Shown: positions 1 to 64,000, numbered from the stretch's first letter. The stretch is DNA of 64,000 bases from an uncultured Gemmatimonadales bacterium (GCA_963850905.1 CAWKMU010000003.1:2752001-2816000), one strand, 5' to 3'. The notes: generated by a model from the letters alone, not told the origin. Made by a program: numbers and translations.

Positions 1-480
1 GAACTGGCCGGCCGCGTCCTCGCCCAGGTATTGATTCGCGACCTGAATCAAGCTGCTGCGATTCAGGTCGAAGAGGAGTGTTGCGGGCGTGAGCGACCCC
101 GTGCTCCAGCAACTCACCGCGCAGTTGGTGTAAATGTTCCAGGACGTCGCGCTTGTCACGAAGGGACCACCCAGATAGGTCAGGTTCCACGGTGAGTTCG
201 TTTGGCCTCTTGCCCGCATCGTGCCTTGCTCACGATCCGCGACCTGAATGGTGGGCTGCTCACTGAGCTTGAGGGTGCCCATTCGTGACGTGGCGCCACT
301 CCCAGGTGTGACGGTGAATGCTGCCGTCGGAAGGTTGGGGACGTCTTCGCTGCTCGCGGTTGACGTAGGGCTATCGCCGGCGCATGCGGCGAGGACGAGA
401 CCTGCCGATCCCACGAGCGCGGGGCCGATGAACGTTGACACACGATTGAAGCGCGCCTGCATGCCGAAGGTGCGACGCAT
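1..480 (-). CDS. Hypothetical lipoprotein, partial (runs off the window)
   Basis: Not in the ORF track. Manual translation from ATG 480 is open to base 1: MRRTFGMQARFNRVSTFIGPALVGSAGLVLAAC (lipobox) ...WNLTYLGGPFVTSATSWNIYTNCAVSCW...DLNRSSLIQVANQY. Confidence 0.7.
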   Translation of the reverse strand, partial: MRRTFGMQARFNRVSTFIGPALVGSAGLVLAACAGDSPTSTASSEDVPNLPTAAFTVTPGSGATSRMGTLKLSEQPTIQVADREQGTMRARGQTNSPWNLTYLGGPFVTSATSWNIYTNCAVSCWSTGSLTPATLLFDLNRSSLIQVANQYLGEDAAGQF

Positions 481-813
481 ACGGAGTGTCCTTGCCGGTC
501 AGTGCCGGCTCCGAAGTCCGAGAGTAACCGCGGGACATGAGACTGCTCGCGAAGGCACACCGATCTGCACCGCGGCACTGGCGGGCGCAAGTCCGCCGCG
601 TAACGGCACGGCAAAGGGGCGACACCTTGAGAATCTCCGAGCGTTGTTCCGATAATTGACGGTGCCGGCAAATGCCGCTCACCGGTTGATTCGGCAACGC
701 TCGAGCACGCTAACGCTCGTGTTACTCCCGTCCGGATGGTCGTTATGGCTCAGGTCGAGAAGCAGGCAGTAACGGATCGGTCATCGGACGCAGGCCACCG
801 GCGCCACGCTACG

Positions 814-1389
814 ATGGAGCCTCAGCGGCTGGAGGCGTTCAGCGATGGCGTCGTGGCGATCCTGATCACCATCCTCGTGCTGGAATTCCACGTGCCCGCC
901 GGCGGAGCGTGGAGCGCGCTCCGGCCAATGCTGCCGACGTTCCTTACTTATGCGCTCAGCTTCGTCTTCATCGGCATCTACTGGAACAATCACCACCACA
1001 TGCTGCAGCTCACGGATCGCATCAATGGCGGTATCCTGTGGGCGAACCTCCATCTCTTGTTTTGGTTGTCCCTCGTCCCATTCGTCACCGCCTGGATGGG
1101 CACCCATCTGCACGACGCCGCGCCGACCGCCCTCTACGGCGTCGTGCTCCTCGGCGCGGCGATCGCCTACACGATCCTCCAGCGGGCGATCATACGTGAA
1201 CAAGGAGCAGACTCCCCGTTGGCCGCCGCCGTCGGCGGCGACCGCAAGGGCAAGATTTCAGTCCTCTGCTACATCGTGGCGATTGCGCTCGCCTTCGTGC
1301 AGCCGGCTGCGGCCGACGCGCTCTACGTGACCGTCGCGCTCACGTGGCTGATCCCCGATCGGCGGATCGAGGGGCGCCTCCGGCGGTGA
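814..1389 (+). CDS. TMEM175 family (DUF1211) potassium channel
   Basis: RLEAFSDGVVAILITILVLE signature, YWNNHH, multiple TM helices; ATG 814 preferred over 736. Confidence 0.93.
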   Translation: MEPQRLEAFSDGVVAILITILVLEFHVPAGGAWSALRPMLPTFLTYALSFVFIGIYWNNHHHMLQLTDRINGGILWANLHLLFWLSLVPFVTAWMGTHLHDAAPTALYGVVLLGAAIAYTILQRAIIREQGADSPLAAAVGGDRKGKISVLCYIVAIALAFVQPAAADALYVTVALTWLIPDRRIEGRLRR

Positions 1390-1401
1390 GTCACTCGCCG
1401 A

Positions 1402-2856
1402 CTACGGGCGCTGGAACAGCATCTCCTGGATTTTGCCATCAGGCGTCCGATACATGAGCGCATCCCCGACTGCTGATCCCATCTTGAATCGAATGCTTGC
1501 GACTTCCATCCCGCCGCGCTCCGAGAGCCTGCGCACCTCGACCCCCGAGATCGGACGCAACGACTTGCGCGCCTGGGCCACCAGCTCGGGCGTCAGGAAG
1601 GCGCTGTAATCGTCGCCCAACGTCGAGCGATCGACGCGACCCTGTTGCAGTCCGGTCAGAAATGTCTGGGCGGCGACTTGCGCTGTCGGCCCGGTGACCG
1701 TTGGCACGTCCGGGTGCGGGAGCAGCTTGCCCAGAATGGCGCGCCCAAGTGAATCGAGCGAACCGAAGTCCGTGTTCGCGAGCATCACGATCGCCGACCG
1801 CGTCGCAGGGACGACAATGTTCTCCGCGACGAATCCGCTGACGGCGCCGCCGTGCTCCAACACCACGGCCTGACCTCGATCGTTCACGCCATCACCGCAG
1901 CCGTATCCCGTCGAGCGGCCATCCGGCAGACGCCGTGGCGTCGTCAGGATCGCATACGAGTCGGCGCTCAACACCTTTCCGCCGATCACGGCGAGGTCCC
2001 ACGTCAAGAGATCGGTCGGCGTCGACCAGATCGCGCCAGCGGTTCCCGCCCAGCCGCGCCCTTCCGGTGCCGCGGGGAATGGCGGCCCGAACGCGAAGGT
2101 GGTGTAGCCGCTGGCCATGTTCGCTCCGCCGCGCGTCGGCTCGAATTGCGTATGCTGCATGCCGACGGGCGTGAGAATGCGTTGTGTCAAGTTGCTGCCG
2201 TAGCTCTGGCCACTCACCTTTTCAATGACGCGACCCAGGATCAGGAAGTTCGTGTTGCTGTACGACCATCGGGTTCCCGGATCGAAGTCGAGTGGACGGG
2301 TCGCGTACTCGGCGATGATGCTGTCCTGGGTTTGGTCGTGTTGCATCTCGCGATCGACGAAATCCAGCGGATAGTAGTCGCGATAACCGGACACATGCTG
2401 CCCGAGCTCGAGGAGCGAGATGTCCGAGGCGCGTGTCAGGTTGGGGAAGTACTTGGCGACCGGGTCTTGCATCGACAGCTTGCCATCCTGCGCCAACAGC
2501 AGCGTCAGGGAGCACGTGAATTGCTTGGTGACGGAGCCAATCGCGAACATCGTTTCTGCGGAGACTGAGTCCTTGCCACCGAGGGCGCGAAGGCCGTAGC
2601 CCTTGGCGAGCACGATCTTTCCGTTCTGTGCGACCCCGACATTGAGCCCGATGAGATGCTTCGAGACGAGTGTCGCCCGAATCATGCTGTCGAGCTGGGC
2701 CACGTTGACCGGAGGTACCGACGCGGGGCTCGCGGTCCACGGCGCCGCAACGCTGGTCGAAGACGTGGTAGGTGCCGACTGCTGCGTTGCTGGAGGGCAG
2801 GCGAGACAGAGAAGTGCCGCCGTTGCGGCGACACACGGGCGTGCGATGCGGTTCAT
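1402..2856 (-). CDS. Exported serine hydrolase, beta-lactamase/AmpC-like family
   Basis: SxxK (GSVTK), YSN, HGG motifs; N-terminal signal with possible lipobox (LCLAC). Confidence 0.9.
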   Translation of the reverse strand: MNRIARPCVAATAALLCLACPPATQQSAPTTSSTSVAAPWTASPASVPPVNVAQLDSMIRATLVSKHLIGLNVGVAQNGKIVLAKGYGLRALGGKDSVSAETMFAIGSVTKQFTCSLTLLLAQDGKLSMQDPVAKYFPNLTRASDISLLELGQHVSGYRDYYPLDFVDREMQHDQTQDSIIAEYATRPLDFDPGTRWSYSNTNFLILGRVIEKVSGQSYGSNLTQRILTPVGMQHTQFEPTRGGANMASGYTTFAFGPPFPAAPEGRGWAGTAGAIWSTPTDLLTWDLAVIGGKVLSADSYAILTTPRRLPDGRSTGYGCGDGVNDRGQAVVLEHGGAVSGFVAENIVVPATRSAIVMLANTDFGSLDSLGRAILGKLLPHPDVPTVTGPTAQVAAQTFLTGLQQGRVDRSTLGDDYSAFLTPELVAQARKSLRPISGVEVRRLSERGGMEVASIRFKMGSAVGDALMYRTPDGKIQEMLFQRP

Positions 2857-2950
2857 TGGGGCGCTCGAAGGGAGAGAGACATGATGCGTCGGTCGGGAGT
2901 ATGGAAGACGACCTCGTCCAGGGCAAGCGGGGAGGGCCGGCTTTCAGGCG

Positions 2951-2977
2951 TGTCGATTTTGCCATTCCCCGTTCGAC
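2951..2977 (+). promoter_or_regulatory. Candidate ECF42 target promoter (TGTCGA-N17-CGAC)
   Basis: TGTCGA at 2951 and CGAC at 2974, upstream of a DGPF/ECF42 pair; matches the described ECF42 consensus TGTCGA / CG(A/T)C. Confidence 0.7.
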
Positions 2978-3040
2978 GTATCCATGAACCGTGGCACGAG
3001 TCCGCGGGATCACCCACCTGACCAACTTGGAGATACGACC

Positions 3041-3466
3041 ATGCGCTTCATGATGCTGATGATTCCGAAGGGGTATGAGCAGGCGGCGCCGGGAACGTTG
3101 CCCGATCCAAAGGCCGTCTCGGTCATGGAGAAATACAACGAGTCCCTGCAGAAGGCCGGCGTCCTGATCGCGCTCGATGGGCTCCACCCCCCCTCCATGG
3201 GGGCGCGCGTCTCCTTCTCGGGTGGGAAACCCAAAGTGACCGACGGGCCCTTCTCCGAGGTGAAAGAGGTTCTGGGCGGCTACTGGATGATTCAGGCCAG
3301 ATCGAAGGAGGAAGCCATCGAGTGGGCCAAGCGCTGCCCCGCCTCTGACAACGAAGTGATCGAGGTGCGCCAGGTGATGGAATTCGCGGACCCGGCTGTC
3401 GTCCAGGCGGTCGCTGGCGGATTCCAGGAAATGCAATCACAGGCAGCGCGGAGCGGGGGGCGCTGA
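3041..3466 (+). CDS. YciI family DGPF protein
   Basis: VTDGPFSEVKEVLGGYW motif; GGAG RBS before ATG 3041. Confidence 0.93.
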   Translation: MRFMMLMIPKGYEQAAPGTLPDPKAVSVMEKYNESLQKAGVLIALDGLHPPSMGARVSFSGGKPKVTDGPFSEVKEVLGGYWMIQARSKEEAIEWAKRCPASDNEVIEVRQVMEFADPAVVQAVAGGFQEMQSQAARSGGR

Positions 3467-3524
3467 TGGTGTGCTGGTTGGCGGCGGTGCGCGCCGGGCG
3501 TCACCTGGATCCGGGCGCATCGCC

Positions 3525-4803
3525 GTGACGACCGCGGAAACCCACCGCGTCGTCGACGCGGTCTGGCGCATCGAGTCGGCCACCGTGATTGCCAGCCTGA
3601 CACGGATCGTGAGGGATGTCGGAGCGGCCGAAGACCTCGCCCAGGACGCCCTGGTGGCGGCGCTCGAGCAATGGCCCGAGACGGGCGTTCCGCGGAATCC
3701 CGGCGCGTGGCTCATGGCCACGGCGAAACGGCGCGCGATCGATCTTCTGCGACGCAACTCTCGGGTCGAACGCAAACACGAGGAGCTCGACCGCGAGCTC
3801 GAGGCGCAGCAGGAGGCCGCGGTCGACTCGCTCAATGTCATGATCGATGATGACATTGGCGACGATCTGCTGCGGCTGATCTTCACCTGCTGTCACCCGG
3901 TATTGTCGCCGGAGGCGCGGGTCACGCTGACGCTGCGGTTGCTCGGAGGGCTCAGTACGGCGGAGATCGGACGCGCGTTCCTGGTCCCCGAGCCGACAAT
4001 TAGTCAGCGAATCGTCCGGGCGAAACGGACGTTGGTTGCCGCCAACGTGCCCTTCGAGGCACCGCGAGGCGCGGAGCTGGTCGCGCGCCTCGCCTCTGTC
4101 CTCGAGGTGCTCTACCTCATCTTCAATGAGGGCTACGCCGCGACTGGCGGCGATGACTGGACGCGACCGGCGCTCTGCGAGGACGCGCTGCGCCTTGGCC
4201 GCATCTTGGCCGAGTTGGTGCCCGCCAATGCCGAGGTCCACGGGTTGGTCGCCCTGATGGAGATTCAAGCATCTCGCCTCAATGCGCGTTTCGGATGCCT
4301 CGGGCGCCCCGGTACTCCTGCTCGACCAGGACCGTACTCGATGGAATCGGCTGCTCATCCGCCGCGGGCTTGCAGCGCTCGCCCGCATCGAATCGCTCGG
4401 GGCAGCGCTCGGCCCCTACGGGCTCCAGGCGGCGATCGCAGCCTGCCACGCGCTGGCGCCGACAGGTGCGGACACCGACTGGATCCGGATCGTCGCACTG
4501 TACGACGCGCTGGCCGAGCTGCAGCCGTCGCCGGTCGTGCAGATCAATCGTGCGGTCGCCATTGCGATGGCGTTTGGACCTTCGGCGGCGCTGGAGCTCG
4601 TGGACCAGCTGACGTCGGAGCCCGCACTCACCGCGTCGCACATGTTACCGACCGTGCGCGGCGATCTCCTGAGCAAGCTCGGCCGCAATGATGAGGCCCG
4701 CGCCGAATTCGCGCGGGCCGCATCGCTCACGAGCAACGGTCGCGAGCGTGCGTTGCTACTAGAGCGTGCGGCCGCCAACGCGTCGAGGAACCCCGAGCCC
4801 TAG
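3525..4803 (+). pseudogene. ECF42-type sigma factor with C-terminal TPR extension, split by a +1 frameshift near 4289-4291 (possibly a sequencing error)
   Basis: AEDLAQDAL, DDLLRLIFTCCHP, YLIFNEGY in one frame; GAPVLLLDQDRTRW...LQAAIAACH continues in the next frame after CGTTTCGGA. Confidence 0.85.
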
Positions 4804-4834
4804 CCCCGCCGCTCGTCTCCTTTCTCCTCACTCC

Positions 4835-7030
4835 TTACTCGGGCGCGGAAGCGCCCGGGTGGTACTCCCGTGCCGTGTGCCCAGTGAGTTGCGAGCGGTA
4901 GAAGTAGACGTCGCGTAGGTCACCGGTGCTGTAGCGCTTCGCCTGGTCATCGAAGTGGGGCGAAGAGGGCTGTCCGCTCTGACCGCCAGCGGTGACCGCC
5001 TTCGCCCGGACACTATCGCCGAATTCCACGACCGCGACGAAGCTGTTGCCAGCGGTGCCGTACATCTTCTTCGTGCCGGGGTAGCGACGCGCACCGAACG
5101 ACGCCAGCGACCCCCACACGGCCGATGTGAATTCCACCGGGATGCTCGGGGCGGAATCACTGAACGTCGGCACGATGTCATCGTTGAGGCGCTGGAAGCG
5201 GTTGATGTCGCCCCACGGGGTTCGCCACGAGCCGAAATCGTTCGTCAACGTGTCGGACGCGGCTGCCAACGCTTCGAGCCGCTCCACCGGCGTCGTTTTC
5301 GCGACCACGTAGTCGAACATCGACATGTGTGCCTGCCGAGCGCCCGCGGTCACGCGCTGCCCCATTTCCTGACCCCAGTAGACCGCCAACGCCGTCGGCA
5401 CCGACGTCGCCGACCAGCGATAGTCCCACCCGCGCAGCATCTTGATCTGCTCGGCCAGCTGCGCCTTCAGCGGGTTGCTGGACGGGGTGGAGTCGTACGC
5501 GTGCAGCAGCGACGGGATCATGCGCGCAAACGCGGGGAGGTAGCTGTCGTACGCGGTCGCCATGAGTGACGTGAGGGTAAAGTCCTTCTTCCCTTGCAGC
5601 ACGCGAACCGCATGGTATCCACGCTGGGACTCCTCGCGGCCGGTCTCCACGTAGGCTGGAAAGTCCGCCCGCTTGGGACTGCTCGGACCCGCCGCGGACC
5701 ACGGCCAATTGTTGCTGTTGTACAGCCAGCCGCTGGCCGGATTCAGGAGGTGCGGCGTCTCATCGACCGACAGGAGCCCATGCCACTCCGTCGCCGTGTC
5801 ACTGCCGTCGACCGGCTGAGTCCAATCGAACTTGGTACTCCGTCGCGGGATGAAGTTCGCGTGGAAATACGCAATGTCGCCGTCGGCATCCGCATAGATC
5901 GTATTGTTCGACGAGTTCGTGTGCAGCTCCATGGTCTGGCGAAATGCGGCGTAGTTCTTCGCCTTGGTGCGGGTGTACGACTGGATCAATGCTTTCACGG
6001 GTGCCTGCATCAAGCTGATGCTCATCCACTTGTCACCGGACTGCGCAATGATCGGGCCATGCTGCGTCCGATACACGGTGAATTCCTTGCTGGCCATGCC
6101 GGTGGCCGTCTTGTAGGGGATCGTGATGGTGCGACTGATCACGGGCCGATCTTCACCGCCGGAGCGGTAAAAGAACTGGTTGCCCTTCTTCACGACGGTT
6201 TCCAGGTAACGGTCGACGGCGTCGGCGCCACTCGACGTGTGCATCCAGCCAATGCGGTCGTTGAAGCCTTGATACACGAAGAACTGGCCCCACGTGACCG
6301 CGCCATAGGCGTCGAGCCCCTCGTCGCTCACCTCCTGTAGTTCGGCACGGAAGTAGAACGACGTGTGCGGATTGATCAGGAGCAAGGCGTGGTGATCCAC
6401 CGTGTTCGACGGTGCGATGGCGATGCCATTCGAGCCCGACGGCTCTGGCGGCAGTCCTACGCCGTCGGCTCGTGCCAGCCTCACCGGGCCATTGCCGTAG
6501 AACTCCTGCAGCTGGGCCAGGTCGATGCGCTCAATGTCGCCGCCAATGCTCCCTTCGCTGAAGGTGAGCGCCATCCACGGCTCGAAGTGCGTGATGACCC
6601 GTGGCCTGACCTCGGGATGTCGATACAGGTAGTAGTTCAGCCCATCGGCGTACGCGTTCATGAGCGCCTTGAGCCAATCGGGGCTGGTCGCATACAGCGC
6701 CTTCAGCGAGTCTGGATCGATGAAGAGCTTCATGCGCAGGTCGCGATAGATCGCTGACTCGCCCTCGGCCTCGGCCAACCGCCCCATGGCGTTGATGTAA
6801 TTCGTCTCGACGCGGTTGAAGTCGTCCTCGGCTTGCGCGTACTCCATCCCGAAGACTGCGTCGGCGTCGGTCTTGCCGTAGATGTGGGGGATGCCCCAAT
6901 CATCCCGAATGATCGTGACGCGTTGTGCCTCCTGCTGCCACCGCGCGATGTCCTTGCTGTCAGGCGCGGACGGCCGCGCAGCGGCGCACGCGGCCGCCGC
7001 GAGCACGAGTACAGGGGCGAGTCTGTTCAT
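4835..7030 (-). CDS. Penicillin/AHL acylase family Ntn-hydrolase (lipoprotein)
   Basis: RDDWGIPHIY, GSNG (Ser nucleophile), NPH motifs; lipobox LAAAAC. Confidence 0.92.
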   Translation of the reverse strand: MNRLAPVLVLAAAACAAARPSAPDSKDIARWQQEAQRVTIIRDDWGIPHIYGKTDADAVFGMEYAQAEDDFNRVETNYINAMGRLAEAEGESAIYRDLRMKLFIDPDSLKALYATSPDWLKALMNAYADGLNYYLYRHPEVRPRVITHFEPWMALTFSEGSIGGDIERIDLAQLQEFYGNGPVRLARADGVGLPPEPSGSNGIAIAPSNTVDHHALLLINPHTSFYFRAELQEVSDEGLDAYGAVTWGQFFVYQGFNDRIGWMHTSSGADAVDRYLETVVKKGNQFFYRSGGEDRPVISRTITIPYKTATGMASKEFTVYRTQHGPIIAQSGDKWMSISLMQAPVKALIQSYTRTKAKNYAAFRQTMELHTNSSNNTIYADADGDIAYFHANFIPRRSTKFDWTQPVDGSDTATEWHGLLSVDETPHLLNPASGWLYNSNNWPWSAAGPSSPKRADFPAYVETGREESQRGYHAVRVLQGKKDFTLTSLMATAYDSYLPAFARMIPSLLHAYDSTPSSNPLKAQLAEQIKMLRGWDYRWSATSVPTALAVYWGQEMGQRVTAGARQAHMSMFDYVVAKTTPVERLEALAAASDTLTNDFGSWRTPWGDINRFQRLNDDIVPTFSDSAPSIPVEFTSAVWGSLASFGARRYPGTKKMYGTAGNSFVAVVEFGDSVRAKAVTAGGQSGQPSSPHFDDQAKRYSTGDLRDVYFYRSQLTGHTAREYHPGASAPE

Positions 7031-7041
7031 GCGGCTCCTCT

Positions 7042-7863
7042 CTAAGCGATTATCTCCGTCTGCACCAACTCTTTCTCGACCACCTGGCCGTTCACGAGGC
7101 TGACGTAGTATGCCTTGGCGTCGGGTCTCGTGTGCACGACACGTTTGACCTCGTTGTCCTCGAAGTAGATGCCCGCGTCGTTGTCACATGCGTAGCCCGG
7201 CTTCATCTCGCCCGAGGCGATCAGCTTCTTGTATAGCGGACGGCGTTGCGGCTCGTGATCGTAGTGGGGACAGTGGCTGCCTTTGATGAAACCGAGACAC
7301 TTGACGATCGACAACTCCTTCGGCCTGGAGTCGGTGGTTCCCTCATCAAACCAGCACAGCGAGCCCGCGCTGGCACCGCCGAGCACGATCCCGCGGTCCC
7401 ACGCTTCTCGAAGGACCGTATCGATGCCCTGTGCCTTCCAAATCGCCTGCTGGTTCAGGGTGTTGCCACCCGAGGCGACGATGCCATCCATCGACAGCAG
7501 GACTTCGTCCCATCCCTGTGTCTGCCGATAGCTGCTGATGAAGCTCTCCTGTACGAACGGCTCGACATCGACGGGCCCACAGTCCCGAAAGAAGGCAATG
7601 CTGCCCTCCGGCCGATCGGCCGACGCCGTGGGCAAGTAACAGATCCGAGGCCGTTGCTTCCCGGTGAGCGTCGCCATGTAGCGGATGAAGGGCGTGTTGA
7701 ATCCGCCGCCGGCAATGAGCACCTTGCGAGTGCCGGCGGCCACGCGCGGCGTCTTCACCAGTTCGGCCAGCGCCGACCGACTGAGCCCCACGGTTCCCAG
7801 CGCCGAGGTCGCGAGCCCGGCGGAGCCCAGCGCGGATGAGACGAGGAACTCTCTTCGCTTCAT
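7042..7863 (-). CDS. Peptidase E (S51) family, Tat-exported
   Basis: MKRREFL Tat motif; PTAS, GGNT, GASAG, CPHYD motifs. Confidence 0.9.
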   Translation of the reverse strand: MKRREFLVSSALGSAGLATSALGTVGLSRSALAELVKTPRVAAGTRKVLIAGGGFNTPFIRYMATLTGKQRPRICYLPTASADRPEGSIAFFRDCGPVDVEPFVQESFISSYRQTQGWDEVLLSMDGIVASGGNTLNQQAIWKAQGIDTVLREAWDRGIVLGGASAGSLCWFDEGTTDSRPKELSIVKCLGFIKGSHCPHYDHEPQRRPLYKKLIASGEMKPGYACDNDAGIYFEDNEVKRVVHTRPDAKAYYVSLVNGQVVEKELVQTEIIA

Positions 7864-8043
7864 GGTGATCGGCTCTCCTAGTTGTAGGTGTCGGACCGGT
7901 CGTGCACGAGTGACGACGAGGCTACCGGACAGGCGCTTCTGTTCGCCGGTATGTGGGCGCAAAAGTACCCCGCAAGTCGGAGCATTTCAAAGGGAGGGAG
8001 GCGATGTGAGAACGGAGGGAAAAAAGCGGGGTGAGCGCCGTTC

Positions 8044-11000
8044 TCAGACCGCCAGGTAGTCTCCCGGTCGGGCGACCATCTCGTAGAGGACGGGCATGAG
8101 GAAGATACTGATCAAGAGTCGCGAGAAGAGGCCGCCGACGATGACCAGCGCAAACGGGCGCTGGGTGTCCGTACCGACGCCGGTCGCAAGGGCCGCTGGC
8201 AGCAAGCCCAGAGCAGCGACGAGTGCCGTCATCGCGATGGGACGCAGCCGGAGACGCGCCGCCTGCCGTGCCGCCTCAGTGATGGAGATGCCGGCCAGGC
8301 GAAGCTCATTGGCGTAGGAGATGTAGACGACCGCTGTCTGCACCGAGACGCCGAACAGGGCGAGAAAGCCGATCGCCGACGAGACCGACACCGGGGTGTG
8401 CGTGATTGCGAGCGCGACGACGCCTCCGATGGGGTCGGACAGCACGACGCCGAGCAGCGTGATGAGCGGGAATTTGAAGTTGCGATACAGGGCAAACAGG
8501 ACGGCCAGGATGAGCGCGAGCGTGACTGGCAGCACGATCCGGAGCTCCGCTCGCGACGCCGTGTACTCCTGGTATTCGCCTCCCCACACCACGCGATAGC
8601 CCTGCGGGAGCTTGACTTCGCGGGCGACGGCTGCTTGCGCTTCCTGCACAGCGCTCGCCAGGTCGCGGCCCTCCACCGAATACTGGATGCCGATGTAGCG
8701 CGAGTTGTCCTGTCGATAGATGAAAGCGGCGCCCTGCGAGATCCTGATGGTGGCCAGATCGCGGATCGGGATCTGCTGCCCGGCGGGGGTCGCGACGAGA
8801 ATGTTGCCGATCGCCTGCGGCGTCTCGCGGTATTGCGGTTGTAGGCGAACGACGAGATCGAACAGCTTTTCCCCTTGAACCACTTGCGTGGCGGCCTGAC
8901 CGCCGACCGCCGCCTCGATGAGCGCGTTGACGTCAGCGACATTGATCCCATACCGCGCGATCTTGTCGCGATCGATGTCGACGGTCAGCGAGGGCTGGCC
9001 GAGCTCCTGAACCAGCGTCGTGTGCGTGATCCCGCGTACGCGCTCCATGACGTGCTTGATCAACTTGCCGCGCTCTTCGAGAACCGCGAGATCTGATCCG
9101 AAGACCTTCACATCGAGCGAGCTCTTGAGCCCGGTCTCGGCCTCATCGACGGCATCTTCCGCAGGTTGCGTATAGTTGAAGGTGATGCCGGGAAAGACCT
9201 GCAGCTTTCGATTGACGGCGTCGATGAACTCGTTCTTGTTGCGATACGGGCCGGTCCACTCGTTGTACGGCTTGAGACCGACGTAGAACTCTGCGTTGAA
9301 GAAGCCCGTCGGATCGGTGCCATCGTCGGGACGTCCATGCTCGTCGGCGACGACCGTGACCTCCGGGAACGAATGGAGCACCGCGCGGATCTGCGGCACG
9401 ATGTGCGACGACTCGTCAAACGAGATGGTGTACGGCATGGTGGCCCGAACCCACAACGCGCCTTCGTCGAGCTTGGGCATGAATTCCGCGCCGAGCGAAA
9501 ACCAGAGCGGGATCGTCAGGAGCAGAATCCCGACCGATATCGCCAGCGTCGTCCGTGGACGCTCCAGGCACCAGTGCAACAACCGCATGTAGTGGTCGCG
9601 AATCCACTCGAATGTGGGGTTGCGGCGGTCACGCACGCCCTTACGGAGCACGAAGAGGCACAGAATCGGGAGCGTCGTGAGCGCCACGAGCAGGGCGCCG
9701 ATCAACGCGTAGATCATGGTGTCGGCCATCGGCTTGAAGAGCCGACCCGACGGACCCGACAAGACGTAGATCGGCAAGAACCCCGTGACGATCACGGCGA
9801 CGGCGTACACGATCGGACGGTCGACCTGGGCGGCCGCTCCCGCGATCACATCGCGGGTCGAGTACGTCGTTCCGTGGCGGATCGCCAGCTGCCGATGGAT
9901 GTTCTCGACCATGACGACGGATGCGTCGACCAGGATCCCGAAATCGATCGCGCCTATGGACAGCAGGTTCGCCGGAATGTGCCGAAGATCGAGACAGATG
10001 AAAGCGAACAGCAGCGACAGCGGGATCGTCGTCGCGACGATCAGGCCCGACCGCACGTCGTACAGGAAGAACACGAGCACCACCACGACGAGCACGATAC
10101 CGCGCAGCAGGTTGCCTGCGACCGTGCGTGTCGTGAGCCGAATGAGCTCGCTCCGGTCGTAGAACGGCTCGATGTGAACGTCCTTGGGAAGCGTACGGTT
10201 CAGGAAATCCGTCGCCGTTTCGACGCGCTTGAGCACGGTCTGCGCTTGTTCCCCGGTGCGCATGAGAATCACACCTTCAACCGCGTCATTGGCGCTGTCG
10301 TAGCCGAACTGCCCCAGACGCGGTGCCTGGCCGATGACGACCTGGCCGATGTCCTTCACCAACACGGGCGTGCCGTTCTTCACGGCGACGACGATGTTGC
10401 CGATGTCCTGCGGCGTGGCGACGCGCCCCAGGCCGCGCACGTAGTAGAACTGTCCGCCTTCGGAGTAGAACCCGCCGCCCGCATTGTCGTTGTTGGCACC
10501 CAAAGACGCGGCGACCATTGGCACGGTGAGTCCCGCGCCAGCCAGCTTGATCGGATCGATCAGCACCTGGTACTGCATCGTCGGACCGCCCAGCGGGGAC
10601 AGGTCCGCGACGCCCGGGACCGCTCGGTACACCTTGGAGATGTCCCAATCATCGATGGTCTTCAGGTCCATGGGACTGCGATCGGGACTCTGTAAGACGT
10701 ACCGATAGACAAGGCCGGAGGGCGACGACAGCGGCGCGATGCTCGGTGTGACGCCATTCGGCAGCGTGATGTCGTTCAAGCGCTGGAACGCCTGCTCTCT
10801 CGCGAAGTACGGGTCGACGTTGTCCTGAAACGTCATGATCACGTCGGAGAGCCCGTACAGCGAAATGGACCGGACCACCCGCAGCTGCGGGATCCCGTAC
10901 ATCCCGATCTCGACCGGGACGGTGATGAGTCGCTCGACCTCCTCGGTCGCCCGACCTGGCCACTGCGTGATCACCTCGACCATCGGCGGCGAAAGGTCGG

Positions 11001-11226
11001 GATAGGCGTCGACCGGCAGCCGCGTCAGCGACCAGATGCCGAGTCCGACCATCGTCGCGACGAGGAGCGTGACCAGCAGGGGCTGACCGAGCGCGCCTCG
11101 AACCAACCGATTGATGATGCTGACAGGGGCGCCGACCGCAGGTTCGACCAGCGATTCACCTGCTTCGAACGACGATCCGGGATCCTCGAGCCTGGGGGGA
11201 TGGCGCGACGGCGGTTGCGTCATCAC
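8044..11226 (-). CDS. CzcA/CusA family heavy-metal RND transporter
   Basis: 1060 aa; DAYPDL, AIDFGILVDASVVMVEN, RLRPIAMTALVA motifs. Confidence 0.95.
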   Translation of the reverse strand: MMTQPPSRHPPRLEDPGSSFEAGESLVEPAVGAPVSIINRLVRGALGQPLLVTLLVATMVGLGIWSLTRLPVDAYPDLSPPMVEVITQWPGRATEEVERLITVPVEIGMYGIPQLRVVRSISLYGLSDVIMTFQDNVDPYFAREQAFQRLNDITLPNGVTPSIAPLSSPSGLVYRYVLQSPDRSPMDLKTIDDWDISKVYRAVPGVADLSPLGGPTMQYQVLIDPIKLAGAGLTVPMVAASLGANNDNAGGGFYSEGGQFYYVRGLGRVATPQDIGNIVVAVKNGTPVLVKDIGQVVIGQAPRLGQFGYDSANDAVEGVILMRTGEQAQTVLKRVETATDFLNRTLPKDVHIEPFYDRSELIRLTTRTVAGNLLRGIVLVVVVLVFFLYDVRSGLIVATTIPLSLLFAFICLDLRHIPANLLSIGAIDFGILVDASVVMVENIHRQLAIRHGTTYSTRDVIAGAAAQVDRPIVYAVAVIVTGFLPIYVLSGPSGRLFKPMADTMIYALIGALLVALTTLPILCLFVLRKGVRDRRNPTFEWIRDHYMRLLHWCLERPRTTLAISVGILLLTIPLWFSLGAEFMPKLDEGALWVRATMPYTISFDESSHIVPQIRAVLHSFPEVTVVADEHGRPDDGTDPTGFFNAEFYVGLKPYNEWTGPYRNKNEFIDAVNRKLQVFPGITFNYTQPAEDAVDEAETGLKSSLDVKVFGSDLAVLEERGKLIKHVMERVRGITHTTLVQELGQPSLTVDIDRDKIARYGINVADVNALIEAAVGGQAATQVVQGEKLFDLVVRLQPQYRETPQAIGNILVATPAGQQIPIRDLATIRISQGAAFIYRQDNSRYIGIQYSVEGRDLASAVQEAQAAVAREVKLPQGYRVVWGGEYQEYTASRAELRIVLPVTLALILAVLFALYRNFKFPLITLLGVVLSDPIGGVVALAITHTPVSVSSAIGFLALFGVSVQTAVVYISYANELRLAGISITEAARQAARLRLRPIAMTALVAALGLLPAALATGVGTDTQRPFALVIVGGLFSRLLISIFLMPVLYEMVARPGDYLAV

Positions 11227-12458
11227 TGGCTTTCGGCGAACTGGATGAAGAGACCGCCTTCCGACACGACGCGGTCACCAGCCGCGAGCCCCTGCGTAAC
11301 TTCGTATTCGTCGCCAACGCGCGAGCCAAGCGTGATGGATCGACGGTCGTATCCTCCATCCGCTTGGGCGAGGAAGACGAAGGGAAGGTCTTCCTCGTCG
11401 CGTAAGACCGAGGAGACCGGCGCAAGGATGCCCTGCCGCGGCTTTGCTGCCTCGATGGCGACACGCACGTACATGTCGCGCTTGAGGAGCTCGTGCTTGT
11501 TCTGCACGACGACGCGGACGGACGTTGCGCGCGTCGCCGTATCCACGATCGCCGCCACGTAGTCCACTCGCCCACGCAGCGTGTCCGGCCACGCGTCGGT
11601 CGTGATCCACGCCGGCTCGCCCCGCGAGACGTCGGCGAGGTTCGATTCGAACACGTTGGCCATGACCCACATGCTCGAGAGGTCGGCGATCGTAAATGCC
11701 TGCGTCTGCCCGGCCTGCACGACCTCGCCGGGGTTGATGAGCTTCTCCACCACGACTCCGGCTATGGGCGCACGGATGACGCCAGGCGCGGGCGGCGACG
11801 GCCGCCCTTCGCGGATCGCGTCGATCGTCGACGAGTCCACCCCAAAAGCCACCATTTGCTCGATCGCCGCCTCGCGATCGGCCCAGGCCGACGCGGAGTC
11901 GGATCGTGCCTGATCCAGGTCGCTGCGCGCGATCGCATCGTTCTTGAAGAGCTGCTCGTCGAGCAGCGCGATGCGCGTGGTGTTGCGGAGCGCGGTTTGC
12001 GCCTTCTGAAACGCCGCCATCGCCTGGGCAAAGTCAGGCGACGTCACGCGGGCCAGAGCTGTCCCTGGCTGCACACGCGTGCCCGTCGTGACCAGGATCT
12101 GCGCGACGGGACCGGAGATCTGTGTCAGCACCGGCGTCGACCGGTCGCCGTCAAACGCGGCGGTCCCCGTCGTGATGATGGTGGGCCGGTAGGTTGACGG
12201 CGTGATCGTGACGGTGTGAATGCGCGCGCGCTGTTCCTCGGTCAGGAAAAAAGCGGAGTGCGCCGGTGTCGCTGAGGGCGAGCTGGCCGCGCTACCCCCC
12301 GCGGCGTCGCCCCCCTGCGTCGTCGCCGCCGACCGCGAGCAGGCTCCGGCGGCTACGGTCGTCCCTAGTAACGCCAGTGCACACCGGCGCCACATACCCG
12401 CGCGGCCTGCTGTGGATGTGTCGTGTCGTCTTCGTAAACTGGCAGCCCTAGTGGGCAT
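11223..12458 (-). CDS. RND periplasmic adaptor (CzcB-like membrane fusion protein)
   Basis: IRAPIAGVV, IADLSSMWVMANVFE, DTATR; lipobox; overlaps the RND gene start. Confidence 0.92.
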   Translation of the reverse strand: MPTRAASLRRRHDTSTAGRAGMWRRCALALLGTTVAAGACSRSAATTQGGDAAGGSAASSPSATPAHSAFFLTEEQRARIHTVTITPSTYRPTIITTGTAAFDGDRSTPVLTQISGPVAQILVTTGTRVQPGTALARVTSPDFAQAMAAFQKAQTALRNTTRIALLDEQLFKNDAIARSDLDQARSDSASAWADREAAIEQMVAFGVDSSTIDAIREGRPSPPAPGVIRAPIAGVVVEKLINPGEVVQAGQTQAFTIADLSSMWVMANVFESNLADVSRGEPAWITTDAWPDTLRGRVDYVAAIVDTATRATSVRVVVQNKHELLKRDMYVRVAIEAAKPRQGILAPVSSVLRDEEDLPFVFLAQADGGYDRRSITLGSRVGDEYEVTQGLAAGDRVVSEGGLFIQFAESQ

Positions 12459-13905
12459 TGTTGGCTCCCGATCGGAAGTCTGACAACGGCGCCGCCGCCG
12501 CACGCGCCAGGTCGGCCTGCGCGGCGTTCGCGGCGGCCAATGCATCGGTATACTGGCTCTCGGCCGATACGAGATCCGTGCGCGCCTGGATCACGTCGAG
12601 CGCGGACGATCCGCCAATCGCATAACTGGCGGCCGCGATCCGGTACTCCTCCCGCGCCCCCGGCACGACCTGGTCGCGCAGGTAGAGCAGCTGCTGGAGG
12701 GTCGTCGCGGCCGTCGCGTAGCTGACACGAACATCCTGATCGACCTCCGCGCGCAAGTCTCGGTACGACGCGGCCAGCTCGGCCTCGTGATGCCGCGCCT
12801 GGGCGAGATCACCCGATGTGTGCTGGAAGAAGAACACAGGCAACGGCACACTCAAGCCGTACTGCCAATAAACGTTCTGGTTCGGGATGTACGCGTCCGG
12901 TGCACCAAAATCTTTGCTGATGGCGAAAAACAGGTCCGGGATCCAGTACTCGGCCGCGAGCACCGTCGACGCATGCGCCCCCGACTGCTGCGCCTGCAGA
13001 CCGGCGAGCTCGGGACGATTGGCGAGTGCATGCGCCTCCAACGGCGCGAGGTCGGGGAGCGCCGGCGGCACGCCCAGAGTGTCGGCCGGCATGAGCGGAG
13101 TGGGCAACGCCCGCCCGAGCAGGCGATTGAGGGACGCGCGGGCATTCGCGATCGCGAGGCCATTCGCGAGGAGCGAGTTGCCAGCCTGGCCGACGGCCAC
13201 CTGTGCACGCACGACATCGAGCTTCGCCGCGGTGCCGGCCGCATACCGTGCCTGAGTCTTGGTCAGGAAGTCCGCCGCTAGCCCGTAGCTATCGGTCAGG
13301 TCTGTGCGGTGTCGCAAAGCTACGCGCATCGAGTCGTACGTTTGCGCCGTCTGTGATTCGATTTGTTGTCTGAGCGCCTTGTAGGCGTACTCGGCGCTTC
13401 GAACCCCGGCCGTTCCGATATTGTATTGAAGCCGAAACTTGTCCGGGAATGGGACGGTCAAGGAGGCCGAGAGCGGTTTGTACGCCGGAGCACCGGCTTG
13501 GGTCGTGATCGACGCCGAACCGATTGGGTCCGGAATGGCGACATCCTGCACTCGCTGGGCGCGGGCTTCCGCCGTCTGCTGGCGAGCGACCTCCAGTTGT
13601 GGATTGTGCGCCAGCGCCTCGGCAACCGCTTGCTCCCTCGTCAACCGTACGGTGTCTCGCGCGACGGTGTCCATTTGCCGGACACCAGCCATCGCCTCGC
13701 GTGCGGCGCGGTCGGGACTGAGTTCTCGCACCATGTTGGAGGTGTCGGCCAGGTTGGGCAGCAGGGGGTAACGGAGTCCGAGCCCAGTCCGGGTTGAATC
13801 GCGGTGCGCGCCAGTATCGGCCGCTTGGCCGGGTGTCGTGGGCTGCTGGCCACGGGCCGCTGATGGGACAACAGCCAGTGCGCACCACACAACGTAGAGC
13901 CGCAT
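12448..13905 (-). CDS. TolC/CzcC family outer membrane factor
   Basis: Signal peptide; AVAEALAHNP, ARYAAG...LDVVRAQ, YAIGGSSALDVIQA OEP repeats. Confidence 0.9.
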   Translation of the reverse strand: MRLYVVWCALAVVPSAARGQQPTTPGQAADTGAHRDSTRTGLGLRYPLLPNLADTSNMVRELSPDRAAREAMAGVRQMDTVARDTVRLTREQAVAEALAHNPQLEVARQQTAEARAQRVQDVAIPDPIGSASITTQAGAPAYKPLSASLTVPFPDKFRLQYNIGTAGVRSAEYAYKALRQQIESQTAQTYDSMRVALRHRTDLTDSYGLAADFLTKTQARYAAGTAAKLDVVRAQVAVGQAGNSLLANGLAIANARASLNRLLGRALPTPLMPADTLGVPPALPDLAPLEAHALANRPELAGLQAQQSGAHASTVLAAEYWIPDLFFAISKDFGAPDAYIPNQNVYWQYGLSVPLPVFFFQHTSGDLAQARHHEAELAASYRDLRAEVDQDVRVSYATAATTLQQLLYLRDQVVPGAREEYRIAAASYAIGGSSALDVIQARTDLVSAESQYTDALAAANAAQADLARAAAAPLSDFRSGANNAH

Positions 13906-14177
13906 GATCCCGGTGTGGAGGGAGAAGGGACGACCGTGGCGCACGCCCGCTCGCGCGGGCGACGCGAAAATATGGCCCCCGCCGCCTACAAAGAGCGACA
14001 GATACCTGACTTTGGAGCTGGGCCGGCCGGCCCCCGGATCGAGGGCGACGGGCGCGCCGCTAGACGGGCGCGGCAAACCGGGGCGGTCGATGGCAGGCAC
14101 GCACAACGCTCTATACGCACCAGACCGGGCAGACGCTTGGACATCCCTCGTATATATCTCTAAAGGGGGAACGGGTC

Positions 14178-14717
14178 ATGCGTGCCAGCATCCGACAGAT
14201 CATAGATCCTTGCACCGCCGCCCGACAGGCGCGTCGGTGGCACGTTCGCGCGATATCCGTGCTCCGTCCGCGCCAATGCCACCGGTCAGTGGCTCTCGAC
14301 TCTCCCTGGTCCACGCCGCCGTCAACCCATGCGAGCCCGCGGAGATCCCGCGCCCTCCTGCTGGGCTTCGCCGTGTGCGCATCACTGTCGGTTATCAGTT
14401 GCAACACCAAGGCCCTCGACAGCAGCCCGTGCGGCAGCGTCGACTCGGTGACCGAGCTGCAACCGCTGATCCTGTCGGTGAGCGGCAGTTTCCCCGACAC
14501 GACCGCGACACAGCTCGTTCTCGTTATCACGCCCCCATCCGGCACGGCCCGACAGTTCTTGTCGTCCTCGCTCACGACGACGACCGCGATCATCCCCTTG
14601 ACCGCAACCCCGCAGCTCGCATCGGGTACGTACCCCGCGCAATGGATGATGAACGGGTGTGTGACTCCACACCAGACACAGATCCTCGGCCCGGGTAGCG
14701 TCACGATCACCAACTAA
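14178..14717 (+). CDS. Hypothetical lipoprotein (beta-rich); start uncertain
   Basis: Hydrophobic stretch ending VISC followed by a Thr/Ser-rich domain; purine-rich RBS before ATG 14178. Confidence 0.5.
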   Translation: MRASIRQIIDPCTAARQARRWHVRAISVLRPRQCHRSVALDSPWSTPPSTHASPRRSRALLLGFAVCASLSVISCNTKALDSSPCGSVDSVTELQPLILSVSGSFPDTTATQLVLVITPPSGTARQFLSSSLTTTTAIIPLTATPQLASGTYPAQWMMNGCVTPHQTQILGPGSVTITN

Positions 14718-14875
14718 CCGCGGCGCGGGGCATGCCCGAAAAGAGGGAGAGCTAAGAGGAATCAAGACGTACCATACCCGGCGAACTGCGGATGGTGCCC
14801 GGGTCTCTCTCTTGTTCCCGATCTCAATTCGGTCGTCTCGGGCGCGAGGCGCCCGAACGTGTTAGAGTCTACGCC

Positions 14876-15889
14876 ATGAATCTGCGGCCAGGTGGCCGGT
14901 GGACGAGTCCGAGCCGGATACTCCGCCAGGGCGCCCAAGCACTCCGAGTACTCATCTGGATGGTCGCGGCGATCACGGCCTGCGGCGACCACCGCGACGC
15001 GAGCGTGCCCGCGGCTGCGACGCCCGAGTCGGGGGGCCCGGCCAGCAGCGGCAAGCGGATCGGCGTGACCCTGCTGACCAAGGAGCAGGAGTTCTACCGG
15101 CAGCTCGAGGGTGGCCTTCGACGCGAGGCTGCGGCCAATGGGTATCAGCTGCTGGTAACCTCCGGCGACTTCGATCTCGCCCGGCAGCAGGCCGAGATCG
15201 ACAACTTCATTGTCCAGCGGGTCGACGCGATTGTGGTCTGTCCGGTGGACTCAAAAGGGATCGGGCCGGCGATCGAACGCGCCAAGGCAGCCGGGATTCC
15301 CGTGTTCACGGCGGATATCCGCGCCTACGGCGTGTCGGTGGTGGCACACGTCGCCTCCGACAACCGCGAGGGGGGCCGCGAGGCTGCAGCATTCATGGCG
15401 CAGGCGATCGGTCAACGCGGCACCGTTGGCATCATCGGCCAGGCCGAAACCGAGACGGGCTATGAGCGAGCGCACGCGTTCACCGACGCCATGGCATCCT
15501 ATCCCAATATCCACGTGGTCGGAGAGCTCAACGGTGGGGGTGTACGCGATCGCGCCCTCAAAGTCGCCGAAGACATGCTCCAGGCGCATCCCAACCTCAC
15601 GGGCATCTTCGCGATCAACGATGAGATGGCGCTCGGCGCACTGTCGGCGGCCCAGGCGCGCGGCAAGACACCCGATGACTTCACTATCGTGGGTTACGAT
15701 GCCGACCCCGAGGCGGTCACCGCGATCCGCGGACATACGCCGCTCAAGGCGGACATCGTGCAGCATCCCGATCGCATCGGCGTGGGGACCATCGACGCGA
15801 TTTCGCGTTACTTCGCCCACCAGGCAGTCGATTCCCTGATCACGATCCCGGTCGTGACCTTCGACGGACGTTCGGAGCCGACCAGCTGA
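14876..15889 (+). CDS. Sugar ABC transporter substrate-binding lipoprotein (RbsB-like)
   Basis: Lipobox AITAC; VDAIVVCP, VASDN, FAINDEMALGA, GYD motifs. Confidence 0.92.
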   Translation: MNLRPGGRWTSPSRILRQGAQALRVLIWMVAAITACGDHRDASVPAAATPESGGPASSGKRIGVTLLTKEQEFYRQLEGGLRREAAANGYQLLVTSGDFDLARQQAEIDNFIVQRVDAIVVCPVDSKGIGPAIERAKAAGIPVFTADIRAYGVSVVAHVASDNREGGREAAAFMAQAIGQRGTVGIIGQAETETGYERAHAFTDAMASYPNIHVVGELNGGGVRDRALKVAEDMLQAHPNLTGIFAINDEMALGALSAAQARGKTPDDFTIVGYDADPEAVTAIRGHTPLKADIVQHPDRIGVGTIDAISRYFAHQAVDSLITIPVVTFDGRSEPTS

Positions 15890-15899
15890 AGGTGCCGCT

Positions 15900-17438
15900 G
15901 TGAACGCCTCGGATCGCGCGGCGCATGGCAACACGATATTGAGCGCCTCCGGCGTTTCGGTTCGATTCGGGACGGTGGCAGCTTTGACTGAGGTCGATTT
16001 CAGCGTACGCGCGGGAGTTGTCCACGCCCTCGTCGGCGAGAACGGCGCCGGGAAGTCGACGCTCATGCGAGTCTTGTCAGGCGCCATCCATCCTGACCGT
16101 GGCGCGCTGGCATTGGACGGTACTCCCGTCTTCTTCGCATCACCCCGCGATGCGCGCCGCGCTGGCGTTCGGATGATTCACCAGGAATTGAGTTTGGTTC
16201 CCGCGCTGTCGGTTGCAGAGAACATCTTCCTCGGAGTCGAGCCATCAACCTGCGGCGTGGTGCGGCGGGATCGGATGCGGGGGGACGCGCACGCGGTCCT
16301 GTCGGTGCTCGGAGAAGCGATCGATCCCGACGCACGGGTCGGCATGCTTTCGCTCGCCCGGCGCGAGATGGTGGAGATTGCCAGGGCGCTCGCGGCGGCG
16401 CTCAGGATTCTCATACTCGACGAGCCGACGGCCATCCTCTCGGCGCGGGAGACGGACGCCCTCTTCGCGCAGATTGCCAGGCTCAAGGAGTCAGGCGTCG
16501 GTGTCGTGTATTGCTCTCATCGGCTTGATGAGATCGCGTTGCTCGCTGACGAGATCACGGTGTTGCGAGATGGTGTCCGCGTGGCGCATGGCCCTGCACG
16601 AGCCATGTCGCGCGACGAGATGATCCGCCTCATGGTGGGCCGCACCCTGCAGACGCGCGCGCCCGTTCCTGACGCGCGCGCGACAGCAGTCACCGCCGCT
16701 CCTGATGTCTTGCGGGTCGTCGGGCTCGATACGCCGGTCGTGCATGATGCATCCGTCGCGATTCGCGGTGGGGAGATCGTGGCGCTGGTCGGACTCGTTG
16801 GCGCGGGTCGCACGGAGCTCGCGCGAGCGATCGTGGGGGCGGACCGCCGCCACGGCGGGCAGATCCTGGTCGATGGTCGGGCGGTGGCCCCCCGGACGCC
16901 CGGGGAAGCGATGCGAGCCGGCATCGCATATGTGAGCGAGGATCGCAAGGCGGGCGCGCTCATCCCCCTGGCCTCCGTGTGCCACAACATCACGCTCGCC
17001 CGCCTGCGGTCATTCGCGCGCGGTCGCCTCGTGCCGGTCCTGGACCGAACGCGCGAGCGAACGGCGGCGGGGACATGGGTCGCTGCGCTGCGGATCAAGG
17101 TCCGGGACCTCGACCAACCCGTCGACCGTCTCTCGGGCGGGAACCAGCAGAAAATCGTGCTGGCCCGCTGGCTCATGGAGGAGGGCCCACCGCTCCGCGT
17201 GCTCATCGTTGACGAACCGACGCGGGGCGTCGATGCCGGTGCACGGGAAGAGATTCACTCCGTACTGCGTGGCCTGGCGGCTCGCGGCACGGCAGTCCTC
17301 GCGATCACCTCCGATCTCGAGGAAGCATTTGCGTTGAGTGACCGACTGCTCGTGATGCGCGAGGGGCACATCACCGGCACGCTCGCGACACGTGACGCAA
17401 CGGCGACGGACGTGGCCGCGCTCATGGTTCCGGCGTAG
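15900..17438 (+). CDS. Sugar ABC transporter ATP-binding protein (RbsA-like, two NBDs)
   Basis: GENGAGKST, LDEPT, LSGGNQQK, DEPTRGVD. Confidence 0.95.
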   Translation: MNASDRAAHGNTILSASGVSVRFGTVAALTEVDFSVRAGVVHALVGENGAGKSTLMRVLSGAIHPDRGALALDGTPVFFASPRDARRAGVRMIHQELSLVPALSVAENIFLGVEPSTCGVVRRDRMRGDAHAVLSVLGEAIDPDARVGMLSLARREMVEIARALAAALRILILDEPTAILSARETDALFAQIARLKESGVGVVYCSHRLDEIALLADEITVLRDGVRVAHGPARAMSRDEMIRLMVGRTLQTRAPVPDARATAVTAAPDVLRVVGLDTPVVHDASVAIRGGEIVALVGLVGAGRTELARAIVGADRRHGGQILVDGRAVAPRTPGEAMRAGIAYVSEDRKAGALIPLASVCHNITLARLRSFARGRLVPVLDRTRERTAAGTWVAALRIKVRDLDQPVDRLSGGNQQKIVLARWLMEEGPPLRVLIVDEPTRGVDAGAREEIHSVLRGLAARGTAVLAITSDLEEAFALSDRLLVMREGHITGTLATRDATATDVAALMVPA

Positions 17439-17443
17439 GTCCG

Positions 17444-18322
17444 ATGACCGGCTTCCTCTCCGCGTTCTTCTCGGTCGCAAACCTCATTAACGTCGCGCTG
17501 TCGATTGCCGTGATCGCCATCCTCGGCGTCGGCATGACCGCCGTCATCATCACGGGCGGGATCGATCTCGCCGTGGGCTCCGCCGTGGCGCTCGTCGGAA
17601 TCGTCAGCGCCGTAGCGGCGCACGCGCCATCGGCGGGGTGGGCTGCGGGCGCTGCTGTGCTGGCGGTGCTCGCGGGCCTGGCGACCGGAGCGGTGAGTGG
17701 CGCGGTGACGGGCGCGCTGGTGGCACACCTTCGCGTGCCGGCGTTTCTGGCGACGCTCGCGCTCTTGTCGATCGATCGCGGGCTCGCGTTTGTCGTCGGT
17801 GGAGGCCGTTCGATCGGCGACCTGCCGCCGGGACTCCTCGTACTGGGGCAACGCAACTGGCTTGGACTGCCAATCCCCGTGTGGCTCATGGCCGCAGCGG
17901 TCGGCGGGGGCTGGTTCGTGCTGACCCGCACGGTCTGGGGTCGTTGGGTCTACGCCGTTGGTGGCAACGAGGAGGCGACCTGGCTCGCGGGGATTGATAC
18001 TCGGGCAGTCGTGTTCTGGACCTATGTCGCAAATGGTTTGATTGTCGGTGTTGCCGGTTTGGTATTGACCGCGCGACTCGGGGCCGCCGTGCCCAACGCC
18101 GGCCTGGGGTACGAGCTCGATGTCATTGCAGCCGTTGTTGTCGGCGGGACCGCACTCACCGGGGGCCGCGGCTCGGTGCTCGGCACGCTGGCGGGCGCGG
18201 TCTTCATCGGTGTGCTCAACAACGCCCTCAATCTCGCGGATGTCGACCCGTACCTCCAACGCATCGCCGTAGGCGTCGTCATTCTTGCTGCCGTCCTCGC
18301 CGATCGACTCCGCCCACGATGA
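17444..18322 (+). CDS. Sugar ABC transporter permease (RbsC-like)
   Basis: GGIDLAVGS, YAVGGNEEA, YELDVIAAVVVGG. Confidence 0.94.
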   Translation: MTGFLSAFFSVANLINVALSIAVIAILGVGMTAVIITGGIDLAVGSAVALVGIVSAVAAHAPSAGWAAGAAVLAVLAGLATGAVSGAVTGALVAHLRVPAFLATLALLSIDRGLAFVVGGGRSIGDLPPGLLVLGQRNWLGLPIPVWLMAAAVGGGWFVLTRTVWGRWVYAVGGNEEATWLAGIDTRAVVFWTYVANGLIVGVAGLVLTARLGAAVPNAGLGYELDVIAAVVVGGTALTGGRGSVLGTLAGAVFIGVLNNALNLADVDPYLQRIAVGVVILAAVLADRLRPR

Positions 18323-19284
18323 CGGCGAGCGACCCGCGGGACACGATCATCGGCATCAATGTCGGTGGGACGAAGACGAGCGTCGTCGAAGGTGCTCGCA
18401 ATGGACAGATCCTCATGCGCAGTGAGCGCCCGACCGAGGCCGCGGTCCGATTTGCCGACACGTGGCCCGCGCTCGCCAAACAGATCAGTGACACGATTAC
18501 GCGGTCGCAACAAATGGGACGCCGGCCCACGGCGATCAGCGTCGCGGTCGGCGGTCCCCTCAATGCGCGGGATGGCCGCCTGATCGACCCTCCGAATCTC
18601 CCTGGATGGCACAACGTCGCGCTTGCGGACCATCTGAAGGAGCGGTTCTCGGGGCTGGCTGTTCATGTGGAACATGATGCCAAGGCCGGCGCGGCCGCCG
18701 AGCTCCGGTTCGGTGTGGGCGCCACCCGGCCATGGCTGACCGACATGGTGTTTCTCACGTTCGGGACTGGTCTCGGAGCGGGCATCATCGCCGCGGGCCG
18801 CCTGCTGCGTGGCGGGCACGAGATGGCGGGTGAGCTGTGGGGTCTCGCTGTCCACGCGCCCGATGGCGCCAAGGTCCAGGAGATCAATGGTTGGGAGAGT
18901 GCGGCATCCGGTCGAGGCATCTCCGAGCTGGCAGTGCGGCTCCATCCCTCCCGGTGGCCTGGAGGCACTGAGACGCGCGAAATCGTGGATGCGGCCCTTG
19001 CGGACGACGTCGACGCGCTCGACGTCGTGGTGGAATGTGGGCAATGGCTGGGTGCCGGGATCGCGGCGCTCATCAGCATTCTCGATCCACAACTGGTTGT
19101 CGTTGGGAGTCTCGCGGTCGCGCTCGGCGATCGAGTGCTGGATCCGGCGCGTGCCGAGGTCGCAGCACGTCTTCCGTCACGAAGCAATGCCAGCCGGGCG
19201 ATCCTTCCCAGCGCGCTCGGCACTCGCCTCGGTGACGTTCAGTCTCTGATGGCCGCGATCGAAGCCGAGTCCACGGCGGCATAG
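18319..19284 (+). CDS. ROK family protein (sugar kinase-like, atypical motifs)
   Basis: GINVGGTK, PPNLPGW, FLTFGTGLGAG, AGE; no HTH domain. Confidence 0.88.
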   Translation: MTASDPRDTIIGINVGGTKTSVVEGARNGQILMRSERPTEAAVRFADTWPALAKQISDTITRSQQMGRRPTAISVAVGGPLNARDGRLIDPPNLPGWHNVALADHLKERFSGLAVHVEHDAKAGAAAELRFGVGATRPWLTDMVFLTFGTGLGAGIIAAGRLLRGGHEMAGELWGLAVHAPDGAKVQEINGWESAASGRGISELAVRLHPSRWPGGTETREIVDAALADDVDALDVVVECGQWLGAGIAALISILDPQLVVVGSLAVALGDRVLDPARAEVAARLPSRSNASRAILPSALGTRLGDVQSLMAAIEAESTAA

Positions 19285-20573
19285 CCCTCACCGCCGCGCA
19301 GCACCGCAGTCGCGACCGAGCGGATCTCTCGGTCCGGTCGGACGGCCGCCCACGCGACTGCCGCCACGAGGCAGAGGCCCGCCGCAGTAAAGAACGACGC
19401 TGACCACCCGAAATGGTCGCCGATCCACGGCGTCAAGATCGTGGTGGTGAAGCCGCCGATCTGCGCACCCATGTTCATCACGCCCGAGACTGCCCCTGCC
19501 GACGGGCCGGCAATGTCGGCGCTCGCCGACCAGAACGAGCTCTGTGCGAGGTATAACGTGCCCGCCCCGCCTGCGAGGATCACCGCCGCGAGCCGCGCGT
19601 CGACGATCGTCGGCCCGATGGCGATGAAGACGGCGGCCACTGTGACAGCTGCGGACGCAAACAGGCAGCGTCCGACTCGGGGTCCGAAGCGTTGTGTCAG
19701 CCGATCGTTGATCCAGCCCCCACAACTCGAGCCAAGCGCCATCCCAAGCCCGGGGAGCATCGCGTATCGCGCCGTCGCGTGGAGGTCGAGATGGCGTAAC
19801 GTGCTCAGATAGGTGAAGAACCAGTTGAAGAAGATGTAGGCTGAGTAGCCGTAGCAGAAATACGCGAGGGTGAGCAGCGCCACGTCGCGATTCAGCAGAA
19901 TGTCCCGCCACGGCAGTGGTGCGGTCGCGACGCTCGCCGACACCCCGTCGCGGATGAGTGCGCGCTCGGTGGGCGAAACTCGTGCGCTCTCATCCGGCGT
20001 GTCCCGGGCGACCACGAACCACGCAGCCCCCACGAGGAGTCCGAGCACGCCGCACACCGGAAACGACGCGCGCCAGCCATACCGTAGCATGACCTTGGTC
20101 ACAAGCGGGGCGGCGACTGCCGTCCCGATCCCGACCCCAGTGAAGATGATCCCGGTGGCGACGCCGCGTTCGCGAACGGGAATCCATCGCGCTACGACAC
20201 GGTTTGAGGCCGGATACATCGTGGCCTCGCCGACGCCGAGTGTGAAGCGGATCGCCAGGAACAGCCCTAATGCCAGCGATCCAACGGGCACAGCAGCAGA
20301 GAGGCTACTGAATACCGCCCACCACACTGCCGCGAGGGCGAGCGTGCGTCGCGGCCCGAGGACGTCGGCGACTCGGCCCGCCGGCGCCTGACAGAGCGCG
20401 TACCCAGCTGTGAAGGCGCCGAGAATCCAGGACAGTTGCTGGCGACTCAGTCCATAGTCGTGCGCCAGCGTGCTGCCGGCGACCGACATGTTGACGCGGT
20501 CAAGGTACGAAATCGCGCTCAGCAGAAACAGCCAGCCGATCAGCTGCCACCGCACCTGGCTCGAACCGCTCAT
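19239..20573 (-). CDS. MFS transporter, ACS (sugar-acid) family
   Basis: ISYLDRVNMS, GVGEA..YP, WIPVRERG motifs; highly hydrophobic. Confidence 0.9.
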   Translation of the reverse strand: MSGSSQVRWQLIGWLFLLSAISYLDRVNMSVAGSTLAHDYGLSRQQLSWILGAFTAGYALCQAPAGRVADVLGPRRTLALAAVWWAVFSSLSAAVPVGSLALGLFLAIRFTLGVGEATMYPASNRVVARWIPVRERGVATGIIFTGVGIGTAVAAPLVTKVMLRYGWRASFPVCGVLGLLVGAAWFVVARDTPDESARVSPTERALIRDGVSASVATAPLPWRDILLNRDVALLTLAYFCYGYSAYIFFNWFFTYLSTLRHLDLHATARYAMLPGLGMALGSSCGGWINDRLTQRFGPRVGRCLFASAAVTVAAVFIAIGPTIVDARLAAVILAGGAGTLYLAQSSFWSASADIAGPSAGAVSGVMNMGAQIGGFTTTILTPWIGDHFGWSASFFTAAGLCLVAAVAWAAVRPDREIRSVATAVLRGGEGYAAVDSASIAAIRD

Positions 20574-20612
20574 CCGCACCCCGCTTGGCTCCAGAATCGT
20601 TCAACCTCTCGA

Positions 20613-20661
20613 GCGTCCAACGTCTAACGTCCAACGTCTCACGTCCAGCGTCTGGCGTCCA
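20613..20661. repeat. Heptamer tandem array (RCGTCYN) x7
   Basis: gcgtcca acgtcta acgtcca acgtctc acgtcca gcgtctg gcgtcca. Confidence 0.85.
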
Positions 20662-20765
20662 GCCTTGCCTCGCGAACCTGGGAGAGTCACCTTGCAGGCG
20701 CTCCGTCCGGCACCGGTGTCCCACGCAACGTGACGTCGAGCGTCCCCCTGCTTCCGGAGGCGTGT

Positions 20766-21224
20766 ATGCGCTGTGGTCCGTCGTTGGTTCGGTGGTTGCC
20801 CGCGGTCGCCCTGTTGGGCGTTGTGAGTGCGGGGACCGCGCAGGCTCAGGAACGCCGTGTCTTCAATCCGCCAGGGGCGCCAACGAACCTGCCGTTCAGC
20901 AATGGAATCCAGGTCGGCAACACGCTGTACATTGCGGGGGTGCAGGGCACGGTCTCGAGCGATATCGAGGCGGAGACGCGGGCCGCGCTCGCGGCCATCA
21001 AGAAGGTGCTCGACGCAGCCGGGTTCAAGCCGAGCGATGTCGTGCAGGTGACGGTGTATTTGAAGGACATCAGTGACTTCCCGAAGATGAACGCTGCCTA
21101 CCGAGAGTTCTTCCCCGATCCCAAGCCGACGCGGACGACGGTCGAGGTCGCGCGCCTGGTCAACAATGCCCACATCGAAATCACGTCCGTAGCGGTCCGC
21201 TCATCTGGAGGATCGGCGCAGTGA
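20766..21224 (+). CDS. RidA/YjgF family protein with N-terminal signal peptide
   Basis: Sec-type leader ...VALLGVVSAGTAQA|Q; PFS, LYIAG, MNAAY..FF..PKPTRT, IEI motifs. Confidence 0.9.
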   Translation: MRCGPSLVRWLPAVALLGVVSAGTAQAQERRVFNPPGAPTNLPFSNGIQVGNTLYIAGVQGTVSSDIEAETRAALAAIKKVLDAAGFKPSDVVQVTVYLKDISDFPKMNAAYREFFPDPKPTRTTVEVARLVNNAHIEITSVAVRSSGGSAQ

Positions 21225-22540
21225 CAACCCGTCGCGACTTTGTGAAGCGATCAGTGGCCGCCAGCGCGCTCGTTGGACTCAACCCCGCTGCCGCCGCCGC
21301 GGCGACTGCACGCGGGGATATCGAGCCGCCATCGGCACCGATCGATTACTACGACAAGCTGGGCGTCACCAAGATCATCAACGCTGCCGGGACCTACACG
21401 TATCTGACAGCGTCGATCATGCCCAAGCAGGTCCAGGATGCCATCACGGTCGCGAGCCGACACAATGTCCGTCTGGCCGAGCTCCAGGCTGCGGCCGGCG
21501 CTTACATCGCCAAGCGCCTGCAATGCGAGGCAGCGCTGGTGAGCGCGGGCGCGGCGTCCGCCTTGTCCCTCGGCGCCGCGGGCTGCATGACCGTCGGCAA
21601 TGCGGACGGCCCGCGAGATGTGCCGATCCGCACGAGCGGCTTCAAGAACGAGTTCATCATCCAGAAAGCGCACCGTTTCCCGCACGAGCACGGTCTGGAG
21701 ATGGCCGGGATGAAGCTGATCGAGGTCGAGACTCTCGACGACTACGAACGTGCATTTACCCCGCGGACCGGCGTCGCGTTCTTCTTCAACGCGGCGGAAG
21801 TCGGGCACGGCGCATTGCAGCAGGGGGTCAAAGGCTGGTCCAACGCGCCGGTCACCTCGATCTCACGCGAGGACTGGATCCGCGTCGCGCATGAGCACAA
21901 CGTCCCGACCTTCCTCAATGCCGCCGCGGATGTGCCGCCCATCTCGAACCTTTGGAATTACACCAAGATGGGGTTCGACCTGGTCACGTTCTCAGGCGGC
22001 AAGGGCATTCGGGGTCCACAGAACGCCGGACTGCTCCTCGGCCGCAAAGACCTGATCGTGGCTGCGGCGGCGAACGATTGTCCCAACGACCGGTCCATTG
22101 GCCGCGGGATGAAAGTCGCCAAGGAGCAAATCGTCGGGATGGTGGCGGCGCTGGATTGGTTCCTCGACCAAACCGACGAGGGGCTCGAGGCGGAGGGGCG
22201 GAGGCGTAGCGCGGTGATCGCGGCTGCGCTACGATCGCTGCCGACCGTGACGACGGAAATCTTCATCCCGCCGATCGCCAACCGCGTTCCGCACCTGATG
22301 ATTCGCTACGACCAGACTCGGATTGCCATCAAGCCCGTCAATGTCGCCGATGCGCTGCGCAAGGGCACGCCGTCGATCGAGCTCAATCCGGGGACCGGGC
22401 ACGAGCGCGGTGCCGCCGGCCTCATCTCGGATGCGAATACCATCGTGATTGGCCCGTGGATGATGAACCCAGGCGAGGACGCGATCGTCGGGCGCAGGCT
22501 GCACGAGGTCCTGAAGGCGGCGCTGCAGCCGCAGGCGTGA
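21221..22540 (+). CDS. SelA-like / DgaE family PLP-dependent enzyme with Tat signal
   Basis: TRRDFVK Tat motif; IINAAGTYT, FSGGK (PLP Lys), GRGMKVAKE. Confidence 0.88.
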   Translation: MTTRRDFVKRSVAASALVGLNPAAAAAATARGDIEPPSAPIDYYDKLGVTKIINAAGTYTYLTASIMPKQVQDAITVASRHNVRLAELQAAAGAYIAKRLQCEAALVSAGAASALSLGAAGCMTVGNADGPRDVPIRTSGFKNEFIIQKAHRFPHEHGLEMAGMKLIEVETLDDYERAFTPRTGVAFFFNAAEVGHGALQQGVKGWSNAPVTSISREDWIRVAHEHNVPTFLNAAADVPPISNLWNYTKMGFDLVTFSGGKGIRGPQNAGLLLGRKDLIVAAAANDCPNDRSIGRGMKVAKEQIVGMVAALDWFLDQTDEGLEAEGRRRSAVIAAALRSLPTVTTEIFIPPIANRVPHLMIRYDQTRIAIKPVNVADALRKGTPSIELNPGTGHERGAAGLISDANTIVIGPWMMNPGEDAIVGRRLHEVLKAALQPQA

Positions 22541-22550
22541 ACTGCGGGGC

Positions 22551-22720
22551 CAGGGGTGAGGGGTCAGGGGACGATAACGGCAACCGCAAGCAATCCACGC
22601 CGACATGTAGGCGCGGCCTTCAGGCCGCCCACCGCCCATGCCCCGACCCGTCATCCTTTTTGCGGTTTGGCGTTGCCGTTCCCCGACTCCTGACCCCTGG
22701 CCCCTGACCCCTGACCCCGC
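22551..22720. repeat. Nested intergenic element: inverted GGGGTCA/TGACCCC heptamer arrays around a GTAG-type REP hairpin at 22607
   Basis: caggggtgaggggtcagggg ... gtaggcgcggccttcaggccgccc ... cctgacccctggcccctgacccctgacccc. Confidence 0.75.
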
Positions 22721-22725
22721 TCCGT

Positions 22726-24096
22726 TCAGCTCCCCCCGGCGCTTGCCGTCTTACCACCTGCTCCGCCCAACCCATACAGCCCCGCCGCGTTCCCCCGCAT
22801 GACCATCACCGCGATCTCTCTCGCGCGCGCGGGTGTCACGGTGCCGTCGCGGATCATCCCGGTGAGCGCGATCGCGAGGGCGCGCCGCGCCGTGCGCGTT
22901 GCCACCCAGCCCTGGTCACCCCACCCGACCGGATCGCTATTGTGGTCGGCGAAGGCGTCGCTGCCGTAGAGCACCTTTCCCGGGAATTCCTCCAACCAGC
23001 GACGGAGCACGGCCGCCAGCGTCTCCGGCGAGAGGATCTGCGTCATCGCCGAGATATCGGCGTAGACGTTTGGCTTCTCGAAAACGGCGAGCGTCTGATC
23101 CCAGTAGGGCCATCCACCGTGCAGCAGCACGAAGCGTGTTTGCCGGAGCGTCGAGTCGTCGAAGACTGATTCCAGCTGCAGCGGCTGAGAGCCCGCGGCT
23201 GGGTAGTAGCCACCGAAGAAGCCGAGGCAGTGAATGTGCACCACCTCGCCGCGCGCGCCGGCCTCGCGCGCGATCGTGCGGAAGAGATAGTCCTCCAGCG
23301 TCGTGTACTCGGCGTGTGTCGGCACGCCGCCGTGGACGTAGCGGGCGTAGATCGCCGCGGCGGAATCGTGCGGCGGATTGCCGAACGCCAGCGGTCGCAA
23401 GTACGCGATCTCGAACTTGTACGCGACAGCGCCATCGCGCTTCATGCGGTCGAGCGTCGGGGTGAGGACCGTCGTCAGGTACTCATCGAGCGTGCCTGGC
23501 AGCGCTGAGACCTGCAGGTCACGCAGGTACCTGCGCAGCACGCGGGCTTCGCGCGGATACAAGACGCGATCGTCCGGCGTCATCGCCGCCTCTCCGGACA
23601 CGTCCAGCGGAAAGAGCAGGGCGTCGACGAACGAAACCCATCGAAATCGCGGCGGTTGCAGCCCACGCCCCATGACGACGCGGTTCGCGAGCATCGTTTC
23701 GGTGCCCATGCGGTCGAGGGCCCAGTTGGCGAGCTGGTCGCCCTCCTTGCTGGCCAGCGCGGCCTTGGCTTGCACGAGCTCGCGCACGTGCGCGTCCGTC
23801 ATGTCGCTGTACCGGTATCCATACAGCGCATGCCACGGCACAACCCAGCGAGGGTTCGCTGGGTCGAGACCGTACGGCATCGGAAAGTCGGGAATGCCCG
23901 CCAACGGCAGCGCGTCGTTGTCCGTGTCCGCGGGCACTCCGGCCTCCGGCGGCAGCAGCGGGTGTGCGTGATTGTCGATCGCCTTGATGCCGTTGATGTA
24001 TGCCAGCAACGACGAGTCGACCGCGGACTGCGCGTGCACCGGCCGACTCGCCAGAGCCGCGGTCACGAGAGCATAACGAAGAGATGCGCACGGCAA
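22726..24096 (-). CDS. Exported amidohydrolase-family metalloenzyme
   Basis: Signal peptide; DNHAH, HIH, LLHGG, LYGSD metal-binding motifs. Confidence 0.88.
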   Translation of the reverse strand: MPCASLRYALVTAALASRPVHAQSAVDSSLLAYINGIKAIDNHAHPLLPPEAGVPADTDNDALPLAGIPDFPMPYGLDPANPRWVVPWHALYGYRYSDMTDAHVRELVQAKAALASKEGDQLANWALDRMGTETMLANRVVMGRGLQPPRFRWVSFVDALLFPLDVSGEAAMTPDDRVLYPREARVLRRYLRDLQVSALPGTLDEYLTTVLTPTLDRMKRDGAVAYKFEIAYLRPLAFGNPPHDSAAAIYARYVHGGVPTHAEYTTLEDYLFRTIAREAGARGEVVHIHCLGFFGGYYPAAGSQPLQLESVFDDSTLRQTRFVLLHGGWPYWDQTLAVFEKPNVYADISAMTQILSPETLAAVLRRWLEEFPGKVLYGSDAFADHNSDPVGWGDQGWVATRTARRALAIALTGMIRDGTVTPARAREIAVMVMRGNAAGLYGLGGAGGKTASAGGS

Positions 24097-24154
24097 CCTC
24101 TTCGGATGGACAGCGTAGAATGTAGAGCTAGACGATAGACAACGACACCGACAT

Positions 24155-24178
24155 GTGGGGGCGGGCTTCAGCCCGCCC
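24155..24178 (+). repeat. REP-like hairpin GTGGGGGCGGGCTTCAGCCCGCCC
   Basis: GT(A/G)G tetranucleotide plus palindrome; preceded by ccgacat, as is the 22607 copy. Confidence 0.6.
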
Positions 24179-24192
24179 GTTCGTGCCGTGCC

Positions 24193-24807
24193 TCAGAGGC
24201 TCGCCAGTTCGGCCAGCATCGCGCGCGCTCGTGAGCCGACAGCCGCGGCGCGATCGCCGGGGCGGTAGAGGGAGGATCCGATGCCGAACCCCGCAGCGCC
24301 GACTGCGACCCACGGTGCCATTGTACCGAGTCCGACGCCACCCACCGGAAGCACGAGCGTGCCAGCTGGTAGGACGGCGCGCAAGGCCTTGAGCGTCGCG
24401 GGAGTCGTGGCTTCGGCCGGAAAGAGCTTGAGCGCATCGGCCCCGGCCGCGAGCACCGCAAAGGCTTCGGTAGGGGTGAAGAATCCAGGCATGGCCAGCG
24501 CATCGGCGGCTTTTGTTGCGCGTACGACATCCACGGCGGCATGCGGGCTCACAATGAGCTTGCCGCCGGCCGCCACGACTTCGCGTACCTCCTGGACGCG
24601 CATCACCGTGCCGGCCCCTATGAGGGCGCGATCACCAAACGCGGACTGCAACCGTTCGATGCTTACGTAAGGCTCTGGCGAGTTGAGTGGCACTTCTATG
24701 ATCACGACGCCGGCATCGACCAACGCGCTTCCGACTGCGACGGCGTCGTCGGGAGTCAGGCCGCGCAGGACCGCCACGATACGGCAGCGGTCGAGCCACG
24801 CTTTCAT
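24193..24807 (-). CDS. dgoA: 2-dehydro-3-deoxy-6-phosphogalactonate aldolase
   Basis: VAVLRG, IEVPLNSP, GAGTV, LKLFPAE, PVGG; ATGA overlap with dgoK. Confidence 0.92.
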   Translation of the reverse strand: MKAWLDRCRIVAVLRGLTPDDAVAVGSALVDAGVVIIEVPLNSPEPYVSIERLQSAFGDRALIGAGTVMRVQEVREVVAAGGKLIVSPHAAVDVVRATKAADALAMPGFFTPTEAFAVLAAGADALKLFPAEATTPATLKALRAVLPAGTLVLPVGGVGLGTMAPWVAVGAAGFGIGSSLYRPGDRAAAVGSRARAMLAELASL

Positions 24808-25670
24808 GTCCACTGCGCACACTCCGCGATCTGGTTGATGCCGATGGCGGCCGTCTCATCACCCCAGACCCGGGAAAAACCGCCGCACGCCTGGATCGCG
24901 CGCGCGTACAGTTTCGTCAGGTCGGAGGCCCCGACGACATGAATCTCGCTTCCGACCGCCACCGCCTGTCGCACTTCGTGCCCGATGAGAAGACCGGACA
25001 GGTACGATCCTGCGCTCGTCTCCGGCAACCGGCCGACGAGCCCCAAACCGCGGATGCCGAAAAGGTGGTGGAGCACCCCGCCAGGATCCGCTGACCGGGC
25101 GACGCCGGCGTCGAACGCGGACTGCACGGCCGGACCGTCGGCGATCGACCGGGCGAGGATGGTGTGCGCGCGAAGCGCCGCGAATGCTTCGCCCGTGAGG
25201 AAGGTCGAGAACGTCACGATGCGCCCGCCGGTGACCTGGACCCACTTGCTGTGGCTCCCCGGCATACAGATCACACCGCTCTTGATGTCGGTGCCGAAAA
25301 CCTGCGCCTCCTCGCCGCGAATGAACTCCGGCACGCCGTTCTGGTCGGCACTGGAGATGCCGGGGACCACGCGGACCGCTGCGCCGTCGAATGGCACTGC
25401 GACCAGCTTCCCCGCGAGGTCGCGAGGCGCCACGGGGCAGGGGACGTACCCAGTCTCGACCCAACCGCCGCGGCTGCCGATCATCCCGGAGAGCAGCACG
25501 CGACCCTCACCTTTGGCCAGCCACGATCCCACGAGGTCGCGTAATGTCGACGCGAACCGGCTTCGATCGATGTGGAGAATCCCCGCGGGCGCGGCGCGAC
25601 GGTCGACGACGGTCCCGCCCTGCACGCGGTACGCCCGGCAGTTGGTGGTCCCCCAATCAACGGCGATCAC
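24804..25670 (-). CDS. dgoK: 2-dehydro-3-deoxygalactonokinase
   Basis: VDWGTT, GMIGSRGGW, RGEE, PGSHSKW, TGE, YLSGLLIGHE. Confidence 0.94.
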   Translation of the reverse strand: MIAVDWGTTNCRAYRVQGGTVVDRRAAPAGILHIDRSRFASTLRDLVGSWLAKGEGRVLLSGMIGSRGGWVETGYVPCPVAPRDLAGKLVAVPFDGAAVRVVPGISSADQNGVPEFIRGEEAQVFGTDIKSGVICMPGSHSKWVQVTGGRIVTFSTFLTGEAFAALRAHTILARSIADGPAVQSAFDAGVARSADPGGVLHHLFGIRGLGLVGRLPETSAGSYLSGLLIGHEVRQAVAVGSEIHVVGASDLTKLYARAIQACGGFSRVWGDETAAIGINQIAECAQWT

Positions 25671-25676
25671 AGCCCG

Positions 25677-26054
25677 TCACGTCGTCCGCTGGGCGGCGAT
25701 GCAGTCGATCTCGACCTCGACGCCGACCAGCTGGCAGCCGATTGTAGTACGAGCCGGCGGGTCGTTCGGAAAAAACTCCCGATAGACGTCGTTGTACTCC
25801 TTGAAGCGGCTCACGTCGCTGAGATACCCGTTGACCTTGACCGCATCGGAGAGCTCGAGACCCACGCCGCGCAGGATCCGCTCGACGTTCCGGATCACCA
25901 GCCGCACCTGATCGGCAAAGGAGGCTGGCACCGCTCCCGTCACCGGATCGCGCGGCACCTGTCCGGATACGTAGACCGCGCCATTCGCGATGACGGCGTG
26001 CGAGTAGTGCCCGCCGGGTTTGGCGGCCTCCTTCACCATGACGGCTGTGCGCAT
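25677..26054 (-). CDS. RidA family enamine/imine deaminase (cytoplasmic)
   Basis: GHYSHA, VSGQ, PPARTT, VEID; lies directly upstream of dgoK. Confidence 0.92.
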   Translation of the reverse strand: MRTAVMVKEAAKPGGHYSHAVIANGAVYVSGQVPRDPVTGAVPASFADQVRLVIRNVERILRGVGLELSDAVKVNGYLSDVSRFKEYNDVYREFFPNDPPARTTIGCQLVGVEVEIDCIAAQRTT

Positions 26055-26195
26055 GCGATGCCTTCCTCGAGGGTTGGGGCTCTGACGCGGGTCCCGCTGG
26101 TCGAACGGCGTCACCAACGATAACGTTGGGCCGGTCGCTGAGCGACCGGCTAGTCGGCGCCCGTAGGCGTCTCTCCTCCATTCCATGGATTGTCG

Positions 26196-27593
26196 ATGAC
26201 AGCCAACACGGCGTTGAGCAGTGCGGAACCCAGCTCCGAGCGCAAGCCTAAAGAGCTGGCACGAGTACTTGGCTTGGGAAACCTGATCTTCATCGTCGTT
26301 GGTACAGTCATTGGCTCCGGCGTTTTCCTGGTACCGGGCGCGGTGCTGCGACAGGTCGACGCCAGGGCAGGCGTAGGGATGGGCATCTGGGTGGTCGGCG
26401 GGGTGCTCTCACTGCTGGGCGCACTCACGTGTGGCGAGTTGGGTGCTATGATGCCCGAAGCGGGCGGTCTGTACGTCTACATTCGCGACGCATTCGGACC
26501 GTTCCTCGCATTCCTGTACGGGTGGGCACAGTTCACCGTGATCGCCAGCGGCTCTATTGCAACGCTCGCGGTAGCGGCACGGGTGTATCTCGGTGCCCTC
26601 GTGCCACTGACTCCCGTGATGGACAAGCTGGTACCGATTGTCGTCATTGCTGTCTTCGCCGCGATCAACGTCTGGGGCACACGAAAGAGCGCCCGCGTGC
26701 TCGGATTGGGGACATCGATCAAGGCTGGTGCGATCGTGATCATGGCGATCCTGCTCTTCGCTGCAGGGCACGTGCAAGTGACCGCCGCGCCGGCGGCGAC
26801 CATCAATCACGTGTCAGGACTTGGTCTGCTCGGTGGTGCGGGCCTGGCCCTTGTCGCCACGTTGTGGGCCTACGAAGGGTGGCAGTACGTGACATTTTCG
26901 GCGGGCGAGACTCGCGACCCGCAGCGCATCTTCCCGCTCGGCATCGTGGTGGGCACGGCATGCGTGGTCGTGCTCTACCTGCTCGCAAATCTTGCCTACG
27001 TGCACGCGCTGGGTCCCGCGGCCGTGGCGACGTCGGACCGTGTGGCCGCGGACGCGATGACTGCTGCCTACGGCCCGGCAGCCGGTTTGGTGATGGTCGT
27101 GATTGTCGAGGTGTCGGTCTGTAGTGCGATGAACGGCGTCATCCTCACTGCGCCGCGTGTGTACTACGCAATGGCCCGCGATGGGGTGTTCTTCCAACGA
27201 CTCGCCGACGTGCATCCGCGGTTCGGCACCCCGGCGTTCGCGATCATTTCGAGTGCCACTTGGGCGATGGTCCTGGCCATGAGCGGCACGTACGCGCAGC
27301 TCTTCACGTACGTGATCGGGACGGGGTGGGCATTCTACGGGGCAGCCGCGCTCACGATTTTCTGGTACCGACGGCATCGACCGGATGCCGTGCGCCCGTT
27401 TCGCGTTCCCGGTTACCCCTGGACGCCCGCGCTCTTCGTGCTCGCCGCTCTGGGTGTGGTCCTCGACGTCATCGTGAAGCAGCCTACCGATGCCGCGAAG
27501 GGTCTGGGAATCGTGCTCCTCGGAGCCCCGGTCTACCTGATTTGGCGGGGGCGGGGAAGAAAACGGGCGGGTGAGAGGACGTCCAACGTCTAA
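26196..27593 (+). CDS. APC family amino acid permease
   Basis: GTVIGSGVF, ELGAMMPEAGG, WAYEGW, RPFRVPGYP. Confidence 0.94.
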   Translation: MTANTALSSAEPSSERKPKELARVLGLGNLIFIVVGTVIGSGVFLVPGAVLRQVDARAGVGMGIWVVGGVLSLLGALTCGELGAMMPEAGGLYVYIRDAFGPFLAFLYGWAQFTVIASGSIATLAVAARVYLGALVPLTPVMDKLVPIVVIAVFAAINVWGTRKSARVLGLGTSIKAGAIVIMAILLFAAGHVQVTAAPAATINHVSGLGLLGGAGLALVATLWAYEGWQYVTFSAGETRDPQRIFPLGIVVGTACVVVLYLLANLAYVHALGPAAVATSDRVAADAMTAAYGPAAGLVMVVIVEVSVCSAMNGVILTAPRVYYAMARDGVFFQRLADVHPRFGTPAFAIISSATWAMVLAMSGTYAQLFTYVIGTGWAFYGAAALTIFWYRRHRPDAVRPFRVPGYPWTPALFVLAALGVVLDVIVKQPTDAAKGLGIVLLGAPVYLIWRGRGRKRAGERTSNV

Positions 27594-27620
27594 CGTCCAA
27601 CGTCTAGCGTCTAACGTCTT
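27579..27620. repeat. Heptamer tandem array (RCGTCYW) x6 containing the stop codons of both convergent genes
   Basis: acgtcca acgtcta acgtcca acgtcta gcgtcta acgtctt. Confidence 0.85.
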
Positions 27621-30502
27621 AAGTCATTCCAGTTCGCGAGCGCGTTGACGACGAGCGCGAACGTTCCCTGTGACTCCCATCGCCAAAGCGGACGAATGCC
27701 GAACATGACGACGTGCCCCTTGCCGACGGGTGCATCGACGACGGCGGCTTTGCCTGCAAGCTCGCCACCCGATACGAGCAAGCCCGAGACGAGCAGTGAG
27801 TCGGGGCGCGTGTGGTATCGAACGATCACGCGCGCGCGGCGCGCCTCGGCCTCGCGCAGAATGGCGGAATCGACGCCGACGTCGATCGCCAGTGTGTCGT
27901 GCTGCAGCACGTTGAGCACCGGTGCGCCACCGAAGTACACCGGGAATGACGGGGCGTCCTCGTACCCGTAGAGCAACGGGCTGTCGCTCGGCATGGGCTG
28001 GGCACGAACAACGGATCCCTGTGCGCGCAGCGCCTTGGCCGGCACGACTTCCACGGTCGGGTTGAACCCGAGTGCAATCGCCAGGTCCGTGGTCCCGCCT
28101 TCCGTGATGAGCAGCCCGCCGCGCTCGACGAACTGCCGCAGGGCAACTGCTCCAGAGAGGCCCATTCCTGGCCGCATGTCGTCGGTCTGATCCCAGAGGC
28201 CGAGGTTGGGCGTCAGCGGACTCTTCTTCCATGGAATCGGCGGGCCAATCATGGGCCGCCCGTTGAGCAGCGTGCTGGTCGAGCCGTTGACGTGCGGGAA
28301 GACCACCACATCGAACCGGTCGAGCGCGGCCGGCTTGCTCAACCCCTGGTCCGCAATCGACGTGTACGGAATGCCCATCTGATCGAACGCGAAACGGACC
28401 CATCCTTCGTTCTGCGTCTCGAGCCAGCTGTGGAGGATCGCGACGCGTGGCAGACTCACGCCGTGGCGCCGCACGGTGACTGGCTGCGACGTCGCGACGC
28501 CCGTCAGGCCCAGCGCGATGAGCGGCGTACGATGATCGTCAGTGCCTTGTTCGACGATGAACGTGCCGCGGGGAAAGTCTTGGCCAGCGACTTTGAACGC
28601 CGTCTCCGCCACGGCGACGCGCGCGCCTGGCACTTTCCAGGGCAGCACGGCGGCTCGCCAATCGCCCGAGTTGCGGACGACGAGGGTCAGACCGGCCCGG
28701 GTGCCACCGCCAGCCGCTTGCGACGCTGCATCGACCGTGATCGCGCCCTGCGCGGTCGCGTCCGCGGTCAGCCGATCCATCGGCCGGCTCAACACGGATG
28801 AATCTCCAACGGGGTACACAACCACGTGCCGCAACAAGTCGAGCGTCCAGCCCGTGTCGTCGTAGGGCGTCGGCTCATTCGCGCCAAAGTGCTGAATCGC
28901 GAGCAGCGTGCGTGCGGTTCCCGCGTACGGCTGGTCCATGCGCACGATCCAGTCGCCGCGATGCACCGCGACGGGGGGCTGCTTCGCCTTGGCACTGTCG
29001 CCTCTGGCCGCGCCAGCCGGCGGCCCCGCGGCCGGATCGCGCGGCGGGGTCATGTCGCTGCCGACTTCAATCGAGCGGGGGGCCTCCTGCGCGGAGAAAT
29101 CCGCCGTCGCTACTTGGATCTCCAGGCCGTGCGTGCGGAAGAGATTCACCAGCGCGGCTGCTTCGCCGGCGTGACGCTGGTCGCGTGGAATGACGAACGC
29201 GTACGGCGCGCTTGTCTCCCCGCGTCGTACCATATCCTCACCCTTCGTCGCGAAATTGGTCAGAAACGTCTCGCGGTTGTCAGCGACGTACCGCAATGCG
29301 ACGAGCAACGCCGATTGCTGATAGTTGATGTTCGACCGGATGCACCACTTGACGCCGTTGACTGGGGGGTTGGCCCGGTCCCACCGGCGCTGGATGGCCT
29401 CGGTCGCGAGGTGCACCGTGTGACAGTCTGCGCCGAGTGATGTGTAGGTCTCGTAGAAGCGACCGATCGAGTTGTGCAGACTCGCAACGGAGAGCACCGT
29501 GTAGTTCGGCGCCCAGCCGTCGTAGAAGCCGTGCGTCCAGATGCCGGGCAGGCCCCGCCGCGTCAGCTCGGTGATTTCCTGATAGGCGAGCGTGTGAAGC
29601 TCGTCGATGAGGATGGGGTCGTACTCATCATTGTAAGGGCCGGTCCCCGTGCTCGCGTAAAGGAAGGGAACTGACTCGTGCAGATCGTGCGCGACGGTCG
29701 GGTGCCAGTTGAGGACCACGTTGACGACGCTCTGCGTTAGGCGCTGGGACACCACCATCGCGTCGCGATTGTTGTCGTGTGCCGTGTATTTTCCCCAGTA
29801 GACGAGGGGAACCCCGCGCTCGCCGACCTTGAGGGCACGCGACTCGGCGAACGCATCGACCTCGCGATCGCGGCCATCGGTCTCGAGCACCGGCGTCATC
29901 AACGTGATCACGCTCGAGCGAATCGCTCGAACGGGTTCCGACTCGTCCACGGCGAGTCGATAGGCCAGCTCCATGAGCATCTCGGGGCTGCCGGTCTCTG
30001 GCGAGTGGATCGAGCCGGTCATCCAGTAAATCGGCTTGGCGTCGTGAATTAGCCGAGCGCGCTCGTCGGCACCGAGGCCGCGCGGGTCCGCCAGCCGAGC
30101 CAGCTTGCTCTTGTACGCGTCGAGACCAGCTATGGTCGCTTCGTCGCTGATGGCGACCAGCAGCATCTCGCGCCCCTCGTCACTAGTACCGGCCGTGAAT
30201 ACCTTCACTCGGGGGGAGGCAGCCGCCAACGCTCGGAAGTAACGGTTGATGTCTGCGACGTGTGACAATTTCCCGACAGTCCCTGGCACGTAGCCCAGTA
30301 CTTTCAGTGGCGATGGCACCGTCGCGGATGCGGGGAGATAGTCGACCATCTCGGTGGAGAACTTCCATTGAGCATCGGTCGGAGTGAGTGCGCGGATTTC
30401 CCGCGTATAGGCCGAATCGATTGGTTGCTGGGCGGCTAATAGCGCGGCCGTGAGTGCCAGCATCGGGGCCGTGATGCTGAGAGAGCGGCGAAGTATCGAC
30501 AT
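27611..30502 (-). CDS. Exported M14-type zinc carboxypeptidase-like protein with C-terminal GATase-like domain
   Basis: IHSPE (HxxE), DNNRD, DLHE motifs; signal peptide after ATG 30502. Confidence 0.9.
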   Translation of the reverse strand: MSILRRSLSITAPMLALTAALLAAQQPIDSAYTREIRALTPTDAQWKFSTEMVDYLPASATVPSPLKVLGYVPGTVGKLSHVADINRYFRALAAASPRVKVFTAGTSDEGREMLLVAISDEATIAGLDAYKSKLARLADPRGLGADERARLIHDAKPIYWMTGSIHSPETGSPEMLMELAYRLAVDESEPVRAIRSSVITLMTPVLETDGRDREVDAFAESRALKVGERGVPLVYWGKYTAHDNNRDAMVVSQRLTQSVVNVVLNWHPTVAHDLHESVPFLYASTGTGPYNDEYDPILIDELHTLAYQEITELTRRGLPGIWTHGFYDGWAPNYTVLSVASLHNSIGRFYETYTSLGADCHTVHLATEAIQRRWDRANPPVNGVKWCIRSNINYQQSALLVALRYVADNRETFLTNFATKGEDMVRRGETSAPYAFVIPRDQRHAGEAAALVNLFRTHGLEIQVATADFSAQEAPRSIEVGSDMTPPRDPAAGPPAGAARGDSAKAKQPPVAVHRGDWIVRMDQPYAGTARTLLAIQHFGANEPTPYDDTGWTLDLLRHVVVYPVGDSSVLSRPMDRLTADATAQGAITVDAASQAAGGGTRAGLTLVVRNSGDWRAAVLPWKVPGARVAVAETAFKVAGQDFPRGTFIVEQGTDDHRTPLIALGLTGVATSQPVTVRRHGVSLPRVAILHSWLETQNEGWVRFAFDQMGIPYTSIADQGLSKPAALDRFDVVVFPHVNGSTSTLLNGRPMIGPPIPWKKSPLTPNLGLWDQTDDMRPGMGLSGAVALRQFVERGGLLITEGGTTDLAIALGFNPTVEVVPAKALRAQGSVVRAQPMPSDSPLLYGYEDAPSFPVYFGGAPVLNVLQHDTLAIDVGVDSAILREAEARRARVIVRYHTRPDSLLVSGLLVSGGELAGKAAVVDAPVGKGHVVMFGIRPLWRWESQGTFALVVNALANWNDLRR

Positions 30503-30596
30503 ACTGGATGGATAGGGTAGCGGAGGGGCTCGGTTGAGGTACAACATACAGCGCGCGCTCGATGTAGCCACCCACTCGCCGAGAGGCTTCTTACCT

Positions 30597-31772
30597 GTGC
30601 ATTCACTGCGTGCCGTCGTGCGCGCCCGGATCGGGCGAGCACGTTCGCGTCTTTTTCGGCGCGGTCCGACGGGGCGTCGCACGACGCTCGCCCTGTCGTT
30701 CCTGGTAGGCCCTCTCGTTCCTCGCGCGGCGACTGCACCCGCGATTCCCGCCGCGGCGGCGTTTCCGGTCGAGGCACCCGATCTCGCTCTGTTGCCTCGG
30801 GCCACGGTCACATTCGACCGGGAGCACCAGCGGCTAACGATTGAGGTTCCGGTCGGTGATGTCCCTGCCGCAGGTTCCTCCGGGATGTACATGCGGGCCT
30901 TGCCAGTGGGGCAGGCGGTGATCCCTGCTTCGGGCACGATCTACTCCATCGCGACCAAGGTCGTCGATGCGGCCGGCCGCGAACTGCCTCGGACGCTGCT
31001 GCACCATGTCAACCTCACAGATCCGACCCGGCGCGAGCTATTCTTGCCGATCTCGTTGCACATCTTCGCGGCGAGCAAGGAAACGCCGCCGCTCGCGCTT
31101 CCGGGCCTCATGCTCGGGCTTCCGCTCGAGCAGGGTCAGCGACTGCTCGTGACGGGGATGGTTGGGAACGAGACCTCGACGGCGTATCGCGGTGTGCGTT
31201 TCCGTGTGATTCTTGGCTATCGGCCGGCAGGACACTTGTGGCCGCTGTGGCACGCGTATCCCATGGTGCTCGACGCGATGTTTCCGCTCGGGAAGGGTGC
31301 GGATGGCAGCAAGGCGTTCGACCTACCGCCGGGCGTAACGGTGAAAAGTTGGGAAGGGGCTCCGGCCGTCGGGGGCTACGTCCTGGGTGTCGGCGGCCAT
31401 GTCCACGACTACGCGCTGGCCGTGGATCTGACCGACGTCACCGCCGGGCACCTCATCTGGCACGGGAGTCCGCAACGCGACGCGGCAGGGCGGGTCCTTC
31501 TGCTGCCGGTCACGCGGTTCTTCAACTGGCACCGGCTCGGCGTACGGATCGAACCGGAGCATCGCTACCGCATCACGGTCACCTATAACAACGCCACGGG
31601 CCATCTGCTCAAGGATGGTGGCATGGGTGCAGTGGGAGGCCTCTTCGTCCCGGACGGCTCGGTGCCGTGGCCCGCGGTCGACACGACGAACGCATTGTAT
31701 CGCGCCGATCTCCAGGAGACGTTCGTGCCTCCGTCGACGACGATGGACGGTATGATGATGAGTGCGCGGTAG
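30597..31772 (+). CDS. Exported protein with copper type II monooxygenase (PHM/DBH)-like motifs
   Basis: LLHHVN, GGHVHDY, GGMG at PHM-like spacing; Met-rich C-terminus. Confidence 0.6.
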   Translation: MHSLRAVVRARIGRARSRLFRRGPTGRRTTLALSFLVGPLVPRAATAPAIPAAAAFPVEAPDLALLPRATVTFDREHQRLTIEVPVGDVPAAGSSGMYMRALPVGQAVIPASGTIYSIATKVVDAAGRELPRTLLHHVNLTDPTRRELFLPISLHIFAASKETPPLALPGLMLGLPLEQGQRLLVTGMVGNETSTAYRGVRFRVILGYRPAGHLWPLWHAYPMVLDAMFPLGKGADGSKAFDLPPGVTVKSWEGAPAVGGYVLGVGGHVHDYALAVDLTDVTAGHLIWHGSPQRDAAGRVLLLPVTRFFNWHRLGVRIEPEHRYRITVTYNNATGHLLKDGGMGAVGGLFVPDGSVPWPAVDTTNALYRADLQETFVPPSTTMDGMMMSAR

Positions 31773-31818
31773 CGGATCACTGGGAAACGCGACAGCTCGC
31801 TGGCGCGCGCGTGCAAAC

Positions 31819-32009
31819 GGGAACGACCACGACACTCGAAAACGGCGGGTAGGGGCGACGCAATGCGTCGCCCTAGGGTGCGGCGTTGTGACGAATGATT
31901 CGTTGTCACGGCGAACACAAAGGCACCGGCACCGTGCACGGTTCAAGCAACGGCGGGCGACGCATTGCGTCGCCCCTGCCCGCCGGATCGCAGCCGTCGT
32001 TGTTTCCCC
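31819..32009. repeat. REPIN-like inverted pair of GTAG-family REPs
   Basis: GTAGGGGCGACGCAATGCGTCGCCC at 31849 and inverted GGGCGACGCATTGCGTCGCCCCTGC at 31955-31979. Confidence 0.85.
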
Positions 32010-32036
32010 AAACCCCAGACCCCACACCCCTGTAGT

Positions 32037-33713
32037 TCAATATTTCCACCAGGGCGTCGTCGTACCCTCCGGCTTCGTCGTCAGCAGATACTCCGCGATC
32101 TCGACGTCCCGCTCGGCGGGCGTGACGGGGCCGGTCCAGCAGTGCGGCTTCCGCTCGCCATACATGAAGAAGCCCTCGTAGTGCGGATTGGTCGTGGTTT
32201 TCATCCACTCCTGGACGTCGCGGGTCGCGCGATCGAGGAAGAACGTGTCCCAGTTACCGACATACACGTGCAGCTTGCCAATCAGCTTGGGGCCCAGCGT
32301 CGCCCAGTTGCGCTGCATGTAGTGCAGGATGTCGGTGCTGTCGCTCCAGTACCTCACGACGTCGGCGTGCATCTCACCAGTGCGGTGATCCCACGCTGGT
32401 TCGAAGTATCCGTCCTTGCCCAGCGGCCCGAACACCGATTCCCAGATGTCGAGTTGATCGCCCGACCGGCCGTGCGTGCCCCTCGCCAGCTCGAAGTAGT
32501 TGCGTTGCTCCGAGGTCACGTTGATCTCATCCTGCAAAGTTCGTGAGTTGACGGTGGGCTCGCGCCGCCAATCGTACTGCTTGTAGAAGGCGTTCACGTC
32601 CTTGTAGACATCCACTCCCTCAACGTCCGAAAACGTGAGGGGATCCGGGCAGTAGCTCCACGTGCCGCCGAAGAAGTCCGGGTGATAGACCTGCAACGCA
32701 AATGATTCCCAACCCCCGGTCGACCCGCCGGACAGAATACGCGCCCAGGGCTCGTGAATGATGCGAAAATGGGATTCGACGTACGGGATCAGCTCCTGCA
32801 TGATCGCGTCGCCGTACGGTCCGTTGGCCGGGGAGTTCACCGCGTACGAGTCGTCGAAGTACGGCGTGGGGTGTTGGAACGTGACGTCGAGGAACCGCGG
32901 GAAATTGTCCTTCGTCCACTCCCTGTAGAACACATTGCCGGGGTCGTCGGTAAATCCCTCCGGGGCCGCTAGACTGAAGTGCCCCTGGATGTAGTGCACG
33001 GGGTAGCTGATGGTCGATGCCTCGTAGTCGCGTGGCAGCAGGATCACGGCCCCGAGATACATCGGCTGTCCCCAGAACTTCGTGAGCAGCGCGCTCTGGA
33101 TTTTGATGCGCTTCACCCACCTGGTGTCTGGAGGCACTACGACCGGCGGCAATACACGGGAGGCCTCGAGGCGAATCGTGTATCCGGCTGCAGGATCGAG
33201 GTGTACCTTGCGCACCTCGCTGACGAGATTGCCCGGCGACGTGGTGAAGTTCTGCCCTTCCCACTGATCATTGTGCATCCAGACGACGTGGCCGTCGGCG
33301 CGATGGAACTCGGTGTACACGTCGACCAGTGCCTGGACGAAGTAGTCACCCGCCGGGATCTGCCCGAGACGTTCCACGGGAGATCCGAGGTCACTGGCGT
33401 CGATCGTCGCGATTTGTCCCGGAACGAGCTTCTCGACATCGCGACCAAAGAGCGGGGCGCCGGTTCGGCCGATCTGCTGGCGCGGTTCGGCAGGGACTCG
33501 TTCCTGGCTTCCAAAGCGGACCATGGAGTCAGTCCGAGAGATCATCACGAACACACGCCCTGTGATGGGTCCGGAATGAGCTGTTGCCGGAAAAGCAATC
33601 TCGAACTTCGTACGCGAAGCGGATCCCTGTGCGGCGACCGGTCCGGCGATCGCGATGAGTGCAACGCCGGCGACGACTAGTGGCCGCCAAGTGTGCGACG
33701 TGAACCCGACCAT
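32037..33713 (-). CDS. Exported alpha/beta-hydrolase (esterase-like)
   Basis: GGSTGG nucleophile elbow, NGPYGDA..ELIP; signal peptide. Confidence 0.85.
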   Translation of the reverse strand: MVGFTSHTWRPLVVAGVALIAIAGPVAAQGSASRTKFEIAFPATAHSGPITGRVFVMISRTDSMVRFGSQERVPAEPRQQIGRTGAPLFGRDVEKLVPGQIATIDASDLGSPVERLGQIPAGDYFVQALVDVYTEFHRADGHVVWMHNDQWEGQNFTTSPGNLVSEVRKVHLDPAAGYTIRLEASRVLPPVVVPPDTRWVKRIKIQSALLTKFWGQPMYLGAVILLPRDYEASTISYPVHYIQGHFSLAAPEGFTDDPGNVFYREWTKDNFPRFLDVTFQHPTPYFDDSYAVNSPANGPYGDAIMQELIPYVESHFRIIHEPWARILSGGSTGGWESFALQVYHPDFFGGTWSYCPDPLTFSDVEGVDVYKDVNAFYKQYDWRREPTVNSRTLQDEINVTSEQRNYFELARGTHGRSGDQLDIWESVFGPLGKDGYFEPAWDHRTGEMHADVVRYWSDSTDILHYMQRNWATLGPKLIGKLHVYVGNWDTFFLDRATRDVQEWMKTTTNPHYEGFFMYGERKPHCWTGPVTPAERDVEIAEYLLTTKPEGTTTPWWKY

Positions 33714-33803
33714 CCAATCCTCCGCTGTGAGCTGACACTGTCAGGCTGTTGGCGGAGAATATGGGTAGAGCAGGGGTTAGGGATTAGGGGTTCGGGGCTA
33801 GGG

Positions 33804-33852
33804 AAAAAACCGAAGGGCCAGCCGCAATGCACAGCGACTGGCCCTATCGGTT
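33804..33852 (-). terminator. Intrinsic terminator bracketed by inverted heptamer arrays (33772-33881)
   Basis: Minus-strand stem ccgatagggccagtcgc...gcggctggcccttcgg followed by TTTTTT. Confidence 0.7.
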
Positions 33853-33886
33853 GGTTTCCTAACCCCTGACCCCTGACCCCCGTCCG

Positions 33887-34090
33887 TCAGCAACTATCCC
33901 CGCCAGGCGGGCCGAACAACGACCGGATGAGCCAGACGACAAGGGCGATGGGAAGGACCACGAACAGAAGCACCTTCAGCGCCAGGATGGTGAACAGTCC
34001 CACAGCAATCAGTATCAGCACCGGAAGGCCGAAGATCGCCATCGTAAGGAATGGGCGCAGCGCAAAAAGACGAAGGAGGGCGGCGAGCAT
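33887..34090 (-). CDS. Small hydrophobic membrane protein (67 aa)
   Basis: MLAALLRLFALRPFLTMAIFGLPVLILIAVGLFTILALKVLLFVVLPIALVVWLIR; GGAG RBS; terminator downstream. Confidence 0.75.
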   Translation of the reverse strand: MLAALLRLFALRPFLTMAIFGLPVLILIAVGLFTILALKVLLFVVLPIALVVWLIRSLFGPPGGDSC

Positions 34091-34152
34091 CGGTGGGAGC
34101 TCCGGAAATGGTGTCACTTACCATACGGTGCGGGCCGTCCACGGGTTTCGTT

Positions 34153-34678
34153 CTATTCCCCTGTCGCCCGGGAAAGCGCCCGCAGCACCCCGGGTGGTAG
34201 AAACCAGAATGAGTTGACCCTCGCCGCGGTGGGGTCGACCCGAGAATTCGATCGCGCACGCGCCGCCCTTGCGCAACGGGGTCCGCGATTCATGGATGCC
34301 AGTCAGCAGCCAGGTCGCAAACGTGCCCAGGTGCGGCTCGTGGCCGACGACCGCCACGGTGGCGCGAGCCGGTTGTCGCGCGAGCCAGTCGAGGCCCGCC
34401 TCGAGCGATGCATCTGGTTCAAAGGCAGTCGCGGTGGTGACGGGGAGGTCGTCATAGGCGGCCGAAACAATCGCCGCCGTTTGCGTGGCGCGGAGCAACG
34501 GACTCGAGGCAAGCACATCGATGGCTGGTTCGAGGCGACGCAGCCCTTTCGCGGCGCGTTCCATTTTGGCGCGACCCTCTTTCGTCAGTGGGCGCAGCGC
34601 GTCGTCGTCGCCGCGTGCGCGCGCCGTGACTCGCCGATCCTGTGCGATGGCGTGCCGGATGAGAATTAGCCGTGCCAA
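34153..34678 (-). CDS. sixA: SixA-type histidine phosphatase; +1 frameshift near 34208
   Basis: LIRHA, RPLT..G, SSPLLRATQTA, VGHEP; removing one base gives a SixA-like end LIWFLPPGVLRALSRATGE* (stop 34153). Confidence 0.85.
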
Positions 34679-35151
34679 TCCGGGATCCTGAAGGTCTGCT
34701 CGTGCCCTTCGTGGTTGCCGATTCTCAGGTCCTGGAGACGCGCCAGTCTCGCAGCCTCAACGGTCGCCGCTTGTTGCGCGCGTGCAGTGACGAGCCGCCA
34801 GAGTCCTCCGAACTGCACTTCGAACGCGGTGCGGCAGACGCGCGTGACGTTGTGCTGCTCGTCCGGATCGACCGTGTGAGGTCTCGCAACGACCTGCGAC
34901 ACGAAGAAGTTCCGGCTGGCTTCGTCCGGGGTGAGGACCGAGTCCGCCGACGGGAGCGCATTGACCTCGCACCACCACAGAACAGGTGCGGGCGGCGGCG
35001 GGGTTTTTTTCGCTTTTTGGACCGGCTCCGGCGGTGGCGGGGGTGCCGCTTGGCCGGGCTGGCCGGGAGCCTGTGAAAGGGCGATCCGCGGGGTCGCGAG
35101 GGCGAGTATCACGAGGGCGGCGGTCATGAGCATGCCGCGACCGTCCGGCAT
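34666..35151 (-). CDS. Hypothetical exported protein; start uncertain
   Basis: Hydrophobic leader, Pro-rich linker, two-Cys domain; overlaps the sixA start. Confidence 0.6.
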   Translation of the reverse strand: MPDGRGMLMTAALVILALATPRIALSQAPGQPGQAAPPPPPEPVQKAKKTPPPPAPVLWWCEVNALPSADSVLTPDEASRNFFVSQVVARPHTVDPDEQHNVTRVCRTAFEVQFGGLWRLVTARAQQAATVEAARLARLQDLRIGNHEGHEQTFRIPDWHG

Positions 35152-35280
35152 GCGTGCGTGTCGGAACGGCAGGTGCCTGCGGTTGGACGCCAGCGAGCTA
35201 TACATGACCGTGGAACGCTTCACCCATCGTGCCAGTCCACCCAGCCGGAAAGAGCGTGGAAGGTCGTGCCTGTGGCCATA

Positions 35281-37539
35281 TCAGCTTCCCAGCCCCGGCT
35301 CCCGGGCCATTGCCCCAACATGCTGCGCGGCAGGCACCATAGATAGCGGTGCCGTCACGTTGACCGTCGCGGTCCCCGCCGCGCCGTGACTCGAGGCAAC
35401 TACTGTGATCGCGCTGCCGACGTCGAACGGCGTCGGGGTAACCAGGCCGTCGTCCGTAATCCGACCAATTGGCGTACTCGACCAGTCGACGTGGGGGGTG
35501 TTGACGACCTGCCCCCCGCCATTGGTGACGACCGCTTGCATCTGCACGGTCTGCAAGCTGGTAATCGTCGTGTCGGCCGGCTGCACGGTGACGGAGGATC
35601 CGAGCCCGGGCACCGCGGGCGTTACGTTGACGGTGGCCGACCCGGATTGACCACCGCTTGTCGCGATGACGGTGATTGCCGAACCGCCATCAATCGCCTG
35701 TGGCGTCACGAGCCCGGTCGCTGATACGCGTCCCACCGGCACGCTGGTCCACACGACCAATGGCATCGCGACGACGTGACCGTTGACGTCCGTCACCGAG
35801 TCCCGCATCTGTGCCGTTTGCGCCGCGCTGATCGTGGTGTCCGCTGGTTGCACGACGACGGACTGGATCGCGGCGGGTGACACGTTTACGGTACCGGTCC
35901 CCGAGTGACCACCGCTCAATGCAGTGACGGTGATGGCCGTCCCAGCATCTATCGCCTGAGGCGTGACGAGACCGGTGGCGGACACGCGCCCTGCAGGGTT
36001 GGTCGACCAGGCGACGACCGCATTGCTTACGACATGGCCGGTGACATCGGTGACGACCACTCGCATCTGGGCGCTTTGCGTCGGAGCGATGGTGGTATCA
36101 GCCGGCTGAACTGTGACCGACGCAATGGCGGGCGGCGGCGGAATCGAGACGTTGACTATCGCGCTACCGGATTTTGCTCCACTCGAGGCGACGATACTGA
36201 TCGCCACGCCGGTATCGCCAGGCAGCGGTATGACGAGGCCGGCCTGCGAGACGCGCCCTGCAGGAGTGCTCGACCAGGTAACGGTTGGCGACGTCACGGT
36301 GTGCCCGAGCGAATCCACGACCACGACTCGCATCTGGGCTCGGCCCGTCGGCGCAATGGTGGTGTCGGCAGGCTGGACGGTCACGGATCCCACAGGAACC
36401 GAGAACACGGCGACGGCAGCTGTTCCGCTCTTGCCTTGGCTCATGCCCGTGATCGTTGTGATCCCCACACCGACACCTGTAACCATGCCGCTCGCGTTCA
36501 CCTTCGCGACGGCAGTGTTGCTGGACGAGTATGTGACAGTTGCCCCCGCGATCGATTGGCCGGCCGCATTTGTAACTTGCGCCGCCAGTTGCTCCGTTTG
36601 ACCGGCGAACAGAGAGGATGTTGATGGCGAGAGCACCACAGAGCTGACTGGCGCCGCAGTGATGGTGACTGTGTCTGTGCCAGTGACGCCCTCCGCACTC
36701 GCTTGAATGACGGCCCTCCCCGGAGAGATGCCTGTCACCACACCTGTCGCCGAGACGGTTGCCACCGAGCTCGCAAGCGATTGCCACGCGACTTGCTGGC
36801 TCGCCAGCGGATTACCAGCCGAATCCTTTGGGGTCGCCGTCAGTTGTGTTGTCTGTTGCACGAAGACGATCGGATCGCGAGGTGTGATGACAATGGCGGC
36901 GATTGGCACCGCGGTCACCGTAATCGTGGCCGTCCCGCTGACGGTGCTGACGGTGCCCGTGATGTGCGCCGTCCCCGCAGCGCGAGCGATGACCACCGCC
37001 GCCGCATCCACGGATGCGACTGATGCGTTGTCGCTGCTCCAGGTGACGACTTGGCCGGGCACCGGCGCGCCCGCGGCATTTTTGACAGTATCGCTGAGCT
37101 GCAGCGTCGTGTTGATCCTCAAGGTGGCGCTCGACGGGACGACGACAACGGCGGCAATGGGCTGGCCGACGACCGCAATAATCGCGACGCCCGACACGCC
37201 GCCCATGCTGGCGGCGATTTTCGCCGTGCCTACATTCCGCCCCGAGACGACGCCCGCCTGATTGACTGTCGCAATCGTCGTGTCGCTCGAGGACCAGAAA
37301 AACGACGCGGTGGAAATGGGGTTGCCCGACGCATCGCGGGCCACGGCGCTGAGCGTCGTTGTCCTGCCCACCGACACGGCGCTCGATTCGGGACTCACCG
37401 TGATGCTCGCGGCGCTTCCGCCTGGGCTAGTGGCATCGTGTCCACTGGCGCACGCCAGGATGACCGCGCTCACTGTGGCACCGACGACCGCCGCGCGTGC
37501 GCTGCGGCGCAAACCTGACACGTAGATATGGACCCCCAT
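35281..37539 (-). CDS. Lipoprotein with eight tandem Ig-like (Big_2) domains
   Basis: Lipobox VILAC; eight ~85-aa repeats of the type SVTVxP...W(S/T)S...V...G.V...G...I.A..G..SG.A.V.V. Confidence 0.88.
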   Translation of the reverse strand: MGVHIYVSGLRRSARAAVVGATVSAVILACASGHDATSPGGSAASITVSPESSAVSVGRTTTLSAVARDASGNPISTASFFWSSSDTTIATVNQAGVVSGRNVGTAKIAASMGGVSGVAIIAVVGQPIAAVVVVPSSATLRINTTLQLSDTVKNAAGAPVPGQVVTWSSDNASVASVDAAAVVIARAAGTAHITGTVSTVSGTATITVTAVPIAAIVITPRDPIVFVQQTTQLTATPKDSAGNPLASQQVAWQSLASSVATVSATGVVTGISPGRAVIQASAEGVTGTDTVTITAAPVSSVVLSPSTSSLFAGQTEQLAAQVTNAAGQSIAGATVTYSSSNTAVAKVNASGMVTGVGVGITTITGMSQGKSGTAAVAVFSVPVGSVTVQPADTTIAPTGRAQMRVVVVDSLGHTVTSPTVTWSSTPAGRVSQAGLVIPLPGDTGVAISIVASSGAKSGSAIVNVSIPPPPAIASVTVQPADTTIAPTQSAQMRVVVTDVTGHVVSNAVVAWSTNPAGRVSATGLVTPQAIDAGTAITVTALSGGHSGTGTVNVSPAAIQSVVVQPADTTISAAQTAQMRDSVTDVNGHVVAMPLVVWTSVPVGRVSATGLVTPQAIDGGSAITVIATSGGQSGSATVNVTPAVPGLGSSVTVQPADTTITSLQTVQMQAVVTNGGGQVVNTPHVDWSSTPIGRITDDGLVTPTPFDVGSAITVVASSHGAAGTATVNVTAPLSMVPAAQHVGAMAREPGLGS

Positions 37540-37772
37540 CTGCACCCACAACCGGCGAGCTCGACTGGCTACGCTGACCGACTCGCCCTGGCATGAGTCG
37601 TAAACGCGCGTTGCCCCACGATTCCGGCTCCTCTCCCGAGCTGCCGGCATGATGACCCTGGATGGCAAAGGACGGACCGCGCCGCTGGCGTGCAGTTGCG
37701 ACTGGGAGCCTCCTCCCGGCGGGCGTACCGACCCCTACCTTTCTTACCCATGCCGAACATCTGGGTCGTCGA

Positions 37773-39896
37773 ATGAGCGAAGCCATTGGCGGCGAAACGG
37801 TCGTCAATCGCGAACCAGGGCTTGCGGACGTACCGCCCGGCGGGCGCGCGGCGCTGGGAACCGCGCGGCCAGCGCCCAGCATCGCGGCGGAGCTCCGTGC
37901 ATCGCGGGACTGGCGCTCGACCACCCTGGGCCCCGCGGCCGACTTGTCAGGCATCGACTTGGGCGGGGAAGACCTCCGCGGGGTCGACTTCACTGGCGCG
38001 CCGCTCGCTGGGGCGAACTTCGCCAACGCGAATCTGGCCGACGCCAACTTCAGCTGGGCGCGGCTCGCTCACGCCGACTTTACCGGCGCCACGGGGCTGG
38101 TCGGGTCGCAGTTCGCCCGGGCAGATCTCACCGGCGCGCGCGTGCCGTCGACCGTCCGGTTTGTTGCCTTCGAGACGGCAAACGAAGTTGCCATCGGCAC
38201 GGGCAAGCTCTTTCTGACCTTGCTCCTCGTCTGTGCGTATTCGTGGCTGACCATCAACTCCACGCTCGACGCGAAGCTGCTAACCGATACGGGTGCGTCG
38301 CAGCTGCCCATTCTGAACGCGCAGATCCCCATCGTGAACTTCTACTCGCTGGTCCCGCTCGGACTGGCGGGCCTCGCCCTGATCACCATGCTCCAAGGGC
38401 AGCGCCTCTGGGCGGCCGTTGGTGCTGCGCCAGCTGCCTTGCCCAATGGAACGACCATGGCCGATCGAGCCGGCGCCTGGATCCTGGGCCCCTGGGCGGC
38501 CGCGCGGACGATGCCCGCGGCATCCCGCGGGTTCTTGACGCGCCTCCAGGCTCGCATCGGCGCGCTGATTGGCTGGTGGCTCGTGCCCATGACCGTTGTA
38601 TGGTTCTGGGCCCGCTACCTCCATCGCCACGACTGGGCGGTCACCGCGATTCAGTTGCTGGCGTTGACCGTGACTTGCACCGCTGCAGTCGCCTTTCAGC
38701 GACTTGCCTACCAGACGCTGCCGGAGACGTACCCCGGACCTTCGGCCTCGGCCGGACCTGTTTCCTGGCGAGCGCGCCTGCACGATGTCCGGCCGACCCT
38801 CGCGACGGCGGTCGGAGTGCCGCTGCTATTCGGCGCGCTGTCGTACGCGGCGATCCTGGGCGTTCACCCTGCGGCAGACGCCGAGGTCATTGGCAAGCAA
38901 ACGGGGCAGCAACGCCCGACGCTGTCGCTCGAACGCACGGTGCCGGCGCTGGCGGCCGTTGTGCCAGAGCTCCTGCAAAGGATCGGTGTCCGACCGGTCG
39001 CGCAACTCGAGGAAGCGGAAGTCTCCACTCGCCTCACGAGTGCGACCGCGAGCGACACCAGCGCCGACGCCAAGGCGACCGGCGCACGTCTCATCGGCGC
39101 CGACCTGCGCTTCGCCTCGGCGGAGCGCGTCTACCTTCCGCTGGCGAACCTGACGGGTGCGGATCTGCTGGGCGCGTACCTCTGGTCCGCTGACCTCCGC
39201 GGGGCGAATCTGACCGGCGCGAACCTCGCGGGTGCGCTCCTGTTCCTGGCAGACGTGCGCAAGGTGCGCGCGAGTGCCGTCTCGGTCGTCGCGCGTGTCA
39301 TGAAGAGCGAAACTGGGACGTGGCGCGACACGCTGTATTGCTCCCGCACGTCGTTCGGCGCAGCCAATCTCCGCTACGCCCGCCTGAATGGAGCCGATCT
39401 CCGGGGCGCATCGTTCGACGAAGGGATGCTGCAGGGCGCGACGTTCACCCACGCTCGACTGACGCATGCGACGTTTGTCGGCGCTGATCTCGACGGCGCC
39501 GACTTCCGGGGAGCGTTCGGCCTCACTGCCGACCAGATCATGGCGGCGCAGCACACCGACGCGCTGTACGATTCGACTCTGTTGGCCACGCTCAAGACGC
39601 GAAGCCCCGTGCGCTTCTCACAGTACGACGCAGCGGCGATCGCGGCCGAAGCGGAGCAGGAACGGCTGTCCGGCGACATCGAGCCGGACACGCTCTCCGG
39701 TGACCGTCTCCTTGCGCGCCAGGCGCTGATGCGCCGGGCATACAAGAACGGGCCCGCGGAGCAGGTCGTGGAGGGCGACGCGAACGCGAATGCGTGGCGG
39801 GACTGGAACGGCAAAGGCGAGGACCCGGTCCCGCATGGCTGCTTCGTCGTGCGCGTGATGCTGCCGGGTCAACCCGCGCAACGACCGCCAGCCTAG
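37773..39896 (+). CDS. Pentapeptide-repeat membrane protein
   Basis: A(D/N)LxG repeats at both ends (ANFANANLADANFS; ADLRGANLTGANLAG) flanking several TM segments. Confidence 0.85.
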   Translation: MSEAIGGETVVNREPGLADVPPGGRAALGTARPAPSIAAELRASRDWRSTTLGPAADLSGIDLGGEDLRGVDFTGAPLAGANFANANLADANFSWARLAHADFTGATGLVGSQFARADLTGARVPSTVRFVAFETANEVAIGTGKLFLTLLLVCAYSWLTINSTLDAKLLTDTGASQLPILNAQIPIVNFYSLVPLGLAGLALITMLQGQRLWAAVGAAPAALPNGTTMADRAGAWILGPWAAARTMPAASRGFLTRLQARIGALIGWWLVPMTVVWFWARYLHRHDWAVTAIQLLALTVTCTAAVAFQRLAYQTLPETYPGPSASAGPVSWRARLHDVRPTLATAVGVPLLFGALSYAAILGVHPAADAEVIGKQTGQQRPTLSLERTVPALAAVVPELLQRIGVRPVAQLEEAEVSTRLTSATASDTSADAKATGARLIGADLRFASAERVYLPLANLTGADLLGAYLWSADLRGANLTGANLAGALLFLADVRKVRASAVSVVARVMKSETGTWRDTLYCSRTSFGAANLRYARLNGADLRGASFDEGMLQGATFTHARLTHATFVGADLDGADFRGAFGLTADQIMAAQHTDALYDSTLLATLKTRSPVRFSQYDAAAIAAEAEQERLSGDIEPDTLSGDRLLARQALMRRAYKNGPAEQVVEGDANANAWRDWNGKGEDPVPHGCFVVRVMLPGQPAQRPPA

Positions 39897-40465
39897 TCGT
39901 CGTCGTCGCAGCGGCGAGCTCCATGCTCGTGGTCGTGGTCGTGGTGATCCTGATCAATACTGTCGTCGTCGTGGTCGACGTCGCGTTCAATGTCGCGCTC
40001 GGCTTCGCGCTGCGCGCGCACCGCCTCACGACGCGCCAGCGCCTGCGCGTGAAACGCGATCCGCTGGCCGAAGTCTGCCCAATGGCTGCCAGCCTCCTGC
40101 CACCGCGATCCTTCGTTGCGCCAACGTTCGGACATGCGCCGTGATTCGCGCTCGAGCTGCTCGACGGACGACGACAGGTCCCCCTCATGATCGCCCGGCG
40201 CGAGCTGGGCCGCCGCGGCGAGTGCGTCGTCCATCTCTCGCATCGCACTGGCCACCGCGCTGTCCGCGGTCGCGAGCCGCCTGCGTGCCACGTCGATCCG
40301 GTCCAGGGCGCGGTCGACTGAATCTGCCGCAGCACTCGAGGTGCTCCGGGGAGCGTTCTGCGCTGGCGCCACTCCGCAGGCCGCGATGCAGACAGTGACG
40401 ACCGTAGACAGCGCTGCCCACGCCGCTGTCGCGCGATGCCGGACGATTGCCTGGTAAGCACCCAT
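39893..40465 (-). CDS. Helical lipoprotein with Asp/His-rich tail
   Basis: AAGGAGGG RBS, ATG 40465, lipobox CIAAC, coiled-coil-like body, tail DHDDDSIDQDHHDHDHEH. Confidence 0.72.
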   Translation of the reverse strand: MGAYQAIVRHRATAAWAALSTVVTVCIAACGVAPAQNAPRSTSSAAADSVDRALDRIDVARRRLATADSAVASAMREMDDALAAAAQLAPGDHEGDLSSSVEQLERESRRMSERWRNEGSRWQEAGSHWADFGQRIAFHAQALARREAVRAQREAERDIERDVDHDDDSIDQDHHDHDHEHGARRCDDDD

Positions 40466-40706
40466 ACAGTCCCTCCTTATTGCGTAACCCTCGTCCAGCG
40501 CGCGATCGTGCCCGACCACACGTGGTAATCTCCTTTCGCCTTTCTCCTCTCTCTCCTCTACGAGCCGCGCAGCGGCAAGTCCCCCTACGGCCTCGTGCGG
40601 GGTCTGGTTTCGCGCACGTCGATCACCGGCTCGACAGGCATCAGTTTGGGACCGTCCGGCCGGGTCCGGCTTGCCGAAGCGCTCACAGCCTGCGAATACT
40701 CTGGAT

Positions 40707-41747
40707 ATGAGACACCTTGCCTCGCTTGGGCTGCGGAGCGACGGTCGCCGCCTGTCGATTCTCGACCAAACACAGTTGCCCGATCGCGAGGTGTGGCTGG
40801 ACGCGACCGCGCCGGACACGATGATTGGCCACATCCAGCGATTGAGTGTACGCGGCGCGCCGTTGATCGGAGTCGCCGCCGCCCTCGCGCTCGCGTACCT
40901 GGCCGAGCAAGGTGCCGATGAGGAGCAGTGGCGATCAGCCGCCGAACGACTCAGACGGGCGCGACCGACCGCCGTCAACTTGATGCACGCGATTGATCGC
41001 CTCCTGCGCTCGGCAGGGCCGGCCTTCAATGTCCCGGCGATTATCGCGCAAGCGGAAACGATCTTCGATGAGGACGTGGTGCTCTGCGAGGCCATGGCCA
41101 CGCACGGCGTGACGCTGATCGGGCAGGGAGAGGGCATTCTCACCCACTGCAACACGGGTGGATTGGCGACCGTGGGGATCGGGACCGCGCTCGGCGTGAT
41201 TCGCCGCGCTCACGAGTCGGGTCGCGGCATCCACGTCTATGTGGATGAGACTCGTCCCCTGTTGCAGGGCGCGCGATTGACGACGTGGGAGCTCGCGCAG
41301 CTGGGCGTCCCGTACACGCTCGTCACGGACAACATGGCCCCGATTCTCATGCGGGAAGGCCGCATTCAACGGGTGCTGGTAGGTGCCGACCGGATCGCGC
41401 GCAACGGCGATGTCGCCAACAAAGTGGGGACGTATGGCGTCGCGGTAGCCGCGAACCACCACGGCATTCCTTTTCACGCCGTCGCGCCGTGGACGACAGT
41501 CGATCTGTCCTGCCCGGATGGCGCGGGCATCCCCATCGAGGAGCGAAAGAGCGATGAAGTACGGGGGGCTCGAGGGAGTTTCGGCTCGATTCGGTGGAGC
41601 CCGGTCGATGCGCAGACCTACAATCCCGCGTTCGACGTGACGCCGGCGAGCCTCGTCAGTGCCCTGGTCCTCGACCGGGGAATCGTGCGTAGCGGGATGA
41701 AGCTGGAGGAATTCGCGGAACGACCCGTTATCGGTTCCGCGCGGTAA
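40707..41747 (+). CDS. mtnA: S-methyl-5-thioribose-1-phosphate isomerase
   Basis: LDQTQLP, VRGAPLIG, RPTAVNL, LTHCNTG, DETRP, GADRI, NKVG, NPAFDVTP. Confidence 0.96.
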   Translation: MRHLASLGLRSDGRRLSILDQTQLPDREVWLDATAPDTMIGHIQRLSVRGAPLIGVAAALALAYLAEQGADEEQWRSAAERLRRARPTAVNLMHAIDRLLRSAGPAFNVPAIIAQAETIFDEDVVLCEAMATHGVTLIGQGEGILTHCNTGGLATVGIGTALGVIRRAHESGRGIHVYVDETRPLLQGARLTTWELAQLGVPYTLVTDNMAPILMREGRIQRVLVGADRIARNGDVANKVGTYGVAVAANHHGIPFHAVAPWTTVDLSCPDGAGIPIEERKSDEVRGARGSFGSIRWSPVDAQTYNPAFDVTPASLVSALVLDRGIVRSGMKLEEFAERPVIGSAR

Positions 41748-42255
41748 TCTCTCCGCAGGCTACGCGAGGATCGGTTCCGGGGCGACCGCCGCTGCCAGCG
41801 GTGTGAACATCGATATGGTAGAAGTTGAGAGCGGGATCGATGAAGGGGAATGAGCCCGTAGCCGTGCCGCGCCCGTGGGTATCGACGGCGAGTGGGGCGT
41901 ATTCGCTCGGAGGTCCTGCGGGTTCGGGTGCGGAGCAGATGCCGAGGCGGATGTGCCAGAGGTACGCCTGGCTGGGGTCGAGCCCGGTCAGGAAGAGGAG
42001 CACCGATGCTTTCTGCGTACTGGCGTTGATGGAAATGTCGGCGCGACCCTTACTCATCGTCGTGGCGCTGTCCGGTAGCGTGCTGGTCGGTGGCGCGAGG
42101 ACCGCGACCCAGTAGTCGGACACGGGGGCGTCGAGATCGCCGCTCGCCGATGGCGTGACGAATCGGACCGCGGGGGCATGGTGCGCACAAGCGGCAGCGG
42201 CGAGAAGCTCGACAACAGCGAGAGAGGCTACAAGGCGGACGCGAGCTGACGGCAT
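41728..42255 (-). CDS. CHRD / Cu,Zn-SOD-fold-like lipoprotein
   Basis: Lipobox LAAAAC; WHIRLGIC, YHIDVH, VACGEI. Confidence 0.65.
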   Translation of the reverse strand: MPSARVRLVASLAVVELLAAAACAHHAPAVRFVTPSASGDLDAPVSDYWVAVLAPPTSTLPDSATTMSKGRADISINASTQKASVLLFLTGLDPSQAYLWHIRLGICSAPEPAGPPSEYAPLAVDTHGRGTATGSFPFIDPALNFYHIDVHTAGSGGRPGTDPRVACGEITARNR

Positions 42256-42302
42256 CGTCGGACGTGCTGAGCAGCATTCGTGCGAGAGAGGGACATGGGT
42301 TC

Positions 42303-42331
42303 TTGCTTTCGGTGTTTATTCGGTATAACGT
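42303..42331 (+). promoter_or_regulatory. Sigma70-type promoter (TTGCTT-N17-TAACGT) overlapped by a TTCGGT direct repeat; candidate SOS operator
   Basis: TTCGGT at 42308 and 42319 (11-bp period) in the promoter spacer upstream of imuA. Confidence 0.6.
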
Positions 42332-42411
42332 ATACCCCCTTTCTCGCTCACCTGGTTTGGCGCACACCCCTCGATCCCGCCTCTCACCTGCTGCGTTCTT
42401 CGGAGCGTTCT

Positions 42412-43098
42412 CTGTCGTCGCCCGCCGAGTTACGTGCCATCCTGCGCGAGCAATTTCCCGATGCGGTGCCTGTCCCGCAACGCACGGCGGAGCCTGTTGC
42501 GTTGGGGGTGCCGGGGTTGGAGCGGGCGTTCCCCGCGGGCGGGCTCCCACGGAGCCGGCTGACCGCGTGGATGCCGCAAGGCGGAGCCATGGCCATCCTG
42601 CGCGCGAGCTGTCACAACTTGCTCGCGCTTGGCGAGCGCACCGCGTGGATTGATGGCGCGCACACGGTAGGTCCGTGTTGGCAGGAGGGGCCGCTCCTCA
42701 TTCGTCCCTCTGGACGCATCAACGCGTTGCGGTGGGGGGAGGGACTCTTGCGCTGTGGGGGGTTCGCGTTGGTCGTGCTTGCGGGTGTCGAGCCGCAAGG
42801 CACGGAGACGGTGCGTCTCGCGCGAGCGGTCCACGAAGGAGGTGGTGCGTTCGTCGCGTTGACCACGAGCGCCGTCATGGCTGCGCTCCGTGTGACTTCG
42901 CGAGTCCTGCCGCACAGCTACGAGTGGCTTCAGGGGCCATTTGCCGATCCGGCGGCGGCACGAGCCGCGACGGTCAATGTGCGTGTCCGCGCGCCCGGCT
43001 GGAATGAGTCGGTGCGCGTCGTCCTTCCGGTCACCCCGTATGACCTTCGTCTGTCTTTGGATCCCGGACTGGTCGACCGCCGCGGCGTCGACCGCTGA
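42412..43098 (+). CDS. imuA: ImuA-like RecA-fold protein; start uncertain (ORF open from 42280)
   Basis: LGVPGLERAFPAGGLPRSRLT, AWIDG, LLRCGGFALVV; first gene of the cassette. Confidence 0.8.
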   Translation: MSSPAELRAILREQFPDAVPVPQRTAEPVALGVPGLERAFPAGGLPRSRLTAWMPQGGAMAILRASCHNLLALGERTAWIDGAHTVGPCWQEGPLLIRPSGRINALRWGEGLLRCGGFALVVLAGVEPQGTETVRLARAVHEGGGAFVALTTSAVMAALRVTSRVLPHSYEWLQGPFADPAAARAATVNVRVRAPGWNESVRVVLPVTPYDLRLSLDPGLVDRRGVDR

Positions 43099-44422
43099 AG
43101 CCCCGGCGCTCGATCTGGTCACGGAGGCTCTCCTGCGTATTGCGCCGCGTGTGACGGTCGCTGCGTCCGGATTGATCTGGGCCGATGCGCGAGGACTCCC
43201 GGAGCGCGCGTTGGCCACGTCGTTGTGTGAGGCGGTCCGACGCATAGGGGCGACGCATGCGTCGCCCGCCGTTGAACACACACGACAATCCGACAATCCA
43301 CCCATCAACGTGCGGGCCGGCGTCGCACGGATGCCCGTCGTTGCCGAAGTCGCGGCACGATACGGGACGGAGCAAGTGACGCTCGTGCCGCCTGGCGAGG
43401 ATCGCGGATTCCTCGCGCCGCACCCACTCTCGGTATTGCGCGACGTGGTCGAAACGGATCCGATGCTGCTTTCGCTCCTGGCCGGTCTTGGGATCGAGTC
43501 GTGTGGAGATCTGGCGGTGCTCGGACGCGAAGAGATCGAAGTCCGGTGCGGGGTCGCAGGGATTCGACTCTGGCGGTTGGCGCGGGCAGAGGATCGGCGC
43601 CGTCCATTTGGCGCGTTCCCTCGCTCACTCCCCCGCGCATCGTGTGCGTGGACGGATTATGCATTGCGCGACGCGGAGCGTCTGCTCTTTGTGATTCGCC
43701 GGCTGGTCGCGCACGTGTGTGAAGCACTGCGAGCACAGGGTGAGGGGGCGCGGGCGATCACGCTCCGGTTCGCACTCGCCAATCGCACGGTCGTCGATCA
43801 CCCCTGCCGGGCGGCTCACCCGACCGCGGATCACGCGGCTTGGCTCCGAATCATCCGAACGGATCTCGAGCGTCTCCGCTTCCGGGATGCAGTCACGGGC
43901 ATCACCGTCCGTGTCACAGCGGCGGCTCCGACCCTCGGCAGTCAGGGAGATATCTTCGATCGCGGATTCGCGACAGCACGAGCGACGGAACAAGCGGTCG
44001 CGCAGCTCCTCGATGCATGTGGAACTGACGCCGGCATACTCACCATCTCCGATCATCCGCTCCTGGACCGTCGAGCCCAGTGGCAGGTCCGAGAGCCTGG
44101 CGCTCTGGCAGCGTGGTCGCTCGGGTCGAGCAGGGAATCGACCGCTCCTGCGCCGAGTCTCACCGTGCAACTCTTGCCGGCTCCTCGGAAAGTGCGGGTC
44201 GTGACGACGGAGAGGCGCGATCATGCCGTACCTGTGCGCTATCACGATGGCGAGGTCGCGATCGATGTGCTCATGGCAGTCGGACCTGATTACGTCGACG
44301 GCGGATCTTGGGATGGAGCGCCGTACGCGCGTGGCTACTTCCATTGTGTGACTGGTGATGGTCGACTCGTGCTGATGTTCCAGGCGGGTGAGGAGTGGTT
44401 TCTCCATGGCTGGTGGGACTGA
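43040..44422 (+). CDS. imuB: ImuB, inactive Y-family polymerase-like protein
   Basis: FVCLWIP, APRV, WADARG, LGIESCGDLA, C-terminal GP..GGSW...WFLHGWWD; overlaps dnaE2. Confidence 0.88.
   Translation: MTFVCLWIPDWSTAAASTAEAPALDLVTEALLRIAPRVTVAASGLIWADARGLPERALATSLCEAVRRIGATHASPAVEHTRQSDNPPINVRAGVARMPVVAEVAARYGTEQVTLVPPGEDRGFLAPHPLSVLRDVVETDPMLLSLLAGLGIESCGDLAVLGREEIEVRCGVAGIRLWRLARAEDRRRPFGAFPRSLPRASCAWTDYALRDAERLLFVIRRLVAHVCEALRAQGEGARAITLRFALANRTVVDHPCRAAHPTADHAAWLRIIRTDLERLRFRDAVTGITVRVTAAAPTLGSQGDIFDRGFATARATEQAVAQLLDACGTDAGILTISDHPLLDRRAQWQVREPGALAAWSLGSSRESTAPAPSLTVQLLPAPRKVRVVTTERRDHAVPVRYHDGEVAIDVLMAVGPDYVDGGSWDGAPYARGYFHCVTGDGRLVLMFQAGEEWFLHGWWD
43244..43277 (+). repeat. REP copy inside imuB, translated as IGATHASPAVE
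   Basis: ATAGGGGCGACGCATGCGTCGCCCGCCGTTGAAC. Confidence 0.8.
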
Positions 44423-47400
44423 CGCGGGCGCTAACGCGCCGTATGTCGAGCTCCGCGCCCACAGCGCGTTTTCGTTCGGGGACGGCACGGCCACACCGGA
44501 GGCGCTCGTTGATACGGCGGCGAAGCTGGGATACTCGGCGCTCGGGCTCACCGATGTCGCCGACTTCGGAGGGGTCGTCCGATTCGCGCTCGCGGCGTGG
44601 GAGGCAGGGATTACGCCACTCATCGGCGCGGAGCTCATCGTCGATGGCGCACCCATCGCGCTGCTCGCACGGACGAGCGAAGGCTGTCGCAATATTGCCG
44701 CGCTCATCACTCGCGCACGCGCGGGATGTCTCCGCACGTGGGACGGCCGCTTCGCGGCCGAGAAAGGGGAAAGGAGAAAGGGGAAAGGAGACGACAGCCG
44801 GCCACGGACCGGTAGGGGCGACGCATTGCGTCGCCCTCTGGCACCGCCCGACACGATTTCTGATGGGCGGGTAGGGGCGACGCATGCGTCGCCCTCTGGC
44901 ACCGTCCACACGATTTCGCGTCCGTCACGCGGGCGGCCTCGCGTGACGTGGCAGGATGTCGTGGATCGCAGCGCCGGAGTGTTCGCGTTCACAGGGCCGC
45001 CTTCGGGTGCGCTTGCGACTCACCTCCGCGCGGGTGATCGGGACGCAGCCGAGCGACAGCTCACGACCTGGCGGTCGGTCTTCGGTGACTCGTGTGCGGT
45101 GGAGGTTCACCTCCACCATGCTGGACGTTCCGAGGCGGCACTGGTCGGTGCACTGATCGAAGTGGCAGAGCGGGCCGGTGTGCCATGGGTCGTAGCCAAC
45201 GCTCCGCGGTATGTGAGTGAAGACGGTCGCCTCGCTCACGACATGCTCACCGCGTTGCGTGCCGGGATGGATCTGGACGCGGCAGCGGCCAACGGCCTGT
45301 TGCTGCCAAACGGCGCGTGGGGACTGCGCGCGCCCGCGGACATGGCCGCAATGTGGCGAGGCCGCGAGCAGGGGTTGGAGACGAGCGCGCGGATTGCGGC
45401 CGCCTGTGATCCGTTCTCGCTCGATTGGTTGCGACCCCCACTGCCGACATATCCATTGCCCGAGCGCTACCCCGATGACAACAGCTATCTCCGGCGTTGC
45501 GTGTACGACGGGGCGGTCGAGCGATGGGGACACGCACTGACTGACGCGCAGACGCGGCAACTCGAGCACGAGTTGGACGTCATTGCACGGCTCGGGTTCG
45601 CCGGGTTTTTCCTCGTCATGTGGGATGCTGCGCGGTTCGCGGACTCACTGGGCATTCTCGCTCAGGGGCGTGGCAGTGCCGCCAATTCAGCCGCGGCGTA
45701 CTGTTTGGGGATCACGGCCGTCGATCCCGTTGCCAACGGCCTCCTCTTCGAGCGGTTTCTCTCCGAGTCCCGTGTCGGTGGACAAACCGAAGCGCCGGAT
45801 ATCGACATCGACATCGAGCACGACCGCCGGGAAGAGGTGCTCGACTACATGTATGGTCGGTACGATCGCGCGCATGCTGCGATCACCGGGATGGTGCAGA
45901 CCTATCGCGCCCCCAACGCCGCGCTCGACGTCATGCGTGCGCTCGGCTATCCGGCCTCGCTCGCATTCCAGATCTCCAAACGCGTGCACTCGTACGAGCC
46001 AGCCGATGGAGCGGCGTATATCCAATCGGAGCTCGGTCGGCGAGTCGGGCTCGATGTCGACGGCCCACGGGGGCAGGCGTTGATGCGTGCCATGGCAGCG
46101 TTGGAGGGCGTGCCGCGGATGCGATCGACGCATCCCGGTGGATTCGTGCTCTCCTCGGCGCCACTCGGCGACTATCTGCCCATCGAGCCCACCGCGATGG
46201 GCCGCACCGTCGTACAGTTCGACAAGGACGATCTCGACCGGATCGGCGTGCCGAAGTTCGACTTCCTCGGACTCGGTGCACTCTCACTGGTGCGACGTGC
46301 GTTCGACTACCTCGAGCACCGAACGGGTTATCGACCGTCCATGTACCGGCTCCCGACCGATGACCGAGCCACCTATCAATTGATCTCCAAAGGCGACACG
46401 GTCGGGACGTTCCAGATCGAGAGTCGGGCACAGATCTCGTCGATCGTCCACACGTGTCCCGAGCGGATGTACGATATCGTCGTGCAAGTCGCACTGATTC
46501 GACCCGGTCCAATTCAAGCGCGTTTTGTCCATCCCTACACGCGCCGCCGGCGTGGGCTGGAACCCGTTACGTATCGCCATCCGGCACTCGTCCCCATTCT
46601 CGCACGTACGCAAGGCATCCCGATTTTTCAGGAGCAGGCGATGGCGATCGCCCGCGATCTGGGCGGGTACACCGGCGCGCAGGCGGATGAATTGCGACGC
46701 ACGATGGGGAACACACGGAAGCTGCCACGGCTTCGCGCAGCGCTGGATCGGTTGCGCCAGCGCATGGAAGGACAGGGCATCGAACCCGATGTAGCGGCCG
46801 AAATCGTGACGGATCTCCAGAGCTTCGCCAATTATGGGTTCCCGGAGTCCCATGCGTGGAGTTTTGCGCTCATCGCGTACGCCACGGCCTTCCTCAAGGC
46901 ACACCATCCCGCGGAGTTTTTTGCCGCGCTGCTCAATTCCTGGCCGATGGGATTTTATCCGGTGTCGACACTGATCCACGACGCCCTTCGGCGTGGGGTC
47001 GAAGTCCGCGGGCCGTGTCTCCGCGATGGAGATTGGGAGTGCACCATCGAAGAGACGGACTGTCGTGAGCGGCCCGCGCTGCGCATTGGATGGCGACAGG
47101 TGCGCGGGGTTGGTGAGACCGCGATCGATACGCTCCGCACGGCGCGTGACCGATCGCAAGGCGGGGAGCCATTTCGTTCGATTGCGGACGCCGTGTCGCG
47201 GGCCTCGCTCGATGACCAGACAGCGGCCGCATTGGCCCGAGCCGGCGCGTTCGGTGCATGGGAGCCCGACCGGCGGCGCGCAGGCTGGGAAGCGCTACGG
47301 GTGGCGGGTGACCGACTGCCGCTCGCGCCTGCCCGGTCAGGAGACGGGACGGGACGCTTCGCGCCCCGCACCCTCACGCGCGATGAGCGAATCGCGCTGG

Positions 47401-47792
47401 ACTACCATGCGATCGGACTCACCACGGCCGGTCACCCCATGGAACGGTTCCGTCAGCGACTCCGAACGCTCGGTGCCATCGACAGCCAGGACCTGCAGGC
47501 GTGCCAGGGAGGTGAACAGGTACTCATGGGCGGGCTCGTGACGATCCGGCAGCGTCCGCAGAGCGCGAAGGGGACGGTGTTCCTCCTTCTGGAGGATGAA
47601 TGGGGAGTGGCGAACGTCATCGTCTCGCGCCGCATGGATGAACGCTTCGGTGAAGAGGTCCGCCACGCATTGTTTCTGCTCATCTATGGCCGCGTGGAAC
47701 GCGATGGCGCGCAAGTCAGCATCATCGGTCAGCGATTCGAGCCGCTCGCGTCCGAGCGCCCCCTCACCCACCATGCACGCAGCTTCCGATGA
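44406..47792 (+). CDS. dnaE2: Error-prone DNA polymerase DnaE2 (ImuC)
   Basis: PHP motif ELRAHSAFSF, GRGSAANS, PDIDIDIE, KFDFLGL, FQIESRAQ, YGFPESHA, OB-fold RQRP..AKG, C-terminal RSFR. Confidence 0.96.
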   Translation: MAGGTDAGANAPYVELRAHSAFSFGDGTATPEALVDTAAKLGYSALGLTDVADFGGVVRFALAAWEAGITPLIGAELIVDGAPIALLARTSEGCRNIAALITRARAGCLRTWDGRFAAEKGERRKGKGDDSRPRTGRGDALRRPLAPPDTISDGRVGATHASPSGTVHTISRPSRGRPRVTWQDVVDRSAGVFAFTGPPSGALATHLRAGDRDAAERQLTTWRSVFGDSCAVEVHLHHAGRSEAALVGALIEVAERAGVPWVVANAPRYVSEDGRLAHDMLTALRAGMDLDAAAANGLLLPNGAWGLRAPADMAAMWRGREQGLETSARIAAACDPFSLDWLRPPLPTYPLPERYPDDNSYLRRCVYDGAVERWGHALTDAQTRQLEHELDVIARLGFAGFFLVMWDAARFADSLGILAQGRGSAANSAAAYCLGITAVDPVANGLLFERFLSESRVGGQTEAPDIDIDIEHDRREEVLDYMYGRYDRAHAAITGMVQTYRAPNAALDVMRALGYPASLAFQISKRVHSYEPADGAAYIQSELGRRVGLDVDGPRGQALMRAMAALEGVPRMRSTHPGGFVLSSAPLGDYLPIEPTAMGRTVVQFDKDDLDRIGVPKFDFLGLGALSLVRRAFDYLEHRTGYRPSMYRLPTDDRATYQLISKGDTVGTFQIESRAQISSIVHTCPERMYDIVVQVALIRPGPIQARFVHPYTRRRRGLEPVTYRHPALVPILARTQGIPIFQEQAMAIARDLGGYTGAQADELRRTMGNTRKLPRLRAALDRLRQRMEGQGIEPDVAAEIVTDLQSFANYGFPESHAWSFALIAYATAFLKAHHPAEFFAALLNSWPMGFYPVSTLIHDALRRGVEVRGPCLRDGDWECTIEETDCRERPALRIGWRQVRGVGETAIDTLRTARDRSQGGEPFRSIADAVSRASLDDQTAAALARAGAFGAWEPDRRRAGWEALRVAGDRLPLAPARSGDGTGRFAPRTLTRDERIALDYHAIGLTTAGHPMERFRQRLRTLGAIDSQDLQACQGGEQVLMGGLVTIRQRPQSAKGTVFLLLEDEWGVANVIVSRRMDERFGEEVRHALFLLIYGRVERDGAQVSIIGQRFEPLASERPLTHHARSFR
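44760..44917 (+). repeat. In-frame insert in dnaE2: purine heptamer run plus two direct REP-containing units (59-bp period)
   Basis: gagaaaggggaaaggagaaaggggaaagg; units at 44811 and 44870: ggtaggggcgacgca(t)tgcgtcgccctctggcaccgYcc(g)acacgatttc. Confidence 0.88.
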
Positions 47793-47796
47793 GGGA

Positions 47797-47930
47797 CTAG
47801 AGGCAGGACGCTGGACGCTAAATGTTGGGAAGACAACCTCGAGGCGAGCCACGGTGCGTCCAGCCAGCCTCGAGGTTTGTTTTCCAACGTCTAGCGTCTA
47901 GCGTCCATCGTTAGCGTCTAATGTCCAACC
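47797..47930. repeat. Hairpin element (GTTGGGAAGACAACCTCGAGGC...GCCTCGAGGTTTGTTTTCCAAC) flanked by inverted GGACGCT/GCGTCTA heptamers; probable terminator of imuABC
   Basis: Arms at 47824-47845 and 47867-47888; paralogous copy at 49757-49856. Confidence 0.78.
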
Positions 47931-47939
47931 TAGTACGTA

Positions 47940-47968
47940 TTGACACCATATGTTTCCCGGCCTAGTGT
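47940..47968 (+). promoter_or_regulatory. Sigma70-type promoter TTGACA-N17-TAGTGT
   Basis: Consensus -35, 17-nt spacer, TAnnnT -10, upstream of the 48014 gene. Confidence 0.6.
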
Positions 47969-48013
47969 AGGCACAGATCGGTTGACCTTGCCCCACGTCT
48001 TGTGGAGGGTCCT

Positions 48014-48607
48014 GTGCGTCACCTGCCTTCGATCCAGCCGACTGCTTTCGCCGTCACCGCGTTGGTCGCCTCGCTCGCGTGCGCTTCATCGAATAGCAAT
48101 AATCAGCCGGACTCGAACATCACCACCCGACAGCTTTCGAGCCCGGGGTCGCGGCCGATCGAGACGACGGACATGAACAGTGTGGACTTTGTCCCCGTGA
48201 AAGGCTCGCCGGTCGAAGCGATGACGGCGCTGACCCAGATCTACGCGCAGATGCAAATCCCGATTGCGACGATGATCCAGGATGCCGGCCAGATCGGGAA
48301 TCAGAACCTTCGTGTCGCGTCGCACCGCCTGCACGGTCACATGATCTCGTTCTATCTCAACTGTGGTCAGGAATCGATGGTCGGCAGCCGCGCGGACCTC
48401 GACGAAGTCACGATCTCCATCCTCACGAACGTCAAGACGCGCGACAGCGTAACCGTCGTCGGCACGACCGTGCAGGGATGGGCACGCCCATCGGGCACGA
48501 GCAGCAACCCGGTCGACTGCGAGAGCACGGGCGAGCTGGAGAAAGCCATTGCCACGCAGGCCCAGAATGCCCTGGGCGTCCCGACTGCCGTGACCAAGTC
48601 CGAGTAG
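48014..48607 (+). CDS. Hypothetical lipoprotein
   Basis: GGAGGG RBS, GTG 48014, lipobox ASLAC; YLNCG and CESTGELE Cys pair. Confidence 0.8.
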   Translation: MRHLPSIQPTAFAVTALVASLACASSNSNNQPDSNITTRQLSSPGSRPIETTDMNSVDFVPVKGSPVEAMTALTQIYAQMQIPIATMIQDAGQIGNQNLRVASHRLHGHMISFYLNCGQESMVGSRADLDEVTISILTNVKTRDSVTVVGTTVQGWARPSGTSSNPVDCESTGELEKAIATQAQNALGVPTAVTKSE

Positions 48608-48640
48608 CGCCGCATGGCCCTCGCCTGGCCTGAGCCGGGA

Positions 48641-49084
48641 CTACCCTCGGGCATGATCGGGTCGTAAGACCTCGGCCGAGCGCAGGTAGACGTGCGCGAT
48701 CTTCGCGCGCGGCCGCGTCGTCTGCACGTGCAGCAGTACACGAATGCATTGCCCCAGTGCCCCGGGGACGGGGATTTCCATGGTACACAAGAGCGGCACG
48801 TCGAGCCACCCCATTTGACGCGCCGCGAGCGCAGGGAACGCGCTCCTCAGATCCGGCGTGACGGTGAAGATCACGCTGATGATGTCATCAGTCGCGATCG
48901 CGTTCCGCGCGACAATCGTCGAGAGTAGTTCCTGTGTCGCCTCGTAGATCGCGGCCGGCTCATCGCGAGCGACGCTGATCGCGCCCCGAATAGCTCGAAG
49001 CTGCGCCCGCTTCGGCGGACGCCCGGCTGGCGCCGACCGGCCGCGTTTGGCCTTGCCCACTGGCGACGATCGGGATCGGGGCAT
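48641..49084 (-). CDS. aroH: Chorismate mutase, AroH type
   Basis: RAIRGA, IISVIFTVTPDL..FPA, PLLC..EI.VPG...CIR, HVYL..A..LRPD. Confidence 0.94.
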   Translation of the reverse strand: MPRSRSSPVGKAKRGRSAPAGRPPKRAQLRAIRGAISVARDEPAAIYEATQELLSTIVARNAIATDDIISVIFTVTPDLRSAFPALAARQMGWLDVPLLCTMEIPVPGALGQCIRVLLHVQTTRPRAKIAHVYLRSAEVLRPDHARG

Positions 49085-49089
49085 TACGA

Positions 49090-49340
49090 CAGGGGTCAGG
49101 GGTCAGGGGTCAGAGAGCAGCGCGCAGGGAGCCGGGAACAGGAACCGCCAACAAGGAACCGGGAACGCGGCCCGCGATGCAGGAAACGACAACAAATCTG
49201 AACGCCCGGGTATCCCTATCAAATCAGGAGGGCCAGCGACGACGTCGCTGGCCCTCCTTCATTCCCTCACCCCTGACCCCTGACCCCGCCTGTGCCGTCC
49301 CGCCCTTTCAGTTCCCAGACCCCAGACCCCAGACCCCTGT
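49090..49340. repeat. Intergenic element of nested heptamer arrays (AGGGGTC x3 ... GGAAC-type ... CCCTGAC, CCCAGAC)
   Basis: caggggtcaggggtcaggggtcag ... ccctcacccctgacccctgacccc ... cccagaccccagaccccagacccc. Confidence 0.75.
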
Positions 49341-49343
49341 CCG

Positions 49344-49658
49344 TTACCGCCAGTGCCCCTCGACCCAGAAAAACCCACCTTCGCGGCGCACCCAGTGGCC
49401 GGCGACCCACTCGTGGTACCCGGCCGGAGCCTGCGCCCAGTGGCCGGTCATCCAGACGTAGCGCTCACCGTCCCAACGGTAGTGCCCGCCAACCCAGAGA
49501 TACTCCGGGCCCGGCTGGGCCGGGACGACCTCGACGACGTCGGCCGGTGGGGCGGCGACCACATAAACCGCGTGCGGTCGCGGCGGCGGTGCAACGCATC
49601 CCATCGAGGCCAGTGCTACGCCGCACAGCGACACCCGAATAAGCCGTGTGACCATCAT
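49344..49658 (-). CDS. WXXGXW (YXWGXW) repeat lipoprotein
   Basis: Lipobox ASMGC; WVGGHY, WMTGHW, WVAGHW, WVEGHW. Confidence 0.9.
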   Translation of the reverse strand: MMVTRLIRVSLCGVALASMGCVAPPPRPHAVYVVAAPPADVVEVVPAQPGPEYLWVGGHYRWDGERYVWMTGHWAQAPAGYHEWVAGHWVRREGGFFWVEGHWR

Positions 49659-49756
49659 CGGACGATGCCTCAATGCGATAGTTGTGGAGCCCGAAAACGC
49701 TTGCGACCCCATGCATTGAGTAAGACGGCTAGGCCGGCCAAAGGTTAAGGGGAGGG

Positions 49757-49856
49757 CTAGACGCTGGACATTGGAAGGCAAACCTCGAGGCCAGCCGCCG
49801 TGCATGCAGCTGACCTCGAGGTTTGCCTTCCAACGTCTAGCGTCTAGCGTCTAGCC
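49757..49856. repeat. Second copy of the CCTCGAGG hairpin element, with a perfect 20-bp inverted repeat
   Basis: TTGGAAGGCAAACCTCGAGG (49771-49790) / CCTCGAGGTTTGCCTTCCAA (49814-49833) plus GCGTCTA heptamers. Confidence 0.8.
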
Positions 49857-50319
49857 TCCACCTCACCCTCGTCGTCGCCACCACGTCGCCATCTGGGTCG
49901 CGGACGACAGACGTCACCTCATAATCCGTTGGGCCGGACACGACCGGCGGATCACAGCGGCATTCTGCGGTCATCGTCCCCCGTGCCTTTTTCGTGTACT
50001 CGATCGTGATGCTGCGGACGATGCCGCGAACCGTGTCGGGCAGTGCCGCCGTGAGCGCCAACCCGCTGGTGAATTCGGCCAGATTGGCGAGTGCGATGGC
50101 GTGAATCGAATGGAGGTGGTTGCGGACGCGTCGGCGATCACGCATGGCGACGCGCGCGTACCCCGGCTCCAGTTCGAGCACCAGAGGGCGCGTACTGCCG
50201 GTGTACGGGATCAGGATGCCGACCAGTCGGCTGAAAAGGCGACGGCCGCCTGGCAGAGACCGCAGGCGCCGCCATGATGTCCGAATCCTCGCCGCGACAT
50301 CCTGCCGGTGCGTCGACAT
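49837..50319 (-). CDS. Hotdog-fold thioesterase-like protein (DUF4442/PaaI)
   Basis: PYTGS, VRNHLHSIHAIALANLAE, IEYTKKARG. Confidence 0.9.
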   Translation of the reverse strand: MSTHRQDVAARIRTSWRRLRSLPGGRRLFSRLVGILIPYTGSTRPLVLELEPGYARVAMRDRRRVRNHLHSIHAIALANLAEFTSGLALTAALPDTVRGIVRSITIEYTKKARGTMTAECRCDPPVVSGPTDYEVTSVVRDPDGDVVATTRVRWRLDARR

Positions 50320-50367
50320 GTTTACGGTCTAAGTCCCTGTGTTACTCTGATTTGACAACGAGTTGCG

Positions 50368-50396
50368 TTGCAAGTGTCGACCCGATCGGTTAACGT
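50368..50396 (+). promoter_or_regulatory. Sigma70-type promoter of infA (TTGCAA-N17-TAACGT)
   Basis: Near-consensus hexamers with a 17-nt spacer, ~60 nt upstream of infA. Confidence 0.6.
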
Positions 50397-50458
50397 TTGT
50401 TTCAAGATACACGTCCCTGGGGCGTGCGCGCCCTTCGTTCGTCCATCAACTGGTCCCT

Positions 50459-50680
50459 ATGGCGAAACAAGAAGCGATCGAGCTCGAAGGCACGGTAGCG
50501 GAAGTGCTGCCGAACGCCACTTTTCGCGTCGTGATGGACAACGGCCACGACGTGCTCACGACCCTCGGCGGCAACATGCGCCGATTCCGTATCCGCGTCC
50601 TGGCGGGCGATCGGGTCAAGATCGAAGTCTCCCCGTACGATTTGACTCGGGGTCGCATCACCTACCGGCACAAAGCGTAG
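50459..50680 (+). CDS. infA: Translation initiation factor IF-1
   Basis: [24 protein letters not shown]...[26 protein letters not shown]. Confidence 0.98.
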
Positions 50681-50685
50681 CCGCG

Positions 50686-52770
50686 ATTTACCGCGCCGCG
50701 CGGGTCGTCGCCGCCGCTGCGCGGCGCTGGGCCGGGGCGTGCCTCATTGGTCTCGCGGCCGGAACGTCCGGGTCGACCCTCTATGCGCAGGGGGTCGCCG
50801 ACTCGACTCTCGCCCTTGTGCTCCACGCTCGCACCTACGATCGCGCGGGGCAATTAGACAGCGCGCGGGCGGCCTACGAAGCTGCGGCGGACCAGCTGCC
50901 GAGAGTCGGCGACTGGCTGCGGCTGCGCGCCGCGGGCGTGACCGCAGATAGCACCTCGCGCGCCGCCGACTATGCTGCGCTCGTGAATCCGATTGCGCGC
51001 GCGCGGATCCAATGGACGGAAGCCGAAGCCCGAGAGAGAACGGGCGACCTCATTGGCGCCGCGCGCGCGTATGCGTTGCTAGGTGCCCACCTCGACGCGC
51101 TGCGGGACAGCGCCGCCGCGATCGCGGGCAGCAACAACGATTCGACACGCCTTGCCATTCGCACCTCGCTATTGGGCATCATCGCGGACCACTCTGGCGC
51201 GCCGGACGCGCGCGCGGCGATCGACGTGGTCGACCGGTACTTCGTACCCTTGACGCCCAGCGAGGAGCTCACCGTCGGACGCAGCGCCGGGGTCGGCGGG
51301 CCCGCGCCGCGCGCCGTGGCCGCGTTCGACCGCGTGGTCGCTGCGACGTCCATCGATTCACTCGCGCCACGAGATGCGTATCTCTACGCGACCGCACTGG
51401 CGCGGATCCACCGCGACATCGACGCGGCGAGGGTCTATGCCGCCCTCGCAAGCCGGCCGCAAGCAGCGGTGCAGCCCGCGCTCGCACACGCGGCGCTCTA
51501 CCAGCGGGCCCGTGCCCTCATCGCGGCGGGCGACCGCCCGACCGCTCGGACGGTGTTGCGCGGACTGCTCCGGGCTGCGCCACGCGATACGGTGGGTGCG
51601 AGTGCGCTCATGCTGCTCGCCGATCTGGCCACGGACGACCGTGACGACGCGGCCGCACGGCGGACGTTCCTGGAGGTCACCCGCAAGTTCCCCCAGAGCA
51701 TCTGGGCGCCCCGCGCGGCGTTCCATGCCGCGCTGATCGCGTATGTCGCCGGCACCACGACGCAGGCCGCGCGTGAGTGGGACGCGCTGGTCGTACGATA
51801 TCTCCGCACCGACGACTCGAGTGCGGCGCGCTACTGGGCCGGACGCTCGTGGGCGCGAGCGGGCAAGCGGCGCTTCGCCACGGTGCGCTGGCGGCGGGTC
51901 ATCGCCGGTGACCCGCTGTCCTACTATGCGATGCTCAGCGCTCGCCGGCTCGGCACCGCGGCGCCGATCGCCTCGATCACACCCGATACCGCCGCGAGCG
52001 CACTCGCGCCGCCCGTCGACAGCGCAATCACTCGCGCCGCTGAGCTCGAGGGGCTGGGGATGGAAACCGAGGCCAAGTTCGAGGTCGACTACGCGCTGCA
52101 GACGGCCAGCGGGACGCCGTCCGGAGTGTTTGGCGCCGGCGTGGCGCTCGCGCGGGTCGGAGAGGCTCACCGCGCGGTGTCCATCGGATGGCGACTCGTC
52201 GATCGGAGCGATACCGCGTGGCGCGACCCACGTGTGCTCCGTCTCATCTATCCTCTGGCCTACGGTGACACGCTCGCCGAGCTGGCACGGGCGAAAGGGC
52301 TTGATCCGGCGCTGGTAGCGGCCATCGTTCGGCAGGAGTCTGCGTTCAACCCGCACGCCGTATCCGTCGCCGGCGCGCGCGGTCTCATGCAAATCATGCC
52401 GAGTGTGGGCCGTGGCCTGGCGGTTTCGAGACGCCTCGATCCATCAGACCCGACGCTGCTCGATGAACCGGGCGTCAACCTGACGTTCGGCGTCGCGCAC
52501 CTGGCGACGTTCTTCGAGTTGGAAGGCGGCAGCGTCGTTCGCACGCTGGCCGCGTACAATGCCGGCCCGAGCCGCGTCGCCGCTTGGGTGACCAAGCGCG
52601 GCACCGACGATCCGGAGGTGTTTGTCGAGCGGATCCCCTTTCCGGAAACGCGGGACTACGTCCGGGCCATTCTCCGCGGCCGCGAGGTGTATGCCAGACT
52701 GTACGACCTCGCCATGGCTGACCACCCCAGCCCGGCTAGCAAAGCGCCGACGACATCACTCGGCCAGTGA
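50686..52770 (+). CDS. Soluble lytic transglycosylase (Slt70-like) with TPR region; start uncertain
   Basis: IVRQESAF, GARGLMQIMP, LAAYNAG, ETRDYV; TPR-like helices upstream. Confidence 0.9.
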   Translation: MYRAARVVAAAARRWAGACLIGLAAGTSGSTLYAQGVADSTLALVLHARTYDRAGQLDSARAAYEAAADQLPRVGDWLRLRAAGVTADSTSRAADYAALVNPIARARIQWTEAEARERTGDLIGAARAYALLGAHLDALRDSAAAIAGSNNDSTRLAIRTSLLGIIADHSGAPDARAAIDVVDRYFVPLTPSEELTVGRSAGVGGPAPRAVAAFDRVVAATSIDSLAPRDAYLYATALARIHRDIDAARVYAALASRPQAAVQPALAHAALYQRARALIAAGDRPTARTVLRGLLRAAPRDTVGASALMLLADLATDDRDDAAARRTFLEVTRKFPQSIWAPRAAFHAALIAYVAGTTTQAAREWDALVVRYLRTDDSSAARYWAGRSWARAGKRRFATVRWRRVIAGDPLSYYAMLSARRLGTAAPIASITPDTAASALAPPVDSAITRAAELEGLGMETEAKFEVDYALQTASGTPSGVFGAGVALARVGEAHRAVSIGWRLVDRSDTAWRDPRVLRLIYPLAYGDTLAELARAKGLDPALVAAIVRQESAFNPHAVSVAGARGLMQIMPSVGRGLAVSRRLDPSDPTLLDEPGVNLTFGVAHLATFFELEGGSVVRTLAAYNAGPSRVAAWVTKRGTDDPEVFVERIPFPETRDYVRAILRGREVYARLYDLAMADHPSPASKAPTTSLGQ

Positions 52771-53315
52771 GCGCCCAGATAGACGCGCGAGAACCCCACG
52801 AGCAGGATAAATAGTCCTGCCACCACGAGCGCTCCAATCCGAATGCCGAGTGGCGCGGAGCGGGTCAGGAGGAGCGCACCAAAACCAAAAATGATCACGG
52901 CCAGCATGGCGTGCCCCGACGGGAAGCTGTACCACCCGGCATCGGTCAGCTTCGGCGAGATGCCAACCGGCCGATGGTGGCGGACCAGTTCTTTGATGAG
53001 GAGCATGAATAGCTCACCGCCGATGCACGCGACGACGTACACCAGCGCGTCCCCTCGACGACCCATCAGGTAGAGCGAGACGGCGATCACGAGCGCGATG
53101 GGCACCGCCAACCGCCCCGCGACGAACGAGACGGCGATCAGGAGCGGCGTGAGGCCGGGCGAGGCCAGCGAGCGCACGGCGAGAATCCCGTTCGTGTCCG
53201 GCGGTCGCAGCACATCGGTCGCGACGAGCACACTGAGCACCACCAGCAGCACAGCGCAGACGGCGGCCACCGCCAGCCCTGGCCGCTCACTCGCCGACAT
53301 CGAGTGCGCCGTCAC
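52656..53315 (-). CDS. PAP2 family phosphatase
   Basis: K..RHHRP, SFPSGH, SRVYLGAHWPSDV. Confidence 0.93.
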   Translation of the reverse strand: MTAHSMSASERPGLAVAAVCAVLLVVLSVLVATDVLRPPDTNGILAVRSLASPGLTPLLIAVSFVAGRLAVPIALVIAVSLYLMGRRGDALVYVVACIGGELFMLLIKELVRHHRPVGISPKLTDAGWYSFPSGHAMLAVIIFGFGALLLTRSAPLGIRIGALVVAGLFILLVGFSRVYLGAHWPSDVVGALLAGLGWSAMARSYSLAYTSRPRRMART

Positions 53316-55372
53316 CGATAGCCGGCTGCCTGCATCGCGAACAGTTCGCTATACAGGCCGCCACGATCCACGAGCTCCTGGTGCGTTCCTTCCTCCACGA
53401 CGTGGCCCCCTTCCGGACCCGCCTGCAGGACAACGATGCGATCGGCCATACGCACCGTGGAGAACCGGTGGGAAATGAGCACGGCGGTTCGGCCGGCGAC
53501 GAGCTCGGAGAAGCGCAGGAACACTTCGTATTCGGCGCGCGCATCGAGTGCCGCGGTAGGCTCGTCGAGGATCAGCACTTGCGCTTCCCGGAGATACGCG
53601 CGCGCAAGCGCCACCTTTTGCCACTCGCCCCCCGAGAGATCGATCCCGCCTTGGAACCGCCGTCCGAGCATCTGCCGGTATCCCAACGGCAGCCTCGCGA
53701 GCAGTGTCGTCGCGAGTGACTGCTCGGCAGCGTGCACGATCGGCGCGAACGGACGGACAAACGTGGCGGCCGCAATCGCTCCGGACGTACGCACCGCGCT
53801 GGCCGTGCCGTTGCCCCCAGCGGCGGGGACGCGCGAGCGACTCGCGGCCTTGTCCGACGAGTCGCTTCCCGCACCCTCTCCCTCTCGACGGGTCTCGAAC
53901 GCGCTCAGCGTCGCCTCTGCTTGGTCGAGATACGCGCGGGTCTGATCGATCTGGCCCACACCGATGTTCTCGTCCAGCGGGAAATCGTATCGGACGAAAT
54001 CTTGAAAGATGACACCGATCGTTTGCCGGACCGACGCAATGTCGTAGTCGCGGAGGTCCATGCCATCGAGCAGGATCCGACCCTCGGTCGGGTCGTAGAG
54101 GCGCGCGAGCAGCTTGGTCAGTGTCGTCTTGCCCGAGCCGTTCTCGCCGACGAGTGCGATGCGTTGCCCAGGCGTCAGTTTCAGATTGATGTGTCGGACG
54201 GCCCACCGGTCGCTTCCCGGATACTTGAATCCGACGTCTTCGAAGACAAATCCGGTCTGGAGCGGGCGGGCGATCGCTGGCGCGCCGGCGCGGGCGGCCA
54301 TCGTCGGTTTGATCTCGAAGAAGGCGAACAGGTCGCGAAGGTAGAGCGCCTGTTCGTACACGTCACTAGCCTGCAACAGCAGTCGCTGGATGATGTCGCG
54401 GCTCTGTTGGAATGACCCGGCCAGTCCGTAGAACGCACCGATGGAAATGATGCCTCGGACAGTCTTGATGATGATCAGGACGTAGGCGAGGTAGTAGCCC
54501 GCGGTGCCGAGCAGCGACAATCCGGCACTGACCACGGCGCGCTTGGTTGCGATCTGCCGGTTGGCCTTGTAGAACCGATGCGCGAGCACGCGATAGCGAT
54601 CGGTGAGCCAGGGGGCGATGCGGAACATTTGCACTTCCTTGGCTGTCCGATCGCTTGCGGCCAGGAAGCGCAGGTAATCCAGGAGCCGCCGCTCCGCCGT
54701 CCAGCGAAAGAGCAGCGAATAGCTCATCGCTGCGAAGTGCGTTTGCCCAATGAAGCTGGGCAGGATCGTGATGGCGAGAATGATCAGCAGAACCGGGCTG
54801 AAAAAGACCACCAGCCCTGCGATCAGTGTAATGAGCGTGATCAGGTCCTGGCCCATCGAGAGCATCTGCGTGAGGAGGCCGATTCGACCAACCGTCTCGC
54901 GTCGCGCACGCTCGAGCAGGTCGTAGAAGCGGGGGTCCTCGAACTGCGCCAGATCGAGCGTCGACGCGTGCTCCATGATCCGCACGCTGATCCGGTTCGC
55001 GAACAAGTCGCCCAGCAGGCTCTCGATGAGGATCGAGCCTCTGGCGAGGAGCTCGGCCGCGACCACGATCGCGAACAAGATCCCCACCAGATGCCAGATC
55101 CGCCCCCATTGGGCGATCTCGGTCCAGTGCCAGGTGTGTGCCGGCTGGGCGACGACCTCTTTGCCCTGCGCGATGATGGCGTTGAACAGCAAGCTGATAA
55201 CGGCCAACTCGCCCGCAGGTGTCAGCGCCCGCAGGAAACGCAACACGAACATCGTCGCCGCGAACGGCGGATGTGTTTCCCAGATGAGCTTGATCATCGG
55301 CCCCACGTAGCGCAGTGCGGTAAAGCGCTGCGCCCAGGTGGGCGTCTGCGCGTCGGCGTCTACGGAGGCCAT
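53312..55372 (-). CDS. ABC exporter, fused permease/ATPase
   Basis: N-terminal TMD; GENGSGKTT, LSGGEWQK, LDEPTAALD, ISHRFSTVR. Confidence 0.94.
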   Translation of the reverse strand: MASVDADAQTPTWAQRFTALRYVGPMIKLIWETHPPFAATMFVLRFLRALTPAGELAVISLLFNAIIAQGKEVVAQPAHTWHWTEIAQWGRIWHLVGILFAIVVAAELLARGSILIESLLGDLFANRISVRIMEHASTLDLAQFEDPRFYDLLERARRETVGRIGLLTQMLSMGQDLITLITLIAGLVVFFSPVLLIILAITILPSFIGQTHFAAMSYSLLFRWTAERRLLDYLRFLAASDRTAKEVQMFRIAPWLTDRYRVLAHRFYKANRQIATKRAVVSAGLSLLGTAGYYLAYVLIIIKTVRGIISIGAFYGLAGSFQQSRDIIQRLLLQASDVYEQALYLRDLFAFFEIKPTMAARAGAPAIARPLQTGFVFEDVGFKYPGSDRWAVRHINLKLTPGQRIALVGENGSGKTTLTKLLARLYDPTEGRILLDGMDLRDYDIASVRQTIGVIFQDFVRYDFPLDENIGVGQIDQTRAYLDQAEATLSAFETRREGEGAGSDSSDKAASRSRVPAAGGNGTASAVRTSGAIAAATFVRPFAPIVHAAEQSLATTLLARLPLGYRQMLGRRFQGGIDLSGGEWQKVALARAYLREAQVLILDEPTAALDARAEYEVFLRFSELVAGRTAVLISHRFSTVRMADRIVVLQAGPEGGHVVEEGTHQELVDRGGLYSELFAMQAAGYR

Positions 55373-55458
55373 ACGTGGGGTGAAAAGCTAAGCGTCCTCG
55401 TCCGCGATGGGCGACTTTTTGCATAATTTGATTGCAGTCGCGGCCAGCGGAGAAGCCA

Positions 55459-55926
55459 ATGATCAAGTCGCAGATGGCGGAACGCAATGGACGTCAGCCG
55501 CGCCCGTGGCGCCTCGGCGTCTTGAGCGGGCTTGTGCTCGGGCTGTGCGTGGCTCACAAGGCCTCCGCCCAGGGCGGCGCGGGGGCCTCGAGCCAGGCGG
55601 CCCCGCAACCCGGAACGGATGTCTCGCACACCTTCGGCAGCATGAAGGGTGACCTGCGGCGACTCGTCAGCGCCAACGAGGTGTATCGCGCCGAGAAAGG
55701 GCAGTACGCCGCAAGCGTGGATGCGCTCCGCGGGTACCATGCATTGGCGGGGGTGACGGTGACCATTCTGCAAGCATCGAGCACAGGCTGGGCCGGGCAA
55801 TCGACCGCCGCGTCCGTTCCGGGGAAGAGTTGCGTGATTGCGGTCGGAAAGGTTGCGACTCCATCGACCACGCTCGCCGATAAGCGGTCGGGAGCCGAGG
55901 CCGTCGCGGTCTGCGACAATCCGTAA
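55459..55926 (+). CDS. Exported protein resembling a type IV pilin head domain
   Basis: Sec-type leader ending KASA|Q; MKGDLRRLVSANEVY...GW...C...C. Confidence 0.6.
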   Translation: MIKSQMAERNGRQPRPWRLGVLSGLVLGLCVAHKASAQGGAGASSQAAPQPGTDVSHTFGSMKGDLRRLVSANEVYRAEKGQYAASVDALRGYHALAGVTVTILQASSTGWAGQSTAASVPGKSCVIAVGKVATPSTTLADKRSGAEAVAVCDNP

Positions 55927-56194
55927 CCGCGCGGGCGTGGCGCGCCCGAGAGAAAAGCACGAAGGAAGGAGAGAGGGACCGCGGACGCCAAATGGCCGGA
56001 CGGGCGAATTGCCGTGAGACAGCGGCACGCCTGGGCCGGCTAAGCCTCCGTTCATCAGGCTTGACGCCCCGGGCGTGAGGCTCCTGTTGCGCCCGTACCA
56101 CGCCCTGTGCTGCAAGCCGGTGCATAAGGTCATGGTCGCAAAACGACCGCCCTCTGCTCTCGCATTTGTCTGCTCTCGGCCGCCTCAGCGGCCG

Positions 56195-56287
56195 TGGCAC
56201 AACTCTCGCTAGCACCATGGGTTGGAGCGCCGCCGACCCTGCGGATCGCCGGCATGCGCCCCACCTCCCGATGGCACAAGCCCCGCA
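56195..56287 (+). promoter_or_regulatory. Two sigma54-like -24/-12 elements upstream of aceA
   Basis: TGGCACAACTCTCGCT (56195) and TGGCACAAGCCCCGCA (56272), both GG-N10-GC. Confidence 0.45.
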
Positions 56288-56378
56288 CATCCGGGTCGCG
56301 CACGCGCGACTCGGACATGCGGCGCCTGTGCCCCCAATCGTCACGATTCACCTTCGCGCCCCTTGGATGGAGATCGCC

Positions 56379-57689
56379 ATGCCCCGCAGCCAGATCGATA
56401 CGGAAGTCGCGGCCTTGACCAGAGCGTGGGAGTCGGATGCTCGCTGGCGCGGGGTCCGGCGCGACTACACTCCGGCCGATGTCGTCCGCTTGCGGGGCTC
56501 CGTGCGGATTGAGCATTCACTGGCCCGGCGCGGCGCCGTGCGCCTCTGGGACCGCCTGCGTGGCGATGGCTACGTCCACACATTCGGCGCCCTCACCGGT
56601 GCCCAAGCGGTGCAGATGGTGAAAGCGGGCCTCGAGGCGATCTACCTGAGCGGTTGGCAGGTCGCGGCCGATGCCAACCTCGCGGCGCAGACCTACCCCG
56701 ACCAGAGCCTGTACCCATCGTCGAGCGTGCCAGCGCTCGTCAAACGCCTCAACAACGCGCTGGTGCGAGCCGACCAGATCGAGTGGGGCGAGGGCGAGGC
56801 ACAGCGAGATTGGATGGTCCCCATCGTCGCAGACGCGGAGGCCGGGTTCGGTGGGCCCATCCATGCGTTTGAGCTCATGAAGGCGATGATTGAGTCCGGA
56901 GCCGCCGGCGTCCACTTCGAGGACCAACTGGCGTCGGAGAAGAAGTGCGGACACATGGGAGGCAAAGTCCTGGTTCCGACCGCGCAGTTCATTCGGACCC
57001 TGACGGCCGCCCGGCTCGCCGCGGACGTGGCCGGGGTGCCGACCGTCCTCGTCGCTCGAACCGACGCGCTGGCTGCGAGTCTCATCACGAGCGACGTCGA
57101 CGAGCGCGATCGCGCGTTCATGACCGGGACGCGCACGGCCGAGGGATACTACGGTGTCGAGGGGTCGCTCGAGAGCGCGACCGCCCGAGCCATCGCGTAT
57201 GCCCCGTACGCGGACATGCTGTGGTGTGAGACGTCGCGGCCCGATCTCGCCGAAGCGCGTCGGTTCGCGGCCGCCATCCACGCCCACTACCCCGGCAAGC
57301 TGCTCGCGTACAACTGCTCCCCCTCATTCAACTGGCAGCGCAACCTGGACGCCGGGCAGATCGCCAGGTTCCAACGCGAGCTCTCGGCGATGGGCTACAA
57401 ATTCCAGTTCATCACGCTCGCCGGCTGGCACCTCGTCAATCTCGAGACTTTCGAGCTCGCGGCCGCGTACCGCGCGGAGGGCATGCCCGCGTACGTCCGC
57501 GTGCAAGAGCGCGAGTTTGCGCGCGAGCGCGACGGTTATACTGCGACGAAGCATCAGCGAGAGGCCGGGACCGGATACTTCGACCAGGTGCTGAACGTCG
57601 TGAGTGGCGGACACGCGTCGACGGGTGCGCTCGCCGGCTCGACGGAGGAGGAGCAGTTTCGCGGGCTAGAGGTGGCTGCAACGGTGTGA
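56379..57689 (+). CDS. aceA: Isocitrate lyase
   Basis: [46 protein letters not shown]. Confidence 0.97.
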
Positions 57690-57711
57690 CGACGCAGGGC
57701 CGGGTGACCCA

Positions 57712-57913
57712 TCACCCGGCTCTTTCAGTCCGTCCCCGCTGCAGCGCCGCTACCACCGCCTCTCCAAACGGGGGCAAATCCGCTGGCACACGCGCGCTGA
57801 TCAAGTTGCCGTCGATGACAACTGGCGCGTCACACCAGCTGCCTCCCGCGTTGGTGATGTCGTCCCGGATGCCGACCGTGGACGTCAGCCGTCGGCCACG
57901 GATCACGCCGGCG
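57712..57913 (-). pseudogene. C-terminal remnant of a PfpI/DJ-1 family protein
   Basis: AGVIRGRRLTSTVGIRDDITNAGGSWCDAPVVIDGNLISARVPADLPPF; the catalytic ICH region and N-terminus are not recognisable. Confidence 0.75.
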
Positions 57914-58077
57914 GTCGATGCGGCAGGGGCTCGCATTTGGGAAGCGGGACTTGACGCGACCCGCACCATGAAATTCCATACCGGATGCCTTGCCAGGTAG
58001 GGGGACGCTCGTCGCCCCGCAGCGCCGGTGCAGCGTCGAGCTGTGAATTGTCCGTAATCCGCCTTATACCACGACAC

Positions 58078-59523
58078 ATGGCAGGCGGGGTCGTGATCGC
58101 GCTCCTGGCCGGCGCGGGGTGTCGGCCCGCGCCGACGGTGCGTCCGCAACCCGTAGCGGCGCCGGTCGTGGTGACCGATGTCGCATATCGGAGCGACCCG
58201 TTTCTCTCCGACGTCGAAAGCCGGACGTTCGACTACTTCTGGCGCACGAGCGATCCGCGCTCGGGTCTGACCCCCGACCGCAGTCCGTCCCCGTCTTTTT
58301 CGAGTATCGCAGCGGTCGGTTTCGCGTTGACCGCGTACCCGATCGGAGTGGCCGAAGGCTATGTGTCCCGCGAACAAGCCGCACAGCGCGCGTGGACGAC
58401 CCTCAAGTATCTCTACGAGCTGCCGCAGGGACCCACGGACACCGGAGTGGCCGGCTACAAGGGCTTCTTCTATCACTTCCTCGACATGGAGACCGGACAC
58501 CGGTTTGCCCACGTCGAGCTGTCCACGATTGACACGGCGATCCTCGTGGCGGGCGCGCTGTTCTGCGCGGACTACTTCGACGGACCGTCCGCAGCCGAAT
58601 CGGGTGTACGCGCGTATGCGGATTCGCTCTACCGACGTGTCGACTGGACCTGGGCCTCACCCAACCCACCGGCTGTGTCGCTCGGCTGGAAGCCGGACAG
58701 TGGGTTCATTCAGTACGATTGGCGGGGATACAACGAAGGAATGATGCTGTACGTGCTCGCCCTCGGCTCGCCGACCCATCCAGTGGCGCCAGGGGCCTGG
58801 AACGAGTACACGCGGACGTACCGGTGGGAGGAGTGGTTCGGCCAGCAATACCTCGATTTCGGTCCCGCGTTCGGCCACGACTATTCGCAGATCTGGATCG
58901 ACTTCCGCGGGATCCAGGATGGGTTCATGCGGCAGCACGGGATCGATTACTTCGAGAACTCCCGTCGGGCCGCGTATGCCCAGCGCGCATACGCCATGTA
59001 CAATCCGATGGGATGGATTGGCTACGGGCCGGATGCCTGGGGGTTGAGCGCGTGCGACGGACCGGCGGACACCGGTGTGTCATTGAACGGCGTCTACCGC
59101 GTATTCCACTCCTATTGGGCGCGCGGCACGGACTTCACCCGTATCGCCGACGATGGGACCATCACCCCGTCCGCCGCCGGGGGCCTGATTCCATTCGCTC
59201 CCGAGCTCGCGATCCCGGCTCTCAAAGCGATTCGCTCGCGATACGGCAATCTGGTGTACTCGACCTATGGCTTCGTGGACGCCTACAACCCGAACTTCAC
59301 GCTGCCCATTCACACGCCGCTCGGACGCGTAGATGGCGCGCGCGGGTGGTTTGACACGGACTTCCTCGGCATCGATGAAGGCCCCTTGCTGACCATGATC
59401 GAGAACTATCGGACCGAGATGATCTGGACCATCATGCGCCGCAATCGGTACATCGTCAGAGGGCTCGAGCGCGCGGGGTTTTCGGGTGGATGGCTCGGCC
59501 GTGCCCCACCCCTGACGCAGTGA
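58078..59523 (+). CDS. GH144-like (glycoamylase domain) beta-1,2-glucanase lipoprotein
   Basis: TFDYFW, GLTPDR, SIAAVGF, GFFYHFLD, ELSTIDT, WRGYNE, WGLSACDG, GIDEGP; lipobox AGAGC. Confidence 0.88.
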   Translation: MAGGVVIALLAGAGCRPAPTVRPQPVAAPVVVTDVAYRSDPFLSDVESRTFDYFWRTSDPRSGLTPDRSPSPSFSSIAAVGFALTAYPIGVAEGYVSREQAAQRAWTTLKYLYELPQGPTDTGVAGYKGFFYHFLDMETGHRFAHVELSTIDTAILVAGALFCADYFDGPSAAESGVRAYADSLYRRVDWTWASPNPPAVSLGWKPDSGFIQYDWRGYNEGMMLYVLALGSPTHPVAPGAWNEYTRTYRWEEWFGQQYLDFGPAFGHDYSQIWIDFRGIQDGFMRQHGIDYFENSRRAAYAQRAYAMYNPMGWIGYGPDAWGLSACDGPADTGVSLNGVYRVFHSYWARGTDFTRIADDGTITPSAAGGLIPFAPELAIPALKAIRSRYGNLVYSTYGFVDAYNPNFTLPIHTPLGRVDGARGWFDTDFLGIDEGPLLTMIENYRTEMIWTIMRRNRYIVRGLERAGFSGGWLGRAPPLTQ

Positions 59524-60857
59524 CACGGCGCGGGCTCGCCCTGCTCGCGGTCGCGGCCGCCCTGCTCGCTGCCTGTGAACCGGCGGCCCGTAGCGACGCG
59601 ACGGTGACATTGCGGTTCTGGGCTTTCGGCCACGAAGGCGAGGTGGTGCAGGCCATGATGCCGGCGTTCGAGCGCACGCACCCCGGCATCCACGTTCGCG
59701 TCGAGCAGATCCCATTCACCGCGGCGCACGAGAAGCTGTTGACCGCGGTGGTCGGCGGCGCGGCCCCCGACCTCGCGCAGCTGGGCAACACCTGGCTGCC
59801 CGAGCTTGGCACACTCCACGCGCTCGTGCCGCTCGATTCGCTCATCGATCGCTCTCGGGTGATCGCGCGCCCGGACTACTTCCCGGGCATCTGGGCGACG
59901 AACGTGCTCGCGGACACGACCTTCGGCGTGCCATGGTACGTCGACACACGGGTGCTCTTCTATCGGTCGGATCTGCTCGCGGATGCCGGCTATGCGCAGC
60001 CGCCCGCGACCTGGTCCGCGTGGTACGACGCCATGCGTCGCCTCCGCGCGCAGCGCGGCATCGGTCGCTACGGCGTGCTGCTACCTGTGAACGAGTGGGC
60101 GCAGCCTGTCATTCTGGGACTGGGGGCGGGAGCACCGCTGTTGCGCGATGGCGACCGATACGGCGATTTCACCGACCCGCGGTTTGCCGCCGCCTTCGCG
60201 TTCTACGTGCGTCTCTTCGACGACAGCCTCGCGCCGCCGGTGAGTAACACCCAGATCAGCAATCTGTACCAGTCGTTCGCGCGGGGGGACTTTGCGATGT
60301 TTGTTTCGGGGCCCTGGGACGTCGGCGAATGCCTCCGGCGACTCCCCGCCTCGCTGAGCGGTCACTGGATGACGACGCCAATGCCTGCGCCCGATCCGAT
60401 CGCGAGTATTCCCGCGACTGCCGTCATCGCGAGGGCCACCGACACGAGCGGTCCGGGCGCGTCGCTCGCCGGCGGCTCGAGCCTGGTGCTCTTCCGCGGG
60501 TCCAGGCATCAAGACGCGGCGTGGTCTCTGATTGAATATCTGTCAGACCCGGCGCAACAAGCGACGTTCTATCGACTCGCCGAGGATCTGCCGGCGCGTC
60601 GGTCGGCGTGGCGTGACTCGGCGATCGCTCGCAATCCGTACATGGCCGCCTTTGCGCGCCAGCTGACCGCGGTCCGGCCTACGCCACAGGTCTCCGAGTG
60701 GGATCAGATCACCGATATGATCACCAGCGCCGGGGAGATGGCTGTGCGCGGCGTGGCATCGCCCGGAGCGACGTTGGCGGGGCTCAATGCGGACGTCGAT
60801 CGTGCCCTCGCCAGACGGCGGTGGGTGATCGCGCGTACGGCTAGCGTCGGTCGCTGA
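59520..60857 (+). CDS. Oligosaccharide ABC transporter binding lipoprotein
   Basis: Lipobox LLAAC; PDLAQLGNTW, VPWYVDTRVLFYR, LAGGSSL. Confidence 0.92.
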   Translation: MTRRGLALLAVAAALLAACEPAARSDATVTLRFWAFGHEGEVVQAMMPAFERTHPGIHVRVEQIPFTAAHEKLLTAVVGGAAPDLAQLGNTWLPELGTLHALVPLDSLIDRSRVIARPDYFPGIWATNVLADTTFGVPWYVDTRVLFYRSDLLADAGYAQPPATWSAWYDAMRRLRAQRGIGRYGVLLPVNEWAQPVILGLGAGAPLLRDGDRYGDFTDPRFAAAFAFYVRLFDDSLAPPVSNTQISNLYQSFARGDFAMFVSGPWDVGECLRRLPASLSGHWMTTPMPAPDPIASIPATAVIARATDTSGPGASLAGGSSLVLFRGSRHQDAAWSLIEYLSDPAQQATFYRLAEDLPARRSAWRDSAIARNPYMAAFARQLTAVRPTPQVSEWDQITDMITSAGEMAVRGVASPGATLAGLNADVDRALARRRWVIARTASVGR

Positions 60858-60863
60858 GCGCGC

Positions 60864-61781
60864 ATGGCCTCGCAAGATCTCTCGGTTCACGACCAGGGCG
60901 GGCCTTCGGTGCGCCGCGCGGCGCTCATGTTCCTCGCGCCGGGCCTGCTGCTCATCCTCGTCACGTTCTTCCTGCCCGCCGTTGCATCGCTCCTCCTGAG
61001 CTTTACGGACTTCGATCTATACGCGGTCGCGTCGGGGGCCAACCTGCGCGTGGTCGGGCTGCAGAACTACAGCGCGCTCGTGCACGATCCGCTTTTCTGG
61101 ACCGCGCTCCGCAACACGCTGTATTACGTCCTCGTTGGCGGTCCACTCTCGGTCGCGGTCTCGCTCGGGGTCGCGCTGCTCCTGGACTCGCGGCTCGTGC
61201 GGTTCAAGGCCTTCTTCCGCACCGTGTTCTTTGCGCCGGTCGTCACGACGCTCGTCGCCGTCGCCGTCATCTTCAACTACCTGTACGCCCCCCGGGTCGG
61301 TCTGCTCGACATCGGCCTCCGCTCGGTGGGGCTGCCGTCCATTGATTGGCTGGGGTCCACCCAATGGGCGATGCCGGCGCTCATTCTCATGAGCGTGTGG
61401 AAGAGCTTCGGTTACAACATGATCATCTTCCTGGCGGGACTGCAGGCCGTCCCCGAGGAGTTGTACGACGCGGCACTGGTCGACGGCGCGGGCGCGTGGC
61501 AGCGATTCTGGTACGTGACGTTGCCGGCGCTCGCGCCGACGTTCCTCTTCGTCAGCATCACGACGATGATCGGCTATCTCCAGCTCTTCGTCGAGCCGTA
61601 TGTGATGACGCAGGGAGGTCCGCTCCACGCGACGACCAGCCTCGTGCTCTACATGTTCGACCAGGGCTTTCAGTGGTGGCACGTCGGCTTTGCCGCGGCC
61701 ATCGCGTTCGTGGTGTTCGTTCTGACCATCATTGGGGCAGCGCTGCAGTTGCGCGTGCGCCGCGACCCGGCGACGACATGA
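60864..61781 (+). CDS. Carbohydrate ABC permease (MalF-like)
   Basis: FLAGLQAVPEELYDAALVDGA EAA loop. Confidence 0.94.
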   Translation: MASQDLSVHDQGGPSVRRAALMFLAPGLLLILVTFFLPAVASLLLSFTDFDLYAVASGANLRVVGLQNYSALVHDPLFWTALRNTLYYVLVGGPLSVAVSLGVALLLDSRLVRFKAFFRTVFFAPVVTTLVAVAVIFNYLYAPRVGLLDIGLRSVGLPSIDWLGSTQWAMPALILMSVWKSFGYNMIIFLAGLQAVPEELYDAALVDGAGAWQRFWYVTLPALAPTFLFVSITTMIGYLQLFVEPYVMTQGGPLHATTSLVLYMFDQGFQWWHVGFAAAIAFVVFVLTIIGAALQLRVRRDPATT

Positions 61782-62623
61782 GCGGGCCGACAGGGGCGCG
61801 CGCGCGTGTGTGGGGGGCGACCTTCGCGCTCCACGCCGTGCTCCTCGCCATCGCCGGGCTGGCGATCGCGCCGCTCGCGTGGATGGTGGCGGCCTCTTTC
61901 ATGCCCACCGGTGCGGCGACAACCTACCCACCGCCCCTGCTGCCGCACCCGGCGACGCTCGCCCACTACCGCGAGCTGCTCACCCGACTGGACGTGGCTC
62001 GTGATTTTGGAAACAGTGTCCTCGTTTCGGTGCTCATCACGGCGTCCTCGCTCGTGATCAACTCGATGGCGGGCTACGCATTTGCCAAGTTGCGCTTTGG
62101 CGGCCGGGAGCGGTTGTTCCGTCTCTTGCTCTTGGGACTGTTCATCCCGCCCCAGGTCGCGATGCTCCCGCTGTTCATTCTCATGCGGCAGCTGCATCTC
62201 GTCGATAGCTTCGCCGCCGTTGTCATTCCGAGCATGGCCAGCGTATTCGGGATCTTTCTCATCCGACAGTACGTGCTCGGCATCCCCGATGAGCTCCTGG
62301 ATGCTGCGCGCGTCGACGGGGCGAGTGAGTTGCGGATCTATTGGTCGGTGATCCTGCCGCTCGCGGCACCGGTGCTCGTGACGCTGGCGATCTTCGTGTT
62401 CATGAGTGCCTGGAACGATTTTATGTGGCCGCTCATCGTGTTGACGGACAACGCCAAGTACACCTTGCCCGTCGGCCTGGCGAATCTCTCTGGCGAGCAT
62501 GTGCAGGACACCGAGCTCATGATGGCCGCGGCTGTCGTCACGCTCCTTCCTGTGCTCCTGCTGTTCGTGTCGCTGCAGCGGTACTATCTGCGAGGGATTA
62601 CCAGTGGGGCGGTGAAGGGGTGA
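61778..62623 (+). CDS. Carbohydrate ABC permease (MalG-like)
   Basis: AGYAFAK, IPDELLDAARVDGA, WNDFMWP; ATGA overlap. Confidence 0.94.
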   Translation: MSGPTGARARVWGATFALHAVLLAIAGLAIAPLAWMVAASFMPTGAATTYPPPLLPHPATLAHYRELLTRLDVARDFGNSVLVSVLITASSLVINSMAGYAFAKLRFGGRERLFRLLLLGLFIPPQVAMLPLFILMRQLHLVDSFAAVVIPSMASVFGIFLIRQYVLGIPDELLDAARVDGASELRIYWSVILPLAAPVLVTLAIFVFMSAWNDFMWPLIVLTDNAKYTLPVGLANLSGEHVQDTELMMAAAVVTLLPVLLLFVSLQRYYLRGITSGAVKG

Positions 62624-62625
62624 GG

Positions 62626-62872
62626 CCGGGTAACAGGTAACGGGTGACGGGAACGGCAACGACACTTGCAATCGGCGGGTAGGGGCGACGCAATGCGTCG
62701 CCCGCCGTTGGCCGAATCGCACACGACGCCCGCGCGTCGCATTTGGGGCGCCCCGACGAATCACGGCCGCATCGCCGCACCGTAGGGCGACGCATTGCGT
62801 CGCCCCTACCAGCCGTGGTCACGTTCATGGCCGTTACGCCGAAACCCCGTTAGACCTGTCACCCGTCACCTG
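62626..62872. repeat. REPIN-like inverted REP pair inside GGTRAC/GTCACC-type short repeats
   Basis: GTAGGGGCGACGCAATGCGTCGCCC at 62679; inverted copy ending CCCCTAC at 62809; lead-in similar to 31817-31848. Confidence 0.85.
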
Positions 62873-62877
62873 GCTTT

Positions 62878-63999
62878 TCACCCTCCCAAGCCATTCCGTT
62901 CAATCACCGCGCGGTAAAACTCGCCACTCGCCTTTATAACCCGCCGCTGCGTCGCGAAGTCGACATGGATCAGTCCGAATCGCTTCGAATAGCCCTGGGC
63001 CCACTCGAAGTTGTCGAGTAGCGACCACGCGAAATAACCGCGGAGGTCGACCCCCGCGTGTATGGCGTCGAGTGCTGCACGCAGGTGGGACCGGTAGTAC
63101 TCCAGCCGGAGGGGATCATTGATGCGGCCGCGCGTAGCGACTGGTGGATCGCGAAACGCCGCGCCGTTTTCGGCGATGTAGAGTGGGATGGGGCCGTATC
63201 GATCACGGACCCAGCGCAGGATGTCGGTGAGCCCCGCGGGGTACACCTCCCAGCCCATCTCCGTGTGAGCGCTCCGCCGTTGGAAAACCGCGCGGGCTCG
63301 CGTAGGGTACGCGCGGCGGTCCCCGCGGACCACTCTGCGCGAGTAGTAGTTCACGCCGATGAAATCGGTAGGCGTTCGGAGCGTCGCCGCCTCGTCGGAC
63401 GCCGCCGTCGGCCACGCATCGCCGAAGATGTCGCGCACTTCATCTGGGTAGGTGCCCAGAAGCACGGGATCGAGGTAGTAGCGATTCACGTAGGCATCGG
63501 CCCGTGCAGCCGCTGCCTGGTCCGCGGGCCGGGAGGAAGCGGGATATTGCGGCTCGAGGTTGACGACGATGCCGATCTGGTGCGCCCCGACGCTTCGGTA
63601 GGCGGCGACGCCCGCGGCATGAGCGCGGAGCAGGTTGTGCGCCGCACGTGGTGCCTCGAACCGATTCCGGTGTCCCGGTGCAAAGACGCCCCGGAGGTAG
63701 CCGCAATCTGCGACGATTCCCGGTTCGTTGAACGTCACCCACAACGCGACTCGGTCATCGAGCGCACGGGCAACGGCGGTCGTATAGTCGGCGAACCAGG
63801 ATGCGGAGTCAGGGTTGAGCCACCCGCCGCGGTCCTCGAGGTCGGCGGGCAGATCCCAGTGGAACAGCGTCAGGACCGGCTGTATGTTTGACGCCAACAA
63901 CTCATCCACGAGACGTTCGTAGAACGACAGTCCGGCACCGTTCACGCGACCGCGGCCGGTCGGCATGATGCGACTCCACGACACGCTGAATCGGTAGGC
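62878..63999 (-). CDS. GH1 beta-glucosidase, partial (5' end outside window)
   Basis: YRFSVSWSR, TLFHWDLP, TFNEP (acid/base), ENG (nucleophile), WSLLDNFEW. Confidence 0.95.
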   Translation of the reverse strand, partial: AYRFSVSWSRIMPTGRGRVNGAGLSFYERLVDELLASNIQPVLTLFHWDLPADLEDRGGWLNPDSASWFADYTTAVARALDDRVALWVTFNEPGIVADCGYLRGVFAPGHRNRFEAPRAAHNLLRAHAAGVAAYRSVGAHQIGIVVNLEPQYPASSRPADQAAAARADAYVNRYYLDPVLLGTYPDEVRDIFGDAWPTAASDEAATLRTPTDFIGVNYYSRRVVRGDRRAYPTRARAVFQRRSAHTEMGWEVYPAGLTDILRWVRDRYGPIPLYIAENGAAFRDPPVATRGRINDPLRLEYYRSHLRAALDAIHAGVDLRGYFAWSLLDNFEWAQGYSKRFGLIHVDFATQRRVIKASGEFYRAVIERNGLGG

Positions 64000-64000
64000 C

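Follow-up and report, generated by a model that had tools for sequence, protein, structure and literature searches.

To our knowledge, the deamination of amino-sugar acids has been known so far from cytoplasmic enzymes. The De Ley-Doudoroff galactonate operon comprises dgoK, dgoA, dgoD and dgoT, and DgoK and DgoA yield pyruvate and glyceraldehyde-3-phosphate. His162 and His163 are strictly conserved in DGL, where Arg301, Arg332 and Arg346 bind the phosphate, and the H163A mutant of DgaE releases a free enamine (PMC9529869). The Ong pathway of Pseudoalteromonas prydzensis consists, in the available text of its description, of OngB, OngC, OngD and KdgK (PMC9537276).

The window considered here is the whole analysed stretch of 64,000 nt from an uncultured Gemmatimonadales bacterium (GCA_963850905.1 CAWKMU010000003.1:2752001-2816000), whose genome is 82% complete. 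The seven genes from which a sequence-only reading had assembled a candidate deamination pathway were all found again at the same place and on the same strand (Table 1). The PLP gene starts with a GTG that overlaps the stop codon of the preceding rid gene (GTGA), dgoA and dgoK overlap at ATGA, and the exported Rid has a GGAGG (20756-20760) ahead of its ATG at 20766 and an AxA site at residue 27. Neighbour counts refer to 80 genome loci and 80 metagenome loci of the PLP enzyme (39 of the latter under 8 kb). The genome survey covered 401 Gemmatimonadota genomes, with E below 1e-150 defining a close orthologue of the PLP enzyme.

Table 1. Features of the locus in the window.
Feature	Position	Strand	Remarks
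RbsB/A/C-like sugar ABC transporter and ROK kinase	14792..19284	+	family profiles
ACS-like MFS transporter	19239..20579	-	core; TIGR00893 227 bits, cut-off 395
Rid-family imine/enamine deaminase, Sec-type leader	20766..21224	+	PF01042
SelA/DgaE/Cap15-fold PLP enzyme	21221..22540	+	core; TIGR01437 144.5 bits, cut-off 385.3
Predicted Tat signal peptide of PLP enzyme	21221..21310	+	TRRDF motif, AxA near residue 30
Exported Amidohydro_2-like hydrolase	22726..24096	-	ESM Atlas clusters PF04909 at 0.97
DgoA, KDPGal aldolase, no signal peptide	24193..24807	-	core; NF006600 256 bits, cut-off 207
DgoK, 2-keto-3-deoxygalactonate kinase family, no signal peptide	24804..25670	-	core; PF05035 289 bits
Cytoplasmic Rid upstream of dgoK	25677..26054	-	PF01042; accessory
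APC amino-acid permease	26190..27593	+	divergent from ridA-dgoK-dgoA

The structural model of the PLP enzyme is of fold type I, SelA-like and provided with a PLP lysine. By this model the closest solved structure is that of Cap15, an O2-dependent PLP enzyme (8T7J; Z 38.6, rmsd 1.9, 348 residues, 26% identity), followed closely by DgaE (7LC0; Z 36.8, 24% identity); Cap15 is also the best phmmer match. Identity with the selenocysteine synthase SelA was discarded (TIGR00474, 31.9 bits versus a cut-off of 267.9; Z 24 to SelA structures), and the usual database label of selenocysteine synthase is a mis-transfer. The protein also falls below both DgaE cut-offs (TIGR01437, Table 1; NF047797, 105.8 versus 600 bits). 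In its clade (91 rows, some of them repeats of one genome; support 100), the PLP lysine, K261, is kept in all 91 rows, and the position of DgaE Arg226 is kept in the enzyme. On the other hand, H162/H163 of DgaE are replaced by A192/E193, neither column having a His in any of the 91 rows, and R301/R332/R346 by H358/N389/W413 in the MAFFT alignment, with no Arg at these columns in any row; the correspondence of R332 and R346 is that of the MAFFT and HMMER alignments rather than of a structural superposition, and hhalign lost register in this region. An invariant Trp lies at the former phosphate pocket of the clade. The loss of the phosphate-binding Arg triad and of His162/163 means that this is not DgaE and that its substrate is probably unphosphorylated. 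Neither a PTS nor a DgaF aldolase appears among the window genes or in the recurrent neighbour clusters scanned, while the control locus L120 carries both. A conserved arginine, R362, is situated four residues from H358.

Cap15 offers a rival chemistry, in which an O2-dependent monooxygenase-decarboxylase would convert a beta-hydroxy amino acid sugar into a one-carbon-shorter amide that an amidohydrolase would then open. Its first place in both the structural and the phmmer comparisons agrees with this, as do the beta-hydroxy-alpha-amino acid nature of the Cap15 substrate, according to the available text (PMC7497351), and the frequency of amidohydrolases beside the PLP gene (25/80). However, such a pentonamide route provides no six-carbon 2-keto-3-deoxy acid for DgoK and DgoA and leaves the swap with DgoD unexplained, the identity with Cap15 is only 26%, and the Rid partners point to an imine or enamine product; the oxygenase is thus quite improbable.

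Regarding its location, the PLP protein begins with T-R-R-D-F and about 40 residues precede the fold (DgaE residue 5 corresponds to residue 43). A twin-arginine motif is present in 109 of the 120 listed proteins, that of the window included, so the export signal proposed from the sequence alone is conserved in 108/119 relatives; in the 11 proteins lacking it, the start falls within the signal or within the mature domain. The RR motif is found in 90/91 clade rows. With an S/T-R-R-x-F motif and an h-region, and TatC encoded in the window genome, the enzyme is predicted to be exported by Tat. Sec or Tat leaders are also borne by the neighbouring Rid, cog3964-type amidohydrolase, RraA, PIG-L and lactonase proteins, and are lacking in DgoK, DgoA, PfkB and DapA-like proteins. 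The same chemistry could also take place inside the cell, with a vestigial or uncleaved signal and an MFS importing the amino-aldonate as OngIT does. In agreement with this, the Tat model TIGR01409 gives 12.8 bits for the enzyme, under the cut-off of 16.7, the h-regions are of modest hydrophobicity (median hydropathy 1.54), some leaders have no clear cleavage site, a cytoplasmic Rid precedes dgoK, and signal-less relatives exist. Nevertheless, 106 of the 109 N-termini with the motif conform to [ST]RRxF although the leader is otherwise variable, the partner enzymes carry leaders of two export systems, and the window genome encodes TatC, which leaves the cytoplasmic version improbable.

Close orthologues of the PLP enzyme occur in 7/401 genomes, all of them within the nine in which DgoK exceeds its cut-off; these seven span only three genera and are consequently not independent. 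The predicted association with dgoK therefore holds in 7/7 enzyme-bearing genomes, in all of which DgoD is under its cut-off or absent. The search for dgoD elsewhere in the genome, proposed with the sequence-only reading, detected neither DgoD (NF010624) nor any IlvD/Edd-family gene in the whole window genome (82% complete), and the other two dgoK genomes have canonical dgoK-dgoA-dgoD operons with DgoD over its cut-off and no PLP enzyme. The close MFS orthologue is found in eight genomes, the seven with the PLP enzyme and one more; G338 has the MFS and the exported Rid in a genome devoid of PLP enzyme and DgoK. In the sister genome G342 the flanking genes are kept and the MFS, PLP enzyme, dgoK and dgoA are jointly missing. 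In G042, G147 and G189 the MFS, PLP gene and dgoK-dgoA are clustered, with PLP-dgoK-dgoA in a single run, an arrangement present in two genera besides that of the window; dgoA of G042 appears truncated. In G083 and G333, dgoK-dgoA lies on a separate contig from the PLP gene, near hydroxyproline epimerase and DapA-like genes, and G333 carries a sugar-acid-type IlvD/Edd dehydratase able in principle to feed DgoK. These separate contigs would suit two unrelated modules adjacent by chance in one lineage, and so would the layout of the window, where MFS-rid-PLP and APC-rid-dgoK-dgoA-amidohydrolase converge with REP-like repeats between them; but the single run in two other genera, the co-occurrence in 7/7 genomes and the joint absence of the four core genes from G342 make a chance association hardly credible.

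The remaining genes of the locus seem to be less tightly bound to this core. Both Rid proteins exceed the PF01042 cut-off and retain an aligned Arg, which we take to be the catalytic active-site residue of RidA, and both score slightly under the TIGR00004 cut-off (87.8 and 95.6 versus 106.25). Rid genes are present in 37/80 genome loci of the PLP enzyme, and the cytoplasmic Rid precedes dgoK in the genus g1. The exported Rid has a paralogue, also exported and 67% identical, elsewhere in the genome, and G342 retains both Rid genes in the absence of PLP enzyme and dgoK, which makes their dedication to the pathway uncertain; the exported Rid is likely a helper that is not exclusive to it. The window amidohydrolase had no match in Pfam, NCBIfam or PDB, and only ESM Atlas gives Amidohydro_2. 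It occurs in 46/401 genomes, mostly in those lacking the PLP enzyme, is retained where the pathway is absent, and adjoins the PLP gene in 2/80 loci. The de-acylating role first considered for it is not supported, and it is probably a passenger outside the core. The APC permease, whose arrangement is the same in G083, G333 and the dgoKA-less G342, is probably another passenger. The ABC transporter and ROK genes lie beside the PLP gene in 8/80 genome and 4/80 metagenome loci, mostly of close relatives, and are possibly a linked sugar-uptake module.

The ACS-like MFS is predicted to import the 2-keto-3-deoxy acid. The best PDB match of DgoA is the E. coli KDPGal aldolase 2V81, and Val occupies its V154/T161 stereo site, as in 9/10 other distinct aligned DgoA sequences, among them both canonical ones (the exception, L035, has Met), so a galacto configuration is favoured. 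A periplasmic ammonia-lyase of the same mechanism might instead act on D-glucosaminate or mannosaminate, with chitin or peptidoglycan sugars as their origin, and yield KDG; DgoK and DgoA would then work on the gluco epimer. DgaE and OngC use glucosaminate forms, the best NCBIfam match of the PfkB neighbours is a bifunctional KDG/KDGal kinase (under its cut-off), Val stands at site I12 of the window's DgoA, and DgaE homologues are reported in haloarchaeal chitinase clusters in the available part of one study (PMC12343721). Against this, DgoA exceeds the NF006600 cut-off and carries the Val of the main stereo site, and a search of the window genome (82% complete) gave no AA10 LPMO; we consider a gluco or manno substrate unlikely.

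From the genes observed, with their signals, residues and co-occurrence, and from the fold, we infer the substrate, reaction and location of the PLP enzyme as follows: i) a periplasmic quinoprotein dehydrogenase and a lactonase would make the amino-aldonate, with a deacetylase for N-acetyl sugars; ii) the Tat-exported PLP enzyme would beta-eliminate the C3 hydroxyl, as DgaE does, from an unphosphorylated amino-aldonate, likely D-galactosaminate, water and ammonia being removed in the periplasm; iii) an exported Rid would hydrolyse the resulting enamine/imine, giving the keto acid together with ammonia; iv) the ACS MFS would import 2-keto-3-deoxygalactonate; and v) by family knowledge, DgoK would phosphorylate it and DgoA would split the product into pyruvate and glyceraldehyde-3-phosphate. 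Since His163 is missing, the enzyme would release an enamine, as the H163A mutant of DgaE does, which fits a Rid partner. In relatives, the gene types of the first step are neighbours of the PLP gene; the window genome has them away from the locus, with pqqC, quinoproteins and SGL lactonases present, and a search for pqqC in G147 and G189 gave no hit. Periplasmic deamination of an amino-aldonate followed by MFS import and DgoK/DgoA, with the PLP enzyme replacing DgoD, has in our opinion an even chance of being correct. It retains the core of the sequence-only interpretation, which is partly supported: it gains from the co-occurrence, the DgoD swap, the signal and the lost phosphate residues and loses the amidohydrolase as de-acylase.

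Beyond the closest relatives, the context of the PLP gene varies. dgoK adjoins it in 6/80 genome loci and 0/80 metagenome loci. In 13/20 Gemmatimonadota loci it is accompanied by DgoK/DgoA, or by a PfkB kinase and/or a DapA-like aldolase, and an MFS adjoins it in 18/20. In Acidobacteriota the clade is accompanied by exported Rid, deacetylase-family, lactonase, quinoprotein and RraA genes, with cog3964-type amidohydrolase (25/80 loci) and PIG-L (9/80) genes flanking the PLP gene, and with kinases and phosphate aldolases that bear no signal; DgoK is lacking there, so the epimer used may not be the same throughout the clade. A fold-type-III DSD1-like gene was found nearby in 1/80 loci. Tentatively, and with rather more doubt than belief, this widespread SelA/DgaE-fold clade with its Tat signals could mark a pathway by which soil Gemmatimonadota and Acidobacteriota degrade amino sugars oxidatively outside the cytoplasm. 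The steps would be quinoprotein oxidation, lactone opening, deacetylation and PLP deamination aided by an exported Rid, and in Acidobacteriota an exported RraA would even carry out aldol cleavage. If true, ammonia would be freed in the periplasm, and galactosaminate would for the first time be seen to enter DgoK/DgoA through an ammonia-lyase. A periplasmic enzyme might also act on an amino-aldonate substituted at the 3-O position (the end of a glycan after oxidation and deacetylation, or a sugar acid of muramate type) and expel the 3-O group in place of water. The TonB receptors, glycosidases and CBM9-like genes near the PLP gene in some relatives and the invariant Trp are compatible with such a substrate, but no glycosidase neighbour recurs across the loci examined, and we regard it as very improbable.

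Compared with known systems, the PLP enzyme shares with DgaE the fold, the PLP lysine, the Arg226 position and the proposed beta-elimination chemistry, and differs from it in lacking His162/163, Arg301/332/346 and a PTS, in its scores below the cut-offs, and in having an export signal and a Rid partner. Cap15, from capuramycin biosynthesis, resembles it in fold and in its type of substrate; it is biosynthetic, has no export signal in the aligned part and, by alignment, keeps Arg at all three triad positions, whereas the gene context here is catabolic. PvdN and PtaA of Pseudomonas are periplasmic PLP enzymes exported folded by Tat and so give a precedent for such export, but in the available text they serve siderophore tailoring, with no sugar-acid catabolism (PMC13673990); neither was matched in sequence searches with the PLP enzyme. 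The De Ley-Doudoroff operon has in common DgoK and a DgoA that exceeds its cut-off, but DgoD is missing here, apparently replaced by the PLP enzyme, and the MFS stays well under the DgoT cut-off (Table 1), while the canonical neighbour in G250 reaches 418 bits. The closest known pathway is the cytoplasmic Ong route of chitin oxidation (OngC/OngD/KdgK), which, like Cap15, the sequence-only reading does not mention; the deaminase described here has an unrelated fold and would work in another compartment. In Ong, according to the available text, a PLP enzyme converts an unphosphorylated amino-aldonate into a 2-keto-3-deoxy acid, the pathway depends on a RidA-family gene, and a kinase and an aldolase act next (PMC9537276); a similar linkage is seen here with Rid genes (37/80 loci) and with a kinase and/or aldolase (13/20 Gemmatimonadota loci). 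According to the same text, OngC is a cytoplasmic fold-type-III enzyme acting after SSS import on LPMO products in Gammaproteobacteria (PMC9537276), whereas the enzyme described here is of fold type I, carries a Tat signal, is predicted to act before MFS import, and is coupled to DgoK/DgoA instead of KdgK.

Contig C3 of the genome G000 (4.49 Mb; 82% complete) carries the window. The gene set, the gene order and the GTGA overlap of a Sec-leader Rid with an RR-leader PLP gene, as described in the sequence-only reading, are all present in the window sequence, where dgoK and dgoA also overlap, by ATGA. A promoter and terminator scan gave no signal above that of shuffled sequences. Two copies (85% alike) of a REP-like 34-nt, hairpin-bearing element stand either side of the amidohydrolase gene, at window 22597-22630 and 24145-24178, the former enclosed in a longer inverted repeat (22546-22711); the element has 86 blastn matches of at least 22 nt across the genome. 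Window 8044-14106 is, judging from the appearance of its sequence, presumably a CusA/CzcA-type efflux set (TolC-like, membrane fusion, RND pump).

Genes of the candidate amino-aldonate locus and its flanks
Feature	Window position	Strand	Basis
Sugar ABC set and ROK kinase	14792-19284	+	ORF listing, family scans
ACS-like MFS	19239-20579	-	ORF listing, family scans
Rid (first, Sec-type leader)	20766-21224	+	ORF listing, family scans
SelA/DgaE-like PLP gene	21221-22540	+	ORF listing, family scans
Amidohydrolase	22726-24096	-	ORF listing, family scans
dgoA	24193-24807	-	ORF listing, family scans
dgoK	24804-25670	-	ORF listing, family scans
Second Rid	25677-26054	-	ORF listing, family scans
APC permease, then M14 peptidase	right of second Rid		ORF listing, family scans

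The PLP enzyme scores under the cut-offs of both the DgaE and the SelA families, which rules out a selenocysteine synthase and, together with the loss of key residues, membership of DgaE. Its structural model (pLDDT 86) matches Cap15 (8T7J, Z 38.6), DgaE (7LC0, Z 36.8) and SelA (Z about 24). Excerpts of the Cap15 work indicate that this fold is also capable of O2 chemistry (PMC7497351), and a rival reading is that the enzyme carries out a reaction of that kind; the Cap15 match is consistent with it, and the DgaE match with an ammonia-lyase. In DgaE, according to the accessible part of PMC9529869, the phosphate is held at Arg301/332/346 and the carboxylate lies near Arg226, while His163 is strictly conserved and the H163A mutant sets free the enamine. 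These positions were numbered from printed PDB alignments and transferred via a Lacticaseibacillus DgaE-family protein. By sequence alignment, A192/E193 of the window protein stand at His162/163, K261 is the PLP lysine, R275 corresponds to Arg226 and H358/N389/W413 fall at the columns of the Arg triad, hhalign having lost register in the C-terminal domain. Among 91 rows of at least 50% identity (one genome repeated among them) the PLP lysine is invariant and none has His at 162/163 or a triad Arg; in a FastTree phylogeny they form one clade (100, supports being SH-like only), separate from the signal-less group containing DgaE. Because His162/163 and the Arg triad are replaced, the substrate of this predicted ammonia-lyase would be unphosphorylated and the handling of the enamine would need outside help.

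Of 7,999 candidates, at least 7,956 clusters (90% identity) gave a match, a count that includes more distant relatives. The closest relatives alone share an insertion of 18-19 low-confidence residues (window 21785-21860) in the loop that holds His162/163 in DgaE. The genome has a second SelA/DgaE-like paralogue (C3:861130-862287), 33% identical, with an RR leader and an unrelated neighbourhood, whose group is found in many more Gemmatimonadota genomes. Two loci of relatives (L002:6499-7797; L049) have an enzyme copy, tandem or divergent, that carries T/D/W at the triad columns and lies beside an ABC-ROK module.

Related to export, an RR motif is found within the first 35 residues of 109 of the 120 listed homologues (one being the window protein), and the remaining 11 start within the leader or the mature domain. 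The motif reads TRRxF in 88 and SRRxF in 18 of these N-termini, whose best 11-residue hydropathy has a median of 1.54. It is present in 90 of the 91 rows of at least 50% identity and also in 52 of 105 other rows. The start of DgaE aligns with residue 43 of the window protein, which puts the window leader (TRRDF) outside the fold. The genome encodes TatC, and PLP is among the cofactors shown to travel with Tat substrates, according to parts of a review (PMC13673990). Counting against a Tat signal, the HMM TIGR01409 scored the window protein at 12.8 bits, short of its cut-off of 16.7; one of seven proteins tried, a Granulicella Rid, exceeded it, and four of the five further PLP or PIG-L sequences, as well as one more, gave no match. 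The first Rid bears a Sec-type leader and the amidohydrolase a weaker one; in DgoK, DgoA and the second Rid the family alignment begins at the first residues. Inspected by eye, the Rid, amidohydrolase, RraA, PIG-L and lactonase proteins of relatives mostly have Sec or Tat leaders, and their kinases and phosphate aldolases none.

In 48 of 401 Gemmatimonadota genomes the enzyme finds some match, and in seven (G000, G083, G277, G333, G042, G147 and G189) a close orthologue (E below 1e-150, at least 62% identity; next best E 1e-52). DgoK exceeds its cut-off in nine genomes, namely all seven with the enzyme, as the proposed link with dgoKA predicted, plus G250 and G282. DgoD does so solely in these last two, where it shares an operon with dgoK and dgoA; not one of the seven reaches the cut-off. 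The reported lack of dgoD extends beyond the window: neither NF010624 (DgoD) nor the PF00920 profile revealed a hidden dehydratase in G000 (82% complete). No IlvD/Edd dehydratase was found in G277 either, and for the matches in G083, G147 and G189 housekeeping IlvD is the best-scoring type; of the two in G333, one is of the sugar-acid type, which counts against replacement of DgoD there. Fisher's test (7/0/2/392) gives p about 1e-13, an overstated value because the seven genomes fall in three genera. A close MFS orthologue occurs in the same seven and in G338, which has MFS and Rid and lacks the enzyme. This counts against the association, as do the location of dgoK-dgoA on another contig than the enzyme in G083 and G333, and the dgoA match of G042, spanning residues 3-100 only. 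In G083 and G333 (loci L144/L145) ridA-dgoK-dgoA-amidohydrolase is followed by a hydroxyproline-epimerase-like and a DapA-like gene. G342, a 96% complete genome from the genus of the window, keeps the genes for the exported Rid, amidohydrolase, second Rid, APC and M14 in window order and has no MFS, enzyme, dgoK or dgoA; this joint absence defines a four-gene core, in whose absence both Rids and the amidohydrolase can persist.

The role of de-acylase first proposed for the amidohydrolase did not hold: it lies beside the PLP gene in two of 80 genome loci, occurs in 46 of the 401 genomes (six of them among the seven with the enzyme) and is kept in the pathway-less G342. A PDB search with it gave no match. 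Exported Rids also occur beyond this locus: G000 encodes further Rids with Sec-type leaders at L082 (C3:3499544-3500011) and L085 (C3:2947575-2948700), one beside a PALP-family PLP enzyme.

The 80 genome loci contain Rid (37), MFS (26), cog3964-type amidohydrolase (25), quinoprotein (20), SGL lactonase (15), RraA (10), CBM9-like (10), PIG-L (9), ROK (9), dgoK/dgoA (6), PfkB (6) and DapA-like (6) genes, and no DgoD. In the 20 titled Gemmatimonadota, MFS occurs in 18, Rid in 11, and DgoK/DgoA or PfkB and/or DapA-like genes in 13. The 80 metagenome loci (41 of at least 8 kb) gave Rid 22, cog3964-type 17, MFS 9, PIG-L 9, lactonase 5, quinoprotein 5, PfkB 4, DapA-like 4, dgoK 0 and a single match to the DgoD query (L248). 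The neighbouring quinoproteins score best with TIGR04528 (under cut-off) or TIGR03075. At one locus (L064:2596-4713) three Rid domains are fused to an SMP-30/gluconolactonase domain in an exported protein, whose gene is followed by quinoprotein, PLP and PIG-L genes. In another, a fold-type-III DSD1/BhcC-like gene (L035:1-555) lies upstream of dgoK-dgoA, close to the enzyme; a similar gene stands alone in G000 (C3:2024673-2025824).

The cultured acidobacterium Granulicella tundricola carries an orthologue in an operon with export leaders, a single run of TonB receptor, RraA, orthologue, Rid, second SelA-like paralogue, amidohydrolase/deacetylase and lactonase. Acidobacterial clusters (L013, L015, L020, L021, L025, L038 and L119) hold two SelA-like paralogues of different clades, the second often of about 530-550 aa, alongside an exported RraA and a cog3964-type amidohydrolase; the pairs perhaps reflect two substrates or two steps.

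By analogy with the DgaE mechanism, elimination would wipe out the C2 and C3 stereochemistry, so C4 would decide the epimer. The stereo sites of KDPGal and KDPG aldolases are V154/T161 and I12/V20 (excerpts of PMC4915726). At position 154 the window DgoA carries Val, as do E. coli KDPGal aldolase and the canonical copies of Gemmatimonadota, and its residue 12 is Val too; the residue at 154 speaks for KDGal, and thereby for galactosaminate as natural amino-aldonate. Other clade members may serve the gluco epimer, because their PfkB-type partners score best as bifunctional KDG/KDGal kinases. Some classical glucosaminate dehydratases are also active on galactosaminate. A periplasmic amino-aldonate ammonia-lyase is probable when galacto and gluco/manno substrates are taken together; for a galacto substrate the chances are even, and a gluco/manno substrate is unlikely. 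Substrate supply is the weakest part: outside the window G000 has pqqC, several quinoproteins (one 58% identical to the L035 neighbour) and two SGL lactonases; the search of this genome (82% complete) yielded no AA10 LPMO and, with these queries, no full-length deacetylase resembling the cog3964-type or PIG-L ones of relatives.

The system is real and coherent, and apparently undescribed. A large mislabelled enzyme clade gains a directly testable role, the prediction being that soil phyla that are abundant and poorly cultured mineralise the nitrogen of amino sugars ahead of uptake; its test is practical because the cultured G. tundricola has a 54% identical orthologue (ACIX9_RS20525) in its exported operon. 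If true, fold type I would have solved the OngC reaction independently, exported Rid proteins would gain a use and the De Ley-Doudoroff pathway a new entry.

The chemistry itself is precedented. The accessible parts of the literature, mostly outside subscription journals, describe neither an exported version nor a galactosaminate lyase. A DgaE-homologue route via a phosphorylated intermediate is predicted in haloarchaea (PMC12343721, in part). In the Ong pathway, according to excerpts of PMC9537276, GlcNAc1A is deacetylated and deaminated without phosphorylation by a cytoplasmic system with a fold-type-III enzyme, and a RidA gene is required, its role being unknown. The window system is distinct from DgaE, SelA and the canonical dgo operon; it is like the Ong pathway in its working, whereas membership fails on fold and predicted compartment.
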